Shown here: one piece after another, positions 1 to 64,000 of the stretch
How positions within the stretch are numbered: the stretch's first letter is position 1
How the letters are laid out: each line of letters begins with the position of its first letter
Source: an uncultured Actinomycetota bacterium
GTDB taxonomy: Bacteria; Actinomycetota; CALGFH01
Direction of reading: 5' to 3'
DNA length: 64,000 bases
NCBI GenBank assembly: GCA_963733175.1
Contig: CAVTCL010000023.1
Coordinates: forward strand, 1,130 to 65,129
The notes under the pieces: generated by a model
Told to the model about the DNA's origin: nothing
Database searches by the model: none
The model's input: the letters and a program-made list of their open reading frames with translations, nothing else
Program-made: the position numbers and the translations under genes

Positions 1-833
1 GCCGGGCCGCCCGCCGCCCGGCCTCGGCGGCCAGGTCTCCCGGCCCGGCGGCCAGCCGGCGGGCCCGGGCCGCGACCTCGGCCGGGTCGGACCCGACGGC
101 CACGGCCAGCAGCAGCGTCCAGGGTCGCTTCCGGGTCGAGGTCCACGGTCAGGGGCAGCCGGATCGCCAGGCGGCCGTCCCCGGTCGGGCGCAGCGCCAG
201 CCGTCCGTCCCCGGGCCCCAGGGCCTCCAGGCCGGCCACGGCCGCGGCCAGCCCGGCCCCGGGGGCGGCCACCACCAGGGCCCCATCACGCCACCCGGCC
301 GCCATCGCGGGCGGCGGGTCGGGGAGCGGGCCGCCCTCGACCAGCTCGGTCATGGCCGCCCGGCCCAGCCGCAGCCGCCCGGCGAACGCCCCCCGCCAGG
401 CGACCGGGGCCGGGCCGGGGTTGTGGAGCCGCCAGCGCTGCACCACCGACGCCCCGGCGCCGGCCGGCGCCCAGGTGACCACCCGGGCCTCGACCCCGGC
501 GGCGCCGGCCAGGTCGGCGACCGGGATCGAGTCGGCCAGCAGGCCCGGCGCCACCCGCGCCCAGGGCCGTTCGGGGGCCAGCCCGAACCCGGGCGCGGAC
601 GGCTCGGCCAGCGCCGCCCGGTAGGCCCGCACGGCCGGCTGATCGCCCCGCCGCGCGGCCGAGAACGCCGCCGCCCCCTCCAGGGTCAGGTAGCCGAGCC
701 GCCGGTCGAACCCGCCCAGCGCCAGCAGCCGCCCGTCCGGGGCGACCGACGCCGCCACCTCGCCGTTGCCCAGGTCCAGCGGCTTGCCGGCCCGGGCCGG
801 GTCGAGCCACCGCGGCGCGTGGTCCTCGAACAT
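1..833 (-). CDS. hypothetical protein, 5' part only (ORF runs off the left edge of the window)
   Basis: ATG at 833-831 opens a stop-free, high-GC3 frame (MFEDHAPRWLDPARAGKPLDLGNGEV...) that reaches position 1. It is absent from the ORF track because it has no stop in the window. Below ~135 GC3 drops and a neighbouring frame looks better, so there may be a frame break. No family recognised. Confidence 0.4.
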   Translation of the reverse strand, partial: MFEDHAPRWLDPARAGKPLDLGNGEVAASVAPDGRLLALGGFDRRLGYLTLEGAAAFSAARRGDQPAVRAYRAALAEPSAPGFGLAPERPWARVAPGLLADSIPVADLAGAAGVEARVVTWAPAGAGASVVQRWRLHNPGPAPVAWRGAFAGRLRLGRAAMTELVEGGPLPDPPPAMAAGWRDGALVVAAPGAGLAAAVAGLEALGPGDGRLALRPTGDGRLAIRLPLTVDLDPEATLDAAAGRGRRVRPGRGRGPGPPAGRRAGRPGRRGRAAGGP

Positions 834-861
834 TGGCCGATGCTAGCCGCCGGGAGATGAT

Positions 862-2571
862 GTGGGCATGGACCAACCGGGTGCGGCTCCGGCCGGCGGG
901 CACGTCGTCCTGTGCGGCCTGAACGAGCTCGGCTACCGGACCCTGGAGGAGCTGGTCCGCCTCGGCGAGCACGTGGTCGTGGTGGTGCGCTCGCCGGCCG
1001 AGGAGCTGGCCCGCGGGGCCAGGGAGCTGGGGGCGACCCTGGTCCGCGGCAACTACCGGGACCAGGCGGTGCTGCGCGCCGCCGGGGTGCCGTCGGCCAG
1101 CGCCCTGGTCGTCACCGAGGACGACGACGTCGGCAACCTGCACGCCGCCCTGGCCGCCCAGGAGCTCAACCCGGCCCTGCGCATGCGGCTGCGGATGTTC
1201 AACCGGGAGCTGGGCCGGCGGGTGCAGGAGCTGTTCGAGGACTGCCAGGTGTTCGACTCGGCCGCCCTGGCCGTGCCCGCGTTCGTGTCGGCGGCGCTGC
1301 TCCAGGACTGGCAGCAGCGGGTCGAGGTCGACGGCCGGACCCTGGCCGTGCGGCGGGCCGGCGCCGGCGACCCCGGGGTGCTGCTGCCGCTGGCCAGGCT
1401 CCACCCCGACGGCACCGCCGAGCTGTTCCCCGACGGCGAGGACGAGGTGCTGTGCCTGGCCGAGGCGCCGCCGGCGCCCACCCGCCGCGGCCGGCACCCG
1501 GAGCGCCGCGCCCTGGAGCAGCCCGGCCGGGTGGCCGCCGCCTGGACGGTGCTGCTCGGCGCCGACGTCCGCCTGCGGGTGACGGCGGCGATCGTCCTCG
1601 GCCTGACCGTGACCGGCATCGCCGTCTTCTGGTGGTTCTCCGGGCAGGACCTCGACCTGATCGACGCCATCTACTTCACGGTCACGATCATGACCACCAC
1701 CGGCTTCGGCGACATCCACCTGCGCGACGCGCCGCCGGCGCTGCAGCTGTACGGGGTCGCCCTGATGCTGTCGGGCACCGCCGCCCTGGCGATCCTGTTC
1801 GCGCTGATCACCGACGCGCTGATCAGCGCCCGGCTGGCCCGCGTCCTCGGCGCCAGCATCCCCCGCGGCCTGCACGACCACGTGGTCGTCTGCGGGCTGG
1901 GCAACATCGGCTACCGCATGGTCGAGCAGCTCCACGACCTGGGGGTGCCGGTCGTCGCCGCCGAGCTGCACGAGACCAACCGATACCTGCCGGCGGTGCG
2001 CCGCCTCGGCGTCCCGGTGCTGGTGGCCGACATCCGCCTGCCCGAGACCCTTGAGGTCCTGCACGTCGGGCGGGCCCGCTCGGTGGTGGTGGTCACCTCC
2101 AGCGACATCGTCAACCTGGAGACGGCCCTCAACATCCAGGCGCTCAACCCCGACATCCGGGTGGTGCAGCGGCTGTTCGACCCCGACCTGGCCGCCAGGG
2201 TCGAGCGGGCCTTCGGTTTCCACATCTCCCGCAGCCCCTCGGCCCTGGCCGCCCCGGCCTTCGCCGCCGCCGCGGCCGGCGAGCACGTGCTGGCCACGAT
2301 CGCGGTCGGGGCGGAGGTCCTGGCCGTGGCCCGCCTCCGGGTCGAGCCGGGCTGCCGGGCCGAGGGCCGCACCGTGGCCGAGCTGGAGGCCGCCGCCGGC
2401 AGCCGGGTCCTGCTGCTGGTCGTTGACGGCGGTCCCGGCCCGAGCTGGCACCCCGACGGCGCCACCCGACTGGCCGGCGGCGCCGAGCTGGTCGTGGTCG
2501 TCCCCCGCGGCCAGCTGGGCCGCATCCTGGCCTGGACCGAGACCGGCACCCCCGCCACCCGCCATCCCTGA
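862..2571 (+). CDS. potassium channel protein with flanking TrkA-N/RCK NAD-binding domains
   Basis: 569-aa ORF. Rossmann-type RCK segments (VVLCGLNELG..., VVVCGLGNIG...) flank a 2-TM pore with K+ selectivity filter TVTIMTTTGFGD. A TrkA-C-like tail follows. Confidence 0.85.
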   Translation: MGMDQPGAAPAGGHVVLCGLNELGYRTLEELVRLGEHVVVVVRSPAEELARGARELGATLVRGNYRDQAVLRAAGVPSASALVVTEDDDVGNLHAALAAQELNPALRMRLRMFNRELGRRVQELFEDCQVFDSAALAVPAFVSAALLQDWQQRVEVDGRTLAVRRAGAGDPGVLLPLARLHPDGTAELFPDGEDEVLCLAEAPPAPTRRGRHPERRALEQPGRVAAAWTVLLGADVRLRVTAAIVLGLTVTGIAVFWWFSGQDLDLIDAIYFTVTIMTTTGFGDIHLRDAPPALQLYGVALMLSGTAALAILFALITDALISARLARVLGASIPRGLHDHVVVCGLGNIGYRMVEQLHDLGVPVVAAELHETNRYLPAVRRLGVPVLVADIRLPETLEVLHVGRARSVVVVTSSDIVNLETALNIQALNPDIRVVQRLFDPDLAARVERAFGFHISRSPSALAAPAFAAAAAGEHVLATIAVGAEVLAVARLRVEPGCRAEGRTVAELEAAAGSRVLLLVVDGGPGPSWHPDGATRLAGGAELVVVVPRGQLGRILAWTETGTPATRHP

Positions 2572-2593
2572 CCCAGCACCCAGGAGGCCGTCC

Positions 2594-3208
2594 ATGCCAG
2601 CTTCGCTCCCCCGACTCCTCGGCTACGCCGCCGCCGGCGCCGGGGTGGCCGCGGCCGGCTACATCGGGCTGGTGACCGGCGCGCTCCCGGTCGACCTGGG
2701 CGTCGGTCGGCGCACCCGGCCGCTGGGACCGCAGCAGCTGGAGATCGCCGCCCCCCGCGAGCTCGTCTTCGACCTCATCGCCCAGCCCTACCTGGGCCGG
2801 GCCCCGCGGGCCATGGCCGACAAGCTCCGGGTGCTGGAACGCGGCAGCGACATGGCCCTGGCGGCCCACTTCACCCCCCTCGGCGGGCGGCTCGGCCTGG
2901 TCGCCCAGACGGTCGAGACGGTCCGCTTCACCCGCCCCGAGCGGGTCGACTTCCGGCTCGTCCGCGGGCCGGTGCCGCACGTCGTGGAGGCGTTCGTGCT
3001 CACCGGGCAGGCGGGCGGCGCCGGCACCAGGCTGGTCTACGACGGGGAGATCGGCGCCGACCTCTGGGGGGCGGGGGAGCGGTGGTGCGCGCTGGTCGCC
3101 CGCCGCTGGGAGCAGGCCGTCGCCAGCTCGCTGGCCGGCGTCAAGGCCGAGGCCGAACGGCGCGCCTCGACCTCCGCGGCCCGCCGCCGTCCCACCGACC
3201 AGGAGTGA
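2594..3208 (+). CDS. SRPBCC (polyketide cyclase/START-like) family protein with N-terminal hydrophobic anchor
   Basis: ATG 2594 preceded by AGGAGG (2582-2587). It lies in the frame of ORF 2051..3208. The pattern LEIAAPRELVFDLI...VRFTRPERVDFRLVRGP...LVYDGEIG...SLAGVKAEAERR is typical of SRPBCC proteins. Confidence 0.65.
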   Translation: MPASLPRLLGYAAAGAGVAAAGYIGLVTGALPVDLGVGRRTRPLGPQQLEIAAPRELVFDLIAQPYLGRAPRAMADKLRVLERGSDMALAAHFTPLGGRLGLVAQTVETVRFTRPERVDFRLVRGPVPHVVEAFVLTGQAGGAGTRLVYDGEIGADLWGAGERWCALVARRWEQAVASSLAGVKAEAERRASTSAARRRPTDQE

Positions 3209-3384
3209 TGCCGCCACCCCCGCTGGCGACGACGCCGACGCTGACGGTGACCATGACTTGGGGTACCAGACCCGCAGAACCGGGTCAATAGGGCGAACGC
3301 GTTGCCCGACCCGCCGCTCCGGCGGACCGTGCATCATGGGATGCGCCATACCCGACGGCCGGACGGTGAGGAGGTGCTGCTCGC

Positions 3385-4372
3385 GTGAGGATCGAATCCT
3401 CGGTGATCTCGGTGTCGTGGATCCCCAGGGAGGCCATCGAGGGGGTGGTGAAGCTGCCCTTCGAGCTGGGCGTGGCCCACTACGACCTGCCGCCGCCCGA
3501 CCGGCTGGACGACCTGGAGGGCCTGCTCGGCTCCAGCGCCATCCGCTTCGCCAACGAGCTGCGGGCCTTCATCGAGGTCGACGGCGACGGCCGGGTCACC
3601 GGGCACGGGCACCTCGGCCGGGGCCACATGGGCCACACCCGCATGCGGCTGGCCGGGATCGGCCTGACCTTCGGCGGGGTCAGCTTCCCCGACCTGCGCG
3701 GGGAGCCCGAGGTCGGCGACGGCGTGGTCCGCTTCACCCAGACGGCCGGCGGCCAGCCGGGCATGCCGTCGCCCCGGCGGGTCCGGCGGCGGCCCTACCT
3801 CCAGGTCTCGGGGCCGGTGGTGTGGTCGACGCTGGCCCTCACCATCCGCGCCGACGGGACCGCCGACTTCGAGGTGGTCGGGGCCAGCTCGTTCCCGCGC
3901 CACTGGATCTACGGCCACGACGGGACCCTGCAGGCCAAGACGGGCCTGATCGACTTCGACACCTGGTACCGGGAGTCGTTCGGCGAGAAGAACCCGTGGG
4001 GCGACGAGGAGTCGCCGACGGTGGTCACCGCCGTGGAGACCGAGCTGGAACGGGAGCTGTCGGCCATCATCATCGGCTCCGACCCGCCGTTCCGGCGGCT
4101 GCGCGCCGGCGAGGCCCTCGTCGAGCAGGGCGAGGCCGGCGACGAGCCTGTTCCTGCTGTTCGACGGGGTCCTGGCCGTCGAGCAGGACGGCCGGCAGGT
4201 GGCCGAGGTCGGCCCCGGCGCCATCCTGGGCGAGATGGCCCTGCTGGAAGGGGGCCGCCGGACGGCGACCCTGCGGGCCGTGACCCGCTGCCGGGTGGCG
4301 GTCGTGCCCGGCGACCGGGTCGACCGGGCCGCCCTGGCCGAGGTGGCAAGGCGCCGCCGGGACGGCGGCTGA
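3385..4372 (+). pseudogene. cyclic-nucleotide-binding domain protein with unrecognised ~230-aa N-terminal domain; frame broken near 4147 (frameshift or 1-nt assembly error)
   Basis: ORF 3385.. is protein-like up to ...LRAGEALVEQGEAGDE. After one extra C at ~4147 the cNMP-binding consensus continues in the next frame (LFLLFDGVLAVEQDGRQVAEVGPGAILGEMALLEGGRRTATLRAVTRCRVAVV) to TGA 4370-4372. Confidence 0.75.
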
Positions 4373-4381
4373 GCGGCGACC

Positions 4382-7300
4382 ATGCTGACCTGCGCGAACT
4401 GCGGCGAGCAGAACCCGGAGCGGGCCCGGTTCTGCCTCAACTGCGGCGCCGCCCTGGCCTCCGAGCAGCGGCGCGGCGCCCGCAAGGTGGTCACGGTGGT
4501 GGTCTGCGACGTGACCGGCTCGACGGCGCTGGGCGAGCGGCTGGACCCGGAGTCGCTGGGGCGGGTCATGGCCCGCTACTTCGAGCGGACCAGGGCGGTG
4601 CTGGAGCGCCACCACGGGCTGGTGCAGAAGTTCATCGGGGACGCGGTGGTGGCCACCTTCGGGGTCCCGGTGGTCCGCGAGGACGACGCCCTGCGGGCGG
4701 TCAGGGCGGCCGCGGCCATGCAGGACGCGGTGGCCGACCTGGACGAGGCGGGCGGGCCGGCGATCGAGGTCCGCATCGGGGTCGCCACCGGCGAGGTGAT
4801 GGTCGAGGAGGGCGGCGGCGACCCGCTGGTCATCGGCGAGGCCGTCAACCTGGCGACCCGCCTCCAGGCCGCCGCCGGCCCCGGGGAGGTGCTGCTGGAC
4901 CGCCGGACCTGGCATCTGTCCCGCGACGCCCTGGTCGCGGCCGAGGTGGACGGGTCGGCGCCTCGGACGGCCCCGGGGACGGGCCTGGCGGCTGGTCGAC
5001 GTGTCCCCGGACGCCCTCGGGCACGCCCGGCGCTCGGACAACCCGCTGGTGGGCCGGCTGGCCGAGCTGCAGCTGTTCGACTGGATGTTCCAGCGGGCGG
5101 TCAGGACCTCGACCTGCCACCTGCTGACCGTGCTCGGCCCGGCCGGGGTCGGCAAGTCGCGGCTGGTCGCGGCGGCCGTCGACGCCATCGGCGACGCCGC
5201 CACCGTGCTGTCCGGCCAGTGCTCCTCGGGGGTCGAGGGGAGCAGCTTCTGGCCGCTGGCCGAGATCGTCCGCCGGGCCGCCGAGATCAAGACGGCCGAC
5301 TCGCCCGAGCAGGCCGAGGCCAAGCTGGAGGCGCTGCTCGACGACCCCGACGGCGAGCGGGTCACCGACCGGCTGGGGCGGCTGATCGGGCTGCGGCCGG
5401 CGCCGGTGACCTCCGAGGACGCCCTGTGGGCGGTGCGGCGGTTCCTGGAGGTGCTGGCCGACCGGCACCCGCTGGTGGTGGTGATCGACGACCTCCACTG
5501 GGCCCAGCCGGCCCTGCTCGACCTGCTCGAGCAGGTCGTGGCCCAGGCCAGGGAGGCGAGCATCCTGGTGGTGGCCGTGGCCCGGCCCGAGCTGCTGGAG
5601 CAGCGGCCCGGCTGGTCGGGCGGGCGCCTGAACGCCAGCACCATGCTGCTGGAGCCGCTGGCCGCCGAGGAGTCGGCGACCCTGCTGGAGCACCTGGCCG
5701 GGGAGGCGGCCCTGCCCAGCGACGCCACCGACCGCATCACCCGGACCGCCGAGGGCAACCCGCTGTTCCTCGAGGAGCTGCTGGCCATGCTGATCGAGGA
5801 GGGCCGGCTGCGCCGCGACGGCGGCCGCTGGGTGGCCGACGACCTGGCCGCCGCGACCACCCCGCCGACCATCCAGGCGCTGCTGGCCGCCCGGCTGGAC
5901 CGCCTGGCCGGCGAGGAGCGGGCCCTGCTGGACCGCGCCTCGGTCATGGGCCAGGCCTTCGACCGGGCGGCCGTGCTCGCCCTCACCCCCGAGCCGGCGC
6001 GGGCCGCGGCCGACGCCCACCTGCTGGCCCTGGTCCGCAAGGAGCTGCTGCGCCCGGCCCAGGCGCCCCTGGGCGGCCGCGACGGCTTCCAGTTCCGCCA
6101 CCAGCTCGTCCGGGACGCCGCCTACGACTCGCTGCCCAAGCAGACCCGGGCCGAGCTGCACGAGCGCTACGCCGCCTGGCTGGCCCAGGCGTATGCGGCC
6201 CGCGGCGGCGAGGTCGGGGAGGTGCTCGGCTGGCACCTGGAGCGGGCCTACCGGTTCCTGACCGAGCTCGGCCCGGTGGACGCCCACGGCCGCCAGGTCG
6301 CCGAGGCCGCCGCGGCCCAGCTGGCCGCGGCCGGCCACCTCGCCACCGGCCGCGGCGACCTGCCGGCCGCCGCCAACCTGCTGGAGCGGGCCATCGCCCT
6401 GCTCCCGCCGGGCGACCGGACCAGGCTGCGGCTGCTCACCGACCTGGGCGAGGTCCTGATCCTCAACGTCGAGACCGAGCGGGCCCAGCGGGTCCTCGAC
6501 GAGGTCATGGCCGCCGCCGAGCGCACCGGCGACCGGGGGCTGGCCGCCCACGCCAGCCTGGGCAAGCTGGAGCTGCGCCTCGACTCGCCCGACCGGGGCC
6601 CCGACCGCTACCGGGCCGACGTCCAGCAGGTCCTCTCGCTCCTGGAGGACCTCGGCGACGAGCAGGGCCAGTCGCGCGCCTGGCGGCTGCTGGGGCTGGA
6701 CAGCTACCTGCGCTGCCGCGTCGGCCGGGCCGAGGACGAGTTCCAGCGGGCGGTCGAGCACGCCCGCGCCGCCGGCGACGAGCGGGTCGAGGCCGGCAAC
6801 CTGTACGCCCTGGTGCAGGCGGCGTTCTGGGGGCCGACCCCGGTCGCCGAGGGGATCCGCCGCTGCCAGGAGATCCGCGGCCGGGCCGAGGGCAGCTACC
6901 GGGTGGAGATGTCGGCGCTCCACACCCTGGCCGGGCTGCACGCCATGGCCGGCGAGTTCGACCGGGCCCGCGAGCTCGGCGACCAGGCCGTGCAGATCGC
7001 GGACAAGCTCGGACCGAGCCGCTTCGCCGCCCTGTGCAGCCAGTTCCTCGGCCAGGTGGAGCTGCTGGCCGGCGACCCGGGGGCGGCCGCGCGCTGGCTG
7101 CGCTGGGGCGCCGGCATCCTGGAGCGGATGGGGGAGCGGGGGCTGCGCTCGGAGCTCACCGCCAACCTGGCCAGGGCGCTGGCCGCCCAGGGCCTGGACG
7201 ACGAGGCCGTGGAGCAGGCCGCCCTCAGCGGCGAGCTGGCCGTCCGCGACGACCTGTACGCCCAGGTCGAGCGGCGCGGCCCCCTGGCCGCGGTGCTGGC

Positions 7301-7532
7301 CAGGCGGGGCCGGCTGGAGGAGGCCGAGCGGCTGGCCGCCGAGGCGGTCGCGCTGGGCGCCGACAGCGACATGCTGGCCATGCAGGCCGGCGCCCTGCTC
7401 GACCTGGCCAGGGTGCTGCGGCTGGCCGGCCGGCCCGCCGAGGCGGAGCCGCTGGCCCGCCAGGCGCTCGCCCTGGCCGAGCGCAAGGGCCACGTGGTGG
7501 CCGCCGCCCAGGCACGGGAGCTGCTCGGGTGA
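4382..7532 (+). pseudogene. zinc-ribbon / class III adenylate-guanylate cyclase / P-loop STAND ATPase / TPR signalling protein; frame broken at ~4950-4985
   Basis: N-terminus CANCGEQNPERARFCLNCG (zinc ribbon). Cyclase motifs VVVCDVTGSTAL, KFIGDAVVATFG, GEAVNLATRLQ in the frame of ORF 4382... The protein continues in ORF 5001..7532 (AWRLVDV..., Walker A GPAGVGKS, DDLHWA, long TPR-like C-terminus). Confidence 0.8.
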
Positions 7533-10287
7533 CGGATACGGGGGTGCGGGTCGAGCCCCGGCCCGCCGAGGAGATGCCGGGGCGCTGCGGCGGGACGTGC
7601 GGCTGCTCGGGGGGCTGCTCGGGCGGGTGCTGGAGGAGGCCGGCGGGCCGGGGCTGCTGGAGGACGTGGAACGCCTGCGGCGGGCGACCATCGCCCTGCG
7701 GGCGGCCGACGGCGGGCGCCGCCAGGCCAGGGCCCGGGTGGTCGAGCTGGTCGCCGGCTTCGACCAGGACCGGGCCGAGCTGCTGGCCCGGGCCTTCACC
7801 GTCTACTTCCAGCTCGTCAACCTGGCCGAGGAGCAGCACCGGGTCCGGACCCTGCGCGAGCGCCGCCAGCAGGGCGGGCAGGTGCGGGAGTCGTTCGAGG
7901 CCGCCGTGGCCGAGGTCAGGGACGCGGCCGGCGAGGACGGCCTGGCCAGGCTGCTCGACCGGCTCGAGGTGGCGCCCGTGCTCACCGCCCACCCGACCGA
8001 GGCCAGGCGCCGGGCGGTGGTCGACGCCCTGCGCCGGATCGCCGTCGAGCTGGCCCGCCTTGACGCCCCCCGGCTGCCCGGCGACGACCAGGCGACGGCC
8101 ACCCGCCGGCTGCTGGAGGAGATCACCGGCCTGTGGCGCACCGCCCAGCTCCGCCGCGACCGGCCGAGCCCGCTGGACGAGGTCCGCTCGGTCATGGCCG
8201 TGTTCGACGCCACCCTGTTCCGGCTGGTGCCCGCCACCTACCGGGCGCTGGAGCAGGCCGTGTCCGGGGAGGCCGCCGGGACCGGGCCGCCGCCGTTCCC
8301 CGCCTACCTCCACTGGGGGAGCTGGGTGGGTGGCGACCGCGACGGCAACCCCAGCGTCACCGCCGAGACCACCAGGACGGCCATGGCCATCCAGGCCGAC
8401 CACGTGCTGCGCGGGCTGGAGCGCGGTCACCAGGCGGGTCGGCCACGCCCTGACCGTCGGCCGGCAGCTCGACCCCGCCGTCGGAGGAGCTGCTCGCCTC
8501 CCTCGACCGCGACACCGCCGCCTTCCCGGGCCCGGCCGCCGCCATCGCCACCCGCTGGCCGGACGAGCCCTACCTCCAGAAGCTGCTGCTGGCGGCCGAG
8601 CGGCTGGCCGCCACCCGCGCCGCCCTGCTCGGCGGCGGTCCCCCGGGCCGGCCCGGCCGTGGTTACCGGGACGCGGGCGAGTTCCTGGCCGACGTGCGCC
8701 TGGTCCAGGCGTCGCTGGCCGCGGCCGGGGCGGCCCGGCTGGCCTACGGGGAGCTTCAGCACCTGGCCTGGCAGGCCGAGACGTTCGGCTTCCACCTGGC
8801 CTCCCTGGAGGTCCGCCAGCACGCCGCCGTCCACGCCCAGGCCCTGGCCGAGCTGGCCCCCGGGGCCGCCGGCGACGCCGCCGCCCTCGACCGGCTGGCC
8901 GTCGAGGGCTGGGGACCTGTCGGCGTCCCTCGGGACGGCGTCGCCGCCGAGGTGCTGGAGACCCTGCGGGTGATGGCCGAGCTGCAGGCCCGCTACGGCG
9001 CCGACGCCTGCCGCCGCTACGTGGTGAGCTTCAGCCGCACCGCCGCCGACCTGGCCGCCGTCCGGGCCCTGGCCCGGCTGGCCGTGCCCGACGGCCCGCT
9101 GGAGCTGGACGTGGTGCCGCTGTTCGAGTCCCGGGCCGACCTCGAGCGGGCCTGCCGACGTGCTCGACGAGTACCTTGCCCTTCCCGGGGCGGCCGCCTG
9201 GCTGGAGCGCCGGGGCCGGCGCCTGGAGGTCATGCTCGGCTACTCGGACTCGGCCAAGGACGCCGGCTTCCTCGCCGCCAACCTGGCCCTGTACCGGGCC
9301 CAGGGCGCCCTGGCCGCCTGGGCGGCGGCGCGCGGCATCGACCTGGTCCTGTTCCACGGCCGCGGCGGCGCCCTCGGCCGCGGCGGCGGCCCGGCCGGCC
9401 GGGCGGTGCGCGGCCAGGCCCCCGGGTCGGTCGCCGGGCGCTTCAAGGTCACCGAGCAGGGCGAGGTCATCTACGCCCGCTACGGCAACCTGGCCATCGG
9501 CCACCGCCACCTGGAGCAGGTCACCAACGCCGTCCTGGGCGCCTCCACCACCGGCGCCCGGGCCGCCGTGGCCGCCGCCGAGGACCGCTACCTGCCGACC
9601 GCCGCCGCCATGGCCGGCGCCGCCGAGGCGGCCTGGCGCGGGCTGGTGGAACGCGACGGCTTCGCCGAGTTCTTCGCCACGGTCACCCCGATCAAGGAGC
9701 TGGGCCTGCTGCGGATCGGGTCGCGCCCGGCCCGCCGCGACGGCGACAAGGCCGAGGCGGCCGGCGGCGACCTGGTCGACCTCCGGGCCATCCCGTGGGT
9801 GTTCGCCTGGAGCCAGAACCGCTGCAACCTGCCCGGCTGGTACGGGCTCGGCACCGGGCTGGAGGTGGTCGCCCACCAACCCCAAGGGCTGGCCCTGCTG
9901 CGCGAGATGTACGCCGGGTGGCCGTTCTTCCGGTCGCTGATCGAGAACGCCGAGATGAGCCTGGCCAAGGCCGACCCGCTGGTGGCCGAGTCCTACCTGG
10001 AGCTGGGCGGGCGGCCCGACCTGGTCGCCGCCATCCGCGAGGAGTTCCGCCGCACCCGGGCGCTGGTCACCGAGACCACCGGGGCCGGGCGGCTGCTCGG
10101 CCACCGGCCGGTGCTGCGCCAGGCCGTCGACCTCCGCAACCCGTACGTCGACGCGCTCTCGTTCCTCCAGGTCCGCTTCCTCACCGACCTGCGCAACGGC
10201 CTGTCCGGCCCCGAGGCGGCCAGGGCCGCCGACCTGGTCCTGCTCACCGTCAACGGCGTCGCCGCCGGCCTCCAGAACACCGGCTGA
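7529..10287 (+). pseudogene. ppc: phosphoenolpyruvate carboxylase, reading frame broken about four times
   Basis: PEPC hallmarks VLTAHPTE, GSWVGGDRDGNP, MLGYSDSAKDAG, FHGRGGALGRGGGP and C-terminal NGVAAGLQNTG. GTG 7529 overlaps the upstream stop (GTGA). Conserved sequence hops between frames near 7580, 8428, 8479 and 9155. Confidence 0.85.
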
Positions 10288-10291
10288 CCCG

Positions 10292-11725
10292 GTGGACCCG
10301 GACCGCCTGCCCGAGGCGTTCGTGGCCCGCATGCGCGAGCTGCTCGGCCCCGAGGCCGCGGCCTTCCTGGACAGCTACCGGCGGCCGGCCCAGCGGGCCG
10401 TCCGGGCGAACCCGCTCAAGCTCGACCCGGCCGCCCTCCCGGGCCTGCTGGGGATCGACCCCGACCCGGTGCCCTGGTGCCCGGGGGCGTTCTTCCTCCC
10501 CGAGGAAGCCCGGGTCGGGGGCACCCTGGCCCACGCGGCCGGGCTCTGCTATGTGCAGGAGCCGTCGGCCATGGCCGTCGGGGAGGCCCTGGACGCGCGG
10601 CCCGGCCAGCGGGTGCTCGACCTGGCCGCCGCCCCCGGCGGCAAGGCCACCCAGATCGCCGCCCGGCTCGGCGGCGACGGGGTGGTGGTCGCCAACGAGG
10701 TCCAGCGCGGCCGGCTGCAGGCCCTGGCCGACAACCTCGACCGCTGGGGGTCGTGGCGGACGGTGCTGGCCGCCGAGACCGTGGCCCGGCTGGCCGACCG
10801 GCTCCCCGGGGCCTTCGACCGGGTGCTGCTGGACGCCCCCTGCTCGGGCGAGGGGCTGTTCCGCCGCAACCCGGCGGCCGCCGCCCAGTGGCGCCCCGGC
10901 CACGTCCGGGGCAGCGCCGAACGCCAGCGCGGCCTCCTCGCCGACGCCGCCCGCCTGGTCCGCCCCGGCGGAGTGCTGGTCTACTCGACCTGCACCTTCG
11001 CCCCCGAGGAGAACGAGGGGCAGGTCGCCTGGTTCCTGACCACCCACCCCGACTGGGACGTCCTCGACCTCCCCACCCACCCCGGCTTCTCCCCCGGCCG
11101 CCCCGACTGGACCCCCTCCGGCCCTCCCGCCCTCGCCCGCACCGTCCGCCTCTGGCCCCACCACCTCCGCGGCGAAGGCCACTTCATCGCCAAGCTCGGC
11201 CGCCCCCCTCGCGCCCCGGGTGCCCGGGCGGCCGAAAACCCCAGCCCCGGGTATCGGGGCCCCCGGAGGGGGAGCGTAGCCGAACCGGAAGCGGGGGGCT
11301 CGGGGCTGTCCACAGGCCCGGGGCGGGCGGTGTTCGAGGCTTGGCGGGGGTTCGCGGCCGAGGCGCTGGTGGAGGAGCCGGTGGGGGTGCGGGTGGTGGG
11401 GGAACGGGTCTACAGCGTGGTGGAGGAGGAGGTGGCCGGGGCGGGGGTGCGGCTGGTTCGGCCGGGGTTGTTGCTGGGGCGGGTGCGGCCGGGGAGGTTC
11501 GAGCCGGCGCATGCGCTGGGCATGGCTGCCGGGCCGGGACTCGCGCGGCGGGCGAGGGAGCTGGACGACGGCGAGGCGGCGGCCTGGGTGCGGGGTGGGA
11601 CCCTGGGGCACGACGGGCCGGGCGGGTGGACGCTGGTGAGGTGGAACGGCTGGCCGCTGGGGTGGGGGCGGGCCGCCGGGGGGACGCTCAAGAACCACTA
11701 CCCCAAGGGTCTGCGTACGATGTGA
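10292..11725 (+). CDS. RsmB/RsmF-family (NOL1/NOP2/Sun) rRNA cytosine-C5 methyltransferase
   Basis: 477-aa intact ORF. SAM-MTase motifs VLDLAAAPGGKAT, DRVLLDAPCSGEG and VYSTCTF, plus an RsmF-like C-terminal extension. Confidence 0.8.
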   Translation: MDPDRLPEAFVARMRELLGPEAAAFLDSYRRPAQRAVRANPLKLDPAALPGLLGIDPDPVPWCPGAFFLPEEARVGGTLAHAAGLCYVQEPSAMAVGEALDARPGQRVLDLAAAPGGKATQIAARLGGDGVVVANEVQRGRLQALADNLDRWGSWRTVLAAETVARLADRLPGAFDRVLLDAPCSGEGLFRRNPAAAAQWRPGHVRGSAERQRGLLADAARLVRPGGVLVYSTCTFAPEENEGQVAWFLTTHPDWDVLDLPTHPGFSPGRPDWTPSGPPALARTVRLWPHHLRGEGHFIAKLGRPPRAPGARAAENPSPGYRGPRRGSVAEPEAGGSGLSTGPGRAVFEAWRGFAAEALVEEPVGVRVVGERVYSVVEEEVAGAGVRLVRPGLLLGRVRPGRFEPAHALGMAAGPGLARRARELDDGEAAAWVRGGTLGHDGPGGWTLVRWNGWPLGWGRAAGGTLKNHYPKGLRTM

Positions 11726-11732
11726 CCTGCCG

Positions 11733-12212
11733 ATGGACCGAACGACACCGACAGCAACCGGGAGGGGGACGGTGAGCAGCCAGGCGCCCCACGCCGAGGT
11801 CGCGGCGCGGCTCGGCCGCGCCCAGCAGCGCTACACGTCCGGGCGGCGCACCCTGGTCGAGCTGCTGCACACCGCCGGGCGGCCGCTGGAGATCGTCGAG
11901 CTGGCCGACGGCCCGGGCAAGCTGCCGGTGAGCTCGATCTACCGCAACCTGGTCGTGCTCGAGCAGGCCGGGGCGGTCACCCGCTACCCGGGCGCCGGGG
12001 GCGGCCACGCCCGCTACGAGCTGTCCGAGGAGCTGGTCGGCCACCACCATCACCTGGTCTGCAGCCGCTGCGGCCGCATCGAGGACGACCCGGTCCCCCC
12101 CGAGGTCGAGGCCGGCCTGGCCTCGCTGCTGGACGCCGTGGCCGCCCGTACCGGCTTCACCGTGACCGACCACCGGCTGGAGCTGCGCGGCCTCTGCAAG
12201 CGCTGCGGCTGA
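11733..12212 (+). CDS. zur: Fur-family metalloregulator, Zur-like
   Basis: 159 aa. Winged-helix region, HHHHLVCSRCG and C-terminal CKRCG CxxC pairs as in actinobacterial Zur. It sits directly upstream of a metal ABC importer. Confidence 0.7.
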   Translation: MDRTTPTATGRGTVSSQAPHAEVAARLGRAQQRYTSGRRTLVELLHTAGRPLEIVELADGPGKLPVSSIYRNLVVLEQAGAVTRYPGAGGGHARYELSEELVGHHHHLVCSRCGRIEDDPVPPEVEAGLASLLDAVAARTGFTVTDHRLELRGLCKRCG

Positions 12213-12221
12213 ACTCGATTA

Positions 12222-12236
12222 TGAGAATCATTGCCA
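12222..12236. promoter_or_regulatory. putative Zur box
   Basis: TGAGAATCATTGCCA lies in the AT-richer gap between zur and the binding-protein gene. It matches 12 of 15 positions of the actinobacterial Zur-box core TGAAAATCATTTTCA as I recall it. Confidence 0.5.
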
Positions 12237-12305
12237 AAAGCGGTACGATGCTGGGCGACAGCTTCCGCGGTGGGTGGCCGCCGGCCAAGGTGAGGACGGG
12301 GTGCG

Positions 12306-13226
12306 ATGGGTCGTCGACGGGTCGCGCTGCTGGCCGCCGGCCTGGCGGCCCTGCTGGTGGCCGGGTGCTCGGGGTCGGGCGGCGCCGGGGACGGGGACGG
12401 CGGGGGCGGCGGGCTGCGGGTGGTGGCCACCACCACCCAGGTGGCCGACCTGGCGGCCAACGTCGGCGGCGACCGGGTCCAGGTGACCAGCCTGCTCAAG
12501 CCCGGCATCGACGCCCACGACTACGAGCCGTCCCCGGCCGACATCGACGCCATCGCCCGCGCCGACCTGGTCGTCGAGAACGGGGTCGGCCTGGAGGAGT
12601 GGCTGGGCGACACCATCGAGAGCTCCGGCTTCGACGGCCCGGTGGTCGACGCCAGCCAGGGCGTGCGGCTGCGCCAGGTCGAGGGCGAGGCCGACCCCCA
12701 CATCTGGCAGGACCCCGGCAACGCCCGGCGCATGGCGGCCAACATCGAGCGCGGCCTGGCCGCGGCCGAGCCGGCCGGCGCGGCCGCCTTCGAGGCCAAC
12801 CTGGCCGCCTACACCAAGGAGCTGGAGGCCCTCGACGCCGAGGTCGAGCGGCAGATCGACAGCCTGGCCAACAAGAAGGTGGTCACCAACCACGACGCCT
12901 TCGGCTACTACCTGGACCGCTACGGCCTGGAGCTGGTCGGCTCGGTCATCCCCAGCTTCGACAGCTCGGCCGAGCTGTCGGGCCGCGACATCCGCGACCT
13001 GGTGGCCAGGATCAGGGCCACCGGCGTCAAGGCGATCTTCTCCGAGACCTCGCTGCCCCCCAGGGCGGCCGAGACGATCGGCCGCGAGGCCGGGGTCAAG
13101 GTGGTGGTGGGCGAGGACGCCCTGTACGGCGACGCCCTCGGCCCTCCCGGGTCCGACGGCGACACCTACCTCAAGATGATCCGGCACAACACGGCCACGA
13201 TCGTGGGGAACCTCAGTGGCAGCTAG
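12306..13226 (+). CDS. metal (Zn/Mn) ABC transporter substrate-binding lipoprotein, TroA/ZnuA family
   Basis: Signal peptide with lipobox LLVAGC. Family motifs DAHDYEPSP, DPHIWQD, NHDAFGYY. Confidence 0.85.
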   Translation: MGRRRVALLAAGLAALLVAGCSGSGGAGDGDGGGGGLRVVATTTQVADLAANVGGDRVQVTSLLKPGIDAHDYEPSPADIDAIARADLVVENGVGLEEWLGDTIESSGFDGPVVDASQGVRLRQVEGEADPHIWQDPGNARRMAANIERGLAAAEPAGAAAFEANLAAYTKELEALDAEVERQIDSLANKKVVTNHDAFGYYLDRYGLELVGSVIPSFDSSAELSGRDIRDLVARIRATGVKAIFSETSLPPRAAETIGREAGVKVVVGEDALYGDALGPPGSDGDTYLKMIRHNTATIVGNLSGS

Positions 13227-13301
13227 GGGGCTCCGGGGGGCTCAAGCAGCCGGAGGCGATAGCCCCCGGCGGATCCCCGGCCGCCCCCGCCGGTCCTGCT
13301 G

Positions 13302-14036
13302 TTGCGGCGGGCCACCGTCGCCTACGAGCGCGACCCGGTGGTCGAGGGGGTCGACGGGGAGGTGGCGGCCGGCCAGTCGGTCGCCCTCATCGGCCCCAAC
13401 GGGGCCGGGAAGTCCACCCTCATCCGGGCCGTGCTCGGCCTGGTCCCCCTGACCGGCGGGACCATCCAGGTGCTGGGCCGCCCACCCCAGGCGGCCCGCC
13501 GGCAGGTCGCCTACGTGCCCCAGGCCGACACCCTCGACGCCGAGTTCCCGGTGTCGGCCCTCCAGGTGGTGCTGATGGGCCGCTACCCCCGGGTCGGCTG
13601 GCTGCGGCGGCCGGGCCCGGCCGACCGGCGGGTCGCGGCCCATGCCCTGGCCGAGGTCGGCCTGGCCGAGCGGGCCTCGGCCCGGTTCGGCACCCTCTCC
13701 GGCGGCCAGCGCCAGCGGGTGCTGCTGGCCAGGGCGATCGCCCAGGAGCCGCGGCTGCTGCTGCTGGACGAGCCGTTCAACGGGGTCGACGCCCTCTCCC
13801 AGGACCTGCTGCTGACCGCCCTCGGCCGCCTGCGGGCGGCCGGGGCCGCGGTCGTCATGGCCACCCACGACCTGGGCCTGGCCCACCTCGCCTGCGACGA
13901 GGTCTGCCTGCTCAACCGCCACCAGATCGGCTTCGGCCCGATCGGCACCACCCTCACCCCCGAGCTGCTGCGCGCCACCTACGGCGGCCAGGCCCTCCAG
14001 CTCCGCGGCGACGGGGTCATCGTCGCGAGACCGTGA
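13302..14036 (+). CDS. metal ABC transporter ATP-binding protein
   Basis: Walker A GPNGAGKST, signature LSGGQRQR, Walker B LLLLDEP. TTG start is uncertain. Confidence 0.85.
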   Translation: MRRATVAYERDPVVEGVDGEVAAGQSVALIGPNGAGKSTLIRAVLGLVPLTGGTIQVLGRPPQAARRQVAYVPQADTLDAEFPVSALQVVLMGRYPRVGWLRRPGPADRRVAAHALAEVGLAERASARFGTLSGGQRQRVLLARAIAQEPRLLLLDEPFNGVDALSQDLLLTALGRLRAAGAAVVMATHDLGLAHLACDEVCLLNRHQIGFGPIGTTLTPELLRATYGGQALQLRGDGVIVARP

Positions 14037-14040
14037 ACCT

Positions 14041-14075
14041 CCGGAGGGGTTCGGGGAACCCCAGGGGGGTGCCCC
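14041..14075 (+). repeat. intra-operon GC-rich hairpin element, copy 1
   Basis: CCGGAGGGGTTCGGGGAACCCCAGGGGGGTGCCCC sits between the ATPase stop and the permease ATG. It contains GGGGTTC-GGG-GAACCCC and GGGG..CCCC stems. A near-identical copy is at 14916-14950. Confidence 0.55.
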
Positions 14076-14076
14076 G

Positions 14077-14964
14077 ATGAACCTGTTCGAGCCCTTCACC
14101 ATCCCCTACATGCAGCGCGCCCTGGTCGAGGTGCTGGTGCTGGGGGCCGTGGCCGGGGCGGTCGGGGTGCTGGTGGTGCTGCGCCGGCTGGCCTTCGTCG
14201 GCGACGCCCTCACCCACACCGTGTTCCCGGGGGTGGTGATCGCCCACCTGCTCGGCCGCTCGATCCTGCTCGGCGCCCTCGCCTTCGGGGTGCTGACGGC
14301 CGTCCTGCTGACCGGGCTGGGCAGCCACCGCCGGGTCGGCGACGACGCCGCCCTGGCCATCCTGCTCACCTCGTTCTTCTCCCTCGGGGTGGTGCTCATC
14401 TCCCGGACCCGGGGCTTCACCGCCGACCTGACCGTGTTCCTGTTCGGCCGGGTGCTGGCCATCGACCGGACCGACCTGATCCAGACCCTGGCCGTCGCCG
14501 CGGTGGCCGCCGTCGTCCTGGCCCTCCTGCACAAGGAGCTGGTCCTGCGCGCCTTCGACCCCGACGCGACCGCCGCCATGGGCTACCGCACCGGCGTCCT
14601 CGACCTGGTCCTGAACCTGCTCATCGCGCTGGTCGTGGTGGCCGCCGTCGAGGCGGTGGGCACGGTCCTGGTGATCGCCCTGATCGTGGTCCCGGCGGCG
14701 GCGGCCCGCCTGCTGGCCGACCGGGTGGCGGCCATGACCGCGCTGGCCTGCCTGCTCGGCGCCGCCGGAGGCTGGCTGGGGCTGGCCGTCAGCTACGAGG
14801 TCTCGGTCGACCACGACATCCGGCTGGCCGCCGGGGCCACCATCGTGGTCGTCCTGGTCGGCCTGTTCCTGCTCGCCGCCGCCCTGGCCGCGCTGCGCCG
14901 GCGGCGACTGGCCGCCCGGAGGGGTCTGGGGAACCCCCGGGGGGTGCCCCAGTGGATCCGTTGA
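14077..14964 (+). CDS. metal ABC transporter permease (ABC-3 family, TroC-like)
   Basis: 295-aa polytopic ORF with typical ABC-3 permease sequence (MQRALVEVLVLG..., DALTHTVFPGVV). Confidence 0.85.
   Translation: MNLFEPFTIPYMQRALVEVLVLGAVAGAVGVLVVLRRLAFVGDALTHTVFPGVVIAHLLGRSILLGALAFGVLTAVLLTGLGSHRRVGDDAALAILLTSFFSLGVVLISRTRGFTADLTVFLFGRVLAIDRTDLIQTLAVAAVAAVVLALLHKELVLRAFDPDATAAMGYRTGVLDLVLNLLIALVVVAAVEAVGTVLVIALIVVPAAAARLLADRVAAMTALACLLGAAGGWLGLAVSYEVSVDHDIRLAAGATIVVVLVGLFLLAAALAALRRRRLAARRGLGNPRGVPQWIR
14916..14950 (+). repeat. intra-operon GC-rich hairpin element, copy 2
   Basis: CCGGAGGGGTCTGGGGAACCCCCGGGGGGTGCCCC lies immediately before the GTG of the second permease. Here it encodes the C-terminal tail (RRGLGNPRGVPQ) of the first permease. 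Confidence 0.55.
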
Positions 14965-15806
14965 GCCTGCTGGAGGCCTTCGGGGACGGGTTCGCGCGCC
15001 GGGCCCTGCTGGAGGCGGTCATGGTCGGCGGGCTGTGCGGGGCCGTCGGCGTCCACGTGCTCCTGCGCCGGCTGCCGTTCTTCACCATGGCCCTCGGCCA
15101 CGCCACCTTCCCCGGGGTCGTCCTGGCCGGGCTGCTCGGGATCAGCCTGTTCGCCGGGGCGGCCGCCTTCGGGGCCGTCGTCGTGGTGGTGGTCGCCCTG
15201 CTGGGCGCCCGCGACCGGGTCGACGACACCAGCGCCGTCGGGGTGACCCTCGCCGGGGCGTTCGCCCTCGGGGTCCTGCTGCTGTCGGCCCAGGCCGGCT
15301 TCTCCAGGGACCTGACCGCCTACCTGGTCGGCTCCATCGTCACCGTGCAGCCGGCCGACCTGGTCACCACCGCCCTGGTCGGCGCGGCCGTGCTGGCCGC
15401 GCTGGCCGCCCTCCACAAGGAGCTGGTCCTCGGCGCCTTCGACCGCGGCGCCCTGGCCGCCCTCGGCTACCCGGTGCTGGCCCTCGACGTCGGCCTGCTG
15501 CTGCTGATCGAGGCCACCGTGGTCACCTCGATCCCGGCGGTCGGCACCATCCTGGCCGTGGCCCTGATCGTCGCCCCGGCCGCCACCGCCCGCCTCTGGA
15601 CCGAGCGCCTGCGCGCCACCATGGCCCTCTCGGCCGCCCTCGGCGCCGCCAGCGGCGTCGTCGGCCTGGCCATCTCCCTCCAGTGGCGGGTCGCCGCCGG
15701 CGCCACCATCGTCCTGGTCGCCGCCGCCCTGTTCGCCGTCTCCCTGGTCGTCGCCCCCCGCCACGGCCTCCTGGCCCGCGCCGCCCGCGTCCCTAGCCGG
15801 GCGTAG
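14952..15806 (+). CDS. metal ABC transporter permease (ABC-3 family, TroD-like)
   Basis: 284-aa polytopic paralogue of the preceding permease (GHATFPGVV...). It overlaps that gene by 13 nt. Confidence 0.85.
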   Translation: MDPLSLLEAFGDGFARRALLEAVMVGGLCGAVGVHVLLRRLPFFTMALGHATFPGVVLAGLLGISLFAGAAAFGAVVVVVVALLGARDRVDDTSAVGVTLAGAFALGVLLLSAQAGFSRDLTAYLVGSIVTVQPADLVTTALVGAAVLAALAALHKELVLGAFDRGALAALGYPVLALDVGLLLLIEATVVTSIPAVGTILAVALIVAPAATARLWTERLRATMALSAALGAASGVVGLAISLQWRVAAGATIVLVAAALFAVSLVVAPRHGLLARAARVPSRA

Positions 15807-16422
15807 CGTCCAGGGCCCACTCGGGGCGGTTGGCGCCGGCGGCCATGGCCCTGGCCTTGTGCCAGTGGAGGGTGGCGAAGATCTGCTCGCTGATGGCGTC
15901 GATCGGCCCGACGGCGTTGATCCGGACCAGGATCCCGCGGCGGTGGTAGTAGTCGACCAGCGGGCGGGTCTGGGTCGCGAACACCTCGAGGCGGTGGCGG
16001 ACCGTCTCCTCGGTGTCGTCGGAGCGGTGCTCCTCCCGGGCCCGGCCGGCCAGGCGGGCCAGCAGCTCGTCCTCCTCGATCTCGAAGTAGAGGGTCAGGT
16101 CGAACGGGATCCCCTTGGCCACCGCCCACCGGTAGGCGGCCTCGGCCTGGGCCAGGGTGCGCGGGTAGCCGTCCAGCACGTACCCGCCCTCCTCGGCGGC
16201 CTGGGCCATCCGCTCCCTGGTCATCTCGATCACGATGTCGTCGGGCACCAGGTCGCCCCGGTCCATGTACTCCTTGGCCACCTGGCCCAGCTCGGTCCCG
16301 TTGGCCACCTGCTCCCGCAGCAGGTCCCCGGTGGCGATCCGGCCCAGGTCGAAATGCTCGGCGATCCGGGACGCCTGGGTCCCCTTGCCCGCCCCGGGCG
16401 GGCCGATCAGCAGCACGCGCAT
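15793..16422 (-). CDS. adk: adenylate kinase (short-LID type)
   Basis: MRVLLIGPPGAGKGTQ P-loop, GDLLR, LDGYPRT. No LID zinc cysteines. Its 3' end overlaps the convergent permease gene by 14 nt. Confidence 0.85.
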   Translation of the reverse strand: MRVLLIGPPGAGKGTQASRIAEHFDLGRIATGDLLREQVANGTELGQVAKEYMDRGDLVPDDIVIEMTRERMAQAAEEGGYVLDGYPRTLAQAEAAYRWAVAKGIPFDLTLYFEIEEDELLARLAGRAREEHRSDDTEETVRHRLEVFATQTRPLVDYYHRRGILVRINAVGPIDAISEQIFATLHWHKARAMAAGANRPEWALDATPG

Positions 16423-16440
16423 GGCGTCTCCCTCCGGGCG

Positions 16441-16827
16441 TCAGTGCCCCTCGGCGGCCTCGGCCGCGTCGGCCTCCTCCTTGGTCTGGTGGACGGTGCC
16501 GGGGGCGTGCTCGGGCGGGGCGTAGACGGTGACCAGGCGCAGGGGGCCGTCGCCGGTGTTGATGAAGTTGTGGCGGGTGCCGGCCGGGACCATGACCAGG
16601 TCGTTGGGGGTGACCTTGGAGGTCCTGCCGTCCAGGACGGCGTCGCCCTCGCCGTCGACGAACACCAGGAGCTGGTCGTTCTCCTCGTGGACCTCCTCGC
16701 CGATCTCGCCGCCGGCGGGGATGGTCATGGCCACGACCTGGCTGTGCTCGCCGGTGGCGATCTCGCGGCGGAAGGCGTCGTTGCCCCTGGCGAGCTGGAC
16801 GATGTCGATGTCGAGGGGTTCGGGCAC
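16441..16827 (-). CDS. cupin domain protein
   Basis: GTG 16827 preceded by GAGGAG. Cupin motifs GEIGEEVHEENDQLLVFVDGEG and VMVPAGTRHNFINTG. The longer tracked ORF (to 16983) has an implausible N-terminus. Confidence 0.7.
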   Translation of the reverse strand: MPEPLDIDIVQLARGNDAFRREIATGEHSQVVAMTIPAGGEIGEEVHEENDQLLVFVDGEGDAVLDGRTSKVTPNDLVMVPAGTRHNFINTGDGPLRLVTVYAPPEHAPGTVHQTKEEADAAEAAEGH

Positions 16828-16951
16828 GATCGCTCCTCGGTCGGGCGGCTGGTGGTGGCAAGTATCTCCCGGAACGGCCGGTCGCAGTCTTGTCGGGTTC
16901 ATCCGGCTACGCGAAGATGTCCGGACCGCCACGCCTCCGAAGGAGCAGCCC

Positions 16952-18094
16952 ATGGCAGATGCCGGGACGGTCCAGTCGCTCATCGCCCCCCGCCGCTACA
17001 TCCAGGGTCGCGGGGTGCTCGCCTCCATCGGGAAGCACGTGGCCGAGATCGGCCAGCAGCCGCTGGTGATCGCGGACGAGAACGTGTGGAAGCTGGCCGG
17101 CGACAAGCTCGCGGACTCGTTCAAGGAGGCCGGCGTCGAGTTCAAGCGCGAGACCTTCGGGGGCGTCTGCTCCCACCGGGAGATCGACCGCATCACCGAG
17201 GTCGCCAAGAAGGGCTCGGCCGACATCGTGGTCGGGGTCGGCGGCGGCACCACCCTCGACACCGCCAAGGCCGCCGGCCACCAGGCGGGCATCGCCTGGG
17301 CGACGGTCCCGACGGTGGCCTCGACCGACGCCCCGACCAGCGCCCTGTCGGTGGTCTACACCGACGACGGCGTGTTCGAGGAGTACGTGTTCTTCCCCCA
17401 CAACCCCGACCTGGTGCTGGTCGACACCCAGATGTGCGCCAACGCGCCGTACCGGTTCCTGGTCTCGGGCATGGGCGACGCGCTGGCCACCTGGGTCGAG
17501 GCCCGGGCCACCGCCGAGGCGCGCAAGTCGACCATGGCCGGCGGGCAGCCGACCATGGCCGGGCTGGCCCTGGCCAGGCTGTCCTGGGAGACGCTGATCG
17601 ACTACGGCTTCTCGGCCAGGCAGGCCGCCGAGCAGCACGTGGTCACCCCCGCCCTGGAGAAGGTCGTGGAGGCCAACACCCTGCTGTCGGGGCTGGGGTT
17701 CGAGAGCGGCGGCCTGGCCGCCGCCCACGCCGTCCACAACGGCCTGACCGCGCTGGACCAGACCCATCACTTCATGCACGGGGAGAAGGTCAACTTCGGC
17801 ACCCTGACCCAGTTCGCCCTGGAGGACCGGCCCACCCGCGAGTTCAACGAGTTCGTCTCGTTCTGCATGAGCGTCGGCCTGCCGACCACCTTCGCCGACC
17901 TCGGTCTGGAGAACGTGACCAAGGAGGAGCTGGAGACGGTGGCCAAGGCGGCCACCGTCCCGGGCGAGACCATCCACAACATGCCGTTCGCGGTCACCCC
18001 GGCGATGGTGGTGGACGCGATGGTCGCCGCCGACTCCTACTCGCGCGCCTACCAGCAGGAGTCCGGCCAGCAGGCGGCGGCCAGCAGCCACTAG
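16952..18094 (+). CDS. gldA: glycerol dehydrogenase (iron-containing ADH family)
   Basis: ATG 16952 after AAGGAG. GVGGGTTLDTAKA, STDAPTS and HAVHNGLT...HGEKV metal ligands typical of GldA. Confidence 0.85.
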   Translation: MADAGTVQSLIAPRRYIQGRGVLASIGKHVAEIGQQPLVIADENVWKLAGDKLADSFKEAGVEFKRETFGGVCSHREIDRITEVAKKGSADIVVGVGGGTTLDTAKAAGHQAGIAWATVPTVASTDAPTSALSVVYTDDGVFEEYVFFPHNPDLVLVDTQMCANAPYRFLVSGMGDALATWVEARATAEARKSTMAGGQPTMAGLALARLSWETLIDYGFSARQAAEQHVVTPALEKVVEANTLLSGLGFESGGLAAAHAVHNGLTALDQTHHFMHGEKVNFGTLTQFALEDRPTREFNEFVSFCMSVGLPTTFADLGLENVTKEELETVAKAATVPGETIHNMPFAVTPAMVVDAMVAADSYSRAYQQESGQQAAASSH

Positions 18095-18109
18095 TGCCAT
18101 GATGCCCCG

Positions 18110-19180
18110 ATGCGGGACGGAGGCATCGGGGTCGGGCTGATCGGGTACGGGCTGGGCGGGTCGGCGTTCCACGCGCCGCTGGTCCAGGCCGAGCCCGGGC
18201 TGCGGCTGCACGCGGTCGTGACCAGCCGGGCCGCCCAGGTGCGGCGCGAGCTTCCCGGGGTGGCGGTGGTGGCGTCGGCGGGGGAGCTGCTGGAGGACCC
18301 GGCGGTCGAGCTGGTGGTGGTGGCGGCGCCCAACGCCGTGCACCACGAGCTGGCCGCGGCGGCGCTGCGGGCGGGGCGGCACGTGGTCGTGGACAAGCCG
18401 TTCGCGCTCACCACCGCCGCCGCCGACGAGCTGATCGGGCTGGCCGCGGCCGAGGGCAGGCTGCTCAGCGTGTTCCACAACCGGCGCTGGGACGGCGACT
18501 TCCTCACCGTCCGGCGCTGCCTGGAGGCCGGCCTGGTCGGGGCGGCGTCCAGCTTCGTGTCCCGCTACGACCGCTTCCGCCCCGTGCCCAAGGGCGGCTG
18601 GAAGGAGGAGGCGGTCCCCGGGTCGGGCGTCCTCTACGACCTCGGGCCGCACCTGATCGACCAGGCGCTGGTGCTGTTCGGCCTGCCCGAGACGGTCTCG
18701 GCCGACCTGGCCGTCCAGCGTCCCGGGGTGGAGGCGGTCGACTGGGTGCACCTGGTGCTCGGCTACGGGCGGCTGCGGGCGGTGCTCCAGGCCGGCATGC
18801 TGGTGCGCGACCCCGGCCCGCGGTTCGAGCTCCACGGCGACCGGGGGTCGTTCGTCAAGTGGGGCCTGGACGGCCAGGAGGAGGCGCTGCGGGCCGGCGG
18901 GCGGCCGGGCGACCCGGGCTGGGGGAGCGAGCCCCCCGAGCGCCACGGCACCCTCACCGGCGAGGTCGCCGGCCTCGAGCTCCGCGGCCGCCTGGCCACC
19001 GTGCCCGGCGCCTACCAGGCCTTCTACGCCGCCATGGCCGCCGCCGTCGCCGGCGACGGCCCGGTCCCGGTGGCGGCCTCCGAGGCCCGCGACACCATCA
19101 TGGTCATCGAGCACGCCCTCCAGAGCAGCCGCGAGGGCCGCGTGGTCCGGGTCGCCGGAGCGCCCGAAGGCCCGGCCTAG
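18110..19180 (+). CDS. Gfo/Idh/MocA family oxidoreductase
   Basis: IGVGLIGYGLGG Rossmann N-terminus, VVVDKPFALT, and a family-typical C-terminal alpha/beta domain. Confidence 0.85.
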   Translation: MRDGGIGVGLIGYGLGGSAFHAPLVQAEPGLRLHAVVTSRAAQVRRELPGVAVVASAGELLEDPAVELVVVAAPNAVHHELAAAALRAGRHVVVDKPFALTTAAADELIGLAAAEGRLLSVFHNRRWDGDFLTVRRCLEAGLVGAASSFVSRYDRFRPVPKGGWKEEAVPGSGVLYDLGPHLIDQALVLFGLPETVSADLAVQRPGVEAVDWVHLVLGYGRLRAVLQAGMLVRDPGPRFELHGDRGSFVKWGLDGQEEALRAGGRPGDPGWGSEPPERHGTLTGEVAGLELRGRLATVPGAYQAFYAAMAAAVAGDGPVPVAASEARDTIMVIEHALQSSREGRVVRVAGAPEGPA

Positions 19181-20001
19181 AGGAACCCGGCCAGGAACCG
19201 GGTCGAGGCCGGCAGGGCCTCCTCGGGCTCGCCCCGCAGCCGGCACTCGAAGGTCAGCCAGTCGTCGTAGCCGACCGCCGCCAAGGCGTCGAACACGCTC
19301 CGGAAGTCCATGTGGCCGGCCCCGGGCTGGAGCCGGTTGGTGTCGTCGACGTGGACGTGGGCGATGCGCGGCCCGGTGGCCAGGATGGCCGCGGCCAGGT
19401 CGTCCTCCTCGATGTTCATGTGGAACAGGTCGGCGCAGACCCGGACCGAGCCCAGCCCCGTCTCCCGCTCGACCTCCTCGGCCAGCCCGGCCGCCTCTTC
19501 CAGCCGGTTGACCATGTAGTCCTCGTAGCGGTTGATCGGCTCGACGGCCAGCCACACGCCCTCGGCGGCGGCGTGCTCGGCCAGCTCCAGGAGCGCCTCC
19601 AGCAGCACCTTGCGGTCCTCGGCCGGCTGGCGGGGCGGGGTGAAGGGCGGCAGGCGCAGGCTGAACATGCCCCAGCTGGCCGGGGTCAGCACCCCGGCCC
19701 CGCCCAGCTCGGCGACGACGCTGAGCTGGGAGCGCAGCTGGGCGACGGCGTCGCGGCGCCGGTCGGGGTCGAAGTCGCCGATGAAGTGGTCGGTCTCCGG
19801 GCAGACGGTGGCCATCACCACCCCCGCCCGGGCGGCCGCCCGCAGCTCGGGCAGCCGGGCGGCGAAATGGGGCCCATCACAGATGAGGGTGTAGCGTTCG
19901 GCAGCGACACGGCAACCGGCATGATGCCGATGGCGCACTCGCGCCGGCCGGCGTGCTAGCGTCTTGGCGATCGTGATCCGTCGGCAGGAGGTGAGACCCA
20001 T
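19177..20001 (-). CDS. sugar phosphate isomerase/epimerase (xylose-isomerase-like TIM barrel), N-terminus probably replaced or truncated
   Basis: From ~19887 downwards the sequence is typical (WLAVEPINRYE, ADLFHMNIEE, HVHVDD). The ~40 codons between 19888 and ATG 20001 have low GC3 and are not TIM-barrel-like, coinciding with the start of a lower-GC island. Confidence 0.6.
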   Translation of the reverse strand: MGLTSCRRITIAKTLARRPARVRHRHHAGCRVAAERYTLICDGPHFAARLPELRAAARAGVVMATVCPETDHFIGDFDPDRRRDAVAQLRSQLSVVAELGGAGVLTPASWGMFSLRLPPFTPPRQPAEDRKVLLEALLELAEHAAAEGVWLAVEPINRYEDYMVNRLEEAAGLAEEVERETGLGSVRVCADLFHMNIEEDDLAAAILATGPRIAHVHVDDTNRLQPGAGHMDFRSVFDALAAVGYDDWLTFECRLRGEPEEALPASTRFLAGFL

Positions 20002-20208
20002 GAATGCAGTATCCGCAGTGGGTGCTCCCCTGCAGTCCACGATCGCGCGACTGAGGTAGTCGCCACCGGGAGCGCCCGCCAGGCAATTCGCGAAAGGCGA
20101 CTCCCATGAACACCACACCTTCTTCAACTCTGCACTTCACCTCGACGACGGCCTCCGACCGGCCGAGGTCCGACCAGGATCAGCCGCAGGGTCGACGCCA
20201 CAAGGCGG

Positions 20209-21103
20209 GTGCCCGCCGCGGGCGAGCGAGCGTTGGTCCTCGGTGGCGGCGGATCGGCAGGCAACGCCTGGCTGATCGGCGTCATCGCCGGCCTGTTCGA
20301 TGCCGGGTTGGATGTGACCACAGCCGACCTGACCATCGGGACGTCGGCCGGCTCGACGGCCGCGGCCCAGATAGCTGGCGCGACCCCGACCGAACTGCTT
20401 GCCGCCATCCTTTCCGCGGCACCCCAGCAACGGACCAGCCCGGTCGGATCCGACCGGAGGACGCGTTCCGATCAGGCCGGCGGCGGACCACATGGAGAGA
20501 ACGAGCAAGATCATCGCTGCCGCCGAGGATGCGGCCGATATGCGCCGCAGAATGGGCGCGGCGGCGCTCGACATGGATGCGGCGTCGGACGGTTCCGGGC
20601 AGACACGGTGGCGCGCCACCGTCGCCGCGCGGCTGCCCAGTCAGCGCTGGCCGCAACGAACGGTGCTCGTCACAGCGGTCGATGCCCATACCGGTGAACC
20701 GGTCGTGTTCGACCGCCACAGCGGAGTCGACCTGGCGGACGCCGTCGCCGCCAGCTGTGCCAGTGGCTTCGCCTACAGGATCGGCGGCAGCCGATACATC
20801 GACGGCGGCTACCGACGATCCAGCGAGAATGCCGATCTGGCAGCCGGATACGAGCGGGTGCTGGTGCTGTCACCCTTCGGCGGCAGAACACGGACGCCGG
20901 TGGAGTGGGGCATGCATCTTGCAGCACAGGTCGACGAGCTACGCGCGGGCGGTAGCAGAGTCGAAACGATCTTCCCGGACAGCGACTCTGAGCACCTGTT
21001 CGGCGCCGATGCGATGGATCTGTCGCTGCGTCAGCCCGCTGCTCGGGCTGGTTACGACCAAGGCAGAGCCCTTGCCGAGCAGCTCACCGAATTCTGGCGC
21101 TGA
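20209..21103 (+). pseudogene. patatin-like phospholipase, frame broken at ~20440-20485
   Basis: GTG start. Oxyanion LVLGGGGSAGNAW, nucleophile GTSAGS, catalytic Asp in YIDGGY. The N-part lies in ORF 20209.. and the C-part in ORF 20399..21103. Codon usage is less GC3-biased than in the neighbours. Confidence 0.8.
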
Positions 21104-22492
21104 CGCTCTCGAGATCAGTCGACTCGGTAGGTGTGACGAGACCTGCTCATGCCTCGGAGGCCGATGGGCGCGACATGTCTCCTACCTTCGTGCGCCCTGA
21201 CCTGGGCTCGTTCTGTCGTCTTGACGAACTCGGCCTGCAGGACGTGGGTCAACGACTCGAGCCCGGTCGTGCGGTGTTGGCCTGCCGGGTCGTCGAGACC
21301 GACGAGTTCGCCCGGTGGTGTCGCCGCTGCGGATCCGAGGGCTGCGCCGCGCGACAGCGGTGACCGGCGGCTGGCGCACGAGCCGCTGGGGTGGCGCCGG
21401 ACGACGTTGCTGATCACGATCCGCCGCTATCGCTGCACCGGCTGTGGGCATGTGTGGCGCCAGGACACCAGCCGGGCCGCCGAGCCGCGGGCGAAGCTGT
21501 CGCGTCGCGCGCTGCGATGGGTGCTAGAAGGCATCGTGTGTCAGCACTTGACGGTCGCTCGGGTCGCCGAGGGCCTCGGCGTGTCGTGGAACACCGCGAA
21601 CGACGCGGTGCTGGCCGAGGGCAGGCGTGTGTTGATCGAGGACCCACACCGGTTCGACGGCGTGCGCGTGATCGGCGTCGACGAGCACTGTTGGCGCCAC
21701 ACCCGCCGCGGCGGTAGGTACGTCACCGTGATCATCGACCTGACGCCGATCCGGGACGGCACCGGTCCGGCGCGGCTGCTGGATATGGTCGAGGGCCGAT
21801 CGAAGCAGGCGTTCAAGACCTGGCTCGGCGAGCGAGACAGGTCCTGGCGCGACGGCGTCGAGGTGGTTGCGATGGACGGGTTCACCGGTTTCAAGACCGC
21901 CACCAACAAGGAACTGCCCGACGCGGTCGCGGTGATGGACCCGTTCCACGCCGTGCGCCTGGCCGGCGATGCTCTGGACCAGAGACGCCGCCGCGTCCAG
22001 CAGGCCACCTGTGGGCACCGCGGCCGCAAGGACGACCCGCTCTATGCCGCGCGGCGCACCCTGCACACCGGAGACCTGCTCACCGACAAGCAACGCCAAC
22101 GGCTGACCGCGCTGTTCGCCGACGACGAGCAAGTCCAGGTCGAAGCGACCTGGGGCATCTACCAGCACATGATCGCGGCCTACCGCGAACCTGACCGGAA
22201 ACGAGGCCGCGAACTGATGCAGCAGCTCATCGGCTCGATCAGCCACAGCGTGCCCACCGCCCTACGCGAGGTGATCACCCTCGGCCGGACCCTCAAACGG
22301 CGAGCCGTCGACGTGCTGGCCTACTTCGACCGCCCCGGCACCTCCAACGGACCGACCGAGGCGATCAACGGCCGCCTCGAACACCTCCGCGGCTCAGCCC
22401 TCGGCTTCCGCAACCTCACCAACCACATCGCCAGATCGCTTCTGGAGACCGGCGGGTTCAGGCCCCGACTACACCCTCGATCATGAAGAGCC
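21104..22492 (+). mobile_element. ISL3-family insertion sequence
   Basis: Right end GGCCCCGACTACACCCTCGATCATGAAGAGCC (complement GGCTCTTCATGATCGAGGGTGTAG..., a typical ISL3 terminus). An imperfect partner CGCTCTCGAGATC...GGTAGGTGTGAC starts at ~21104. The element encloses an ISL3 transposase. Boundaries are +/-10 nt. Confidence 0.7.
21175..22486 (+). pseudogene. ISL3 family transposase, frame broken at ~21340
   Basis: N-terminus (LDELGLQDVGQRLEPGRAVLACRVV...WCRRCGSEG) lies in ORF 21133..21363. The rest (RRLAHEPLGWRRTTLLITIRRYRCTGCGHVWRQD ... GTSNGPTEAINGRLEHLRG) lies in ORF 21149..22486. Confidence 0.85.
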
Positions 22493-22496
22493 CGAA

Positions 22497-23321
22497 ATGG
22501 CCATCGCCTCGGGCCCGCACCTCGATGCCCCCGCTCCCTCGTGCTCGACGGCCCCCGCCAGCTCCGCCTGTCCGACCAGCCGGCCCGGCCCCTGCGCCCG
22601 GGCGAGATCCGGCTGCGGGCCCGGCTCAGCGGCATCAGTCACGGGACCGAGCTCAGCCTGTACCGCGGCACCTCGGCCTTCACCGACAAGGTCTTCGACC
22701 GCGGGCTGCGGGCCTTTGTCGAGCCCCCGGCCGGCAGCGCCGCCGCCTACCCGGTGACCCTGGGCTAACGAGATGGTCGCCGAGGTGCTCGAGGTCGCCC
22801 CCGACGTGACCGAGGTCGCGGTCGGGGACCTGGTCCACACCGGCACTCCCCACCAGGAGGAGACGGTGCTCGACCTGGCCTCCTCCCTGGGGGCCACCTA
22901 CCCGCTGGTGCGGCTGCCGACCACCGAGCGGCCCGAGCGGGCCCTGTTCATCAGCTGGCCGCGGTCGCCCTCCAGGCCGTCCACGACGCCGAGATGAAGC
23001 TGGGGGACGCGCGTGTTCGCCATCGACCCCGACCCGGACAGGCGCAGGCAGGCCGCCGGGCTGGGGGCGACGGTGGTGGCGGCCGGCTTCTACCAGGGCG
23101 GCGCCGGCAACGTGCGCCTGGGCGAGGAGTTCCACCACAACCGGCTGTCGCTGATCGCCTCCATCGCGCCTGCCCCCCTTCGACCAGGCGCCGGCCGCCT
23201 ACCGCTGGATCGACGAGCACCCCCGGGCCGCGGTCAAGGTCGCCCTCACCTACTGGCCGCTCGCGCCAGGGTTAGCCGCCGCCGCCCGCTCTTGCCACAA
23301 TGATGGGACTCGCGCTGGTTG
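22497..23321 (+). pseudogene. remnant of a zinc-type MDR alcohol/polyol dehydrogenase (several frame breaks and internal deletions)
   Basis: Fragments GISHGTELSLYRG, PVTLG*YEMVAEVLEV..VAVGDLV, ALFIS..., FAIDPDPDRRRQAAGLGATVV and YRWIDEHPRAAVKVALTY are scattered over three frames. The GxGxxG Rossmann segment is missing. Confidence 0.6.
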
Positions 23322-24311
23322 ATCGATCATCTCGGGGGTGATGTGGTGGCGGCCCCGGCGGATCGCATCCTGGCATGGGCCGCGCGCCGCCCCCAGCGGG
23401 TCTTCGGCTACAACCCCTGGCAGCTCGGGGCGCACGTGCTCCACACCGCGCTGCGCCACCGGGTCACCGGCCCGGCCGCCGAGATGTCCTTCTTCGCCAT
23501 GCTGACCCTGGTCCCGCTGACCGTGGCCGTCGGGGCCGCCCTCGGCCAGATCCAGCGGTTCGTCGGCCCGGAGAAGATCGCCAGGGGCCAGGACGCCGCC
23601 ATCTCGCTGGTCCGGGTCGTGATCAGCCCCCAGCTGACCGACGGGGTGGTCGACCCGTTCGTCCGGGCCCAGCTCAGCCAGCCGCAGCGGGGGAGTGCGG
23701 CCATCGGCGGCCTCCTGCTCACCTGGTGGCTGGCCGGCCGCCTGTTCGCCGCCACCAGCCGCGCCCTCGACACCGCCTACCACGACCAGCACCAGCGCCT
23801 GTCGGCCGCCCAGCGGCTGATCGCGCTCGGCTTCGCCTTCGGGTCGGTGGTGGTCGTGGTCCTGACCCTCGGGATCATGGTCGACGCGCCGTTCATGGAC
23901 GAGAACCAGGCCGTCGAGGTCGGGGTCAGCCGGGCCCTGGTGACCGCCTGGTACGTCGCCCGCTGGCCGGTGGTCCTGGCCGTCCTGGTCGTCTTCCTGC
24001 TCTGCCTGTACCGCTTCGCCCCCAGCGTCAAGCACGCCTGGCGCCACCTGCTCCCCGGCGCCGTCCTCGGCGTGGCGCTGTGGATCCTGGCCGCCGTCGC
24101 CTTCCGGATCTACCTGGCCCTCGGCAGCGGCGCCCCCACCGGGGTGGTGGTCAGCAACGCCGAGGTGGTCCTCATCGGCCGGGCCGTCGGGGCGGTGGTC
24201 GCGACCGTCCTGTGGACCTACTTCTCCAGCGTGGCCATCCTGGTCGGCAACGAGCTGAACGCCGAGCTGGCCCGCATGCGCGGCCCCGATGCCGTAGGGC
24301 AGGTGTCGTAG
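23319..24311 (+). CDS. YihY/BrkB family membrane protein
   Basis: 330-aa polytopic ORF with family pattern (AEMSFFAMLTLVPL..., YRFAPSVKHAWRHLLPGA, ILVGNELNAEL). Confidence 0.8.
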   Translation: MIDHLGGDVVAAPADRILAWAARRPQRVFGYNPWQLGAHVLHTALRHRVTGPAAEMSFFAMLTLVPLTVAVGAALGQIQRFVGPEKIARGQDAAISLVRVVISPQLTDGVVDPFVRAQLSQPQRGSAAIGGLLLTWWLAGRLFAATSRALDTAYHDQHQRLSAAQRLIALGFAFGSVVVVVLTLGIMVDAPFMDENQAVEVGVSRALVTAWYVARWPVVLAVLVVFLLCLYRFAPSVKHAWRHLLPGAVLGVALWILAAVAFRIYLALGSGAPTGVVVSNAEVVLIGRAVGAVVATVLWTYFSSVAILVGNELNAELARMRGPDAVGQVS

Positions 24312-24324
24312 GCTCAGTTGCGCA

Positions 24325-27126
24325 GTGTGCAGTAGGGCCCGATCTGTACGACATGCCAACATTTGCCGCTCGGCCCCGGCCGCCGCCGGCGACCCTGCCC
24401 CGGAGCGCCTGGGGCCGTCGACTGGCAGCTACTACAACCCGGTCGCGCCGCAGCTGGAGCGCACCGGCAACCAGCAGGAACGGCTCGGCAAGCTGGACCG
24501 CGCCGCCAACCGCGCCAGGCTCGCCCCCAGCGCCAAGGTCGTCGCCCGGGCCAACGCCTTCGACCGCAAGCACTCGGCCGGCAACCCGGCGGCGGCCGAG
24601 GTGCTCGGCGCGCTGGAGGCCAGGTCGGCCAAGAGTGGCAAGAGCCCGCGGGCCTTCAAGAAGGCCCCGAGCACCCAGACCGCCAAGCTGCTCACCGTCC
24701 TGGTCGAGTTCAATCCCGACGCCAACGACAACTTCTCCGGCTTCGAGCGCCCGGCCTTCGTGGGCGCCGCGGAGTGCGTCACCGAACCGGCGGGGACGTT
24801 GCTGGGCGGGCCGCTCCACAACAACATGCCCAACCCGGCAACGGCCGGCCGTGGCACCGACAACAACAACTTCTGGGTGCCGGACTTCAGCCCCAGCCAC
24901 TACAACAAGCTCATCTACACCACCTCCGGCCTGACCCAGCGGGTTCGGCCCGACCTGACCGGCCCCGACGGCCGGCCGGGCGTCGACCTGCGCGGCTACA
25001 CCGTCAAGAACCACTACCGGGAGATGAGCAAGGGCGCCTACGACATCACCGGCGAGATCGCCGGCTGGGTCCAGGTCCCCCACTCCGAGGCCTACTACGG
25101 CGCCAGCCGCTGCGGCCAGCCGCCCCAGGACAACGCCGGCCACCCCGACAACCCCCGCCAGGTCGGCCAGCTGGTGGTGGACGCGGTCGACGCCATCGCC
25201 GCCAGCGACCCCGACTTCCCCTGGGCGGACTACGACGTCGAGGACCAGGGCGACGCCGACGGCGACGGCAACCTGTTCGAGGCCGACGGGGTCGTCGACC
25301 ACTTCGTGATCATCCACGCCGGCGCCGACAAGGCGGGCAACGGCGGCGCCGAGGGCACCTACGCGATCTGGTCGCACGCCAGCAACGTCGACCCGGCCGC
25401 CGGCGGCTACCCCGTCCCCGGCGCCGGCGTGCGCGTCAGCAACTACATCATGCAGGCCGAGGACGCCGGCGCCGGGGTCATCTCCCACGAGTACGGCCAC
25501 GACCTGGGGCTGCCCGACCTGTACGACACCAGCGGCGCCGCCGAGTCCGACGTCGACTTCTGGGACCTGATGGCGTCCGGGTCGCACACCGGCCCGTTGT
25601 TCCAGACCATCCCGGTCCACATGGGCCTGTGGGACAAGTACGTCCTCGGCTGGGTCGACCCGGAGACCTTCGGGATCGGCTCCTCGGGCCGCGACGTCAA
25701 GGTCGGCCAGACCTCGCGCACCCCCAAGGGGACCGAGGACGGCGTCCGGGTGAACCTGCCCGACAAGAGCGTCACCCTGGCCGAGCCGCACGGCGGCGAG
25801 AACATGTGGTACTCGAACAACGACCAGCCCTGGGCCGACGTCAAGATCTCGCGCACCCTCGAGGTGCCCGCCGGTGGCGACGTCCGCTTCTGGGCCTGGA
25901 ACAACTACACCATCGAGGAGCTGTGGGACTACGGCTTCATCGAGGTCTCGACCGACGGCGGGACCACCTGGACCCAGCTCGAGGTGCGTGACGAGGCCAA
26001 CAACGTGGTCTCGACCAACGAGGACCCCAACGGCAACCTGGTCGACTACGGCGGCCTCGAGAACGGGCTCACCGGCACCACCGGGGGCGAGTGGCGTCAC
26101 GACTGGGTCAACCTGACCCCGTACGCCGGCACCACCATCGGCCTGCGGGTGCGGTACGCCACCGACGCCGCCTTCGAGGAGCCGGGCTGGTTCGCCGACG
26201 ACTTCGAGGTCACCGCCGACGGGGCCTCGGTCTTCACCGACGACGTCGAGAGCGGCGCCAACGGCTGGACGGCAGAGCAGGGCACCTTCACCGACACCAC
26301 CGGCGCCGGCTGGATCATGACCAGCGGCACCTTCGTCTACCAGCACTACTACCTGGCCGAGTGGCGCAACTACGACGGCTTCGACGAGGGCCTGCGCTAC
26401 GCCTACGACACCACCTACCTGAACGGCGAGTTCGCGGACGAGTGGCGGGTCACCCGCACCCCCTACAACGCCCCGGGCATGCTGGTCTGGTACCGCAACG
26501 CCCAGTACACCGTGAACCACGTGACCACCCCGATCTTCGCGCCGCCCAGCACCGGCTCCAAGGGCCAGCTGCTGATCGTGGACAGCCACTTCGACCCGTT
26601 GCGGCGCTCCGGCGAGGCGGCCGCCCACGACCCGTCGGTGCTCAAGAACCTCCCGTCGCGGGCCCAGTCCTCCAACGCGGCCTTCGCCAAGCGCGACACC
26701 CGCCAGTTCCGCGAGTGCATCGAGGACCCGGTGGGCTCGTACACCACCTACTGCAACGTCCACGCCCCCCAGGCCGGCGTGCCCCACTTCACCGACGCCA
26801 AGGGCTGGTACCCGGGGCTGGAGCTGCGCGGCGAGGACCTGTTCTTCCGCGATGCCGACGCCTCGGTGGTGGTGCCCTCCAGGGACCACCGGCGCTACAG
26901 CACCCGGATCGTCGACGAGAACGGGAACCCGCTGACCGACCTGTACGGCATCGACCTTGGTGACGGGATCATCCTCGGCACCGGCAACCCGGCCGACGGC
27001 AACCCGCTCGACACGCCGGTCGAGGACCTCTCGCTCGGTGTCGAGTTCACGGTCCGCCGGGTGGCCGGCAACAACCGCTGGGTGGTGATCGGGGTCAACG
27101 CCGCCGACGCCGACAACGCCCCCTAG
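24325..27126 (+). CDS. M6-family (immune inhibitor A-like) metalloprotease
   Basis: 933-aa ORF with zinc motif HEYGHDLGLPDLYD and InhA-like flanks. No recognisable signal peptide at the only available N-terminus. Confidence 0.85.
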   Translation: MCSRARSVRHANICRSAPAAAGDPAPERLGPSTGSYYNPVAPQLERTGNQQERLGKLDRAANRARLAPSAKVVARANAFDRKHSAGNPAAAEVLGALEARSAKSGKSPRAFKKAPSTQTAKLLTVLVEFNPDANDNFSGFERPAFVGAAECVTEPAGTLLGGPLHNNMPNPATAGRGTDNNNFWVPDFSPSHYNKLIYTTSGLTQRVRPDLTGPDGRPGVDLRGYTVKNHYREMSKGAYDITGEIAGWVQVPHSEAYYGASRCGQPPQDNAGHPDNPRQVGQLVVDAVDAIAASDPDFPWADYDVEDQGDADGDGNLFEADGVVDHFVIIHAGADKAGNGGAEGTYAIWSHASNVDPAAGGYPVPGAGVRVSNYIMQAEDAGAGVISHEYGHDLGLPDLYDTSGAAESDVDFWDLMASGSHTGPLFQTIPVHMGLWDKYVLGWVDPETFGIGSSGRDVKVGQTSRTPKGTEDGVRVNLPDKSVTLAEPHGGENMWYSNNDQPWADVKISRTLEVPAGGDVRFWAWNNYTIEELWDYGFIEVSTDGGTTWTQLEVRDEANNVVSTNEDPNGNLVDYGGLENGLTGTTGGEWRHDWVNLTPYAGTTIGLRVRYATDAAFEEPGWFADDFEVTADGASVFTDDVESGANGWTAEQGTFTDTTGAGWIMTSGTFVYQHYYLAEWRNYDGFDEGLRYAYDTTYLNGEFADEWRVTRTPYNAPGMLVWYRNAQYTVNHVTTPIFAPPSTGSKGQLLIVDSHFDPLRRSGEAAAHDPSVLKNLPSRAQSSNAAFAKRDTRQFRECIEDPVGSYTTYCNVHAPQAGVPHFTDAKGWYPGLELRGEDLFFRDADASVVVPSRDHRRYSTRIVDENGNPLTDLYGIDLGDGIILGTGNPADGNPLDTPVEDLSLGVEFTVRRVAGNNRWVVIGVNAADADNAP

Positions 27127-27142
27127 CCCATACCCGAACGAG

Positions 27143-27175
27143 CCGAGGCCCGCCGGTCCGCCCGGCGGGCCTCGG
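27143..27175. terminator. bidirectional stem-loop between convergent genes
   Basis: CCGAGGCCCGCCGG-tccgc-CCGGCGGGCCTCGG is a perfect 14-bp stem located between the protease stop (27126) and the ligase stop (27202). Confidence 0.6.
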
Positions 27176-27201
27176 TGCGTCCCCGGACCAGGTTCCCGTG
27201 G

Positions 27202-28770
27202 TCAGTACACGGTCTGGCGCTCCTGGTCGGCCAGGGCCCGGCGCAGCAGCTTGCCCGATGGCGTCCTGGGGATGGCGTCGGCGAAGCGGACGGCGCGGAC
27301 CCGCTTGTGCGGCTCCACCCGCTCGGCCACCCAGGCGAGCAGCTCGTCGGGGTCGGGGTCGGCGCCGGGCCGGGGGACGACCACCGCCACCGGGACCTCG
27401 CCGCTGGCCGGGTCGGGGCGGCGCAGGACGGCGGCGTCGGCGACCGCCGGGTGGGTGGCCAGCAGGGCTTCCAGCTCGGCCGGGGCGACCTGGTAGCCGC
27501 TGACCTTGATCAGCTCCTTGAGCCGGTCGACGATGACCACGTTGCCCTCGCCGTCGACCAGGCCGAGGTCGCCGGTGCGCAGCCAGCCGTCCGGGTCGAC
27601 CATGGCCGCGGTGGCCTCGGGCCGGTGCAGGTAGCCGGCCATCACCTGGGGCCCCCTGGCCAGCAGCTCGCCCGGCTGGCCGGCGGCCAGGTCGCGGCCG
27701 GTGCCGGGGTCGACCACCCGCAGCTCGGTGTTGGGCATGACCCGGCCGACGGTGCCCGGGACGCTGCCGGCGTCCCGGTCGGGCATGCTCAGCCCGACGG
27801 TCGTCTCGGTCAGCCCCCAGGCCTGGCCGACGGTCGCCCCGGGCAGCCGGGCCGACAGCGCCCGCTGGGCGTCGGCGGTGAGCGGCGCCCCGCCGCACAC
27901 CAGCAGCTCCAGCGAGCCGAGGTCGGCCCCGGCGGCCAGCGGGTGGCGGAGCAGGACCTGGAACATCGGCGGGGCGCCGACCAGGACGGTGACCCGGTGC
28001 CGCTGGAGCAGCTCCAGGAACCGCCCGGGGTCGAAGCGGGGCATGGTGACCACGGTCGCGCCCGAGGACAGCGGGACGGCCAGGGTGACCAGGAACCCCA
28101 TGATGTGGGAGAAGGGCGGCACCGCCAGCAGGGTGTCGCGCTCGCCGACCCGCAGCCCGCTGCCGACCTGGCGGACCGAGGTGACCAGGTTGGCGTGGGT
28201 CAGCAGCACCCCCTTGGGCAGCCCGGTGGTGCCGCTGGAGTAGGGGAGCAGGCCGACCGCGGTGGCCGGGTCGAGCCCGGGATCGGGGGGCGGGGCTCCG
28301 GTAGCCAGCAGGTCGAGGATGGGGGTGGCGCCGTCGGCCTCGCCGAGGACGACCACCTCGCCCGCGCCGGCCGTTGCCGCGGCCGCGCGGGCCGCCGGGA
28401 CCAGCTGGGGGACCGTCACCAGGACCGAGGCGCCGGCGTCGGCGAGCTGGGCGGCCAGCTCCCGCTCGGTGCAGGCCGGGCTGGCGCCGGTCACGGTCCC
28501 GCCGGCGGCCATGGCGCCCAGCGCCACCCCGGCCCACTGGGGCAGGTTCGGCGCCCACAGCGCCAGCACGTCCCCGGGGCCGAAGCCCCGCGCGGCCAGC
28601 CCGGCCGCCACCCCCTGGACCCGCTCGGCCAGCAGCCGGTAGCTGACCGTCATCCCCGAGGGGCCGTCCACCAGGGCGGGCTTGTCCCCGAACCGGGCCG
28701 CGGCCTCCAGGACCATCCGGTGGAGGGTCGTGGCCCCGACCTCGACCGGAGCGTACGGGCTCGTCCACAT
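27202..28770 (-). CDS. AMP-dependent acyl-CoA synthetase / 4-coumarate-CoA-ligase-like enzyme
   Basis: AMP motif LPYSSGTTGLPKGV, TGDLG, SGKLLRR. ATG 28770 (MWTSPY...) preceded by GGGAGG is preferred over the tracked start at 28821. Confidence 0.85.
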   Translation of the reverse strand: MWTSPYAPVEVGATTLHRMVLEAAARFGDKPALVDGPSGMTVSYRLLAERVQGVAAGLAARGFGPGDVLALWAPNLPQWAGVALGAMAAGGTVTGASPACTERELAAQLADAGASVLVTVPQLVPAARAAAATAGAGEVVVLGEADGATPILDLLATGAPPPDPGLDPATAVGLLPYSSGTTGLPKGVLLTHANLVTSVRQVGSGLRVGERDTLLAVPPFSHIMGFLVTLAVPLSSGATVVTMPRFDPGRFLELLQRHRVTVLVGAPPMFQVLLRHPLAAGADLGSLELLVCGGAPLTADAQRALSARLPGATVGQAWGLTETTVGLSMPDRDAGSVPGTVGRVMPNTELRVVDPGTGRDLAAGQPGELLARGPQVMAGYLHRPEATAAMVDPDGWLRTGDLGLVDGEGNVVIVDRLKELIKVSGYQVAPAELEALLATHPAVADAAVLRRPDPASGEVPVAVVVPRPGADPDPDELLAWVAERVEPHKRVRAVRFADAIPRTPSGKLLRRALADQERQTVY

Positions 28771-28794
28771 CTTCCCGACCTCCCAGGATCGTAG

Positions 28795-28835
28795 TTTGAC
28801 ACGTGTAAAGTAGGCTGTCATTTGACACGTGTCAA
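28795..28835. promoter_or_regulatory. two copies of a TTGACACGTGT(C/A)AA palindrome, putative TetR operators
   Basis: TTTGACACGTGTAAA (28795-28809) and TTTGACACGTGTCAA (28821-28835) lie in the 86-bp divergent region. The core TTGACACGTGTCAA is a perfect 14-bp palindrome. Confidence 0.6.
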
Positions 28836-28856
28836 TAGCTCGGGCAGGCTGGTGGC

Positions 28857-29459
28857 ATGGCCGTGACCCGTGGCGACACCCGCGCCCGCATCCTCGACAC
28901 CGCCTGGGAGCTGGTCCGCGAGCGGGGGGTCGGCGCCGTCACCGTGGCCGACATCGCCGCCGCCACCGGCGTCTCCCGCCAGCTGCTCTACGTCCACTTC
29001 GAGAACCGGGCCGGGCTGCTGGTGGCCATGGCCCGCCGCCACGACGCCCGCAGCGGCTTCGCCGGCCGGGCCGCCGAGGCCAGGTCGCTGCCGCCGGTGG
29101 AGGCGCTGGAGCGGCTGCTGCGGCTGTGGTTCGCCTACCTCCCCGAGATCCTGCCCGTGGCCAGGGCGCTGGAGGCGGCCGCCATCAACGGCGACGAGGG
29201 CGGGGTCGCCTGGCGCGACCGCATGGGCGACCTCCGGGAGCTGTTCGCGGCCGCCGTCGAGCGGGTCGAGCGCGCCGGCCGCCTGGCCGGCGGCTGGTCG
29301 GTCGCGGCCGCCACCGACTGGGTCTGGGCCCGCGCCCAGCCCGCCACCTTCCAGCACCTGGTCGGCGACCGCGCCTGGCCTCCCGACGACTACGTCGACC
29401 GCGCCGTCCGCTCGGTCCTGTCCGAGGTCGTGGCCGAGGTCGCGGCGCCGCTCGTCTAG
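28857..29459 (+). CDS. TetR/AcrR family transcriptional regulator
   Basis: N-terminal HTH RILDTAWELVRERGVGAVTVADIAAATGVSRQLLYVHF. 200 aa, divergent from the ligase gene. Confidence 0.85.
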   Translation: MAVTRGDTRARILDTAWELVRERGVGAVTVADIAAATGVSRQLLYVHFENRAGLLVAMARRHDARSGFAGRAAEARSLPPVEALERLLRLWFAYLPEILPVARALEAAAINGDEGGVAWRDRMGDLRELFAAAVERVERAGRLAGGWSVAAATDWVWARAQPATFQHLVGDRAWPPDDYVDRAVRSVLSEVVAEVAAPLV

Positions 29460-29505
29460 GATCGTCCTCTCGCACCGGGACACCCCGACCACAAGGAGCG
29501 GTCCG

Positions 29506-30891
29506 ATCGACAGCCAGCGTTCCGACGCGATCGTGTTCTTCGGCGCCACCGGCGACCTCGCCTACAAGGAGGTCTTCCCGGCGCTCCAGGGACTGGTCCA
29601 GCGCAACCGCCTGGACGTGCCGATCATCGGGGTGGCCAGGTCGGGCTGGGACCTGGCGCGGCTGCGCGAGCGGGCCCACGACAGCCTCAAGCACCACGGC
29701 GAGCGCCCCGGCAAGGTCGACGAGGAGGCGTTCGCCAAGCTCTCGTCGCTGCTGCGCTACATCGACGGCGACTACGCCGACGCCCGCACCTTCCAGCGGC
29801 TCCGCAAGGCCCTGGGCGACGCCAAGCGGCCGCTGCACTACCTGGCCATCCCGCCGAGCATGTTCGCCACCGTGACCGAGGGGCTGGCCGCGGCCGGCGG
29901 CGTCGACGGGGCCCGGGTGGTCGTCGAGAAGCCGTTCGGCCGCGACCTGGTCTCGGCCCGCGAGCTCAACCAGATCCTCCACCGCCACCTGCCCGAGGAC
30001 CGCATCTTCCGCATGGACCACTTCCTGGGCAAGGAGCCGATCCAGAACATCCTCTACCTGCGCTTCGCCAACGCCATGCTGGAGCCGATCTGGAACGCCG
30101 GCCACATCCGCCAGATGCAGATCACCATGGCCGAGGACTTCGGGGTCAAGGGCCGGGGCGCCTTCTACGAGGAGGCTGGCGCGATCCGCGACGTCCTCCA
30201 GAACCACCTGCTCCAGGTGCTCGCCCTGCTGGCCATGGACGCGCCGGCGGTCCACACCCCCGACGCCACCCGCCAGGAGCGCACCCGGCTCATCCAGGCG
30301 ATCCGGCCGCTGGACCGCTCCAGCGTCGTCCGCGGCCAGTTCCGCGGCTACCGCGAGGAGCCGGGGGTGGCCGCCGACTCCGGCGTCGAGACCTACGTGG
30401 CCGCCCGCCTGGCCATCGACACCTGGCGCTGGGCCGGCGTGCCGTTCTACATCCGCGCCGGCAAGTACCTGCCGGTGACCGACACCGAGGTCCTGGTCGA
30501 GTTCCGGCGTCCGCCCCTGGAGCTGTTCGGGGAGCTGATCCCCGCCCGCTCCAACCACCTGCGCCTGCACCTGGGCCCCGACGTCCGCATCGAGCTCGGC
30601 ATGCGGGTCAAGGTCCCCGGCGACCAGCTCGTCGGCCAGGACGTCGAGCTGGTCGCCGCCGACCACCCGACCGGCGGCCGGCCCCCCTACGAGCGCCTCC
30701 TCGGCGACGCCATGGAGGGCGACACCGAGCTGTTCGCCCGCCAGGACACCGTCGAGGCCCAGTGGCGGGTCGTCGACCCGGTGGTCGGCGACGACGCCAC
30801 CCCCCTGTACGAGTACGACCAGGGCACCTGGGGCCCCGAGGAGGCCAACCAGCTCATCGCCGGCGACGGCTCCTGGGCGGTCCCGAGCTGA
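29506..30891 (+). CDS. zwf: glucose-6-phosphate dehydrogenase
   Basis: FFGATGDLAYK, RMDHFLGKE, EKPFG motifs. No ATG in frame. Candidate starts are ATC 29506 (7 nt after AAGGAG) or GTG 29533. Confidence 0.85.
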   Translation: MDSQRSDAIVFFGATGDLAYKEVFPALQGLVQRNRLDVPIIGVARSGWDLARLRERAHDSLKHHGERPGKVDEEAFAKLSSLLRYIDGDYADARTFQRLRKALGDAKRPLHYLAIPPSMFATVTEGLAAAGGVDGARVVVEKPFGRDLVSARELNQILHRHLPEDRIFRMDHFLGKEPIQNILYLRFANAMLEPIWNAGHIRQMQITMAEDFGVKGRGAFYEEAGAIRDVLQNHLLQVLALLAMDAPAVHTPDATRQERTRLIQAIRPLDRSSVVRGQFRGYREEPGVAADSGVETYVAARLAIDTWRWAGVPFYIRAGKYLPVTDTEVLVEFRRPPLELFGELIPARSNHLRLHLGPDVRIELGMRVKVPGDQLVGQDVELVAADHPTGGRPPYERLLGDAMEGDTELFARQDTVEAQWRVVDPVVGDDATPLYEYDQGTWGPEEANQLIAGDGSWAVPS

Positions 30892-30892
30892 G

Positions 30893-32098
30893 CTAGGGCG
30901 CCCGGGCCGCCGCCGGGCGGTGGAGGGCGACCAGGGAGATCGCGATCATGGCCGCCACCAGCAGGCCGGTGACCAGGATCGGCTCCGGGCCGAGGGTCGA
31001 GGCCAGGACCAGGACGGCGGTGGCGGGTACCAGGGTGGTGTGCCAGTGGCCCAGGTGGTGGGGTCGCACATGCAGCGCCCAGACGGCCAGGAGGAACACG
31101 GCGACCGGGATGGTGAAGGCGGCGGCGGCCGCCCGGGCGCCGATGGCCGCGTGGTCGGTCAGGTAGTCGACGTTGACGGCCAGCCCGGCCCCGACGGCCG
31201 CGGCCGAGGCGAACACCAGGTAGTGGCCGTAGCCCCAGACGATCCCGGCCCGCAGCGAGGTCAGGAACTCGTGCGCCTCCTTGGAGAAGTACAGCCACCA
31301 CATGCCGAACACGGTCAGCAGCCCGCCGGCCGCCGTGGTGGCCAGGTCGGCCAGGGCGGCGTCGTCCTCCAGGGCGGTCTGGATGGCCAGGGTGGAGGCG
31401 AGCACGCACTCGCCGAGGACGATCAGGGTGAACAGGCCGTAGCGTTCGGCGATGTGGCGAGGGTGCCAGGTGGTGTGGGCGGCCCGCTCGGCCCAGATGG
31501 GGATGGCCAGCTCGGCCGCGACCAGGACCAGGAAGCCGGCGTAGCCCGGGCCCTCGGGGAGGAACAGATTCAGCACCCAGCCGACCTGGAGGACGGCGAT
31601 GCCGGCGGCGTACCGCAGCGCGGTGCGCCGGTGGGGCGGGTCGCTGGCGGCCGCCCGCAGCCACTGGGTGACCATGGCCAGGCGCATGACCACATACCCG
31701 ACGGTGATGACGGCGAAGTCGCCGCCGTCCATGGCCTCGGGGACGCCGGCGGCCAGGATCAGGGCCCCGGCGATCTGGACCAGGGTGGTCAGCCGGTAGG
31801 GGACGTCGTCGGTGTCGTAGGCCGAGGCGAACCAGGTGAAGTTCATCCACGCCCACCAGATGGCGAAGAACACCGTGAGGTAGCCGACCACGCCGTCGCC
31901 GACGTGGTCGGAGGCCACCTCGTGGTGGAGCGCGGACGCGGCCGAGGCCACCGCGACCACGAAGCAGAGGTCGAAGAACAGCTCCAGCACGGTGGCGCTG
32001 CGGTGCTCCTCGTCGGTCGCCCGCGCCACCATCGACCGGTACCACGCACCGGCCGGCGACCCCGGGGGCCGCGCCCCGTCCACCTGGTCCGCCTTCAT
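30893..32098 (-). CDS. low temperature requirement protein A (LtrA) family membrane protein
   Basis: 401-aa polytopic ORF with the LELFFDLCFVVAV signature. Confidence 0.8.
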   Translation of the reverse strand: MKADQVDGARPPGSPAGAWYRSMVARATDEEHRSATVLELFFDLCFVVAVASAASALHHEVASDHVGDGVVGYLTVFFAIWWAWMNFTWFASAYDTDDVPYRLTTLVQIAGALILAAGVPEAMDGGDFAVITVGYVVMRLAMVTQWLRAAASDPPHRRTALRYAAGIAVLQVGWVLNLFLPEGPGYAGFLVLVAAELAIPIWAERAAHTTWHPRHIAERYGLFTLIVLGECVLASTLAIQTALEDDAALADLATTAAGGLLTVFGMWWLYFSKEAHEFLTSLRAGIVWGYGHYLVFASAAAVGAGLAVNVDYLTDHAAIGARAAAAAFTIPVAVFLLAVWALHVRPHHLGHWHTTLVPATAVLVLASTLGPEPILVTGLLVAAMIAISLVALHRPAAARAP

Positions 32099-32119
32099 GG
32101 GCCGATGATACGGCCCCGC

Positions 32120-32779
32120 TCAGGAGCTGAGGCTGGCGAACGCGATCACGTTGTCCCGGTAGCTCCCGGCGGCCCGGTCGAACTCGCCGCCGCAGGTGAC
32201 CAGGCGCAGCCGTGGGGTCAGGGTGGGGTAGTAGACGTCGTCGGTGGGGAAGCGCCGCTTGGGGTACCGCTCGACCCGGTCGACGGTGAAGCTGACCCGC
32301 GAGCCCCCGGCCCGGACGACCTCCACCCGGTCGCCGGGGCGCAGCTCGCGCAGCCGGTAGAACACCGCCGGCCCCGACCTGGAGTCGACGTGGCCGAGGA
32401 TGACCGCCGACCCGGGGTCGCCGGGCCGGGTGCCGCCGGGGCCGTCGTACCAGCCGGCCGTGTCCCACATGCGCGGCCCCCGCGGCACCTCGACGGTGCC
32501 GTCCCTGGCCTGGCCGAGCCGCTGCAGCCCGGTGGACACCCCGATCCTGGGGATCTCCAGCCGCGCCGGCGCCGGGGTGCTCCGGTAGTCGCGGACCGAG
32601 CGGAAGTCGCGGGCGGCGTCCAGCCCGGCCGCCGGCCCGTCCTTGCCCTGGGTGGACACGGTGCTGGCGACCCCGGCGTCCCGGGCCCGCGGCCCTTCGC
32701 AGCCGGCCAGCAGCACGAGCAGCCCGAGCAGGGCCACGGCCATCGCGGTGGCCGCCGGCCGGGACCTGCTCGGGGTCAT
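32120..32779 (-). CDS. class F sortase
   Basis: LEIPRIGVSTGL, GSAVILGHVDS, LRLVTCGGEF (TxTC catalytic Cys) and a following Arg. The N-terminus carries a lipobox-like LLAGC. Confidence 0.75.
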   Translation of the reverse strand: MTPSRSRPAATAMAVALLGLLVLLAGCEGPRARDAGVASTVSTQGKDGPAAGLDAARDFRSVRDYRSTPAPARLEIPRIGVSTGLQRLGQARDGTVEVPRGPRMWDTAGWYDGPGGTRPGDPGSAVILGHVDSRSGPAVFYRLRELRPGDRVEVVRAGGSRVSFTVDRVERYPKRRFPTDDVYYPTLTPRLRLVTCGGEFDRAAGSYRDNVIAFASLSS

Positions 32780-32780
32780 C

Positions 32781-34067
32781 TCACGGGTGGACGTGGGCGG
32801 CCCCGCCGCCGCCGGTCTTGGAGCCGCCGGCCGGCATGTCGGCCGCCATCACCTTCTCGATGGCGTCGACCAGGACGTTGGCCACCCCGACCATCTGCTG
32901 GTAGCCCTCGTCCTGGACCTGCTGGGCCTTGGCGTAGTCCTTGGCCGCGTACGCGTCGACCTGGGTGATCAGGTGCTCGTCGTGGGCGGTGATGGCGTCG
33001 GTGAGCGGGTCGGTGGCCAGCGGGTTGCGGGTGATGTCGCTGAAGTAGAGGGCCAGCCGCTCGGCGAACCCGTCCAGGTTCTCCCTGGCCACCGTCTTGG
33101 CGGCCTCGTCCTTGCCCGCGGCCGCCGTCGTGTAGGCCAGCAGCCCCTCCACGTGGTTGGCCCAGGCGGTCTGGAACTCGGCCGCCTTCTCCGGGCCGAC
33201 GATCCCGCCCATCGCCGTGGCCAGGGTGGCGGTGTTGGCGTTGACCTGGGCGCCCGCGGCCTCGAACTCCGGCGACCCGGCGAAGGTGGCCCGCTGGGCG
33301 TCCACGATCAGCTCCATGTGCTCGCCCAGCAGCATGGAGAAGGCCGACCGGAGGTTCTCCGGGGCCTTGTCCAGGTCGGCCGCCTCCTTGGTGGTGAGGC
33401 TGGCCGAGGCCAGCGTGGTCCCGGCGCCGTAGGTGCCCTGGTAGGCCTGGCGCTCCAGCTTGTAGGCCTTGGCGTAGTCCCGGCCGGCGTAGGCGTCGAC
33501 CTGCTCCATGAGCCGCTCGACCCGCGCCTGGGCGGTCCGGGTCGCCTGCGCGGCCGCCACCCGGCCGCCGCTCGCCTCCTCCAGCCAGGCGCCCCAGTCG
33601 TCGCAGTGGTCGAGCAGGGCGGCCCTGGCCTCCTGGACGCCGGCGCTGTTGCCGGTGGCGGCGCTCTCGGCGTAGGCGGTGAGCTGGTCGGTGTAGCCCT
33701 GCCAGAGCTGCTCGAAGCGGTCGGCCCTGGTGTCGTCGTAGGCCACCGCCACCGACTGCCGCAGGGCGGCGGCGTTGGTCGCCAGCGAGGTCTCGACCAC
33801 CTTCTGGAGGTCGGTGTCCATGGCCACCTCGCTGCGGCCGAGCCGCACCGCCAGCAGGGCGTGCTGGCCGAGCAGCTGCTCGAAGCGGGCCCGGACCTCG
33901 CGCGGGGACGCGTCGGTGGCCAGGAGGTTCGGTGTGATGGTGTGGTGGGCGGTCGTGGCCGTGGCCGCCGCCGACGGGCGGGCGCCACCCTCCCCACCCG
34001 GGGTGCAGCCGACCGCGGCCACCACGATCATGGTGGCCAGCGCCATCAGTCCCGCTCGAACGCGCAC
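32781..34067 (-). CDS. lipoprotein with internally duplicated helical modules, function unknown
   Basis: GTG 34067 after GGGAGGGG. Signal/lipobox VVAAVGC. Two similar halves (e.g. VDAYAGRDYAKAYKLERQAYQ vs VDAYAAKDYAKAQQVQDEGYQ). Its stop abuts the sortase start. Confidence 0.65.
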   Translation of the reverse strand: MRVRAGLMALATMIVVAAVGCTPGGEGGARPSAAATATTAHHTITPNLLATDASPREVRARFEQLLGQHALLAVRLGRSEVAMDTDLQKVVETSLATNAAALRQSVAVAYDDTRADRFEQLWQGYTDQLTAYAESAATGNSAGVQEARAALLDHCDDWGAWLEEASGGRVAAAQATRTAQARVERLMEQVDAYAGRDYAKAYKLERQAYQGTYGAGTTLASASLTTKEAADLDKAPENLRSAFSMLLGEHMELIVDAQRATFAGSPEFEAAGAQVNANTATLATAMGGIVGPEKAAEFQTAWANHVEGLLAYTTAAAGKDEAAKTVARENLDGFAERLALYFSDITRNPLATDPLTDAITAHDEHLITQVDAYAAKDYAKAQQVQDEGYQQMVGVANVLVDAIEKVMAADMPAGGSKTGGGGAAHVHP

Positions 34068-34203
34068 GATGCCCCTCCCAGAAATCTGCATGTTCAGGCT
34101 GCAGGCCAGTATGGGAAGGTCGGCGAGTTCCGTCATCGTGTGTTCTGCGGAGAATGACGTACGTTCCGGTACTGATACGTTCCGGGACCGAGAGGAGTGG
34201 TTC

Positions 34204-35067
34204 ATGGCCAGGATCGCCGTCACCGGGGGGAGCGGGAAGGCCGGGCGGGCCGTCGTCCGGGACCTGCTGGAGCACGGCCACCAGGTGCTGAACGTCGACC
34301 AGGTCCCGTCGGCCGAGTCGGCCACGCCCGACTCGCCGGCGCCGTTCCTGCGCGCCGACCTCACCGACTTCGGCCAGACCCTCGAGGCCATCTCCGGGGC
34401 CGAGGTCCTCCCCGGGATCGAGGCGGTCGTCCACCTGGCCGCCATCCCCTCGCCGGTCCACGCCACCCCCGACACCGTGTTCCGGGCCAACGTCACCAGC
34501 ACCCACACCGTGTTCGCGGCCGCGGCCCACCTGCGCCTGGAGCGGGTGGTCTGGGCGTCCAGCGAGACCACCCTCGGACTGCCGTTCGACCGCCCGCCCG
34601 ACTACGCCCCGGTGGACGAGCAGCACGAGCTGCGTCCGGAGACCTCCTATGCCCTGTCCAAGGTCCTCGGCGAGGAGATGGCCCGCCAGTTCCACCGCTG
34701 GACCGGGATCCCGTTCCTGGGCCTGCGCTTCTCCAACATCATGGAGCGGGCCGACTACCAGCGGTTCCCGTCCTTCTGGGACGACCCGAAGCTGCGCAAG
34801 TGGAACCTGTGGGGCTATGTCGACGAGTCGCATGTGGCCCAGGCCGTGCGCCGGGCGCTGGAGGCCGAGGTCGCCGGGGCCGAGGCGTTCATCATCGCCG
34901 CCGCCGACACCGTCATGCGCCGCCCCAGCCGCGACCTGATGGCCGAGGTCTTCCCCGGGGTACCCGTCAAGGACGACCTGGCCGAGCACGGCACCCTGCT
35001 CGGCATCGGCAAGGCCCGCCGGCTACTCGGCTACGACCCCGAGTTCACCTGGAGATCGCTGTTCTGA
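34204..35067 (+). CDS. NAD-dependent epimerase/dehydratase family protein
   Basis: IAVTGGSGKAGRAVV Rossmann motif, YALSK catalytic pair. The stop overlaps the next start (TGATG). Confidence 0.8.
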   Translation: MARIAVTGGSGKAGRAVVRDLLEHGHQVLNVDQVPSAESATPDSPAPFLRADLTDFGQTLEAISGAEVLPGIEAVVHLAAIPSPVHATPDTVFRANVTSTHTVFAAAAHLRLERVVWASSETTLGLPFDRPPDYAPVDEQHELRPETSYALSKVLGEEMARQFHRWTGIPFLGLRFSNIMERADYQRFPSFWDDPKLRKWNLWGYVDESHVAQAVRRALEAEVAGAEAFIIAAADTVMRRPSRDLMAEVFPGVPVKDDLAEHGTLLGIGKARRLLGYDPEFTWRSLF

Positions 35068-37037
35068 TGGACCACCACGGGGACCACGCGGCGCAGTTCC
35101 GGGACCGGTTCTGGCTGAGCCTGGCCCTGACCGTCCCGGTGGTCGCCTACTCCGAGATGGTGCAGGAGTGGCTGGGGTTCACCCCGCCGCAGTTCCCGGG
35201 GTCGCGGTGGGTGGCGCCGGTGCTGGGCACGGTGGTGTTCCTGTACGGCGGCTGGCCGTTCCTCCAGGGCGGCCTGTCCGAGGCGCGGTCGAGGCAGCCG
35301 GGCATGATGCTGCTGATCTCGCTGGCCATCCTGGTCGGGTTCGGGGCCAGCGCCGCCTCCGCCCTTGGCCTGTTCGACCTGGAGTTCTGGTGGGAGCTGT
35401 CCCTGCTCATCGTGATCATGCTGCTCGGCCACTGGCTGGAGATGCGCGCCCTCGGCCAGGCCTCCGGGGCCCTTGACGCGCTGGCCGCCCTCCTGCCCGA
35501 CCAGGCCGAGCGGGTCGTCGGCGACCGGGTCGAGACGGTGGCCGTCGGCGACCTGGCCGTTGGCGACCTGGTGCTGGTCCGCCCGGGCGGCCGGGTGCCG
35601 GCCGACGGCGTGATCACCGAGGGGTCCGCCGAGCTGGACGAGTCGATGCTCACCGGCGAGTCCCGCCCGGTGGCCAGGGAGCCCGGCGACCGGGTGGTGG
35701 CGGGCACCGTGGCCACCGACTCGGCGGTCCGGGTCCAGGTGGAGGCGGTGGGGGAGGAGACCACGCTGGCCGGGATCCGCCGGCTGGTCGAGCAGGCCCA
35801 GGCGTCCGGGTCGCGGGCCCAGGCCCTGGCCGACCGGGCGGCCGCGCTGCTGTTCTGGTTCGCCCTGGGGGCCGGGCTCGTCACCCTGGTCGTCTGGCTG
35901 GCCCTCGGCGAGCCCGACCAGGCGGTGGAGCGGACCGTGACGGTGCTGGTGATCGCCTGCCCCCACGCCCTGGGGCTGGCCATCCCCCTGGTCATCGCCA
36001 TCTCGACCGCGCTCGCGGCCCGCAACGGCATCCTGGTCAAGGACCGGCTGGCCCTGGAGCGGATGCGCACCGTCGACGCGGTCCTGTTCGACAAGACCGG
36101 CACCCTCACCCTCGGCCGCCCCCAGGTCACCGGGGTGGCGACGACCGAGGCCGACCCCGACGCGCTGCTGCGCCTGGCGGGCGCCGTCGAGTCGGTCAGC
36201 GAGCACCCGCTGGCCCGCGCGATCGTGGCCGCCGCCCAGTCCCGGGGTGACCTGCCACGGGCGTCCGGGTTCCGCGCCATGACCGGCCGGGGCGTCCATG
36301 CCGAGGTCGACGGCGCCACCGTGGCCGTCGGCGGCCCGGCCCTGCTGCGCCAGCTGGAGCTGGCGGAGCCCGAGGCCCTGTCCGGCGAGCTCGACGGCTG
36401 GCGGGCCCGGGGCGCGACCGTGCTGTACGTGGTCCGCGACGACAAGGTGGTCGGGGCCCTGTCGCTGGAGGACGCGGTCCGCCCCGAGTCGCGCCAGGCC
36501 GTCGACGAGCTGCACCGCCTGGGCAGGCGGGTGGTGATGCTCACCGGCGACGCCCGCCAGGTGGCCGAGGCCGTCGCCGCCGCCCTCGGGGTCGACGAGG
36601 TGCTGGCCGAGGTCCTTCCCGAGGACAAGGACAGCGCCGTGGCCGGCCTCCAGCGCCGCGGCCTGGTGGTGGCCATGGTCGGCGACGGCGTCAACGACGC
36701 CCCCGCCCTGGCCCGGGCCGACGTCGGCATCGCCATCGGCGCCGGCACCGACCTGGCCATCGAGTCGGCCGGGATCGTGCTGGCCGCCAACGACCCCCGC
36801 GGCGTCCTCGGGGTGATCCGGCTGTCACAGGCCGCCTACCGCAAGATGCTGCAGAACCTCGGCTGGGCGACCGGCTACAACCTGGTCGCCGTGCCCGTCG
36901 CCGGCGGCGCCCTGGCCTGGGCCGGCGTCACCTTGGCCCCGGCCGTCGGCGCCATCCTGATGAGCGTTTCCACCATCGTCGTCGCCCTCAACGCCCAGCT
37001 CCTGCGCCGCGTCGACCTCCGGCCCGGCCAGGCCTGA
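35067..37037 (+). CDS. heavy-metal-translocating P1B-type ATPase, CPH (CopB-like) subtype, no HMA domain
   Basis: TGES, ACPHALGL, DKTGTLT, GDGVNDAP. Short His-rich N-terminus MDHHGDH. No CxxC metal-binding domain. Confidence 0.9.
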   Translation: MDHHGDHAAQFRDRFWLSLALTVPVVAYSEMVQEWLGFTPPQFPGSRWVAPVLGTVVFLYGGWPFLQGGLSEARSRQPGMMLLISLAILVGFGASAASALGLFDLEFWWELSLLIVIMLLGHWLEMRALGQASGALDALAALLPDQAERVVGDRVETVAVGDLAVGDLVLVRPGGRVPADGVITEGSAELDESMLTGESRPVAREPGDRVVAGTVATDSAVRVQVEAVGEETTLAGIRRLVEQAQASGSRAQALADRAAALLFWFALGAGLVTLVVWLALGEPDQAVERTVTVLVIACPHALGLAIPLVIAISTALAARNGILVKDRLALERMRTVDAVLFDKTGTLTLGRPQVTGVATTEADPDALLRLAGAVESVSEHPLARAIVAAAQSRGDLPRASGFRAMTGRGVHAEVDGATVAVGGPALLRQLELAEPEALSGELDGWRARGATVLYVVRDDKVVGALSLEDAVRPESRQAVDELHRLGRRVVMLTGDARQVAEAVAAALGVDEVLAEVLPEDKDSAVAGLQRRGLVVAMVGDGVNDAPALARADVGIAIGAGTDLAIESAGIVLAANDPRGVLGVIRLSQAAYRKMLQNLGWATGYNLVAVPVAGGALAWAGVTLAPAVGAILMSVSTIVVALNAQLLRRVDLRPGQA

Positions 37038-37058
37038 CCCCCGATAGCATCCCTGCCC

Positions 37059-38441
37059 ATGAACGACGCCGACTGGCGCAGCCGGGTCTGCTGGGTGGTG
37101 GTGCACCCCGACCGCCCGGAGGTCCTGGCGCTGGAGCAGGAGGGCGGGCTGGCCCTGCCCGAGGCCGAGCTCCCGGGCAAGGTGTGGACCGCCGACGCCG
37201 ACGCCATCCTCCCGGCCCTGCGCGAGCTCGCCGGCTTCGACGTGGTCCTGCTCTGCTGCGTGGACGAGCACGAGGACGAGGCCGCCCGGCTGCTGCGGGC
37301 CACGCTCATGGCCGCGCCCCGTGCGGCGGCACCGCCCGGTCCGGGTGCCAGGTGGGTCGGGCGCGAGGACCTCGCCGGCGCGGCCTTCCAGCACCACCGG
37401 CAGGCCATGGTGGCCGGGGTCCTCGACGAGCTGGCCGGAGGGCGGGCCGGCCCCGTCAGGGCACCCTGGGCGGCCCGCGGGTGGTTCCAGGCCGCCGAGG
37501 GCTGGCTGCGCGGCTCCCTGGACACCCTCGGCAACGGCGCGACCGGGCCGGTGCGGCAGCTCCAGGTGTGGGAGCTGTCGTGCATCCTGCGGGCGCCGAC
37601 CACCTCCGGCGACGTCTGGTTCAAGGCCTCCCGCGACCTCCCGCTGTTCGCCAACGAGGCGGTCCTGATCCGCGAGCTGGCCGGGCTGTTCCCCGGCCAG
37701 GTGCCCGCCCCCCTGGCCGTCGACGCCGAGCGCCGTTGGATGGCCCTGGCCGACTTCGGGCCCGAGGTGGGCTGGGACGCCCCCGCCGCGGACCGCGAGG
37801 ACGTGCTGGCCACCTTCGCCAGGCTCCAGATCCAGGCGGCCTCCCAGGTCGACCGGTTGCTCGCGGCGGGATGCCTGGACCGCCGGCTGCCCTGGCTGGC
37901 CGCCCAGGCCGAGCGCTGGTTGCCGGCGGTCGGCGAGACGGGCCGGCTCCCCGGGATCGACGCCGCGACCTGGCTGTCGGCCGGCGAGGTGGCCGAGCTG
38001 GCCGCCGCCGGGCCCCGGCTGGCGGCGATGTGCGGCGAGCTCGCGGCCGCCGCCGTCCCGGCCACCCTGTTGCACGGCGACCTGCACCTGGCGAACGTGG
38101 CCAAGGGCCCCGACGGGTACCTGTTCTTCGACTGGACCGACGCCTGTGTCGCCCACCCGTTCCTCGACATGATCACGATCTTCCACGAGGAGGACGACGC
38201 CCTGCGCGAGCGGCTGCGCGACGCCTACCTCGCCGAGTGGACCCGCTTCGCGCCGCCCGACCGGCTGCGGCGTGCCTGGGAGCTGGCCGAGCCCCTCGGC
38301 GCGCTGCACCACGCGCTCAGCTACCGCTCGATCGTCGCCAACCTCGACCCACCGATCGACCTGCACATGATGCGGTCCACCGCCTTCTGGCTCCGCAAGG
38401 TGATCGCCGGGCTGCGGCAGGCCGCCGCCGGGCCCGGCTGA
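37059..38441 (+). CDS. phosphotransferase (APH/choline-kinase-like) family protein with extra N-terminal domain
   Basis: Kinase-fold motifs LLHGDLHLANV and FFDWTD in the C-terminal half. The N-terminal ~130 aa are unassigned. Confidence 0.7.
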   Translation: MNDADWRSRVCWVVVHPDRPEVLALEQEGGLALPEAELPGKVWTADADAILPALRELAGFDVVLLCCVDEHEDEAARLLRATLMAAPRAAAPPGPGARWVGREDLAGAAFQHHRQAMVAGVLDELAGGRAGPVRAPWAARGWFQAAEGWLRGSLDTLGNGATGPVRQLQVWELSCILRAPTTSGDVWFKASRDLPLFANEAVLIRELAGLFPGQVPAPLAVDAERRWMALADFGPEVGWDAPAADREDVLATFARLQIQAASQVDRLLAAGCLDRRLPWLAAQAERWLPAVGETGRLPGIDAATWLSAGEVAELAAAGPRLAAMCGELAAAAVPATLLHGDLHLANVAKGPDGYLFFDWTDACVAHPFLDMITIFHEEDDALRERLRDAYLAEWTRFAPPDRLRRAWELAEPLGALHHALSYRSIVANLDPPIDLHMMRSTAFWLRKVIAGLRQAAAGPG

Positions 38442-38522
38442 CGCGGGCGTGGCACCCGGCCTAGGATCTTCATCAGGGCCGTTCCGGCGGGGTCCCGGCC
38501 TCCAGCAAAGGAGAGGATCACC

Positions 38523-39635
38523 ATGACCACTCCCGCGGCCGACGAGGGTCGCGCGACCGGCATCACCATGGAGGAGCTGGCGCTGGCCGCCCGCAACCAC
38601 GGCATGCCGATGGAGGCGCTGCGCTACGACCTCACCCCGGTCGGGCTGCACTACCTGCTGATCCACTTCGACATCCCCGAGGCCGACGAGCGCAGCTGGA
38701 CGCTGGAGATCGGCGGGCGGGTGGCGGCGCCGCGGACCCTCACCATGGAGGAGCTGCGCCGGCGCCCGGAGGTGACCGCGCCGGTGACCATGGAGTGCGC
38801 CGGCAACGGCCGGGCCCGCCTGGACCCGCGGCCGGTCAGCCAGCCCTGGCTGGAGGAGGCGGTGGGGACGGCCGAGTGGACGGGCACGCCCCTGCGGCCC
38901 CTGCTCGAGGAGGCCGGGGCCGGCCCGGACGCCGTCGAGGTGCTGTTCGGCGGCGCCGACCGCGGCGTCCAGGGCGGGCTGGAGCACGACTACGAGCGCA
39001 GCCTGCCCCTGGACGAGGCGATGCGCGAGGAGGTCCTGCTCGCCTGGGGGATCAACGGCCGGCCGCTGCCGCCCCAGCACGGCTACCCGCTGCGGCTGGT
39101 CGTGCCCGGCTGGTACGGCATGACCTCGGTCAAGTGGCTGCGCCGGATCAGCGTGCTCACCGAGCCGTTCACCGGCTTCCAGCAGACCGGCAGCTACCTG
39201 ATCCACGCCTTCGAGGGCGACCCCGGGACGCCGGTGACCCGCATCCAGCCCCGCTCGCTGCTGCTGCCGCCCGGCATCCCAGAGTTCGAGTCCCGGCTCC
39301 GGCTCCTCCCGCCCGGCCGGCACCTGCTGACCGGCCGCGCCTGGTCGGGCCTGGCCCCGGTGGCCGGGGTCGAGGTCAGCACCGACGGCGGCCGGAGCTG
39401 GCAGCCGGCCGAGCTGGACCGCCAGCCGTCCCCCTGGGCCTGGGCCGGGTGGCGGTTCGCCTGGGAGGCGTCCCCCGGCACCTACGAGCTGTGCTCGCGG
39501 GCCACCGACGCCGCCGGCAACACCCAGCCCATGGAGGCGCCCTGGAACACCGGCGGCTACGTCAACAACGCCGTCCAGCGGGTGCCGGTCACCGTCGGCC
39601 CGGCCCCCACCGGCGCCGGGGCCGGGTCGGCCTGA
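38523..39635 (+). CDS. sulfite-oxidase-like molybdopterin oxidoreductase
   Basis: VTMECAGNGR (Mo-ligand Cys), GYPLRLVVPGWYG.TSVKWL, Ig-like dimerisation C-terminus. No signal peptide. Confidence 0.8.
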   Translation: MTTPAADEGRATGITMEELALAARNHGMPMEALRYDLTPVGLHYLLIHFDIPEADERSWTLEIGGRVAAPRTLTMEELRRRPEVTAPVTMECAGNGRARLDPRPVSQPWLEEAVGTAEWTGTPLRPLLEEAGAGPDAVEVLFGGADRGVQGGLEHDYERSLPLDEAMREEVLLAWGINGRPLPPQHGYPLRLVVPGWYGMTSVKWLRRISVLTEPFTGFQQTGSYLIHAFEGDPGTPVTRIQPRSLLLPPGIPEFESRLRLLPPGRHLLTGRAWSGLAPVAGVEVSTDGGRSWQPAELDRQPSPWAWAGWRFAWEASPGTYELCSRATDAAGNTQPMEAPWNTGGYVNNAVQRVPVTVGPAPTGAGAGSA

Positions 39636-39655
39636 CCGGCGGGAGCCCCCAGGGC

Positions 39656-40812
39656 ATGGACGCCGCGTCCTGGTGGCAACGGCTGCGGCGCGTCCCCGCG
39701 CCGGTGGTCGACGCCATCCTGGCCGTGGGCCTGGCGGTGGCGGTGACGGTGGCCATCGCCGTGGCTCCGGAGCAGGGCCGGCCGGCGCCGGCGGCCGCCT
39801 ACGCGCTGGGACCCGCCATCGGGGCCCTGGCCCTGTTCCGGCGGCGCTGGCCGCTCGGGGTGCTGCTGGCCTCGGCGGCCGTGCTGGCCTTCTACAACCT
39901 GTTCGACAACCCGGGCCTGTTCTCGGCGGTGCCGCTGTCGGTGGCCCTGGCCACCGCCTGGGCCGCCGGCCGCCGCGTCTGGGCGCTGCTGGTCGCGGCC
40001 TACTTCGGCGGCGGCCCGCTCGTCTTCGTGGCCGTCTCCGACCTCCCCGCCGACTTCGCCGCCCAGGTGGTCTACGGCGCCGTCTCGGACCTCGCCCTGC
40101 TGGCCGCGGTGCTGCTGCTGGGCGAGGCGGTGCGCGGCCGCCGCGCCCTCGACCAGGAGCACCGCCTGCTGCTGGCTGAGCAGGACCGCTCTGAGCGGCT
40201 GCTGCTGAATGTCCTGCCGTCCCCGATCGCGGCCCGGCTCAAGCAGGGCGAGGCGGTGATCGCCGACGGGTTCTCGGAGGTCACCGTGCTCTTCGCCGAC
40301 CTGGTGGACTTCACCCGGCGCAGCCAGCAGACCACCCCGGAGCAGGTGGTGCAGGTCCTGGACGGCCTGTTCTCGGCCCTCGACCGGCTGGCCGAGCGCC
40401 ACGGCCTGGAGAAGATCAAGACCATCGGGGATGCCTACATGGCCGTCGGGGGGCTGCCCGAGCCCCGGCCCGACCACGCCGAGGCGGTGGCCGAGATGGC
40501 CCTGGCCGTGCGCGAGGAGGTCCCCCGCCACCGCGACCCGGCCGGCCAGCCCCTGGCCGTGCGCATCGGCATCGACACCGGCCCGGTGGTGGCCGGGGTG
40601 ATCGGCACCACCAAGTTCAGCTACGACCTGTGGGGCGACACCGTCAACACGGCCAGCCGCATGGAGTCGCGCGGGGTGGTCGGCTGCATCCAGGTGACCG
40701 AGCGGACCTACCGGCGGCTGCGGGACGGCTACCGTTCGAGCGCCGGGGGCCGGTCCAGGTCAAGGGCAAGGGCGAGCTGGTCACCTGGTTCCTCCTCGGG
40801 AGGATCGAATGA
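39656..40812 (+). pseudogene. membrane-anchored class III adenylate cyclase, frame broken at ~40731
   Basis: About 6 TM helices, then VLFADLVDFT, KTIGDAYMAVGG, LWGDTVNTASRMES. The last 27 aa (FERRGPVQVKGKGELVTWFLLGRIE) lie in ORF 40630..40812 after loss of a T in CGTT(T)CGAG. Confidence 0.8.
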
Positions 40813-40825
40813 CGGCCGACGAGCG

Positions 40826-41080
40826 CTACCGCCCGGCACGCCCTGCGGGGCCCGGGGCGAGCAGGCGCATGGCGTCGTCGGCCGCCTCCTCGAGGGTCCT
40901 GGCCGCCCCGGCCGCCTGGGCGCGGTCGTAGGCGGCGTCGCCCAGGCGCCGGTGGACCGCGGCCAGGGCGGTGGCGATCCGGGCCGCCTCGGCGCCGTAG
41001 GACCGGCTCGGCGCCACCTCCCGGACGCTGGCGGCGAGGGCGGCGGCGGGCTCGTCGCGGCCGGTCCTGGCGAGCAGGAC
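40826..41080 (-). pseudogene. possible 3' remnant of a TPR/STAND-type regulator gene
   Basis: Only the C-terminal ~75 aa of ORF 40826..41149 look protein-like (LARTGRDEPAAALAASVREVAP...AAGAARTLEEAADDAMRLL). No credible N-terminus. Confidence 0.3.
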
Positions 41081-41087
41081 GACGAGG

Positions 41088-41280
41088 TTGCGCGTGTTCG
41101 AGGTCCCGGAGCTGCTGGAGCACGACCGGTTCCGGCTCCGCCCGATCACCGTCGACGACCTGGCCGAGGACTACGACACGGTCATGTCGCTCGACGAGAC
41201 GCGACTGCTGGGCTGTGTCTACGTCGATCCGCCGGAGACGGCGGGCTACGACGCCGAGGTGTCGCTGTGGGTGGGGATCC
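41088..41280 (+). pseudogene. possible GNAT acetyltransferase remnant with internal deletion
   Basis: VPELLEHDRFRLRPITVDDLAEDYDTVMS jumps directly to LLGCVYVDPPETAGYDAEVSLWV. The middle of the fold is absent and the tail is non-protein-like. Confidence 0.35.
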
Positions 41281-41445
41281 CCTACAGATGGGGGCGGGTG
41301 AGCCGGGGCCGGGGCGGGTACGTTGGAGGAATGAGCCTGAAGTCCGACCGCCCGCGGGAACCCGCCCAGCCGTCGGTCGTCGCCGCCGCCGGCTGATGGG
41401 ACAGGCCACTCGGGCATCGGAGCTCCGGCGGGCGCTGGGGCCCAG

Positions 41446-42633
41446 GTGAGCGGCCGCCCCGACGGCGGCGGGCCGGCGGTGGACGCCGCCGGGGACTTCG
41501 GCGAGTTCGACGGGCGGGCCTGGCTGAACTGCGCCCACCAGGGGCCGCTGCCGCTGGTCGCGGTTGCGGTGGCCGAGCGGGCGCTGGCCGACAAGGCCGC
41601 CCCGCACCGGATGGGCGACGAGGCGTTCGCGGAGGTCCCGCGCCGGCTCAAGGACGCCCTTGGCCGCCTGGTCGGGGTCCCGGCCGAGGAGGTGATCCTC
41701 GGCAACAGCACCACCTACGGGCTCCAGCTGCTGGTCCAGGGGGTCGACTGGCGGGACGGGGACGAGGTCCTGCTGGTGGACGGCGACTTCCCGGCCACGA
41801 TCGTGCCCTGGCTGCCCCTGGCCGACCATGGGGTGCGGGTCCGGCTGCTGCGGCCCGAGGGCGGGGTGCTGGACGCCGGCCAGCTCGAGGCGGAGCTGAC
41901 CCCGGCCACGCGGCTGTTCTGCACCAGCTGGGTGTTCTCCTTCACCGGGCACGCGGTCGACCTGGCCGCGCTCGGCGGGGTGTGCCGCCGGGCCGGGGTG
42001 ACCTTCGTCGTCAACGGCTCCCAGGCCGTCGGCGCCAGGCCCCTCGACCTGGCCGGGCTGCCCGTGGACGCGCTGGTGAGCTGCGGGTTCAAGTGGCTCT
42101 GCGGCCCGTACGGGACCGGCTTCTGCTGGCTGGCCCCCGACCTGCTGGCCTCGCTCACCTACCGGCCGGCCTACTGGCTGGGTCACCTCGGCCAGGACGA
42201 CCTCGGCCAGGAGGCCGCCTACCGGCTGCGCGACGACGTCGGCGCCGCCACCTACGACGTGTTCGGCACGGCCAACTTCCTCACCTTCCGGCCCTGGACG
42301 GCCTCGGTCGAGTACCTGCTGGGCCTCGGCATCGACCGGGTCGCCGCCCGCGACCAGGCGCTGGTCGAGCGGTTCCTTCGGGGCCTGGACCCGGACCGCT
42401 ACCGGCTGGCCAGTCCCAGCCAGGGTCCCCGGCGCTCCACCCTGGTCGTGTTCGGCCACCACCGGCCCGAGCGCACTCCGGAGCTGTACCGGCGCCTGGA
42501 GGCGGCCGGGGTCGATGTGGCCTTCCGGCGCGGGCGGCTGCGGGTGTCCCCGCACCTGTACAACACCGAGGCCGACCTCGACCGCGCCCTGGAGGTGCTC
42601 GACGGTCACACCGCCCCGGTAGGTTCCGGCTGA
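41446..42633 (+). CDS. aminotransferase class V-fold PLP-dependent enzyme
   Basis: 395-aa ORF. SCGFKWLCGPYGTG (PLP lysine) and a cysteine-desulfurase/IscS-like fold pattern. Confidence 0.8.
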   Translation: MSGRPDGGGPAVDAAGDFGEFDGRAWLNCAHQGPLPLVAVAVAERALADKAAPHRMGDEAFAEVPRRLKDALGRLVGVPAEEVILGNSTTYGLQLLVQGVDWRDGDEVLLVDGDFPATIVPWLPLADHGVRVRLLRPEGGVLDAGQLEAELTPATRLFCTSWVFSFTGHAVDLAALGGVCRRAGVTFVVNGSQAVGARPLDLAGLPVDALVSCGFKWLCGPYGTGFCWLAPDLLASLTYRPAYWLGHLGQDDLGQEAAYRLRDDVGAATYDVFGTANFLTFRPWTASVEYLLGLGIDRVAARDQALVERFLRGLDPDRYRLASPSQGPRRSTLVVFGHHRPERTPELYRRLEAAGVDVAFRRGRLRVSPHLYNTEADLDRALEVLDGHTAPVGSG

Positions 42634-42634
42634 C

Positions 42635-43576
42635 ATGGACCGGCACCCGAGCGACCCGGCCACGGCGGCGGCGGCCACGCCCCGGCGGCTGCTGGAGACC
42701 GGGCGCGGCAGCCGCCCGGGGTCGTTCGGGCCCACCGAGTGGCTGCTGCTGGCCAGCGTGGCCCTCATCTGGGGGTCCTCGTTCCTGTTCATCGACATCG
42801 GGCTGGAGGCGCTCGAGCCGGGCGTGATCGCGGTCGCCCGGGTCGCCCTCGGGGTGGCGGCGCTGGCCCTGGTCCCGGCGGCGCGGCGCCCGATCGGCCG
42901 CGAGGACCGCCTGCGGGTCGCCTTCCTCGGCGTGATCTGGGCCGGCCTGCCGCTGCTGCTGTTCCCGGTCGCCCAGCAGTGGATCGACTCGTCGGTGGCC
43001 GGCATGCTGAACGGGGCGGTGCCGCTGGCCGGGGCCGCCTGGGCGGTGGTGCTGCTGCGCCGCCCGCTGCCCCGCACCCACGCCGTCGGGCTGCTGATCG
43101 GCTTCGCCGGCGTCCTGGCCATCTCCTGGCCGCAGCTCCAGGGCTCGCGGGCCACCATGCTCGGCGCCAGCCTGGTCATCCTCGCCGTCCTCTGCTACGG
43201 CCTGGCCCTCAACCTGGCGGTGCCGCTGCAGCAGCGCCACGGCGCCCTCCCGGTGCTGCTCCGGGCCCAGCTCGCCGCCCTGGTCCTGCTGCTGCCGTTC
43301 GGGCTGTGGGGCCTTGCCGGCTCCCGCTTCGCCTGGGGTCCGGTGCTGGCCATGGTGCCGCTCGGGGTGCTGGGGACCGGGGTCGCCTTCGTCCTGATGA
43401 CCACCCTGGTCGGCCGCGTCGGCGGTCCCCGCGGGGCCGTCGCCACCTACTTCATCCCGGTCGTGGCCATCGTCCTCGGGGTGCTCCTGCTCGGCGAGCG
43501 GGTCGCCCCGGCCGCCGTCGCCGGGACCGCGCTGGTGGTCGCCGGCGCCTGGCTGACCTCCCGCCCCGACCGCTGA
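42635..43576 (+). CDS. EamA/DMT family transporter
   Basis: 313 aa, ten predicted TM helices in two EamA repeats (ALIWGSSFLFI...). Confidence 0.8.
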   Translation: MDRHPSDPATAAAATPRRLLETGRGSRPGSFGPTEWLLLASVALIWGSSFLFIDIGLEALEPGVIAVARVALGVAALALVPAARRPIGREDRLRVAFLGVIWAGLPLLLFPVAQQWIDSSVAGMLNGAVPLAGAAWAVVLLRRPLPRTHAVGLLIGFAGVLAISWPQLQGSRATMLGASLVILAVLCYGLALNLAVPLQQRHGALPVLLRAQLAALVLLLPFGLWGLAGSRFAWGPVLAMVPLGVLGTGVAFVLMTTLVGRVGGPRGAVATYFIPVVAIVLGVLLLGERVAPAAVAGTALVVAGAWLTSRPDR

Positions 43577-43586
43577 AGGAGGACCC

Positions 43587-44445
43587 ATGCCGCAACGGTC
43601 GCTGACCGTCGGGACCGTCCAGGTCACCGCCGTGTGCGACGTCACCGGCGACTTCCCCGTCCCCCTCGACCAGGCCTTCCCCGGGGTCGAGGCGGCGGCG
43701 TGGGCGCCCTGGCGGCGCCGCCACCCGGACGCCTTCAGCGGCCACGACCGCTGGCGGCTGCGCGACTGGTGCTTCGTGGTCCGGGCCCGGGAGCGGGTGG
43801 TGCTGGTCGACACCGGGGTCGGGGGCGAGGGGGTGCCCGGCGCCACCTGGATCGGGACGCCGGGACGGCTCCCCGAGGAGCTGGCCGCCGCCGGGGTCGA
43901 GCCGGACGAGATCGACCTGGTCGTCCTCACCCACCTGCACCTCGACCACATCGGCTGGAACCTGGCCTGGGACGGCGACCGGCCCCGGCCGCGGTTCCCG
44001 AGGGCCCGCTACCTGGTCCAGCGGGCCGACTGGGAGCTGTTCGCCGCCAGGGGCGACGAGGGACCGGGCGGCGTTCGACCGCTGCGTGGCCCCGCTCCAG
44101 TCCCTCGGGGTGGCCGAGCTGCTGGACGGCGACCGGGTCCTCGACGACCAGCTCAGCCTGGTCCACACCCCCGGGCACACCCCGGGCTCGCAGAGCCTGC
44201 TGGTCCGCTCCGGCGACGACGCGGCCCTGCTCTGGGGCGACGTCGCCAACCACCCGGCCCAGGTCGGCGAGCCCGACTGGGGGCCGGGCAGCGACGTCCA
44301 GCCCGAGGTGGCCCGAGGCACCAGGCGGCACCTGCTCGACCGCATCGAGAGCGAGAGCATGTGGCTCGCCCCGGCCCACTTCCCCGAGCCGTTCGGCACC
44401 GTGACCCGGGACGCGGACGGCCGCCGCTGGCAGGGCCGCCGGTGA
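43587..44445 (+). pseudogene. MBL-fold metallo-hydrolase, frame broken at ~44059
   Basis: VVLVDTGVG and THLHLDHIGWN lie in ORF 43587... After GDE the sequence continues in ORF 44086..44445 (DRAAFDRCVAPLQSLG..., HTPGHTPGS). Confidence 0.75.
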
Positions 44446-44462
44446 CGGCAGGGCCGGCCGCC
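44167..44462 (+). repeat. 296-bp direct repeat, copy 1 (3' end of the MBL hydrolase gene plus 17 nt downstream)
   Basis: Aligns colinearly with 45898-46193 at a constant offset of 1731 nt with about 10 mismatches. Confidence 0.9.
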
Positions 44463-44533
44463 TCCCAGGCCGGAGCCCCGGTCGTCGTGGGCGCGGGTGA
44501 GCGGCGCAAATCGGCTGTCATGGAGTCGCCGGG

Positions 44534-45410
44534 TCAGGCGGCGGCACCGTGTTTTCGATGTGGTGGGGTGGCAGTCGAGCCGGCCATCTGGCTGGCGGGT
44601 GAGCTGCCAGCCGCCCTCGTGGACCGCGCGATGGTGGGCCCGGCAGAGCAGGGCCAGGTTGTCGAGGTCGGTGGGGCCGCCGTGGAGCCAATGTCGGAGG
44701 TGGTGGGCTTCGCACCAGGCCGGGGGTCGGTCGCAGCCGGCCACCACACAGCCGCCGTCGCGGACGATCAGGGCGGTGCGTTGGGCGGGGGTGACGACCC
44801 GGCTGGTCCGGCCGACCTCCAGCGGTTGGGTGGGGGCGCCGCCCAGGGTCGGGGGGAGCCGGGTCGCCGCCGTCTGGAGCCAGCCCGCCAGGCCTGGCAT
44901 CGCCGCTGGGGTAGTGGGCCGCTGGGTGGTCGTCGCCGTCCGGGTCCTGGTGGGTGGGGTGGCGGGTGACCAGGACCCGGGTGACGGCGGCGTCGCAGGC
45001 CAGCCGCCGGCAGGTCTCGGGGTCCAGCGGCCAGGGCCCGCCGGTCTCCCCGCCCAGCCCATCGGGGTGGCTGAGGAGGCTGTCCAGGTCCACGGTGACC
45101 AGCAGCTGGGGGCGGACCCCACCGCTCTGGGGGAGTTGGCCGCTCTCCAGGGTGCGGCGGGCCAGCTCGGTCAGGGCATCGGCGCGTACGCTGGCCACCG
45201 CTGCGCGCATCCTGGGCGTCGGTGGGGCGGGCCAACGGCTCCAAGGCGGCGAGCAGGGTCTGGCCGGCCTCGGGGTCCAACAACCCCTGGAGGGCGACCA
45301 TGCCCTCCCAGGTGGGCGACAGCCACAGGCCCCGCCGCTGATGCTGCCGTTCGGCCTGGGCCTGGGCACCGTCGGGGTCGGCGACCAGCGCCTGAACCCC
45401 GCTTGTGTCC
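44534..45410 (-). pseudogene. DUF222/HNH endonuclease (13E12-repeat type) remnant, 5'-truncated and multiply frameshifted
   Basis: Segments over three frames: ERQHQRRGLWLSPTWEGMVALQGLLDPEAG; RADALTELARRTLESGQLPQSGGVRPQLLVTVDL...RRLACDAAVTRVLV; VVTPAQRTALIVRDGGCVVAGCDRPPAWCEAHHLRHWLHGGPTDLDNLALLCRAHHRAVHEGGW. The first ~200 aa are absent. Confidence 0.7.
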
Positions 45411-45897
45411 CGGCCGGTGTTCTGGCCGGCTGGCTGGTCGAATGGGTGTTCGAGTCCATGGTAGCAACCTATCAGCCCCGCACTCCAAGGCAAGCACCAA
45501 GCCGAAAATGTGGATAACCCAGCCGTCACCGACTTCACCAGACCCAGCATCGAGGGATCGACCGCGGCGGTGGACAGCCGCAGGCACCTCACCTTGTCGG
45601 CGACGATCCCCGATCAAGGCCCAGCGCTCGGACCCAGGTCGTCGCAGCGTACCCACCGGGTCGAGGGCAACCCCGTGCCAGGCAACTGCATGGGGCCCCG
45701 ACACCCGTGACCACCCTGCCAGCTCCCCGCACGGGACCCCGACGACCCCAGGCACCCGACCCACCCTGCCACCCAACCACACGGGACCCGACGGCCCCGG
45801 GAAGGCCCACCCGACCCCGACCCGACGCCTGCATCCAATTCCCCTCAACCGGGGTACCTGACCGGCTCCCTAGCCCGGCCCCGTCTTGAGGGCGGCG

Positions 45898-46193
45898 ACC
45901 CCCGGGCACACCCCGGGCTCGCAGAGCCTGCTGGTCCGCTCCGGCGACGACGCGGCCCTGCTCTGGGGCGACGTCGCCAACCACCCGGCCCAGGTCGGCG
46001 AGCCCGACTGGGGGCCGGCCAGCGACGTCCAGCCCGAGGTGGCCCGCGGCACCAGGAGGCACCTGCTCGACCGGATCGAGAGCGAGGGCATGTGGCTCGC
46101 CCCGGCCCACTTCCCCGAGCCGTTCGGCACCGTGACCCGGGACGGGGACGTCCGCCGCTGGCAGGGCCGCCGATGACGGCAGCGCCGGCCGCC
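45898..46193 (+). repeat. 296-bp direct repeat, copy 2 (orphan 3' fragment of the MBL hydrolase gene), preceded by a 27-nt copy of the downstream gene's 3' end (45870-45896)
   Basis: ORF 45886..46176 reads ...HTPGSQSLLVRSGDDAALLWGDVANHPAQVGEPDWGP..., nearly identical to ORF 44086..44445. CTAGCCCGGCCCCGTCTTGAGGGCGGC at 45870 copies 46196-46222. Confidence 0.9.
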
Positions 46194-46195
46194 GG

Positions 46196-49103
46196 CTAGC
46201 CCGGCCCCGCCTTGAGGGCGGCCGTGCCGATGTGGAAGCCGAGGGCGCGGTAGGCGTCGAACTGCTCGTGGTCGAAGAACTGGTCGCCGGTGCTCTGGCG
46301 GGGGAAGGCGGCCTCCTTCAGGGCGTAGGTGAGCAGCTCGTACGGCATGTCCGGGGTGAGCACGGCCTTGGCCACGACCAGGGTGCCGTGGCGGGACGGC
46401 TCCTCGTCGGGGGTGACCGCGAACGGCTCCGGGTACTCGATGTCCCCGCGGACCACCGCCTGGCGGGACAGGCGGGCGTTGAGCCGCTCCAGGACCTCGG
46501 AGGGCTCCAGCGGGGGGGCGCTGCCCGGCACCAGGCCGGTCGGGTCGCGCAGGGTGATCCGCACCCCCAGCTCCTCGTAGGCCAGGGTGATCGCCTCGGC
46601 CAGGGTGGTGGCGAACGGCGGCGCGTCGCCGCTGGCGTCCAGGCAGTAGACGGTCCGGCACCGGTGGCGCAGCAGCTCGACCAGGCCGAGGTTCTCCCAG
46701 TGGCCGCCGTCGGTGCAGAGCAGCATGCGGCCCTCGGCGGGGTAGGCGCCGATGATCTCGCGGAGCTGGTAGGGGAGCCGGCGGGCCCCGGGCAGGCGGG
46801 GCGTCCGCCAGCTCGCGTCGGGCCGGCCGAGCGCGGCCAGGAAGGCCGGGTTGGGCAGCCAGGTCCCGAGCCGCACGTTGGACAGGGCCAGCAGCCGCTG
46901 CACGGCGGCGGCGTGGCGGCCCATGGCCGAGGCGATCGCCGCCCCGGACACGGCCATGGCCGCCTGCACGGTCACGTCCCGCCGCAGGGCGGGCTTGCAG
47001 GTCTCCTCCAGGGTGCTGGTCCGGACCCAGCCGACGTCGGGCCCGCCGACGTAGTCCCCCGACATCGTGAACGCCGCCGCCCGGCGTCCCGGCGGGGTCC
47101 GCGACTGGCCCGACAGGGCGGCGGCGGCCACGAAGATGACCTGCGGGAACCCGTCGGCCCGCTGGCCGTAGGCGCTGAGGGTGGTCGGCTCCTCGATCGC
47201 GTAGGCCAGGGCGCCGGTCCCGCCGTCGGGCATGTGGGCCCGGCGGACGGCGAACGCCGAGGCCAGCCGGCGCCGGTAGAACGGGTGCAGCCCCAGCCAG
47301 GTCTGGTCGATCAGGAAGCCCGCCCCGACCAGCACGGCCAGCAGGACCAGGCCCAGCCAGGCCGGCCAGCGGTGGGCGGCAGCGGTCGTCCAGGCGCCCA
47401 CGAACACGAACACGAAGGCCAGCACCGCGTGCACCGCCCAGACGATCAGGCGCTGCCCGAGCCCGGTGGCGACCTGCCGCTCGACCACCTCGCCCTGGTC
47501 CCGGCGGCCCAGCAGGCCGCCCAGCCCCAGCTTGGCCCCGCTGGCCCGCAGCTTCTCGGTCCGGCGCCACGTCGTGCCGGCCAGGGCGCCGAACCAGGTG
47601 ACCAGGGTGGTGACGACGGCGGTGAAGGAGGCGGCCGGCACCGGGTTCTCGACCCCGGTCGCCCAGGTGAGCCGGGTCATCGCCCAGACGACCGCCGGCA
47701 CGGCGATGGCGTAGACGGCGACCACCGCGGTCACGCCGACGGTGGCCCGGAACAGGTTGCGGGCCACCCGGGCCAGGCCGAGCCGGTCGTTGCTGGCCAG
47801 CAGCCCCACCATCACCACCACCCAGGCGACGGCGGCGATGGCGGCCCCGACGCCCAGCGCCCACCAGACCGCTTCGGGGGGCGCCGGGTACGCGGCCGGC
47901 TCCGGCCCGCTGGCCGGGTCGAACCGGGGCAGGAGCCGGGTGACGTCGACCACCGGCGCCGCCCGGTAGAAGGCGTTGAGGCCGACCCCGATCACCACCA
48001 CCCCGAGGGTCAGCAGCCCGAGCGACGCGGCCACCCCGCGCAGCACCACCCCGAGCGCCGTCAGCCACTCGCGGCCGCCGTCGGCCAGGTACTTGCCGTG
48101 GCGGCGCAGGTGGTCCTCCTCGGCCGACCCGGGCGCGAACACGTCCCCCGGCGCGGCCAGCGACTCGGCCTTCGGGTTGGCCCGGGTCAGGGCGAGCTGG
48201 AAGGCGCCGGTCATGTACCCGCCGCCGGACACCGACACCAGGTAGCGGGCCCGCGACAGGACGTCGCGCTGGAGCGCCTGGAGCGCCCCCAGGGTGACCG
48301 AGGCCGAGCGGATCCCGCCGCCCGAGGCGCAGATGCCGACCTCCGCGGGCGGCCGCCCCGGCGGGACCCGGCCGGCGTTGCGCCAGCGGGCCTGGGCCTC
48401 GCCGGGCAGGTCGGTGTGGGGGTGGTCGTCCTCGGCGGCCACCTCGGCCGCCCGGTCCCGGCCCGCCTCGGTGTAGAGCTCCTGCTGGACGTCGGGGCCG
48501 GACTGGCCGATCGCTGGCCGACAGGGTGGCCGTCGAGGCGTCGGCCACCGCCGGCGGCAGGATGATGTCGGGACGCCGGTCGGTCCCGGGGTCGAGCTCG
48601 CTCGCCCGGGCGATCTCGGGCGCGGCGGCGTTCCCGTGGCCCCGCACCCGCGACCGCCTGGACAGCCGGCGGCCGAGCAGGACGCTGGCGACCACCACGA
48701 AGACCGGCAGCAGCGGGCCGGCGACGGCGAACTTCAGCACCGCCAGGGGGGTCGCCACCTCGGACGCCGGCTGCCCGCCGGCGCCGGTCGACCCGCCGAG
48801 CGGGGCCAGGTTCTCGGCGACGTCGGCCGCCGCGACCAGCAGCACGCCGCCGGCGCACCAGCGGGCGACCCGCCGGGCCCCCGACCCGTACAGGAACAGG
48901 GCGCCGAGGCCGAACACCCCCACCCCGGCCAGCACGTAGCCGGCGATCAGGAGCCAGTCCGACCGGAGGGCCTCCTGGTCGACGCCCTGCCCGCCGTCGA
49001 GCTCCCGCCAGCCCAGGTACAGCAGGGGAGCGCCGACGACGACGGCCACGATGGCCAGGGCCGTCAGCGCGGCCCGGGCATCACGGGCGGCACGAACCCC
49101 CAC
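46196..49103 (-). pseudogene. polytopic membrane patatin/cPLA2-like phospholipase, frame broken at ~48515
   Basis: GICASGGGIRSA, SVSGGGY nucleophile elbow and CTDGGHWENLG Asp motif lie in ORF 46196..48442, with ~7 TM helices between the Ser and Asp motifs. A 4-TM N-terminal region (from GTG 49103) is in another frame (part of ORF 45870..49517). Confidence 0.75.
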
Positions 49104-49208
49104 GATCTCCCTGCACCCCCTCAGACCCCCACGGGCCGGGCGAGGCTCGCAGGTTCCTCCCGACCCGTCAACCGCCACCCAGGGTGGCCGTTGGATTAGC
49201 ATTGGCCC

Positions 49209-49577
49209 ATGGCGGAGGTCGTTGACGAGGGAACCTTCGACCCGGCGGAGTTCGGGGCCGAGCTCGCGCACGCGGCCAGCAACCTCGCGGTGGGCACGCG
49301 GCTGTGGTTCCAGAACGACCGGGTCAAGGTCTGGGAGGTCAGCCTCGAACCGGGGGAGCGGGGCCCGTTCCACGCCCACACCCGCCGGTACCTCTGGACG
49401 GTGGTGTCGCCGGGGACGGGCCGGCAGCGGTCGCCCGACGGCAGCTTCAAGGTCCGGCGCTACGAGGTCGGCGACACCCAGTACTCGGAGCACTCCCCGG
49501 CCGACCCGATGGTCCACGACCTCGAGAACGCCGGCGAGACGACGCTCCGGTTCGTCACCGTGGAGCTGCTCGACTGA
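49209..49577 (+). CDS. cupin domain protein
   Basis: 122 aa. GERGPFHAHTRRYLWTVVSPG and a later beta-rich segment fit a small cupin barrel. Confidence 0.65.
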   Translation: MAEVVDEGTFDPAEFGAELAHAASNLAVGTRLWFQNDRVKVWEVSLEPGERGPFHAHTRRYLWTVVSPGTGRQRSPDGSFKVRRYEVGDTQYSEHSPADPMVHDLENAGETTLRFVTVELLD

Positions 49578-49594
49578 CAGAAGGGGATGGTGCC

Positions 49595-50117
49595 GTGTCC
49601 TTCAAGGTCGCCAAGGTCCTCGACGTCGCCCAGGGGGTGCAGAAGGACCAGTTCACGGTCGTGTCGCGGGAGGAGAAGGAGTCGCTCGACGACCTCGACC
49701 CGGTGTACCGCCGGCTGCTCGACGAGCCGGTGACCGCCGTGATCGCGGTCATGGGCGACGACGGGCGTCCCTGGCTGACGCCGGTCTGGTTCAACTACGC
49801 CGGGGACAGGGTGCTGCTCAACCTGGCCGAGCACCGCCGCAAGACCGACTGCATCCGGCGCAACCCGCAGGTGACCATGCTGCTGATGAACCCGGAGAAC
49901 CCCTACCACTGGGTCAGCCTCAAGGCGACCGCCGAACGCGAGGTCCAGCGAGGACGACCCGGCCGAGGGGCGCCGGGCCACCGAGACCATCGACCAGTCG
50001 TGGACCAAGTACACCGGCGCCGAGCCGCCCTACGGCCTCCGCGACCCGGCCATGGACGAGCGGCGGGTGCTGTTCGAGTGCCGCGTCGACAGCGTGGCCG
50101 TGTTCGGCCAGCCGTAG
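49595..50117 (+). pseudogene. pyridoxamine 5'-phosphate oxidase (PPOX) family protein, frame broken at ~49945
   Basis: GTG 49595. VTAVIAVMGDDGRPWLTPVWFNYAGDRVLLN...HRRKTDCIRRNPQVTMLL, then after EREV the frame shifts (SEDDPAEGRRATETIDQSWTKYTG...RVLFECRVDSVAVFGQP*). Confidence 0.7.
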
Positions 50118-50138
50118 GGGCGGCCGCGGGGGACCGCC

Positions 50139-51323
50139 GTGCCCGACTGGCCGCGGGTCGCGGTGGTCGGGGGCTCGCTGGGCGGGCTCACGGCCGCGCT
50201 GGTCCTGCGCGACCTCGGCTGCGAGGTCGACGTGTTCGAGCGGTCGACGGCGGAGCTGGAGAGCCGCGGCGCCGGCATCGTGGTGCTGGAGGCCACCGTC
50301 CGCTACCTGCGCGAGCGGACCGACCTGGACCTGGGCCAGCTCACCACCGCCACCGGCCACCTGCGCTACCTGGGCCGTGACGGCGGCATCGTGTACCAGG
50401 AGCCGCGGCGCTACCGGTACTCGGCCTGGCACACCATCTACCGGGCGCTGCTCGGCCGCTTCGGCCGCCGCCGCTACCACCTGGGCAGAGAGCTGGTCGG
50501 TTTCGAGCAGCGGGCCGGGCAGGTCGCCCTGCGCTTCGCCGACGGCTCGGAGGGCGCCTGCGAGCTGCTGGTGTCGGCCGACGGCATCGCCTCCCGGGCC
50601 CGGGCCGCGCTCCAGCCCCAGGCCCGGCCGGCCTACGCCGGGTACGTGGCCTGGCGGGGCACGGTCGGCGAGGGCCGGCTCGGCCCGGCCGTGCGCGACC
50701 TGCTGGCCGACTCGATCTGCTACCAGCTCGTGCCGGCCAGCCACATCCTCTGCTACCCGATCCCGGCGCCGGACGGGTCGGTGGCCCCCGGCCGGCGCCT
50801 GGCCAACTTCGTCTGGTACCGGAACTACACCCCCGAGGAGCTGGAGGACCTGATGACCGACCGGGACGGGGCCCGCCGCGAGGTCACCCTGCCGCCGGGC
50901 GCGGCCCGCGACGCCCACCTGCGCGAGCTGCGGGCCGTGGCCGCCGGCCAGCTCGCCCCCCAGCTGGCCGAGGTCGTGGAGCGCACCGAGCGCCCCTTCG
51001 TCCAGGTGATCTCCGACATCGAGGTCGAGCGGATGGCGTTCGGGCGGGTCTGCCTGCTCGGCGACGCCGCCTTCGCCCTGCGCCCCCATGCCGCCGCGGG
51101 CACGGCCAAGGCGGCCGCCGACGCCTGGGCGCTCGCCGAGGCGCTGGCGGCCAGCGGCGGCGACCTGGCGGCGGCGCTGCCGCGCTGGGAGCGCCGGCAG
51201 CTCGCCGTCGGGCGGGCGGTGCTCCAGCGCACCCGCCGCAACGGCGACCGCTCGCAGTTCGAGGGGACCTGGCGCCCCGGCGACCCCGAGCTCGTCTTCG
51301 GCCTCCACGGGCCCGGCCGCTGA
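50139..51323 (+). CDS. FAD-dependent aromatic-ring monooxygenase
   Basis: VAVVGGSLGGLTAAL dinucleotide fold, SADGIASRAR, LLGDAAFALRPHAAAG. Confidence 0.85.
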   Translation: MPDWPRVAVVGGSLGGLTAALVLRDLGCEVDVFERSTAELESRGAGIVVLEATVRYLRERTDLDLGQLTTATGHLRYLGRDGGIVYQEPRRYRYSAWHTIYRALLGRFGRRRYHLGRELVGFEQRAGQVALRFADGSEGACELLVSADGIASRARAALQPQARPAYAGYVAWRGTVGEGRLGPAVRDLLADSICYQLVPASHILCYPIPAPDGSVAPGRRLANFVWYRNYTPEELEDLMTDRDGARREVTLPPGAARDAHLRELRAVAAGQLAPQLAEVVERTERPFVQVISDIEVERMAFGRVCLLGDAAFALRPHAAAGTAKAAADAWALAEALAASGGDLAAALPRWERRQLAVGRAVLQRTRRNGDRSQFEGTWRPGDPELVFGLHGPGR

Positions 51324-51354
51324 CCCGGCTGTCGCCGGGCGTCGGGCGAAGGTT

Positions 51355-52334
51355 ATGGTGACGGGCGTGGGACAGCAGCCTGCCTCGCCCCCCGCCCCGA
51401 CGGCGGTCGTCGCCGAGTCGGAGTTCCCGCCGCTGTACCTGGCGGCCGACCAGAACTCGCTCGACGGCCAGCGCCGCTTCCTCAACGCCACCCGCCTGCG
51501 GCTGGCCATGCTGGTCCTGGCGGCGGCGTTCGGGCTGTTCACCTGGCGCACGGCCGGCGGCGACCTGGCCGGGATCGGGGCCGCGGCCGCCTTCGTCGTC
51601 GCCCTGCTGGCCGAGCTCTACCTGCTCCAGGCGCGGCCCGACCGGCTCTGGTACGACGGGCGGGCGGTGGCCGAGTCGGCCAAGACCCTGACCTGGCGCT
51701 ACCTGGTCGGCGGCAGCCCGTTCGGCCGGGAGGAGGTCAACGAGCGGGAGGCCGACAAGCTGCTGCTGGACCGGTTCCGCCAGATCACCGGCAGCCTCGG
51801 CGGGGCGCACCTGGTCCCGATCACCGGCGCCGCCGAGCAGATCAGCCCGGCGCTGCGGCGCACCTGGTCCCGATCACCGGCGCCGCCGAGCAGATCAGCC
51901 CGGCGATGCGGCGCTACCGCTCGCTGCCGCTGGAGGAGCGGCGCGAGCTCTACCGCAACGGGCGGATCGGCGGCCAGCAGGCCTGGTACGCGCGCACCGC
52001 CCGCTGGAACGAGCGCCGGGCGACCCAGTGGTCGCTGGTCCTCACCACCCTGGAGGCGCTGGGGCTGGCCGGGGGTGTCCTCAAGGCGACCGGCGTGCTC
52101 CGGGTCGACCTGCTCGGGCTGGCCAGCGCGGTGGTCGCCGCCGGCGCCGCCTGGGTCCAGGCCAAGCAGCACCAGACCCTGGCCACCGCCTACGCCGTCA
52201 CCAGCCAGGAGCTGTCGGTGATCAGCGGCCAGGTCGACTGGGCGTCCACCGAGCAGGAGTGGGCGCACTTCGTCGACCAGGCCGAGGAGGCCATCTCGCG
52301 GGAGCACACCCTCTGGCGGGCGTCCCGCAGCTGA
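51355..52334 (+). pseudogene. tandem SLATT/DUF4231-like 4-TM protein, disrupted by a 53-bp tandem duplication
   Basis: N half (2 TM, then WYDGRAVAESAKTLTWRYLVGGSPF) lies in the frame of ORF 51088... C half (RELYRNGRIGGQQAWY..., 2 TM, ...AYAVTSQELSVI...FVDQAEEAISREHTLW) lies in ORF 51906..52334. Removing one 53-bp repeat unit joins them into a ~308-aa ORF. Family call is by recall. Confidence 0.6.
51804..51909 (+). repeat. 53-bp tandem duplication (2 units, 1 mismatch)
   Basis: GGCGCACCTGGTCCCGATCACCGGCGCCGCCGAGCAGATCAGCCCGGCG(C/A)TGC occurs at 51804-51856 and 51857-51909. Confidence 0.95.
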
Positions 52335-52348
52335 CGCCAGGGCTTGGA

Positions 52349-52406
52349 GTCGGCCTTCGGCCGACGATCACACAGAGCTCCGACCGGCAGAGCGGTCGCC
52401 GGTCGG
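52349..52406. terminator. two stem-loops between convergent genes
   Basis: GTCGGCC-ttc-GGCCGAC (52349-52365) and CCGACCGGC-agagcggtc-GCCGGTCGG (52380-52406) lie in the 73-nt gap between the SLATT stop and the GAF-TIR stop. Confidence 0.5.
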
Positions 52407-52407
52407 G

Positions 52408-53523
52408 CTACCCGGCGTCGTCGCGGAGCAGGGCCACGATCCGGCGCTGCATCTGCGCCCGGAGCCGCTCCTCCACGACCTGGCCGTCCTGGTCGCGCGG
52501 CACCTTCTCGATGCGCTGGTCGGCGAAGTCGAACGGCGCCGGCGGCGAGCTCTCCTCCCGCACCGGGATCCACCCCGACGGCGGCGCGTCGGGCGCGTTG
52601 ATCAGCGCGTGCAGCATGCCGGCCTCGAAGATCACGTTCGGGTTGTCGACATAGCCGTGCTCGGCCCCTGACGGGGCCGGCTCGGAGAAGTAGCAGATGC
52701 CGTAGCGGGAGCGGACGATCCGGTCGGCGATCTGGCTGGTGATCGCGCCCGAGTCGGCGATCTCGTGCCAGTCGAAGACGCTCACCTTGCTGTCGAACTC
52801 GGCCAGCACCCCCTTGAGGATGCCGAGCACGTGGCTGTCGGCGTTGTCGGCCGAGGCCAGGAACAGGTTCGGCTTGGTCAGGCGGGGGAACTTGGCCTGC
52901 CCCAGGAACCGCCCGAGCTGGCCCACCGCCTTCTCGGTCCCCTCCGTCTGGGCCTTGTTGGCGTCGCGCAGCTCGATCAGGATGGCGAGCGCCTCGGCCA
53001 GCGTCGTCAGCTCGTGCTTGGCCACCGGCGTCGCCTCGACGTGGGTGGTCGACTCGAGGTACATCACGCCCAGCGGCCGCCCGAGGCGGACCAGCGGCAG
53101 CATGATCGAGGTCTTCATCGGCTCCTCGGCCGGCGACACGTACCGGGGCAGCCCGGTGACGTCCGACCACAGGTCCAGGTACCCGGCCGGGTCGTCGACG
53201 TCGCGCAGCGCCCCGCCGTCGGCGGCCACGACCCACAGCGGCCGCCGCTGGTCGAAGGCGATCGACACCTGCCGGGTGTAGCCGTCCCCGCTCCTGATGG
53301 TGGTCCCGGACCCCTGGTCGGCGCTGCTCCAGGTCGTCTGCAGCCCGGGCTGCCCGTCGATCCTCGACCTCGTCATCAGCCCGAAGTAGGCGGCCTCGAG
53401 CTCGTTGCGCATGTACTCCACGACATGGTCCCGGACCCGGTTGAAGGTCGCCTGATCCACGATGTCGACCGAAAGGGCGAACTGCCGCAGCAGCTCGGCG
53501 AAGGTCTTGACCAGCTCGCTCAT
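52408..53523 (-). CDS. GAF domain + TIR-like (COG4271 / PF10137-type) domain protein
   Basis: Intact 371-aa ORF, ATG after GGGGAGG. The N-terminal ~190 aa are GAF-like (RRPLWVVAADGG...SIMLPLVRLGRPLGVMYLES). The C-terminal half has LFLASADNADS..., YGICYFSEP and NPNVIFEAGMLHAL, as in TIR-like nucleotide-binding effectors. Confidence 0.6.
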   Translation of the reverse strand: MSELVKTFAELLRQFALSVDIVDQATFNRVRDHVVEYMRNELEAAYFGLMTRSRIDGQPGLQTTWSSADQGSGTTIRSGDGYTRQVSIAFDQRRPLWVVAADGGALRDVDDPAGYLDLWSDVTGLPRYVSPAEEPMKTSIMLPLVRLGRPLGVMYLESTTHVEATPVAKHELTTLAEALAILIELRDANKAQTEGTEKAVGQLGRFLGQAKFPRLTKPNLFLASADNADSHVLGILKGVLAEFDSKVSVFDWHEIADSGAITSQIADRIVRSRYGICYFSEPAPSGAEHGYVDNPNVIFEAGMLHALINAPDAPPSGWIPVREESSPPAPFDFADQRIEKVPRDQDGQVVEERLRAQMQRRIVALLRDDAG

Positions 53524-53602
53524 CGCATGCCTCCCCGGCTCCAGGCCACCGCAGAGGCATACCAGGTTCGGGCTCGTACGAACAGTCCCGATTGCACAGA
53601 TC

Positions 53603-53618
53603 AGGCGGGGCCCCGCCT
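53603..53618. terminator. perfect 16-nt palindrome AGGCGGGGCCCCGCCT
   Basis: It overlaps the stop of the LPXTG gene and separates that gene from the GAF-TIR promoter region. Confidence 0.45.
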
Positions 53619-54103
53619 AGGCTGTCCTGGCTCCCCGGCCTGGGCGGTAGCCGGAGGCCCGCACCAGCACGGCCCCGGCGAGCAGCAGGGCAGCGGCCAG
53701 CCCGGCCAGGGTCGGCAGGCGGGCGGGGCCGGTGAACGGCAGGGGGCATTCGCCGGCGATGGTCAGCTCGGAGAAGGCGAACGGCTTGGCGGCGCCGGGC
53801 CGGGAGATGCGTCATGCGGACCGACTTCACCCCGGTGAGCGGGACCTTGGCCCGCAGCGTCATGGCGCCGTCGGCGCCGGTCGTGACCGACGCCTGGTGC
53901 AGGGTGGCGTCGTTGGCGGCGTTCTGGAACCGGAGGTCGAGCTTGGTGCTGGCGGGCAGCTCGAACCCGGTGACCTGCAGGGTCCCGCAGCTCACCAGGG
54001 CAAGGTCGGCGTGGAGGTGGTCCGGCTGGGCGGCGGCGGGGCTGGCCAGCAGCCCCAGCAGCAGCACCGCGCCCGCGACCGGAGAGACCCTGAGCCAACG
54101 CAT
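53617..54103 (-). pseudogene. small secreted LPXTG-anchored surface protein, frame broken at ~53806-53818
   Basis: ATG 54103 after GGAAGGAA. Signal peptide MRWLRVSPVAGAVLLLGLLASPAAA. After ...GVKSVRM the next frame gives RISRPGAAKPFAFSELTIAGECPLPFTGPARLPTLAGLAAALLLAGAVLVRASGYRPGRGARTA*, i.e. LPFTG + TM + basic tail. Confidence 0.65.
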
Positions 54104-54127
54104 CTGCGTTCCTTCCAGTGGGATCGG

Positions 54128-54842
54128 CTAACGGCTTCGCAACAGGTGGAGGACGACCTCGTCGACGTCGAGGTAGCCCCCCGGCGGCAGGTCGCGGGCC
54201 ATGATCTCGAGGGCCAGCCGGGACCCGGCGGTGTTGGCGACGTGGATCGCCCCGAACTGGCGCCAGCCGGTCCGCTCGACCGTCCAGCCCAGCGTGTTCG
54301 AGCCGGGGACGGGACGGCCGTCCCGGTACTCGCGCAGGCCGATGGTCACGGTGGCGCCCGGCGAGGACGGCCGCACCCAGGCGTTGGTGTGGTACCGGCC
54401 GTTGAGCTTGGTCAGGGTCACGTCGGGCACGGTGATGCCGACCGGCCCGCCGGCCGACGACTCGGGCAGGACGCGCAGCGACCAGCCGCCCTCGGTCGCC
54501 TCGGTCGACCTGGTCAGGCGGGCGGCGCCGAGCGGGCGCCAGCCTAGCGAGCCGTCCTCGAAGCTGGCGTTGGCGAGCAGGTTCTTCGGCCCGTCCCCGG
54601 ATCCCTGGGCGGTCGTGGCGGTGCTGGCCCCCGCCGTCGTGGTCGGGTCCCCGGCCGACCGGGACGCCGCCGAGGTCGGCCGTCTGCTGGTCCGCCGCCT
54701 GCGGGGGGCCCGGCGACGTCTGGATCCAGGCGAGCGTGGCCACGGCGACGACCACCACGATCCCGACACCGGCCCAGAGCCGCCATCGCCGGCGCAGGGG
54801 GGGTGGCGAGGCGAGATGGCGGTGGGTCCCGTCGCTGCTCAT
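54128..54842 (-). pseudogene. membrane-anchored carbohydrate-binding-module (CBM4/9-like) protein, frame broken at ~54665
   Basis: ATG 54842 gives a signal anchor RRRWRLWAGVGIVVVVAVATLAWI (frame of ORF 53763..54938). ORF 54128..54769 then supplies NLLANASFEDGSLGW... and a beta-sandwich-like remainder. Confidence 0.55.
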
Positions 54843-54983
54843 GACCGGGACAGTCTGGTAGTACCGACCGCACCCGGCAACTACGCAGATCTCACTAGTT
54901 CGGCATGACCCGGCGTCGGGACGTGGCCCCGGACGCACCTGCTCCCAGCACGGGACGGCTGGGAGCAGGTGGCCGATGACTGG

Positions 54984-56570
54984 CTACGGGGTGGGGGTCT
55001 CCTTGACGGTCGTGTCGGCCTCGATGTCGGCGACGTGGGTGGTGCCGTAGCCCTCGACCTGGGGGCGGCCGTGCTCGCCCCGGGTCATGGCGAACTCCTC
55101 CTCGGGGGAGAGCACCAGGCGGTTGCGGCCCGAGATGGCGAAGTAGGCGATCCCGAGCACGAAGTAGATCAGGGTCCCGTACAACCCCGGCCGGTAGTCC
55201 TCGTTGGAGTACAGCGAGATCAGCGAGACCAGCGCGATCACCCCGGCGATGCCCGCACCCCATATGCCCACCGGGCTGCGGTAGGGCCGCTCGATGTTCG
55301 GGTACTTGCGGCGCAGCAGGATGAACGACAGGCACTGCATGAAGTAGGAGATGACGGCGCCGAACACGGCCATGTTCAGCAGCGCGCCCACGACCTGCCC
55401 GGCGAAGGCGCCGCTGCCCTTGCTGCAGCTGGTAGATCAGGACGGCCAGGGCGTAGCCGACGACCGCGCCCGCGATCAGGGCGACGATGCGGGGTGTTGC
55501 GGGTGCGGGTGGGTGACCGACAGCCACTTGGGGAAGTAGCCGGCCCGCGACAGCGAGAAGGTGTTGCGGCCGTACGCGTAGATGATGGTGAAGAAGCTGG
55601 CGATCAGGCCCGTCAGCCCGATCAGGGCGAGCAGCTCGGCCGCCGTGCCGTCGCCGAAGACGGCCTTGAAGCCGTCGAACAGCGGGGTGGCCGAGGTGCC
55701 GATGCTGGCCGCGCCCCCGTCGACCCCGGTGTTGAGGAGCAGGATGCCCAGGCCGGTCACGATCAGGGTGACGAGCCCCCAGATGGTGGCCCGGGGGACG
55801 TCGCGGGCCGGGTCGTGGGACTCCTCGGCGGCCAGCGGTAGCTCCTCGATGGCCAGGTAGAACCAGATGGCGAACGGGATGGCCGGGAAGATGCCGGCGA
55901 TCCCCTTGGGCAGGAAGCTCGAGCCACCCTCCTCCGGCGGGATGTTGGTCCACAGGCTGGTGTCGAGCTTGCCCGACGCCAGCACCGAGATGAAGAAGAA
56001 GGCCAGGATCCCGAGGGCGAGGATGTTGATCACCACGGTGAACCGCATGGTGGCCTCGATGCCGATGATGTTGATCCCCACGAAGATCACGTAGAAGACC
56101 GCCCACCAGGTCACCGGGCTGTTCCACCAGGGTGAGCCGACGATGTCGAACAGCCCGGCCATGATGTCGTGCATCAGGAAGCCCATGGCGCTCACCACCA
56201 CGGCCGGGGTGATCACGTACTCCATGTTCTCGGCCAGCCCGGTGATGAACCCGCCCCAGGGCCCCATGGCCGAGCGGGCGAAGGAGTAGGCCCCGCCGGT
56301 GTGGGGCAGGGCCGGCGACATCTCGGCGATGCTGAAGCACAGGCCGAAGTACATGATCGTGATGACCACCGTCGCGATCAGCAGCCCGCCGAACCCGCCG
56401 GCGTCGAGCCCCAGGTTCCACCCGTAGAAGTCGCCCGAGATGACGGCCGCCACCCCCAGCGACCACAGCGACCAGAAGGCCGCGTGCCGCCGGAGCGTGC
56501 GTTTGCCGAAGTAGTCCTCGCCGGCCTCCTCGTAGCTCACCGAGCCGACTCGGCGTCGTTCCTGAGCCAC
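54984..56570 (-). pseudogene. eat: ethanolamine permease (APC superfamily), frame broken at ~55490 and ~55425
   Basis: ORF 55476..56630 (..SRAGYFPKWLSV), a short middle piece TPRIVALIAGAVVGYALAVLIYQLQQ in a third frame, then ORF 54984..55391 (GALLNMAVFGAVISYFMQ...). GTG 56570 after AAGGGGG is preferred as the start. Confidence 0.8.
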
Positions 56571-56617
56571 GCCGCAACCCCCTTGTCTGCTCGACAGCGG
56601 CCCTGGCCGCGTCGGGA

Positions 56618-56706
56618 AGTTGTCTGACATTACTTGACGCTGGGCGGATGGTAAGGGGGTGTTCGTACCGAGTCAAGCTCCTTGACCCTGGCTGAGTTGT
56701 CTGACG
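56618..56706. promoter_or_regulatory. repeated GTTGTCTGAC motifs (putative GntR/HutC operators) and candidate promoter
   Basis: AGTTGTCTGACAT (56618-56630, contains palindrome TGTC-T-GACA) and AGTTGTCTGACGT (56694-56706). The second lies between TTGACC (56682) and TATACT (~56707), about 10 nt before the gntR ATG. Confidence 0.4.
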
Positions 56707-56722
56707 TATACTCCTCGCCAGA

Positions 56723-57490
56723 ATGCAGAGGCCACAACGGGGAACCGGGGCGCGACCACGGCTGCGCTCGGTCTCGGTCCAGGACGAGCTCAGGCAGCGG
56801 ATCGACCGGGGAGAGCTCCCCGCCGGGACCCGCCTGCCCTCCGAGCCGGAGCTGGCCGCCGAGCTCCAGGTGTCGCGGGCGACCCTGCGCGAGGCCCTCC
56901 GGGCGATGGAGCTCGAGGGCCTGCTCCGGCGCCGCCAGGGCTCGGGCACCTTCGTCGCCTCCCATCCCCGCATGGCCAACAGCCTGGACGTGAACTTCGG
57001 GGTCACCGACGCCATCCGGGCCGCCGGCATGACCGCCGGGATCGCCCACCGGCGGCACTGGGTGGAGCCGGCCTCGCCCGGCGAGGCGGCCCTGCTGGAG
57101 CTGGAGCCGGGCCAGGACGTGCTGGTGATCGAGCGGGTGCGCACCGCCGAGGGCAAGCCGGTGGTGCTGTCGCGCGACCTGTTCCCCAGCCGGCTGGTCG
57201 CCGGCCACCCCCAGGCCGTCGAGGCGATGCTGGAACGTTCGATCTACGACGTGCTGGAGCGCGACCTCGGCATCGTCATCCACCACGGCGTGGCCCGGTT
57301 CCGGCCGGTGCGGGCCGACCACAGCGTCGCCGGGCGCCTGGGCGTGCCCCGCGGCGAGCTGCTGCTCTACCTGTGGCAGGTCGACTACGCCCAGGACGGC
57401 ACCCCGGTGATCTCCTCGCACGAGTTCCATCTGGCCGACGCGTTCGACTTCACCGTCGTCCGGCGGGGCCCCGGAAGGAGGCTCACATGA
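56723..57490 (+). CDS. GntR-family (HutC subfamily, UTRA domain) transcriptional regulator
   Basis: HTH LPSEPELAAELQVSRATLREALRAMELEGLL and a UTRA-like C-terminus. The stop overlaps the next start (ATGA). Confidence 0.85.
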   Translation: MQRPQRGTGARPRLRSVSVQDELRQRIDRGELPAGTRLPSEPELAAELQVSRATLREALRAMELEGLLRRRQGSGTFVASHPRMANSLDVNFGVTDAIRAAGMTAGIAHRRHWVEPASPGEAALLELEPGQDVLVIERVRTAEGKPVVLSRDLFPSRLVAGHPQAVEAMLERSIYDVLERDLGIVIHHGVARFRPVRADHSVAGRLGVPRGELLLYLWQVDYAQDGTPVISSHEFHLADAFDFTVVRRGPGRRLT

Positions 57491-58338
57491 CCAGTCAGGC
57501 GGCGACCACCCAGGTGGGCACCGCGATGCGCCTCAAGCGGGTGATCGACCCGGCCGGGGTCTCGATCATCTGCGCCCTCGACCACGGCATGACCTCGCCG
57601 ACGTTCCTGGAGCCGCTGGCCGCCATCGGCGCCCGCACCGCCGAGGTGGTGGCCGGCGGGGCCAACGTCATCATGATGTCCAAGGGCATGATCCGGCTGG
57701 CCGAACCCGCGTTCTCGCCGACGACCTCGCTGGCCCTGCTGCTGTCGGCCTCGGCCAACCCGGCCGACCCCCAGCCCGAGGTGATCCAGATCGCCCAGGT
57801 GGAGGAGGCCGTCCGCCTCGGGGCCGACGCCGTGGTGCTGTTCACGGCGCTGGGCGGCGACACCGAGGCGGGGATGATCCGCACCCTGGCCGGGGTGGGC
57901 CGCGAGTGCGCCGCCATGGGGATGCCGCTGATCGCCGAGGCCGAGTTCCCCACCACCTACGCCGCCGTCGAGCAGCTCAAGGAGCAGTACGGCTTCGAGT
58001 ACCTGCGGCGCAACGTGCGGCTCTGCGCCGAGCTCGGGGCCGACATCGTCAAGACGAACTGGCCGGGCGACGGGGACTCCTTCGCCCGCCTGGTGGAGGC
58101 GGCCGCCGGCATCCCGCTGGTGCTGGCCGGCGGCTCCCGCCTCGGCGACCGGGAGCTGCTCCAGCGGATGGAGACGGCCACCGCGGCCGGCGGCATCGGC
58201 TGCTCGGTGGGCCGGAACATCTTCATGCACCGTTCCCCCGAGGCGATCACCCGGGCCCTGTCCAGGGTGATCCGGGAACGCTGGAGCGCCGACAAGGCCT
58301 TCGACGAGCTCCAGGAGACGGCGCCGGAGGGCGCGGTC
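57487..58338 (+). CDS. class I (DhnA/FbaB/LsrF-type) aldolase domain, no stop before the next domain
   Basis: ALDHGMTS, IVKTNWPG (Schiff-base Lys), GCSVGRNIF. It reads through in frame into the dehydrogenase (single ORF 57373..59391). Confidence 0.7.
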
Positions 58339-59391
58339 GTGAGGGCGGCGTTCATGACCGACCGCAACGCGGTGGAGGTCCGCGAGGTCGACGAGCCGGC
58401 CCTCGACCCGCGCGGGGCCATCCTGCGCGTGGAGGCCTGCGGGATCTGCGGGACCGACGCCCGGACCTTCTTCAACGGCGACCCGCGGGCGCCGGCCCCC
58501 TGGGTCCTCGGCCACGAGCCGGTCGGGGTCCTGGAGCGGGTCGGGCCGGACGCCACGCTGCCGGAGGGGGTGGAGGCCGGGGGGCGGGTGTTCCTCGGCT
58601 CGATCCTCACCTGCGGCCAGTGCCGCCAGTGCCTCGACGGCCGCCAGAACCTCTGCGAGCACCACCTGCTGTACGGCTTCGACCCCTTCCCCGGGGCCTA
58701 CGCCGACCTGGCCGCCGTGCCCCCGATCGCCGTCAAGAACCTCATCCCGCTCCCGCCCGACCTGCCGTCGGAGCTGGCCACGGTGGTGGACCCGTTCGCC
58801 TGCGCCCTCAACGGCATCGAGGTCCTCGAGGTCGGCCTGGGCGACACCGTGCTGATCCTCGGCTCCGGCCCGATCGGCTGCTGGCAGGCGGTCATGGCCC
58901 GCGACCGCGGGGCCGGCAAGGTGTTCCTGTGCGACGTCAACCGCCAGCGCCTGGAGCTGGCCCTGGAGGCGGTGGGCGGGTTCGTGGACGACGCCTGGGA
59001 GGCCGGCGAGGACAACGGCCTGGCCGGCCTGCTGGAGCGGACCGGCGGTGGGGGAGCCGAGCGGATCAGCGTGGCCGCGCCCTCCAAGCAGGCCCAGCAG
59101 GCGGCCCTGGAGATGGCCGCCAAGCGGGCCCGGGTGGTCTACTTCGCCGGCCTGCCCAAGCACGACCCGGTGAGCCCGCTCGACATGAACCAGCTCCACT
59201 ACAAGGAGCTGGCCATCCTCGGCGCCTACGGGGCCACCCACCGCCAGTACCGGCTCACCATGGACTACCTCAACCGGCGCCGGACCGAGCTGGCGCCGGT
59301 CGTCACCCACCAGTTCCCCCTGGACAAGATCGGCGAGGCGTTCGAGACCATCCGGTCCGGGGCCGGCCTGAAGATGGTGGTGGTGCCGTGA
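58339..59391 (+). CDS. zinc-type MDR alcohol/polyol dehydrogenase (separate start possible at GTG 58339)
   Basis: CGICGTD, GHEPVG, CGQCRQCLDGRQNLC structural-zinc loop, GSGPIGC Rossmann. GGAGG lies 8 nt upstream of GTG 58339. Confidence 0.8.
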   Translation: MRAAFMTDRNAVEVREVDEPALDPRGAILRVEACGICGTDARTFFNGDPRAPAPWVLGHEPVGVLERVGPDATLPEGVEAGGRVFLGSILTCGQCRQCLDGRQNLCEHHLLYGFDPFPGAYADLAAVPPIAVKNLIPLPPDLPSELATVVDPFACALNGIEVLEVGLGDTVLILGSGPIGCWQAVMARDRGAGKVFLCDVNRQRLELALEAVGGFVDDAWEAGEDNGLAGLLERTGGGGAERISVAAPSKQAQQAALEMAAKRARVVYFAGLPKHDPVSPLDMNQLHYKELAILGAYGATHRQYRLTMDYLNRRRTELAPVVTHQFPLDKIGEAFETIRSGAGLKMVVVP

Positions 59392-60910
59392 CCGGGCCGT
59401 ACGTGATCGGCTGCGACGTCGGCAGCCAGGGCACCAACGCCGCCCTGTACGCCGCCGACGGCCGCCTGGTGGCCTCGGCGTACGAGGCCTACGACGTCGC
59501 CTTCCCCCATCCCGGCTGGGCCGAGCAGGACCCGAGGCTGTGGACCGCGGCCCTGCACGCCAGCATCGCCCGGGTGCTGGCCGAGGTGCCGGAGGGCCCG
59601 GCGGCGGTCGACGGCGCTGTCGTTCGGGTCGCAGCTGGACGGGATGGTGGTGTGCGACGCCAAGGGCGAGCCGCTGCGCCCGGCGATGATCTGGATGGAC
59701 CGGCGGGCCGAGCCGCAGGCGGCCGCCGTCGCCGGCAAGCTGGCGCCGGCCGACTTCTACCACCACACCGGGGCCAACCTGGACTCCTCGCACGCGGTGT
59801 TCAAGGCCCTGTGGGTCCGCGACGAGGAGCCCGAGGTCTTCGCCGAGGCCGCCCACCTCATGCCGCCGGGGTCCTATGTGCTGCGCGAGGCCGCCGGGGT
59901 GCTGGCCGTCGACTGGTCCAACGCCTCCTCGCTGGCCCTGCTCGACCCGCGCACCCGGGCCTGGTCGGCGCCGGTGCTGGACGCCGTCGGGGTCGAGGAG
60001 GCGATGCTCCCCGAGCTCGCCGCCGGGACCCAGGCCGTCGGGCCGGTCACGCAGGGCCTTCGCCGAGCGCACCGGCCTGTCGCCGGGCACGGTGGTGGTG
60101 GTCGGCTGCGGGGACGAGATGGCGGCCACCCTCGGCGCCGGGGTGTTCGCCCCCGGCGAGGTGTGCGACGTCGTCGGCACCGCCGAGCCGGTCTGCGCCG
60201 CCTCGGCGGAGCCGGGCGAGGACCCGGCCATGCTGGTCGAGTGCCACCCCCACGCCGACCCCGACGTCTGGCTGCTGGAGAACCCCGGGTTCGTCTCCGG
60301 CGGCAACCTGCGCTGGTGGCGGGACCAGTTCGCGCCCCTGGAGCGGGCCGCGGAGGCCAGCGGGCAGGGCGACGCCTACGACCTGCTGACCGGCCCGGCG
60401 GCCGAGGTCCCCCCAGGGGCCGAGGGGCTGGTCTTCCTGCCCTGCATGCAGGGCGCGATGGCCCCCGAGTGGAACGGGGCCGCCCGCGGGGTCTTCTACG
60501 GCCTCACCCTCGCCCACACCAGGGCCCACATGACCAGGGCCCTGCTGGAGGGCAGCGCGTACGCCCTGCGCGACATCCTCGAGGGCATGGGCGCCGCCGG
60601 CCTGGACGTCCGCCGCCTCACGATCGTCGGCGGCGGCGCCAAGGGCCCCCTGTGGCGCCAGATCAAGGCCGACGTCACCGGCCTCCCGGTCCGGGTCCCG
60701 ACCAGCGTCGAGACCACCGCCACCGGCGCCGCCATCCTGGCCGCGGTCGGCGCCGGGGTCCACCCCAGCGTCGCCGACGCCGTGGCCGCCTTCGTCGCCT
60801 ACCAGCCCGACGAGCACGTCCCCGACCCCGAGACCCACCAGCGCTACGACGACGCCTACCGCCGCTACCGCGACGTCTACTTCGCCCTCAAGCCGGTGTT
60901 CGAGGGCTGA
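59388..60910 (+). pseudogene. FGGY-family carbohydrate kinase (xylulokinase-like), frame broken at ~59612 and ~60053
   Basis: GTG overlaps the upstream stop (GTGA). VIGCDVGSQGTNAAL, then ALSFGSQLDGMVVCD...MIWMDRRA (ORF 59644..), then AFAERTGLSPGTVVVVGCGDEMAATLGAG...IVGGGAKGPLWRQI (ORF 59876..60910). Confidence 0.8.
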
Positions 60911-61213
60911 GCCGCGCGGAGTGCCTGCGCGAGGTGGTGGTGGCTGCGAGCCAGGGCCAGGGGCTCACCGAGGCGAGGTGCCAAGGTGCGCCTGGCCACA
61001 AGGAAGGGTCGCCGAGCGCTGGCGAGCGACTCGCCAGGCCTGGAGTGCGGCGGCCGTGAAGCGGCCGACGGGTCGACCCGCCTGGCGGCGGCGGGGGACG
61101 GCGTGGAGCAGGCGCGCCGTGGGCTCGCCGACCACCACCCGACGCCGGCCTGACGCGACACCGGGTAGATTCTCCGCTGCGAGCCCAGGGGGGCGACGAG
61201 GCGGGGAGGACAG

Positions 61214-62269
61214 ATGCGGTATCGGCAGCTTGGGGCGTCCGGCCTGCGGGTCTCGGTCCTGACCATGGGCACCATGACCTTCGGCGGCACGGGCGGGTTC
61301 GCCAGCGTCGGGTCGACCAGCCTGGAGGAGGCCCGGCGGCAGGTCGACCGGTGCCTGGAGGCGGGGGTCAACCTGATCGACACCGCCAACGTCTACTCCG
61401 ACGGGCTGTCGGAGGAGATCCTCGGCCAGGTCCTCGAGGGCCGCCGCGACGAGGTGCTCGTGGCCACCAAGGCGCGGATGCCGATGGGCGACGGTCCCAA
61501 CGACGCCGGGCTGTCACGCCACCATCTCATCACCCAGTGCGAGGCCAGCCTGCGGCGGCTGCGGACCGACCGCATCGACCTGTACCAGGTGCACGAGTGG
61601 GACGGCCAGACGCCGCTGTCCGAGACCCTGGAGGCCCTGGACGACCTGGTCCACGCGGGCAAGGTCCGCTATGTGGGCTGCTCCAACTACGCCGGCTGGC
61701 AGCTGATGAAGGCGCTGGGCGTGGCCGAGCGGCGGGGGCTGGCCCGGTTCTGCAGCCAGCAGATCCACTACACGCTGCAGGCCCGCGAGGCCGAGTACGA
61801 GCTGGTGCCGATCGCCATCGACCAGGGCCTCGGGCTGCTGGTCTGGAGCCCGCTGGCCGGCGGGCTGCTGAGCGGCAAGTACCGCCGCGGCCAGCCGGGC
61901 CCGGAGACCTCGCGGCTGCTGGCCGGCTGGGACGAGCCTCCCGTCCATGACCAGGACAAGCTCTACGACATCGTCGAGGTGCTGGTGGAGGTGGCCTCCA
62001 GACGCGGCGCCTCCCCGGCCCAGGTGGCGCTGGCCTGGCTGCTGGAGCGGCCGGCGGTGACCTCGGTGATCATCGGCGCCCGCACCAGCGAGCAGCTGGC
62101 CGACAACCTGGGCGCGGCCGATCTGTCGCTGACCACCGACGAGCTGGCCCGCCTGGAGGAGGTCAGCCGGCCGCCGCTGCCGTACCCCTTCTGGCACCAG
62201 GCCAAGACCGCCGCCGACCGGCTCGGCCCGGCCGACCTGTCGCTTCTCGGCCCCCACCTGGCCGGATGA
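61214..62269 (+). CDS. aldo/keto reductase
   Basis: MRYRQLGASGLRVSVLTMGTMTFGG, IDTANVY, LVATK, DLYQVHEWD, GCSNY. Confidence 0.85.
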   Translation: MRYRQLGASGLRVSVLTMGTMTFGGTGGFASVGSTSLEEARRQVDRCLEAGVNLIDTANVYSDGLSEEILGQVLEGRRDEVLVATKARMPMGDGPNDAGLSRHHLITQCEASLRRLRTDRIDLYQVHEWDGQTPLSETLEALDDLVHAGKVRYVGCSNYAGWQLMKALGVAERRGLARFCSQQIHYTLQAREAEYELVPIAIDQGLGLLVWSPLAGGLLSGKYRRGQPGPETSRLLAGWDEPPVHDQDKLYDIVEVLVEVASRRGASPAQVALAWLLERPAVTSVIIGARTSEQLADNLGAADLSLTTDELARLEEVSRPPLPYPFWHQAKTAADRLGPADLSLLGPHLAG

Positions 62270-62826
62270 CCCCGGACCGGACAGCCCCCCGTCGCCACAG
62301 CTTGCCCGTCGCGGCGCTGATCCTGCTCGTGGGCGTGACCGTTGGCGGGTGCGGCGGCTCCGACGAGCCCGGTGGGGCGGGCGGGGCGCCGGCCACCACC
62401 ACCGCGCCCGCGTCCACCGCGGGCGCTCCGGCCACCAGCGAGCCGGCCGTGCTCGCCGACGGCCGCCACCCCGTCTACCTCAAGACCGTCGACCCGGGCC
62501 AGCAGACCATCACCTTCGACCTGATCCAGTTCTTCACCGGGGAGGCCGCCACCAAGGCGGCGGCCGAGGACGGCGAGGAGTCCCCGCCGCCCAACGACTA
62601 CTACATCCGCAACGTGAACCCCCGGCTGCGGACCCTGCCGGTGCGGTCCGGCGCGCCGATCACGGTGAACGTGCTCGCCGCCGGGTCCACCGGCAGCGCC
62701 ACCAAGGACGTCTCGGTGACCATGGCCGAGCTGGCCAGCTACTTCCCGAACTCCGGGACGGCCCCGTTCTGGATCACCGTGGACCAGGGCCAGGTCACCG
62801 GGATCGCCCAGCAGTTCCTGCCGTAG
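62266..62826 (+). CDS. lipoprotein of unknown function
   Basis: Signal/lipobox LLVGVTVGGC and a low-complexity linker followed by a ~120-aa globular part. ATGA overlap with the reductase stop. Confidence 0.6.
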   Translation: MTPDRTAPRRHSLPVAALILLVGVTVGGCGGSDEPGGAGGAPATTTAPASTAGAPATSEPAVLADGRHPVYLKTVDPGQQTITFDLIQFFTGEAATKAAAEDGEESPPPNDYYIRNVNPRLRTLPVRSGAPITVNVLAAGSTGSATKDVSVTMAELASYFPNSGTAPFWITVDQGQVTGIAQQFLP

Positions 62827-62841
62827 GGCGTCGAACGCCGG

Positions 62842-63783
62842 TCACGGTGTGCGTGGCCAGGGCAGCGGGGGAAGGCGGAGGCGGGGGAGCGGGGAGTCGA
62901 CCCGGCCGAAGCGCGGGTCATCGGAGCGCCACTGGCCGGCGGCGGTGATGATCTCCTCACGGGTCCGGGCGACGAAGTTCCACCACATCAGGATGGGCTC
63001 GGCGAACGGCTCGCCGCCCAGCAGGAGCACCCGGGCCGGGTCGACGGCCGACAGCTCGACCTGGTCGCGGCCGCGGCCCAGGTAGGCCAGCTGCCCAGGC
63101 CGGACCGGCTCCCCCTGCACCCTGGCCCGGCCGTCGAGCACGACCAGGGCGTACTCGAACGCCGGCTCCAGCGGCCAGGCGCTGCTCCCCGGGCGCAGCG
63201 CCCCGTCCACCCCGACCAGCGGGCTGTCGCGCCGGGCCGGGGAGGCGGCGCCGGCGAAGCCGCCGACCAGCACGGTCCCGACGGCGTTGTCCAGCTCGAC
63301 CCGGGGGAGCTCGGCGTGGTGCTCGAAGGCGGCGTCGCCGTGACGGGTCCGCTCGGGCTGGGCGACCCAGAGCTGGACGCCGTGCAGGCTGCCGCGGTAG
63401 CGGCCGGTCGCCTCCTCGGAGTGGGCGACGCCGTGCCCGGCGGTCATGAGGTTCAGCTGGCCGGCGCGGATGAGCTGTTCGGTGCCGAGGCTGTCGCGGT
63501 GCAGCGCCTCACCCGACAGCAGCCAGGTGACGGTCTGGAGCCCGGTGTGGGGGTGGGGGCCGATGTCGAGGCCGGCGGTCTCGGTCACCAGCGCCGGGCC
63601 CATGTGGTCGGCGAAGCACCAGGGCCCGACGGTGCGCCGCTCCCGGCGCGGAAGCGCCCGCCGCACCGGCATCCGGCCGACGTCGGCCAGCCGGCTGGTG
63701 GTGATCTCGACGCAGGCCGCCGCGACCGCGCCCGCCTCCGCCTCGGCGGGGGGCGCGTCAGCGGTGCCGACCGGGCCGCTCAT
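62842..63783 (-). CDS. pirin family protein
   Basis: GPHPHTGLQTVTWLLSGEALHRDSLG, MTAGHGVAHSE and a bicupin layout. Confidence 0.85.
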   Translation of the reverse strand: MSGPVGTADAPPAEAEAGAVAAACVEITTSRLADVGRMPVRRALPRRERRTVGPWCFADHMGPALVTETAGLDIGPHPHTGLQTVTWLLSGEALHRDSLGTEQLIRAGQLNLMTAGHGVAHSEEATGRYRGSLHGVQLWVAQPERTRHGDAAFEHHAELPRVELDNAVGTVLVGGFAGAASPARRDSPLVGVDGALRPGSSAWPLEPAFEYALVVLDGRARVQGEPVRPGQLAYLGRGRDQVELSAVDPARVLLLGGEPFAEPILMWWNFVARTREEIITAAGQWRSDDPRFGRVDSPLPRLRLPPLPWPRTP

Positions 63784-63830
63784 CGCCTCACTCTGGGGTT
63801 GCCGTGGTGCCGATGTCCAGCAGCGGGTCG

Positions 63831-64000
63831 CTAGTCCACCGCCGCTGCCGGGCGTAGCGGGGCGCCGACGGCATGGAGATGGCGGATGGCCTGGGCGTAG
63901 GAGCCGAGGAGGCTGGCCTCGGCATAGGGCAGGCCGTGCTGGGCGCAGAACGCCCGCACCAGCGGCTGGGCGTGGCGCAGGTTCGGCCTGGGCATGTTCG
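63831..64000 (-). CDS. hypothetical protein, 3' end only (gene starts beyond the right edge)
   Basis: High-GC3 frame ...PRPNLRHAQPLVRAFCAQHGLPYAEASLLGSYAQAIRHLHAVGAPLRPAAAVD* ending at 63831-63833. Family not recognised. Confidence 0.35.
   Translation of the reverse strand, partial: NMPRPNLRHAQPLVRAFCAQHGLPYAEASLLGSYAQAIRHLHAVGAPLRPAAAVD

Follow-up and report, generated by a model that had tools for sequence, protein, structure and literature searches.

TIR-based signalling, as in Thoeris, connects bacterial, plant and animal immunity, and the sensing of infection by the TIR component is still poorly understood. The PF10137 family is known from NAD-depleting effectors, and the SLATT domains were reportedly first described by Burroughs et al. 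in 2015. The adjacency of a TIR gene and a SLATT gene was noted earlier by Aravind's group (PMC9503650). Type VII Thoeris consists of the TIR protein ThsB and the SLATT effector ThsH, with canonical cADPR as the signal; these TIR and SLATT systems protect against phages, their SLATT effector is activated by cADPR, and they have been reported in Actinomycetota (Yirmiya et al., preprint of December 2025, bioRxiv 10.64898/2025.12.03.692087). In the same preprint, ThsB together with ThsI (a CMP-hydrolase-TPR effector) forms type VIII Thoeris, mixed ThsH and ThsI operons are reported for cADPR-based Thoeris, the 'SLOG Patatin' TIR operons are left untested, and standalone TIRs are dropped by the pipeline. 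GAF is mentioned neither in the text of that preprint nor in the parts of its tables that were examined, and no description of a GAF-TIR architecture was found in a literature search.

The window analysed in this study is a stretch of 64,000 nucleotides from an uncultured Actinomycetota bacterium. It harbours two convergent genes, one encoding a SLATT protein and the other a protein with a GAF and a TIR-like domain, whose coordinates and gene anatomy were correct in the initial annotation. The features of the region are the following:

51355-52334, plus strand: thsH-like SLATT_3 + SLATT_1 effector gene, encoding 308 aa once repaired and frameshifted after residue about 167.
51804-51909, plus strand: 53-nt tandem duplication (copies 51804-51856 and 51857-51909) that breaks the SLATT reading frame.
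51906-52334, plus strand: leftover 142-aa ATG ORF with the whole SLATT_1 unit (residues 182-303 of the repaired protein) inside it.
52335-52407, no strand assigned: convergent spacer of 73 nt with two GC-rich hairpins (52349-52365 and 52380-52406).
52408-53523, minus strand: intact gene for the GAF + TIR-like protein of 371 aa, proposed to serve, like ThsB, as sensor and signal synthase.
52489-52884, minus strand: PF10137-like TIR-like domain, residues about 214-345 (profile, AF2 domain model).
52624-52626, minus strand: codon of the putative catalytic glutamate, Glu300 of the NVIFEAGM motif, invariant in 34/34 homologues.
52972-53448, minus strand: GAF domain, residues about 26-184 (Pfam GAF_2, AF2 model, Foldseek).

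Removal of either 53-nt copy from the SLATT gene restored an ORF of 308 aa, which is the approximate length predicted in the initial annotation for the repaired protein. The tandem SLATT assignment made there was confirmed by Pfam and NCBIfam profiles. In the repaired protein, SLATT_3 (PF18184) matched residues 25-179 (E 1.5e-46; 158.9 bits, cutoff 26.3) and SLATT_1 (PF18181) matched residues 182-303 (E 2.8e-35; 121.4 bits, cutoff 26.3), DUF4231 (PF14015) scored 61.4 bits (cutoff 24.7), and the NCBIfam SLATT_3/SLATT_1 models NF033610 and NF033634 were both matched above cutoff. A Kyte-Doolittle hydropathy scan, the sole method used for the helices, detected hydrophobic segments at residues 45-63, 73-91 and 230-251, while the fourth expected helix (about 208-227) was under the threshold. 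As judged from these profiles, the repaired gene product is a SLATT_3+SLATT_1 membrane protein with four expected helices. Thirteen residues, including W99, R103, E107, S108, W114, R171, R178, Y182, R186, W249 and K253, were invariant in all members of the SLATT family (78/78), irrespective of the partner. At locus L165, a ThsB gene whose product shares 90% identity with the validated type VII ThsB of Pseudohongiella precedes a gene for a 294-aa protein with DUF4231, SLATT_3 and SLATT_1 matches. The repaired SLATT protein of the window and this 294-aa protein shared 34% identity end to end (295 columns, E 1e-47), and on this alignment the window protein is a full-length ThsH homologue.

The duplication in the SLATT gene is head-to-tail, with one mismatch between the two copies, and as 53 nt is not a whole number of codons, the frame shifts. 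In the relatives examined (L082-L084, L086 and L096) the 53-mer is single-copy at this position and the SLATT gene is intact. The single base that differs between the copies corresponds to an L/M polymorphism also present among relatives, and several 1-nt insertions were observed in the window in comparison with relatives that are about 95% identical in DNA, which together make an assembly artefact plausible. The frameshifted effector gene of the window is either a pseudogene or an assembly artefact. As the effector is frameshifted, the locus in this genome is probably inactive or mis-assembled; barring an assembly error, the module is probably dead in this window or the GAF-TIR protein alone is left of it. 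Inactivation of the SLATT effector was observed more than once, in the window gene and also in L115-L117.

For the 371-aa protein, the combination of a GAF domain and a PF10137-like TIR domain proposed from the initial inspection was upheld by profiles across 34 homologues, by AF2 models and by Foldseek. The match of GAF_2 to the window protein was marginal (28.7 bits, cutoff 28.6), that of PF10137 was under its cutoff (19.6 bits, cutoff 24.7), and PF08937 gave no match to it. Among the 34 homologues, GAF_2 matched 27 (best E 1e-8) and PF10137 matched 32 at E <= 0.01 (best 3.1e-8). The AF2 model of the full-length protein had a pLDDT of 85, with at least 88 in each 10-residue block over residues 11-190, and a long linker helix (residues 166-209) was present after the GAF domain. 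The top 50 Foldseek matches of this model were all GAF-containing proteins (target TM up to 0.74), and included Lcd1 (cAMP-bound), phytochrome and phosphodiesterase (PDE5/6) GAF domains. Since GAF matches swamped this search, the C-terminal domain was remodelled alone (pLDDT 81), and it then matched the TIR domains of TIR-STING, SARM1, MyD88 and RUN1. A profile of the TIR domain gave only non-significant matches against PDB sequences (Cat1 TIR and PdTIR, E 0.24-0.68). [quoted passage not shown] The motif DNPNVxFEAGMLH was invariant among the aligned homologues, and Glu300 aligned with a Glu that is the sole invariant position among the aligned ThsB proteins, in a profile comparison that was weak (hhalign probability 37%). 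Cyclic nucleotides are commonly bound by GAF domains. No recognisable cNMP-binding motif was seen among the conserved GAF residues when the homologue alignment was read by eye. Binding of ssDNA is another activity in which GAF domains can take part (PMC13228613).

Conserved co-occurrence of the two genes, the lack of which had been named beforehand in the initial annotation as a refutation, was observed. A convergent GAF-TIR gene was present in 27 of the 85 loci encoding SLATT_3+SLATT_1 homologues, and was the sole TIR gene in these 27; the partner was a ThsB-type TIR in 22 loci and a TIR_2-GDPD protein in 16, so that members of this SLATT family regularly adjoin some TIR gene (at least 65/85 loci). 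These counts rest on tblastn and Pfam-checked representatives; single-linkage clusters of neighbouring ORFs were dropped as a basis for counting, as spurious clusters of antisense ORFs were obtained in high-GC loci. The SLATT proteins with a GAF-TIR partner form a clade with 71-97% identity to that of the window, found in many soil metagenomes. GAF-TIR was downstream of every SLATT gene of the clade for which a downstream flank was available, with gaps of 9-135 nt. ThsB was used instead by SLATT proteins 73-74% identical to that of the window, and in an NJ tree the GAF-TIR-partnered clade was sister to ThsB-partnered SLATTs. The pair occurred in at least four distinct flanking arrangements. 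L142 has the same convergent layout at 48% and 47% identity and lacks any other TIR in the vicinity; the SLATT of this locus was placed elsewhere in the tree, among ThsB-partnered lineages. Convergent SLATT and TIR genes are also annotated on plasmids of Klebsiella (NZ_CP034132) and Rhodococcus (NZ_CP032404); a tblastn search of 72,556 plasmids gave no GAF-TIR. The cyanobacterial locus L046 was considered as a third independent GAF-TIR/SLATT pair and was counted as ambiguous. Its SLATT gene has its own upstream partner of 476 aa, read from sequence motifs as a putative TIR protein, and the GAF-TIR gene is divergent and about 640 nt upstream of the 476-aa gene.

Adjacency by chance, or a purely syntenic association of two unrelated genes inherited vertically, was judged very improbable and is already disfavoured by the data. 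Such an origin would be in keeping with the convergent orientation, as convergent genes are not co-transcribed, and most of the 27 loci are from one actinobacterial clade, so that shared ancestry inflates the count. It does not account for a pair that stays together while its flanks vary, for the independent pair of L142, for other SLATT/DUF4231 genes beside GAF-TIR in Propionibacteriaceae, another Actinomycetota MAG and Gammaproteobacteria, or for the convergent arrangement on enterobacterial and Rhodococcus plasmids. On this comparative evidence, SLATT plus GAF-TIR is a real and conserved two-gene module.

The GAF-TIR family comprises about 358 clusters at 50% identity from at least eight phyla, with a patchy distribution in Actinomycetota, Gammaproteobacteria, Cyanobacteria, Bacteroidota, Myxococcota and others. 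Its GAF subtype is nearly always fused to a TIR domain, and in one case to a CHAT protease. A recognisable effector neighbour was present in only about 12-13 of the 70 GAF-TIR genome loci; most copies are solitary, and SLATT was missing beside GAF-TIR relatives 60-67% identical. The effector genes that were co-directional with GAF-TIR encoded adjoining DUF4231/SLATT proteins (L012, L023 and L026), TPR-S/MAP3K_TRAF_bd proteins like ThsI (L012, L032, L043, L048 and L063) and patatins (L012, L043, L051 and L063). This might tentatively indicate that the family as a whole consists of Thoeris-like TIR signal synthases with their own ligand sensor and interchangeable effectors (ThsH-type SLATT, ThsI-like TPR-S, patatin), a generalisation that is possible but doubtful. 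If it were true, the solitary copies would use unlinked effectors or act as dual-use NADases, and it would be possible to identify what triggers a bacterial immune sensor of the TIR type, namely a GAF ligand. As patatins accompany GAF-TIR in other genomes, a 748-aa patatin-like gene of the window (46196-48442) was considered as a part of the module. It was rejected, as the segment that holds it is missing from close relatives; its similarity to the patatins accompanying GAF-TIR elsewhere is at the motif level only.

A GAF-gated NAD-depleting enzyme beside a pore had been the initial proposal. In this type of explanation, the GAF-TIR protein would by itself be an effector that depletes NAD+ under the control of a ligand, in the manner of Cap12 or PycTIR, SLATT would be a parallel effector or an independent system, and the nucleotide would come from elsewhere or from the phage. 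This would agree with PF10137 as the best TIR model (32/34 members), with the common binding of cyclic nucleotides by GAF domains and the Foldseek matches to cAMP-bound Lcd1 and PDE5/6, with the solitary state of most GAF-TIR genes, and with a fusion pattern (TIR nearly always, CHAT protease once) typical of a sensor joined to an effector. It was nevertheless considered rather unlikely, as it leaves unexplained why a TIR gene lies beside SLATT_3+SLATT_1 so regularly, with GAF-TIR as the sole TIR in 27 loci, why GAF-TIR is swapped for ThsB in close SLATT relatives, and why effectors of the SLATT, patatin and ThsI-like types share operons with GAF-TIR. The GAF residues without a recognisable cNMP-binding motif also stand against it, as does the lack of a cyclase as a conserved neighbour family across the 70 GAF-TIR loci or the 85 SLATT loci. 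NAD depletion fits less well with a context in which SLATT_3+SLATT_1 genes are almost always adjacent to TIR genes and GAF-TIR occurs with Thoeris-type effectors; a TIR protein that makes the signal of the SLATT effector fits it better.

On balance, the two genes probably make up a TIR-SLATT module of the same kind as type VII Thoeris, with GAF-TIR in the place of ThsB as sensor and signal maker. The earlier statement that the pair is not a named system is outdated in so far as TIR plus SLATT is type VII Thoeris. By analogy with ThsB, sensing of an infection cue or ligand by the GAF domain would switch on the TIR domain, which would turn NAD+ into a cyclic ADP-ribose-type signal. As for ThsH, this signal would bind the SLATT protein at its conserved cytoplasmic helices and lead to oligomerisation and a breach of the membrane, and death or arrest of the infected cell would follow. 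A separate cyclase would not be needed in such a scheme. The initial annotation had reported no adjacent cyclase, and neither a CD-NTase nor a pyrimidine cyclase was present among the window neighbours of the pair; this might be because the GAF-TIR protein itself makes the signal. Several observations count against the Thoeris-like reading. Most GAF-TIR genes are solitary, and a ThsB-like signal maker would be useless without an effector, so GAF-TIR proteins may act by themselves as NADases. The best Pfam match of the TIR domain is PF10137 and not ThsB_TIR, the profile link between GAF-TIR and ThsB is weak, and a GAF subtype once fused to a CHAT protease reads as a sensor plus effector. The layout is convergent, with no operon, and the effector of the window is broken. 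The PADLOC check proposed in the initial annotation gave no match at E <= 1 to either protein in PADLOC-DB v2.0.0, which holds no model for them.

The presence of two hairpins in the spacer (folding z about -2) was concordant with the initial annotation, in which each gene was given its own hairpin terminator, but the role of terminator was not sustained. A T-tract was absent at both hairpins, and the spacer between the two genes is 13 nt in L082, a relative about 95% identical in nucleotides over this region. As aligned with L082, about 60 nt of the spacer, hairpins included, is an insertion particular to the window and is not conserved. A scan of 51200-53800 for consensus terminators and promoters detected none. 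The gene upstream of the pair encodes an FAD monooxygenase and the gene downstream a CBM_4_9 protein, and no integrase or other defence gene was found beside the pair in the window. This setting amid metabolic and transport genes would suit a module for physiological signalling in soil Actinomycetota, in which NAD-derived messengers gate a membrane channel, for example in dormancy or stress, and not a phage defence. The pair is also kept at 71-97% identity over many soil metagenomes, and nothing was obtained from PADLOC. Such a function was regarded as improbable: homologous TIR and SLATT systems give phage protection (10.64898/2025.12.03.692087), GAF-TIR is patchy across phyla, the pair moves among flanking contexts, and repeated inactivation of the effector, seen in L115-L117 as well as in the window, is a typical fate of toxic genes for abortive infection.

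If the Thoeris-like reading is right, a stand-in for ThsB with a GAF domain and a signalling helix would be a tractable handle on how TIR proteins sense infection. Type VII Thoeris would be extended to a convergent layout and a PF10137-like TIR, both of which would escape operon-based and ThsB-based detection pipelines.

Among other known systems, TIR-STING of CBASS responds to c-di-GMP from a CD-NTase. It ranked first among the structures matched by the C-terminal domain model (PDB 7un8 and 9lmq) and follows the same logic as GAF-TIR, with a ligand-binding domain that controls a TIR; the two differ in domain order and in the fold of the sensor, and the sequence identity is 13-17%. Cap12 (CBASS) and PycTIR (Pycsar) resemble the window protein in the PF10137 model, in the fusion of a sensor to a TIR and in the conserved glutamate of an NVxFExG-like motif. 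They differ in that the window protein is under the PF10137 cutoff, that its sensor is a GAF and not a SAVED, STING or cNMP-binding domain, and that their cyclases (CD-NTase or pyrimidine cyclase) are neither adjacent here nor conserved in relatives. The SLATT effectors of the CBASS, DRT and GAP1 conflict systems are mostly single units or fusions to other domains, unlike the tandem found here, and their partners are SMODS, SLOG, reverse transcriptase or GTPase components, whereas the partner in the window is a TIR protein (Kaur et al. 2020, PMC7159879).

Co-directional GAF-TIR genes with TPR-S/MAP3K_TRAF_bd and patatin genes in other phyla recall type VIII Thoeris and the 'SLOG Patatin' operons, and L012, to which a SLATT gene is added, mirrors the mixed ThsH and ThsI operons. 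The likeness of TPR-S to ThsI is by shared Pfam domains alone, and TPR-S and patatin effectors are absent beside the window pair. With type VII Thoeris, the pair shares the organisation of two genes, a TIR protein and a SLATT membrane effector, with no cyclase, and its SLATT protein has the same length (about 290-310 aa) and the same SLATT_3 + SLATT_1 architecture as ThsH. The differences are in the partner, a 371-aa GAF + PF10137-like TIR protein here and usually a 130-160-aa PF08937 TIR in ThsB, and in the orientation, which is convergent here and co-directional in the ThsB-ThsH pairs examined. Close SLATT relatives of the window protein do have PF08937 TIR partners. With a GAF-fused PF10137-like TIR partner that appears undescribed, the window pair appears to be a variant of the type VII Thoeris kind.

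The convergent SLATT and GAF-TIR genes of the window probably form a variant type VII Thoeris system with a GAF-fused, PF10137-like TIR. TIR-SLATT neighbourhoods were noted by Iyer, Burroughs and Aravind, who predicted that SLATT is a membrane effector regulated by an ADPr derivative (PMC9503650). The combination of TIR and SLATT was validated as type VII Thoeris by Yirmiya et al. (bioRxiv 10.64898/2025.12.03.692087), in which canonical cADPR is made by the TIR protein ThsB upon infection and is proposed to bind the SLATT effector ThsH, leading to its oligomerisation. The initial annotation is thereby superseded on one claim, that the system is unnamed. The features of the locus are:

51355-52334, plus strand: SLATT gene, a single gene split by a 53-nt duplication
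51804-51856 and 51857-51909, plus strand: copies of the 53-nt head-to-tail duplication, with one mismatch between them
51906-52334, plus strand: residual ATG ORF, in which the SLATT_1 unit would remain encoded
52335-52407: convergent spacer of 73 nt between the SLATT and GAF-TIR genes
52408-53523, minus strand: GAF-TIR gene, intact, 371 aa

The duplication shifts the frame of the SLATT gene, and deleting either copy restores a 308-aa protein. This repaired protein matched the Pfam models SLATT_3 (residues 25-179, E 1.5e-46), SLATT_1 (residues 182-303, E 2.8e-35) and DUF4231, as well as the NCBIfam counterparts of the SLATT models. Its hydropathy profile presented distinct helices at residues 45-63, 73-91 and 230-251, and a fainter one at about 208-227. 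No duplication was found at the same position in the relatives examined. The single mismatch between the copies (C/A, 51854 versus 51907) results in Leu in the first copy and Met in the second, and the same site is an L/M polymorphism in close relatives (L in the homologous protein P0121, M in the comparison loci L082-84); either a mis-assembled mixed population or a true duplication would fit. The G+C content of the window is about 75%, and several 1-nt insertions were observed relative to L082/L084. Three of these (55425, 55484 and 55509-55513) fall inside an amino-acid permease gene (54984-56630, minus strand) which is broken into two ORFs (55476-56630 and 54984-55391), and others are at 49949 and 53810. 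The occurrence of several frame problems in one window casts doubt on its assembly quality. The broken SLATT frame may be that of a real pseudogene or an assembly artefact. The spacer exceeds that of L082 (13 nt), a relative approximately 95% identical in DNA, by about 60 nt; this additional sequence folds into two GC-rich hairpins, which are window-specific and have no other occurrence within the window. Further upstream, a segment of about 4.7 kb (44464-49186), which may be an insertion or rearrangement, is missing from L083 and L084, where 44463 abuts 49187. It holds a 748-aa multi-TM patatin-like gene (46196-48442, minus strand; weak Patatin match), and a 294-nt stretch is present in two copies, 44170-44463 resembling 45898-46191.

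For the GAF-TIR protein, the Pfam scores were marginal (GAF_2, 28.7 bits with a cutoff of 28.6; PF10137, 19.6 bits, under the cutoff of 24.7), so support from relatives and structure was needed. The relatives form a tight family of about 370 aa (186 matches). Among 34 aligned members, 32 matched PF10137 (best E 3.1e-8) and 27 matched GAF_2, and three motifs were invariant (DNPNVxFEAGMLH, W-x-P-x-RE and FDF). In the AlphaFold2 model (pLDDT 85), a GAF fold is linked by a 44-residue helix (166-209) to an alpha/beta domain, and in a Foldseek comparison of the full-length model with the PDB the top 50 matches were all GAF-containing proteins (among them cAMP-bound Lcd1, phytochromes, PDE5/6 and fRMsr). 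When the C-terminal domain was modelled separately (pLDDT 81, pTM 0.79), the best structural matches were the TIR domains of TIR-STING, SARM1, MyD88, TRAM and RUN1, with nucleoside 2-deoxyribosyltransferases and flavodoxin-like proteins (ArsH, flavorubredoxin) mixed among them. Profile-profile comparison with ThsB TIRs was weak (probability 37%), and placed Glu300 on the sole invariant ThsB residue, a Glu. The observation of the two genes in the initial annotation is confirmed, and its SLATT and GAF plus TIR-like assignments are supported.

The GAF subtype by itself yielded 358 representative clusters in a search of 1.84 billion proteins, and among the 150 listed, nearly all proteins were of 355-400 aa, or shorter and apparently partial. 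One exception is P0374 (820 aa), in which a GAF of this kind (42% identical over residues 5-209) is joined to a CHAT caspase-like protease domain, not to a TIR, and the GAF-TIR relative P0036 (locus L075) has a Peptidase_C14 gene as divergent neighbour. In the GAF-TIR alignment A1, the homologue P0011 (39-kb contig, 91% identical) loses register over some 30 residues (columns ~283-316, across the point where the TIR core begins), which looks like a compensated frameshift or sequencing error.

Conservation was assessed from the SLATT side in a set of 85 loci (80 found by scanning metagenomes, 5 by look-up), each with a SLATT_3+SLATT_1 homologue. A convergent GAF-TIR gene was present 9-135 nt downstream in 27 of these, and in the GAF-TIR-partnered clade (SLATT 71-97% identical to that of the window) it lay beside every member with downstream flank. 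The window layout also occurred in L142 (SLATT 48%, GAF-TIR 47% identical), with no second TIR in its neighbourhood. The flanks of the pair fell into at least four contexts:

Window and L082-84: FAD-monooxygenase, pair, CBM gene
L001, L086, L088 and L089: CBM gene, pair
L085, L106 and L111: block found at 57.9-60.9 kb of the window, pair
L081: Fer4_19, pair, phosphoesterase

As the flanks differ around a constant pair, the two genes travel together. Co-occurrence in other genomes had been set as a test of the proposed module and was found, and the pair stands as a real module; as previously noted, no cyclase adjoins it. From the GAF-TIR side, 70 loci were fetched from genomes of many phyla. 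Window-type SLATT genes were present in just two (L001, L046), more distant DUF4231/SLATT genes adjoined GAF-TIR in L012, L023, L026 and L065, and GAF-TIR relatives of 67% and 60% identity had no SLATT neighbour.

Other TIRs also partner this SLATT family. A small ThsB-type TIR (PF08937) was present in 22 of the 85 loci, mostly directly upstream, with extra convergent copies in a few, and a TIR_2 + TM + GDPD protein was downstream in 16; with the 27 GAF-TIR loci, a TIR gene therefore adjoins SLATT in at least 65. Another SLATT-family gene was the sole recognised neighbour in 8 of the other 20, and most of the remaining 12 had short flanks. One SLATT homologue (P0200) is fused to PF08937, and the convergent layout was also observed on annotated plasmids of Klebsiella (ThsB_TIR) and Rhodococcus (TIR_2). 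ThsB is the partner of SLATTs 73-74% identical to that of the window. In a neighbour-joining tree (78 sequences, no bootstrap), the GAF-TIR-partnered SLATTs formed one clade, sister to a ThsB/LSDAT-partnered clade, with L142 and L046 (the latter ambiguous) placed elsewhere; 13 residues were invariant in all 78 sequences, whatever the partner. One sub-clade (L134-L136, L143-L152) appears to have a distinct three-gene arrangement, in which SLATT is followed by a co-directional 544-aa TIR_2 + TM + glycerophosphodiester phosphodiesterase protein and a convergent second SLATT_1 protein of 354 aa. In three contigs (L115, L116 and L117, ~4775-4780), a ThsB-partnered SLATT_3+SLATT_1 gene, 73% identical to that of the window, is frameshifted near residue 258; the gene is intact in L077, whose ThsB is identical. 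Here the effector has been inactivated a second time, independently, as would be expected of a toxic one.

In other phyla, GAF-TIR is co-directional with protein kinds reported as Thoeris effectors, namely TPR-S/MAP3K_TRAF_bd proteins that resemble ThsI, the type VIII effector, in their Pfam domains (L012, L032, L043, L048, L063, L065), and patatin phospholipases (L012, L043, L051, L063). In L012 four genes lie side by side (588-7116, Propionibacteriaceae MAG): a SLOG-like-patatin protein on the minus strand, then, co-directionally, an NDT-like/TPR-S/SLOG-like protein, a tandem SLATT protein and GAF-TIR. This four-gene cluster resembles the mixed ThsH + ThsI operons of the 2025 preprint. A TPR-S protein likewise lies immediately upstream of a ThsB that shares 72% identity with the type VII protein. 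Because of this effector repertoire, a ThsB-like, signal-making role is favoured for GAF-TIR, and its earlier designation as an NAD-degrading effector is probably wrong. A purely terminal NADase, against which these adjoining effector kinds speak, nevertheless stays a substantial alternative, since about 80% of the 70 GAF-TIR loci had no recognisable partner.

A ThsB 90% identical to the Pseudohongiella ThsB of the preprint is followed by a 294-aa DUF4231 + SLATT_3 + SLATT_1 protein, to which the repaired window SLATT aligned over its full length (34% identity, E 1e-47); this alignment identifies the window SLATT, as judged by sequence, as a ThsH homologue. The small TIR that adjoins the nearest ThsB-partnered relatives of the window SLATT shares 27% identity with a validated type VII ThsB (E 3e-14). 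According to the preprint, its authors left out standalone TIRs as well as those of CBASS/Pycsar; GAF is mentioned neither in its text nor in the parts of its tables covered here, and no description of a GAF-TIR protein was found in the literature searched. The pair is of interest chiefly for the light that its GAF domain could shed on how TIRs are activated. The window locus shares with type VII Thoeris the TIR + SLATT gene pair and a predicted ThsH-homologous effector, but differs in that its TIR is GAF-fused and PF10137-like.

Follow-up and report, generated by a model that had tools for sequence, protein, structure and literature searches.

The presence of a 53-nt segment twice, head to tail, inside a gene for a SLATT-domain membrane effector raises the question of whether this gene has really been broken, and, if so, whether the break is an ordinary lesion, the OFF position of a switch or the separation of one gene into two. 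The gene lies in the window (the whole 64,000-nucleotide stretch of DNA that was analysed), and the host is described as a soil actinobacterium. As will be argued below, the answer to which we assign a probability of about 0.6 is the plainest one, namely, that a recent microhomology-mediated tandem duplication (MTD), private to this assembly, appears to knock out a TIR-associated SLATT effector. The claim that the 53-nt duplication is real, which covers this loss-of-function reading together with the minor rivals that also assume it, can be held somewhat more firmly than that. The gene and its products are the following:

51355-52334, plus strand: interrupted SLATT_3 + SLATT_1 effector gene, 980 nt long, or 927 nt (308 aa) without the extra unit
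51355-52221, plus strand: ORF as assembled, in which 167 native residues, comprising the SLATT_3 module and its two hydrophobic helices, precede 121 aa read out of frame
51906-52334, plus strand: downstream ORF of 142 aa, with the last 12 SLATT_3 residues and the whole SLATT_1 module

The start of the gene is the ATG at 51355, with an AAGG motif 6 nt 5' of it. From there, the assembled ORF is in frame through residue 167 and reaches a stop at 52219-52221, for a total of 288 aa. As 53 equals 3 x 17 + 2, the native frame is lost past residue 167, and the resulting tail of 121 aa is rich in Ser, Pro, and Arg. Removal of either 53-nt copy leaves a single ORF of 308 aa that ends at 52334 and includes the stretch LGGAHLVPITGAAEQISPA(L/M)RRYRSLPLEERRELY, which bears out the statement of the first-pass annotation that the repeat frameshifts the gene and that deletion of one unit restores it. 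The restored protein matches Pfam SLATT_3 (PF18184) over residues 25-179 (E 1.5e-46, 158.9 bits) and SLATT_1 (PF18181) over residues 182-303 (E 2.8e-35, 121.4 bits), in both cases against a cut-off of 26.3 bits, and also scores above the cut-offs of the corresponding NCBIfam models, NF033610 and NF033634. In the assembled sequence, these two domains fall in different frames.

A hydropathy scan of the restored protein reveals hydrophobic segments at residues 45-63 and 66-94, within SLATT_3, and at 227-251, within SLATT_1. The AlphaFold2 model of P0002, a protein 97% identical to it, has a pLDDT of 86 and a pTM of 0.79, and shows long helices at 26-61, 71-93, 175-227, and 235-274, with a coil at residues 147-164 that joins two helical modules. 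According to this model, the duplicated residues 150-167 are the predicted linker between the SLATT_3 and SLATT_1 modules. No solved structure in the PDB was retrieved below E 0.1 when the SLATT model was searched with Foldseek. In terms of these segments, the first hydrophobic hairpin (45-63 and 66-94) is still present in the truncated product, from which the second module is missing.

The elements of the repeat are these:

51804-51856, plus strand: unit copy 1, with C at 51853, giving the codon CTG (Leu167), the state of the haplotype group of L013 and L015
51857-51909, plus strand: unit copy 2, with A at 51906, giving ATG (Met), the state found in L014, L004, and L016
51910-51914, plus strand: right microhomology arm GGCGC, repeating the 5 nt with which each unit opens (51804-51808 and 51857-51861)

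The sole mismatch between the copies is that of 51853 (C) and 51906 (A). Identity at period 53 continues for 5 nt beyond copy 2 on the right (the GGCGC arm, up to 51914) and does not extend at all on the left. Tandem Repeats Finder describes the array as 2.1 copies with 98% matches, no indels and a score of 215, versus 75 for the runner-up array in the window, and the longest exact self-match anywhere in the window at lags of 10-199 is a run of 49 nt at lag 53. The repeat is far beyond chance, and is by far the strongest tandem repeat of the window, whose G+C content is 74.5%. The coordinates, the unit length and the single mismatch first reported proved exact when Tandem Repeats Finder, the self-match and a direct sequence comparison were applied, and the pair was also recovered by find_repeats.

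The state from which the two-unit form arose can be approached through the DNA of five close relatives: JGI contigs L013 and L014, farmland scaffold L015, and ENA contigs L004 and L016, the last two with numerous small indels. These relatives are ~97-98% identical to the window in this gene, and the nearest protein homologues, of 308 aa, show 97% identity. All five carry one unit only, as does a relative at 83% identity (L001), and none of 140 homologue cluster representatives has an insertion of more than two residues between residues 140 and 190, most of the SLATT homologues checked being full-length SLATT_3 + SLATT_1 fusions. The single-unit form is thus the ancestral one.

The frameshifted product, used in its 288 aa as a query against a protein database of 5.8 billion clusters, found no full-length match. 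Part of the out-of-frame tail is shared with P0107, which is encoded on L004 and is the only other relative with a frameshift; there it results from a different event, a 1-nt deletion in a G run, and that contig abounds in further small indels. Among metagenome contigs, the 24-mer that spans the junction, CCGGCGMTGCGGCGCACCTGGTCC, occurs at eight loci, which look like chance matches because none of them has homology past the short match (seven extend over 24-26 nt alone, and the other, L011, over 36 nt at 92%). A 142-aa SLATT_1 gene on L016 was considered as a second two-unit allele and discarded, since it is actually a single-unit locus; the 5' half of the SLATT gene of this contig contains many small indels (105 alignment gaps relative to the window), and the gene caller began at the ATG of the Met allele.

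Relative to L013 and L014, the SLATT gene of the window shows neither an indel that would compensate for the frameshift nor any other small indel. Rescue by programmed frameshifting was also considered and rejected, no slippery motif being apparent by eye. Regarding the substitutions private to the window, five of the six, and three of the four located downstream of the break, affect the third position of a codon in the restored frame, and a frame plot indicates that the native downstream frame keeps a strong coding signal, so that the downstream half still looks constrained in its native frame. Given that all relatives and homologues have a single unit, and that the frameshifted product is unmatched, the duplication is derived, recent and private to this assembly. 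Two claims of the first-pass annotation are thereby strengthened: the ancestry of the single unit, by the five relatives and the 140 representatives, and the recency of the duplication, by its absence at ~97-98% identity and by the third-position bias of the private substitutions. It had also named a case that would speak against its reading, an orthologue with two units and a compensating frame, and no orthologue has this form.

How such a duplication may have originated is suggested by its ends. Junction microhomology of at least 5 nt at lag 53 is present at 1.0% of positions in this sequence. MTDs, a class of mutation that was defined in fission yeast and has been surveyed in bacteria as well, have arms of at least 4 nt and segments of ~10-500 bp; about half of the variable tandem duplications of bacteria have arms longer than 3 bp, where 1.6% would be expected, proneness is highest for long GC-rich arms, and such duplications revert more than 10 times faster than they arise (bioRxiv 10.64898/2026.02.28.708716). 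No unusual single-strand DNA fold was detected in the 53-nt unit (z = 0.36).

The following sequence of events is proposed. The ancestral gene would have held one GGCGC where the unit begins and another 53 nt downstream, within the stretch that codes for the non-helical linker, and template slippage or misannealing between these arms during replication would have duplicated the 53 nt. The frameshifted product would then consist of the first membrane hairpin and a 121-aa nonsense tail, devoid of the SLATT_1 module, and the TIR-associated, ThsH-like membrane effector would most likely be non-functional, with its GAF + TIR-like neighbour intact. Reverse slippage with loss of one unit would restore the gene exactly, as a general property of such duplications and with no need for a dedicated switch; in this restricted sense, as a matter of principle, the reversibility by slippage proposed at first still stands. 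It is possible that the knock-out was selected, for instance, if the effector is toxic, or that it is neutral; nothing observed at the locus favours selection against a toxic pore. Most likely, this is an ordinary loss-of-function lesion in one assembly, in which both the type of event and the type of gene are known and only the instance is new.

The single mismatch between the copies deserves separate consideration, as it bears on every alternative. Of the 140 homologues, 83 have Leu and 52 have Met as residue 167, whose codon is CTG in L013 and L015 and ATG in L014, L004, and L016. Twelve sites distinguish L013 from L014, L004, and L016; at 11 of these, on both sides of the duplication, the window agrees with L013, and the only exception is 51906 in copy 2. 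The arm base at 51914 (C) is also polymorphic among the relatives, and a G there would leave an arm of 4 nt. These two positions, 8 nt apart, occur in three of the four possible allele combinations across the five relatives, pointing to homoplasy at this spot. A later mutation at random would have only about a 1-2% chance of hitting a site of this kind with the right base. The A of copy 2 most likely comes from recurrent mutation at this codon, gene conversion from a relative with the Met allele, or a consensus of mixed strains. Because this codon is dimorphic for Leu and Met across the family, with both alleles in close relatives, the mismatch cannot date the duplication. The lesson may be of wider use: in recombining or mixed populations, "one mismatch between copies" is unreadable as a measure of age.

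The last of these sources of the A leads to the most serious alternative, according to which the repeat is an artefact of assembly or consensus, originated in a metagenome assembly that is prone to errors, probably made from long reads, and drawn from co-occurring strains. The segment would have been duplicated at a junction of reads or segments, or during polishing, with the Leu and Met alleles contributed by two strains. A mixed-strain assembly would indeed give copies that differ only at a polymorphic site, with each of its two alleles represented among relatives at ~97-98% identity, and the two-unit allele is unique to this assembly. Moreover, several genes of the window that are intact in relatives have small frame-breaking indels. 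A gene for a protein with a metallo-beta-lactamase fold is split into three frames compared with L004, by an extra C in a C run at about 43865-43871 and by a loss of 2 nt at 44062 (the latter also with respect to L016), and a gene similar to those for pyridoxamine-phosphate oxidases has an extra C at 49949, outside any homopolymer. The nearest long relatives are themselves contigs with names in the style of Flye/Medaka and many indels. From these comparisons, the consensus of the window is evidently error-prone for small indels, and it is on account of those in neighbouring genes that an artefact in a strain mixture retains some credit.

Against this explanation, a clean duplication of 53 nt is unlike the type of error observed in the rest of the window, whose frame-breaking indels measure 1-2 nt, and polishing by majority of reads usually strips spurious insertions of 53 nt. 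The microhomology of 5 nt at the junction is expected for real events and arises by chance in ~1% of cases, the haplotype does not switch in the flanks of the junction, and the gene is otherwise free of indels against the two JGI contigs. A simple two-strain chimera at the junction was tried as a specific form of the artefact and rejected, the window being L013-like at 11 of 12 diagnostic sites over both flanks. All in all, an artefact is considered unlikely, yet it is the one rival with appreciable weight. The first-pass annotation had held that a base-calling artefact was improbable; this is right as to the type of error, which is not that of base calling; for assembly or consensus, the reservation just made applies. 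It had also contrasted the repeat with most other frame breaks of the window, and these are indeed present, not all of them being homopolymer indels, as illustrated by the extra C at 49949.

A second alternative is that a phase-variation switch has evolved here, in which one unit would be ON and two units OFF, trading protection from phages against the cost of a toxic pore. This proposal draws on general precedents, since tandem duplications revert faster than they form (bioRxiv 10.64898/2026.02.28.708716), SLATT effectors have been described as cell-killing (bioRxiv 10.64898/2025.12.03.692087), and reversible duplications inside ORFs are an established mechanism of phase variation (Waite et al. 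2001, 2003, as cited in PMC4243769 and PMC11163986). At this locus, none of the five close relatives and none of the 140 homologues have the two-unit form, and no other database sequence contains the junction in this gene or the full frameshifted product. In addition, the GGCGC pair is unremarkable among the 822 pairs of at least 5 nt with a spacing of 10-500 nt that exist in the restored gene, 365 of which are frame-shifting, and the DNA fold is ordinary (z = 0.36). With the allele found nowhere else, an arm pair that is one of 822 equivalents and no architecture that would raise the rate, the on/off switch suggested at first finds little room, and we regard it as very improbable.

The remaining alternative is a split into two working parts, with the ATG of copy 2 as the start of a separate SLATT_1 module beside a truncated SLATT_3. 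Downstream of the stop at 51321, the ATG at 51906 is the sole in-frame start before a GTG at 52095; the latter already lies within the hydrophobic portion of SLATT_1, so that only the former gives a complete module. Its A is the derived state, where C is expected on an L013-like background, and SLATT_3 and SLATT_1 are separate Pfam domains. Nevertheless, a start would also result from 13 of the 318 possible substitutions, which makes the coincidence a weak one, and it is confounded with the Leu/Met polymorphism. Since there is no Shine-Dalgarno sequence upstream and the upstream ORF has no nearby stop, independent or coupled translation of the 142-aa ORF is unlikely. The insertion is absent at this site in all 140 homologues checked, most of them full-length fusions. 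This is the least probable reading of all. A scan for promoters and terminators between 51200 and 52500 found none. Taken jointly, the ideas that the two-unit allele is a maintained reversible OFF state (a form of bet-hedging), or that the Met copy leads to two separately translated modules, are given a slim chance.

If the gene is a recent casualty of an MTD, as preferred here, it should be annotated as one disrupted SLATT_3 + SLATT_1 gene and not as two genes, and censuses of TIR-SLATT (Thoeris-like) systems would miscount this locus. Should reads hold both one-unit and two-unit molecules, this would be a natural reversible duplication that gates a cell-killing immune effector.

A more useful by-product of the analysis than the lesion itself is the TIR-partner context of this SLATT family. 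The candidate partner in the window is the gene that faces the SLATT gene:

52408-53523, minus strand: intact gene for a GAF + CAP12/Pycsar-type TIR-like protein of 371 aa, convergent to the SLATT gene

The N-terminal half of this protein is a GAF domain (Pfam GAF_2, E 1.7e-6), and its C-terminal part corresponds to PF10137, a match that is weak in this copy and is found in 29 of the 46 members of the family, at best with E 3e-8. Its AlphaFold2 model has a pLDDT of 85, and Foldseek confirms the GAF fold, recovering the GAF half only; a sequence search of the PDB with this protein gave only noise. PADLOC models matched neither the SLATT protein nor this neighbour. The same convergent pair is found on L022, with a SLATT gene 72% identical and different flanking genes, and its recurrence in that different genomic setting suggests a functional module. 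At 48-60% identity, homologues of the neighbour have no adjoining SLATT gene, and because these more distant homologues stand alone, the link is plausible rather than proven. On this conservation of gene order, the GAF + TIR-like protein is a likely partner of the SLATT gene.

Other members of the SLATT family are found next to TIR proteins of other types. In Agreia (L003; SLATT 47% identical), a ThsB_TIR gene of 142 aa (E 1.5e-18) overlaps the SLATT start, and the pair is flanked by an AAA_15 ATPase and a KAP NTPase. In the metagenome-assembled genome L023 (SLATT 74% identical), a ThsB_TIR gene lies directly upstream, whereas a TIR_2 protein follows the SLATT gene of Streptomyces L002 (59% identical), and P0080 is a ThsB_TIR-SLATT fusion. 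The partners of the family would therefore comprise ThsB-type TIR proteins or, in the lineage of the window, a GAF + TIR-like protein.

The comparison with known systems concerns both the event and the gene. As to the event, the duplication agrees with MTDs in that a segment present once in relatives is now present exactly twice, head to tail (2.1 copies and no indels in Tandem Repeats Finder), in that its 53 bp fall within the range of 10-500 bp, in that its GC-rich arms of 5 nt exceed the working threshold of 4 nt, and in that it is variable within a species-level population, located in a coding region and, in principle, exactly revertible. It departs from them in that only one consensus sequence shows the duplication and in that the difference between the copies falls on a site that was already polymorphic, something that a simple, one-step MTD would not lead one to expect. 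The best-known parallel for a reversible form is the pneumococcal capsule, where spontaneous duplications in cap3A, cap8E, and tts switch expression (Waite et al. 2001, 2003, as cited in PMC4243769 and PMC11163986). In these genes, a tandem duplication inside the ORF likewise turns off a costly function and its exact loss restores it. Unlike the SLATT locus, ON and OFF variants were obtained there from the same strains and reversion was seen, while here there is a single two-unit consensus and the one-unit state is known from relatives only.

As to the gene, the same Pfam SLATT domains occur in CBASS, in SMODS/SLOG conflict systems and with defence reverse transcriptases, such as an E. coli reverse transcriptase reported to be paired with a SLATT-domain protein (PMC9122126), but no cyclase, SMODS or reverse-transcriptase gene adjoins the SLATT gene here. 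Cell-killing membrane SLATT effectors have been described in the work on type VII Thoeris, in which a TIR protein, ThsB, is combined with the SLATT effector ThsH and the signal is canonical cADPR (bioRxiv 10.64898/2025.12.03.692087). The Agreia ThsB and the TIR domain of an experimentally validated ThsB of type VII are 34% identical (E 3e-16). The locus shares with type VII the presence of a gene for a SLATT-domain effector, members of whose family form two-gene operons with a ThsB-type TIR (L003 and L023) or are fused to it (P0080). It differs in that the lineage of the window has no ThsB-type TIR in the same operon, and has instead the convergent GAF + PF10137 type. In domain content, the SLATT family seems to resemble ThsH, and the locus would act like a TIR-SLATT system, yet with a TIR partner other than the ThsB of type VII; the GAF domain of that partner suggests that this may be a sensor-bearing variant of the TIR-SLATT theme.

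Two genes on the 5' side of the SLATT_3 + SLATT_1 gene show frame breaks of their own, which are relevant to the trust that can be placed in the assembly. The first encodes a metallo-beta-lactamase-fold protein (window 43700-44420) and is spread over three frames, in contrast to the intact gene of L004, one of two contigs from close relatives; compared with L004, its C run near 43871 is longer by one C, and compared with both L004 and the second of these contigs, L016, it has lost 2 nt at 44062. The second, a pyridoxamine-phosphate-oxidase-like gene (49595-50115), is thrown out of frame by one additional C at 49949, located outside any homopolymer, and its L004 copy is intact. The breaks in both genes are probably consensus errors.

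The guanylate-cyclase-domain gene (39656-40901) also aligns to its L004 counterpart in two frames, with the break falling between 40735 and 40815. Identity between the two in this region is only ~82% at the protein level, and the break could mean that the window is frameshifted here, that the L004 sequence contains an error, or that the two genes have diverged.

A stretch of ~4.7 kb (44460-49184) is missing in both L004 and L016, where the base corresponding to 44459 directly adjoins that corresponding to 49185. This looks like a strain-specific islet, possibly with a defence-related role, and it holds the following ORFs:

44518-45459, minus strand, 313-aa ORF with a partial DUF222 match
46196-48442, minus strand, 748-aa ORF that weakly matches patatin-like phospholipase

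A direct repeat of 300 nt with 96% identity is found at 44167-44466 and 45898-46197 (spacing 1731 nt). Each copy matches the 3' end of the metallo-beta-lactamase-fold gene, a gene present once in L004 and in L016, and the repeat represents either a scar from the insertion of the islet or another structural anomaly in the assembly.

The two tRNA-Arg genes that ARAGORN called at 35777-35873 and 48875-48969 are unusually long (95-97 nt) and probably false positives, because a search of the whole window against Rfam at the gathering threshold returned no RNA families.

Downstream of the SLATT gene, an intact neighbour is encoded:

52408-53523, minus strand, GAF + CAP12/Pycsar-type TIR-like protein of 371 aa

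Its motif NPNVxFEAGMLHA is invariant in the 46 homologues compared, and the family is large (186 matches at E <= 1e-5, 120 of them listed), most members being unnamed. The gene forms a convergent pair with the SLATT_3 + SLATT_1 gene in the lineage of the window and in L022, a locus with different flanking genes; in more distant relatives it stands alone, without the SLATT pairing. A perfect 14-bp inverted repeat (CACCTGCTCCCAGC ... GCTGGGAGCAGGTG) occupies an intergenic position at 54936-54978, and L016 lacks a 35-nt segment covering most of it. Its stem resembles that of a terminator, but the T tail is absent.

In other actinobacteria, two-gene operons consisting of ThsB_TIR and SLATT_3/SLATT_1 genes have been found in Agreia sp. 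PsM10 (L003, 3386-11115), flanked by an AAA_15 ATPase and a KAP NTPase, and in the MAG GCA_009772025.1 (L023, 4493-5924), with MazG_C and HMUDK_hel genes nearby. Both operons are similar to type VII Thoeris.
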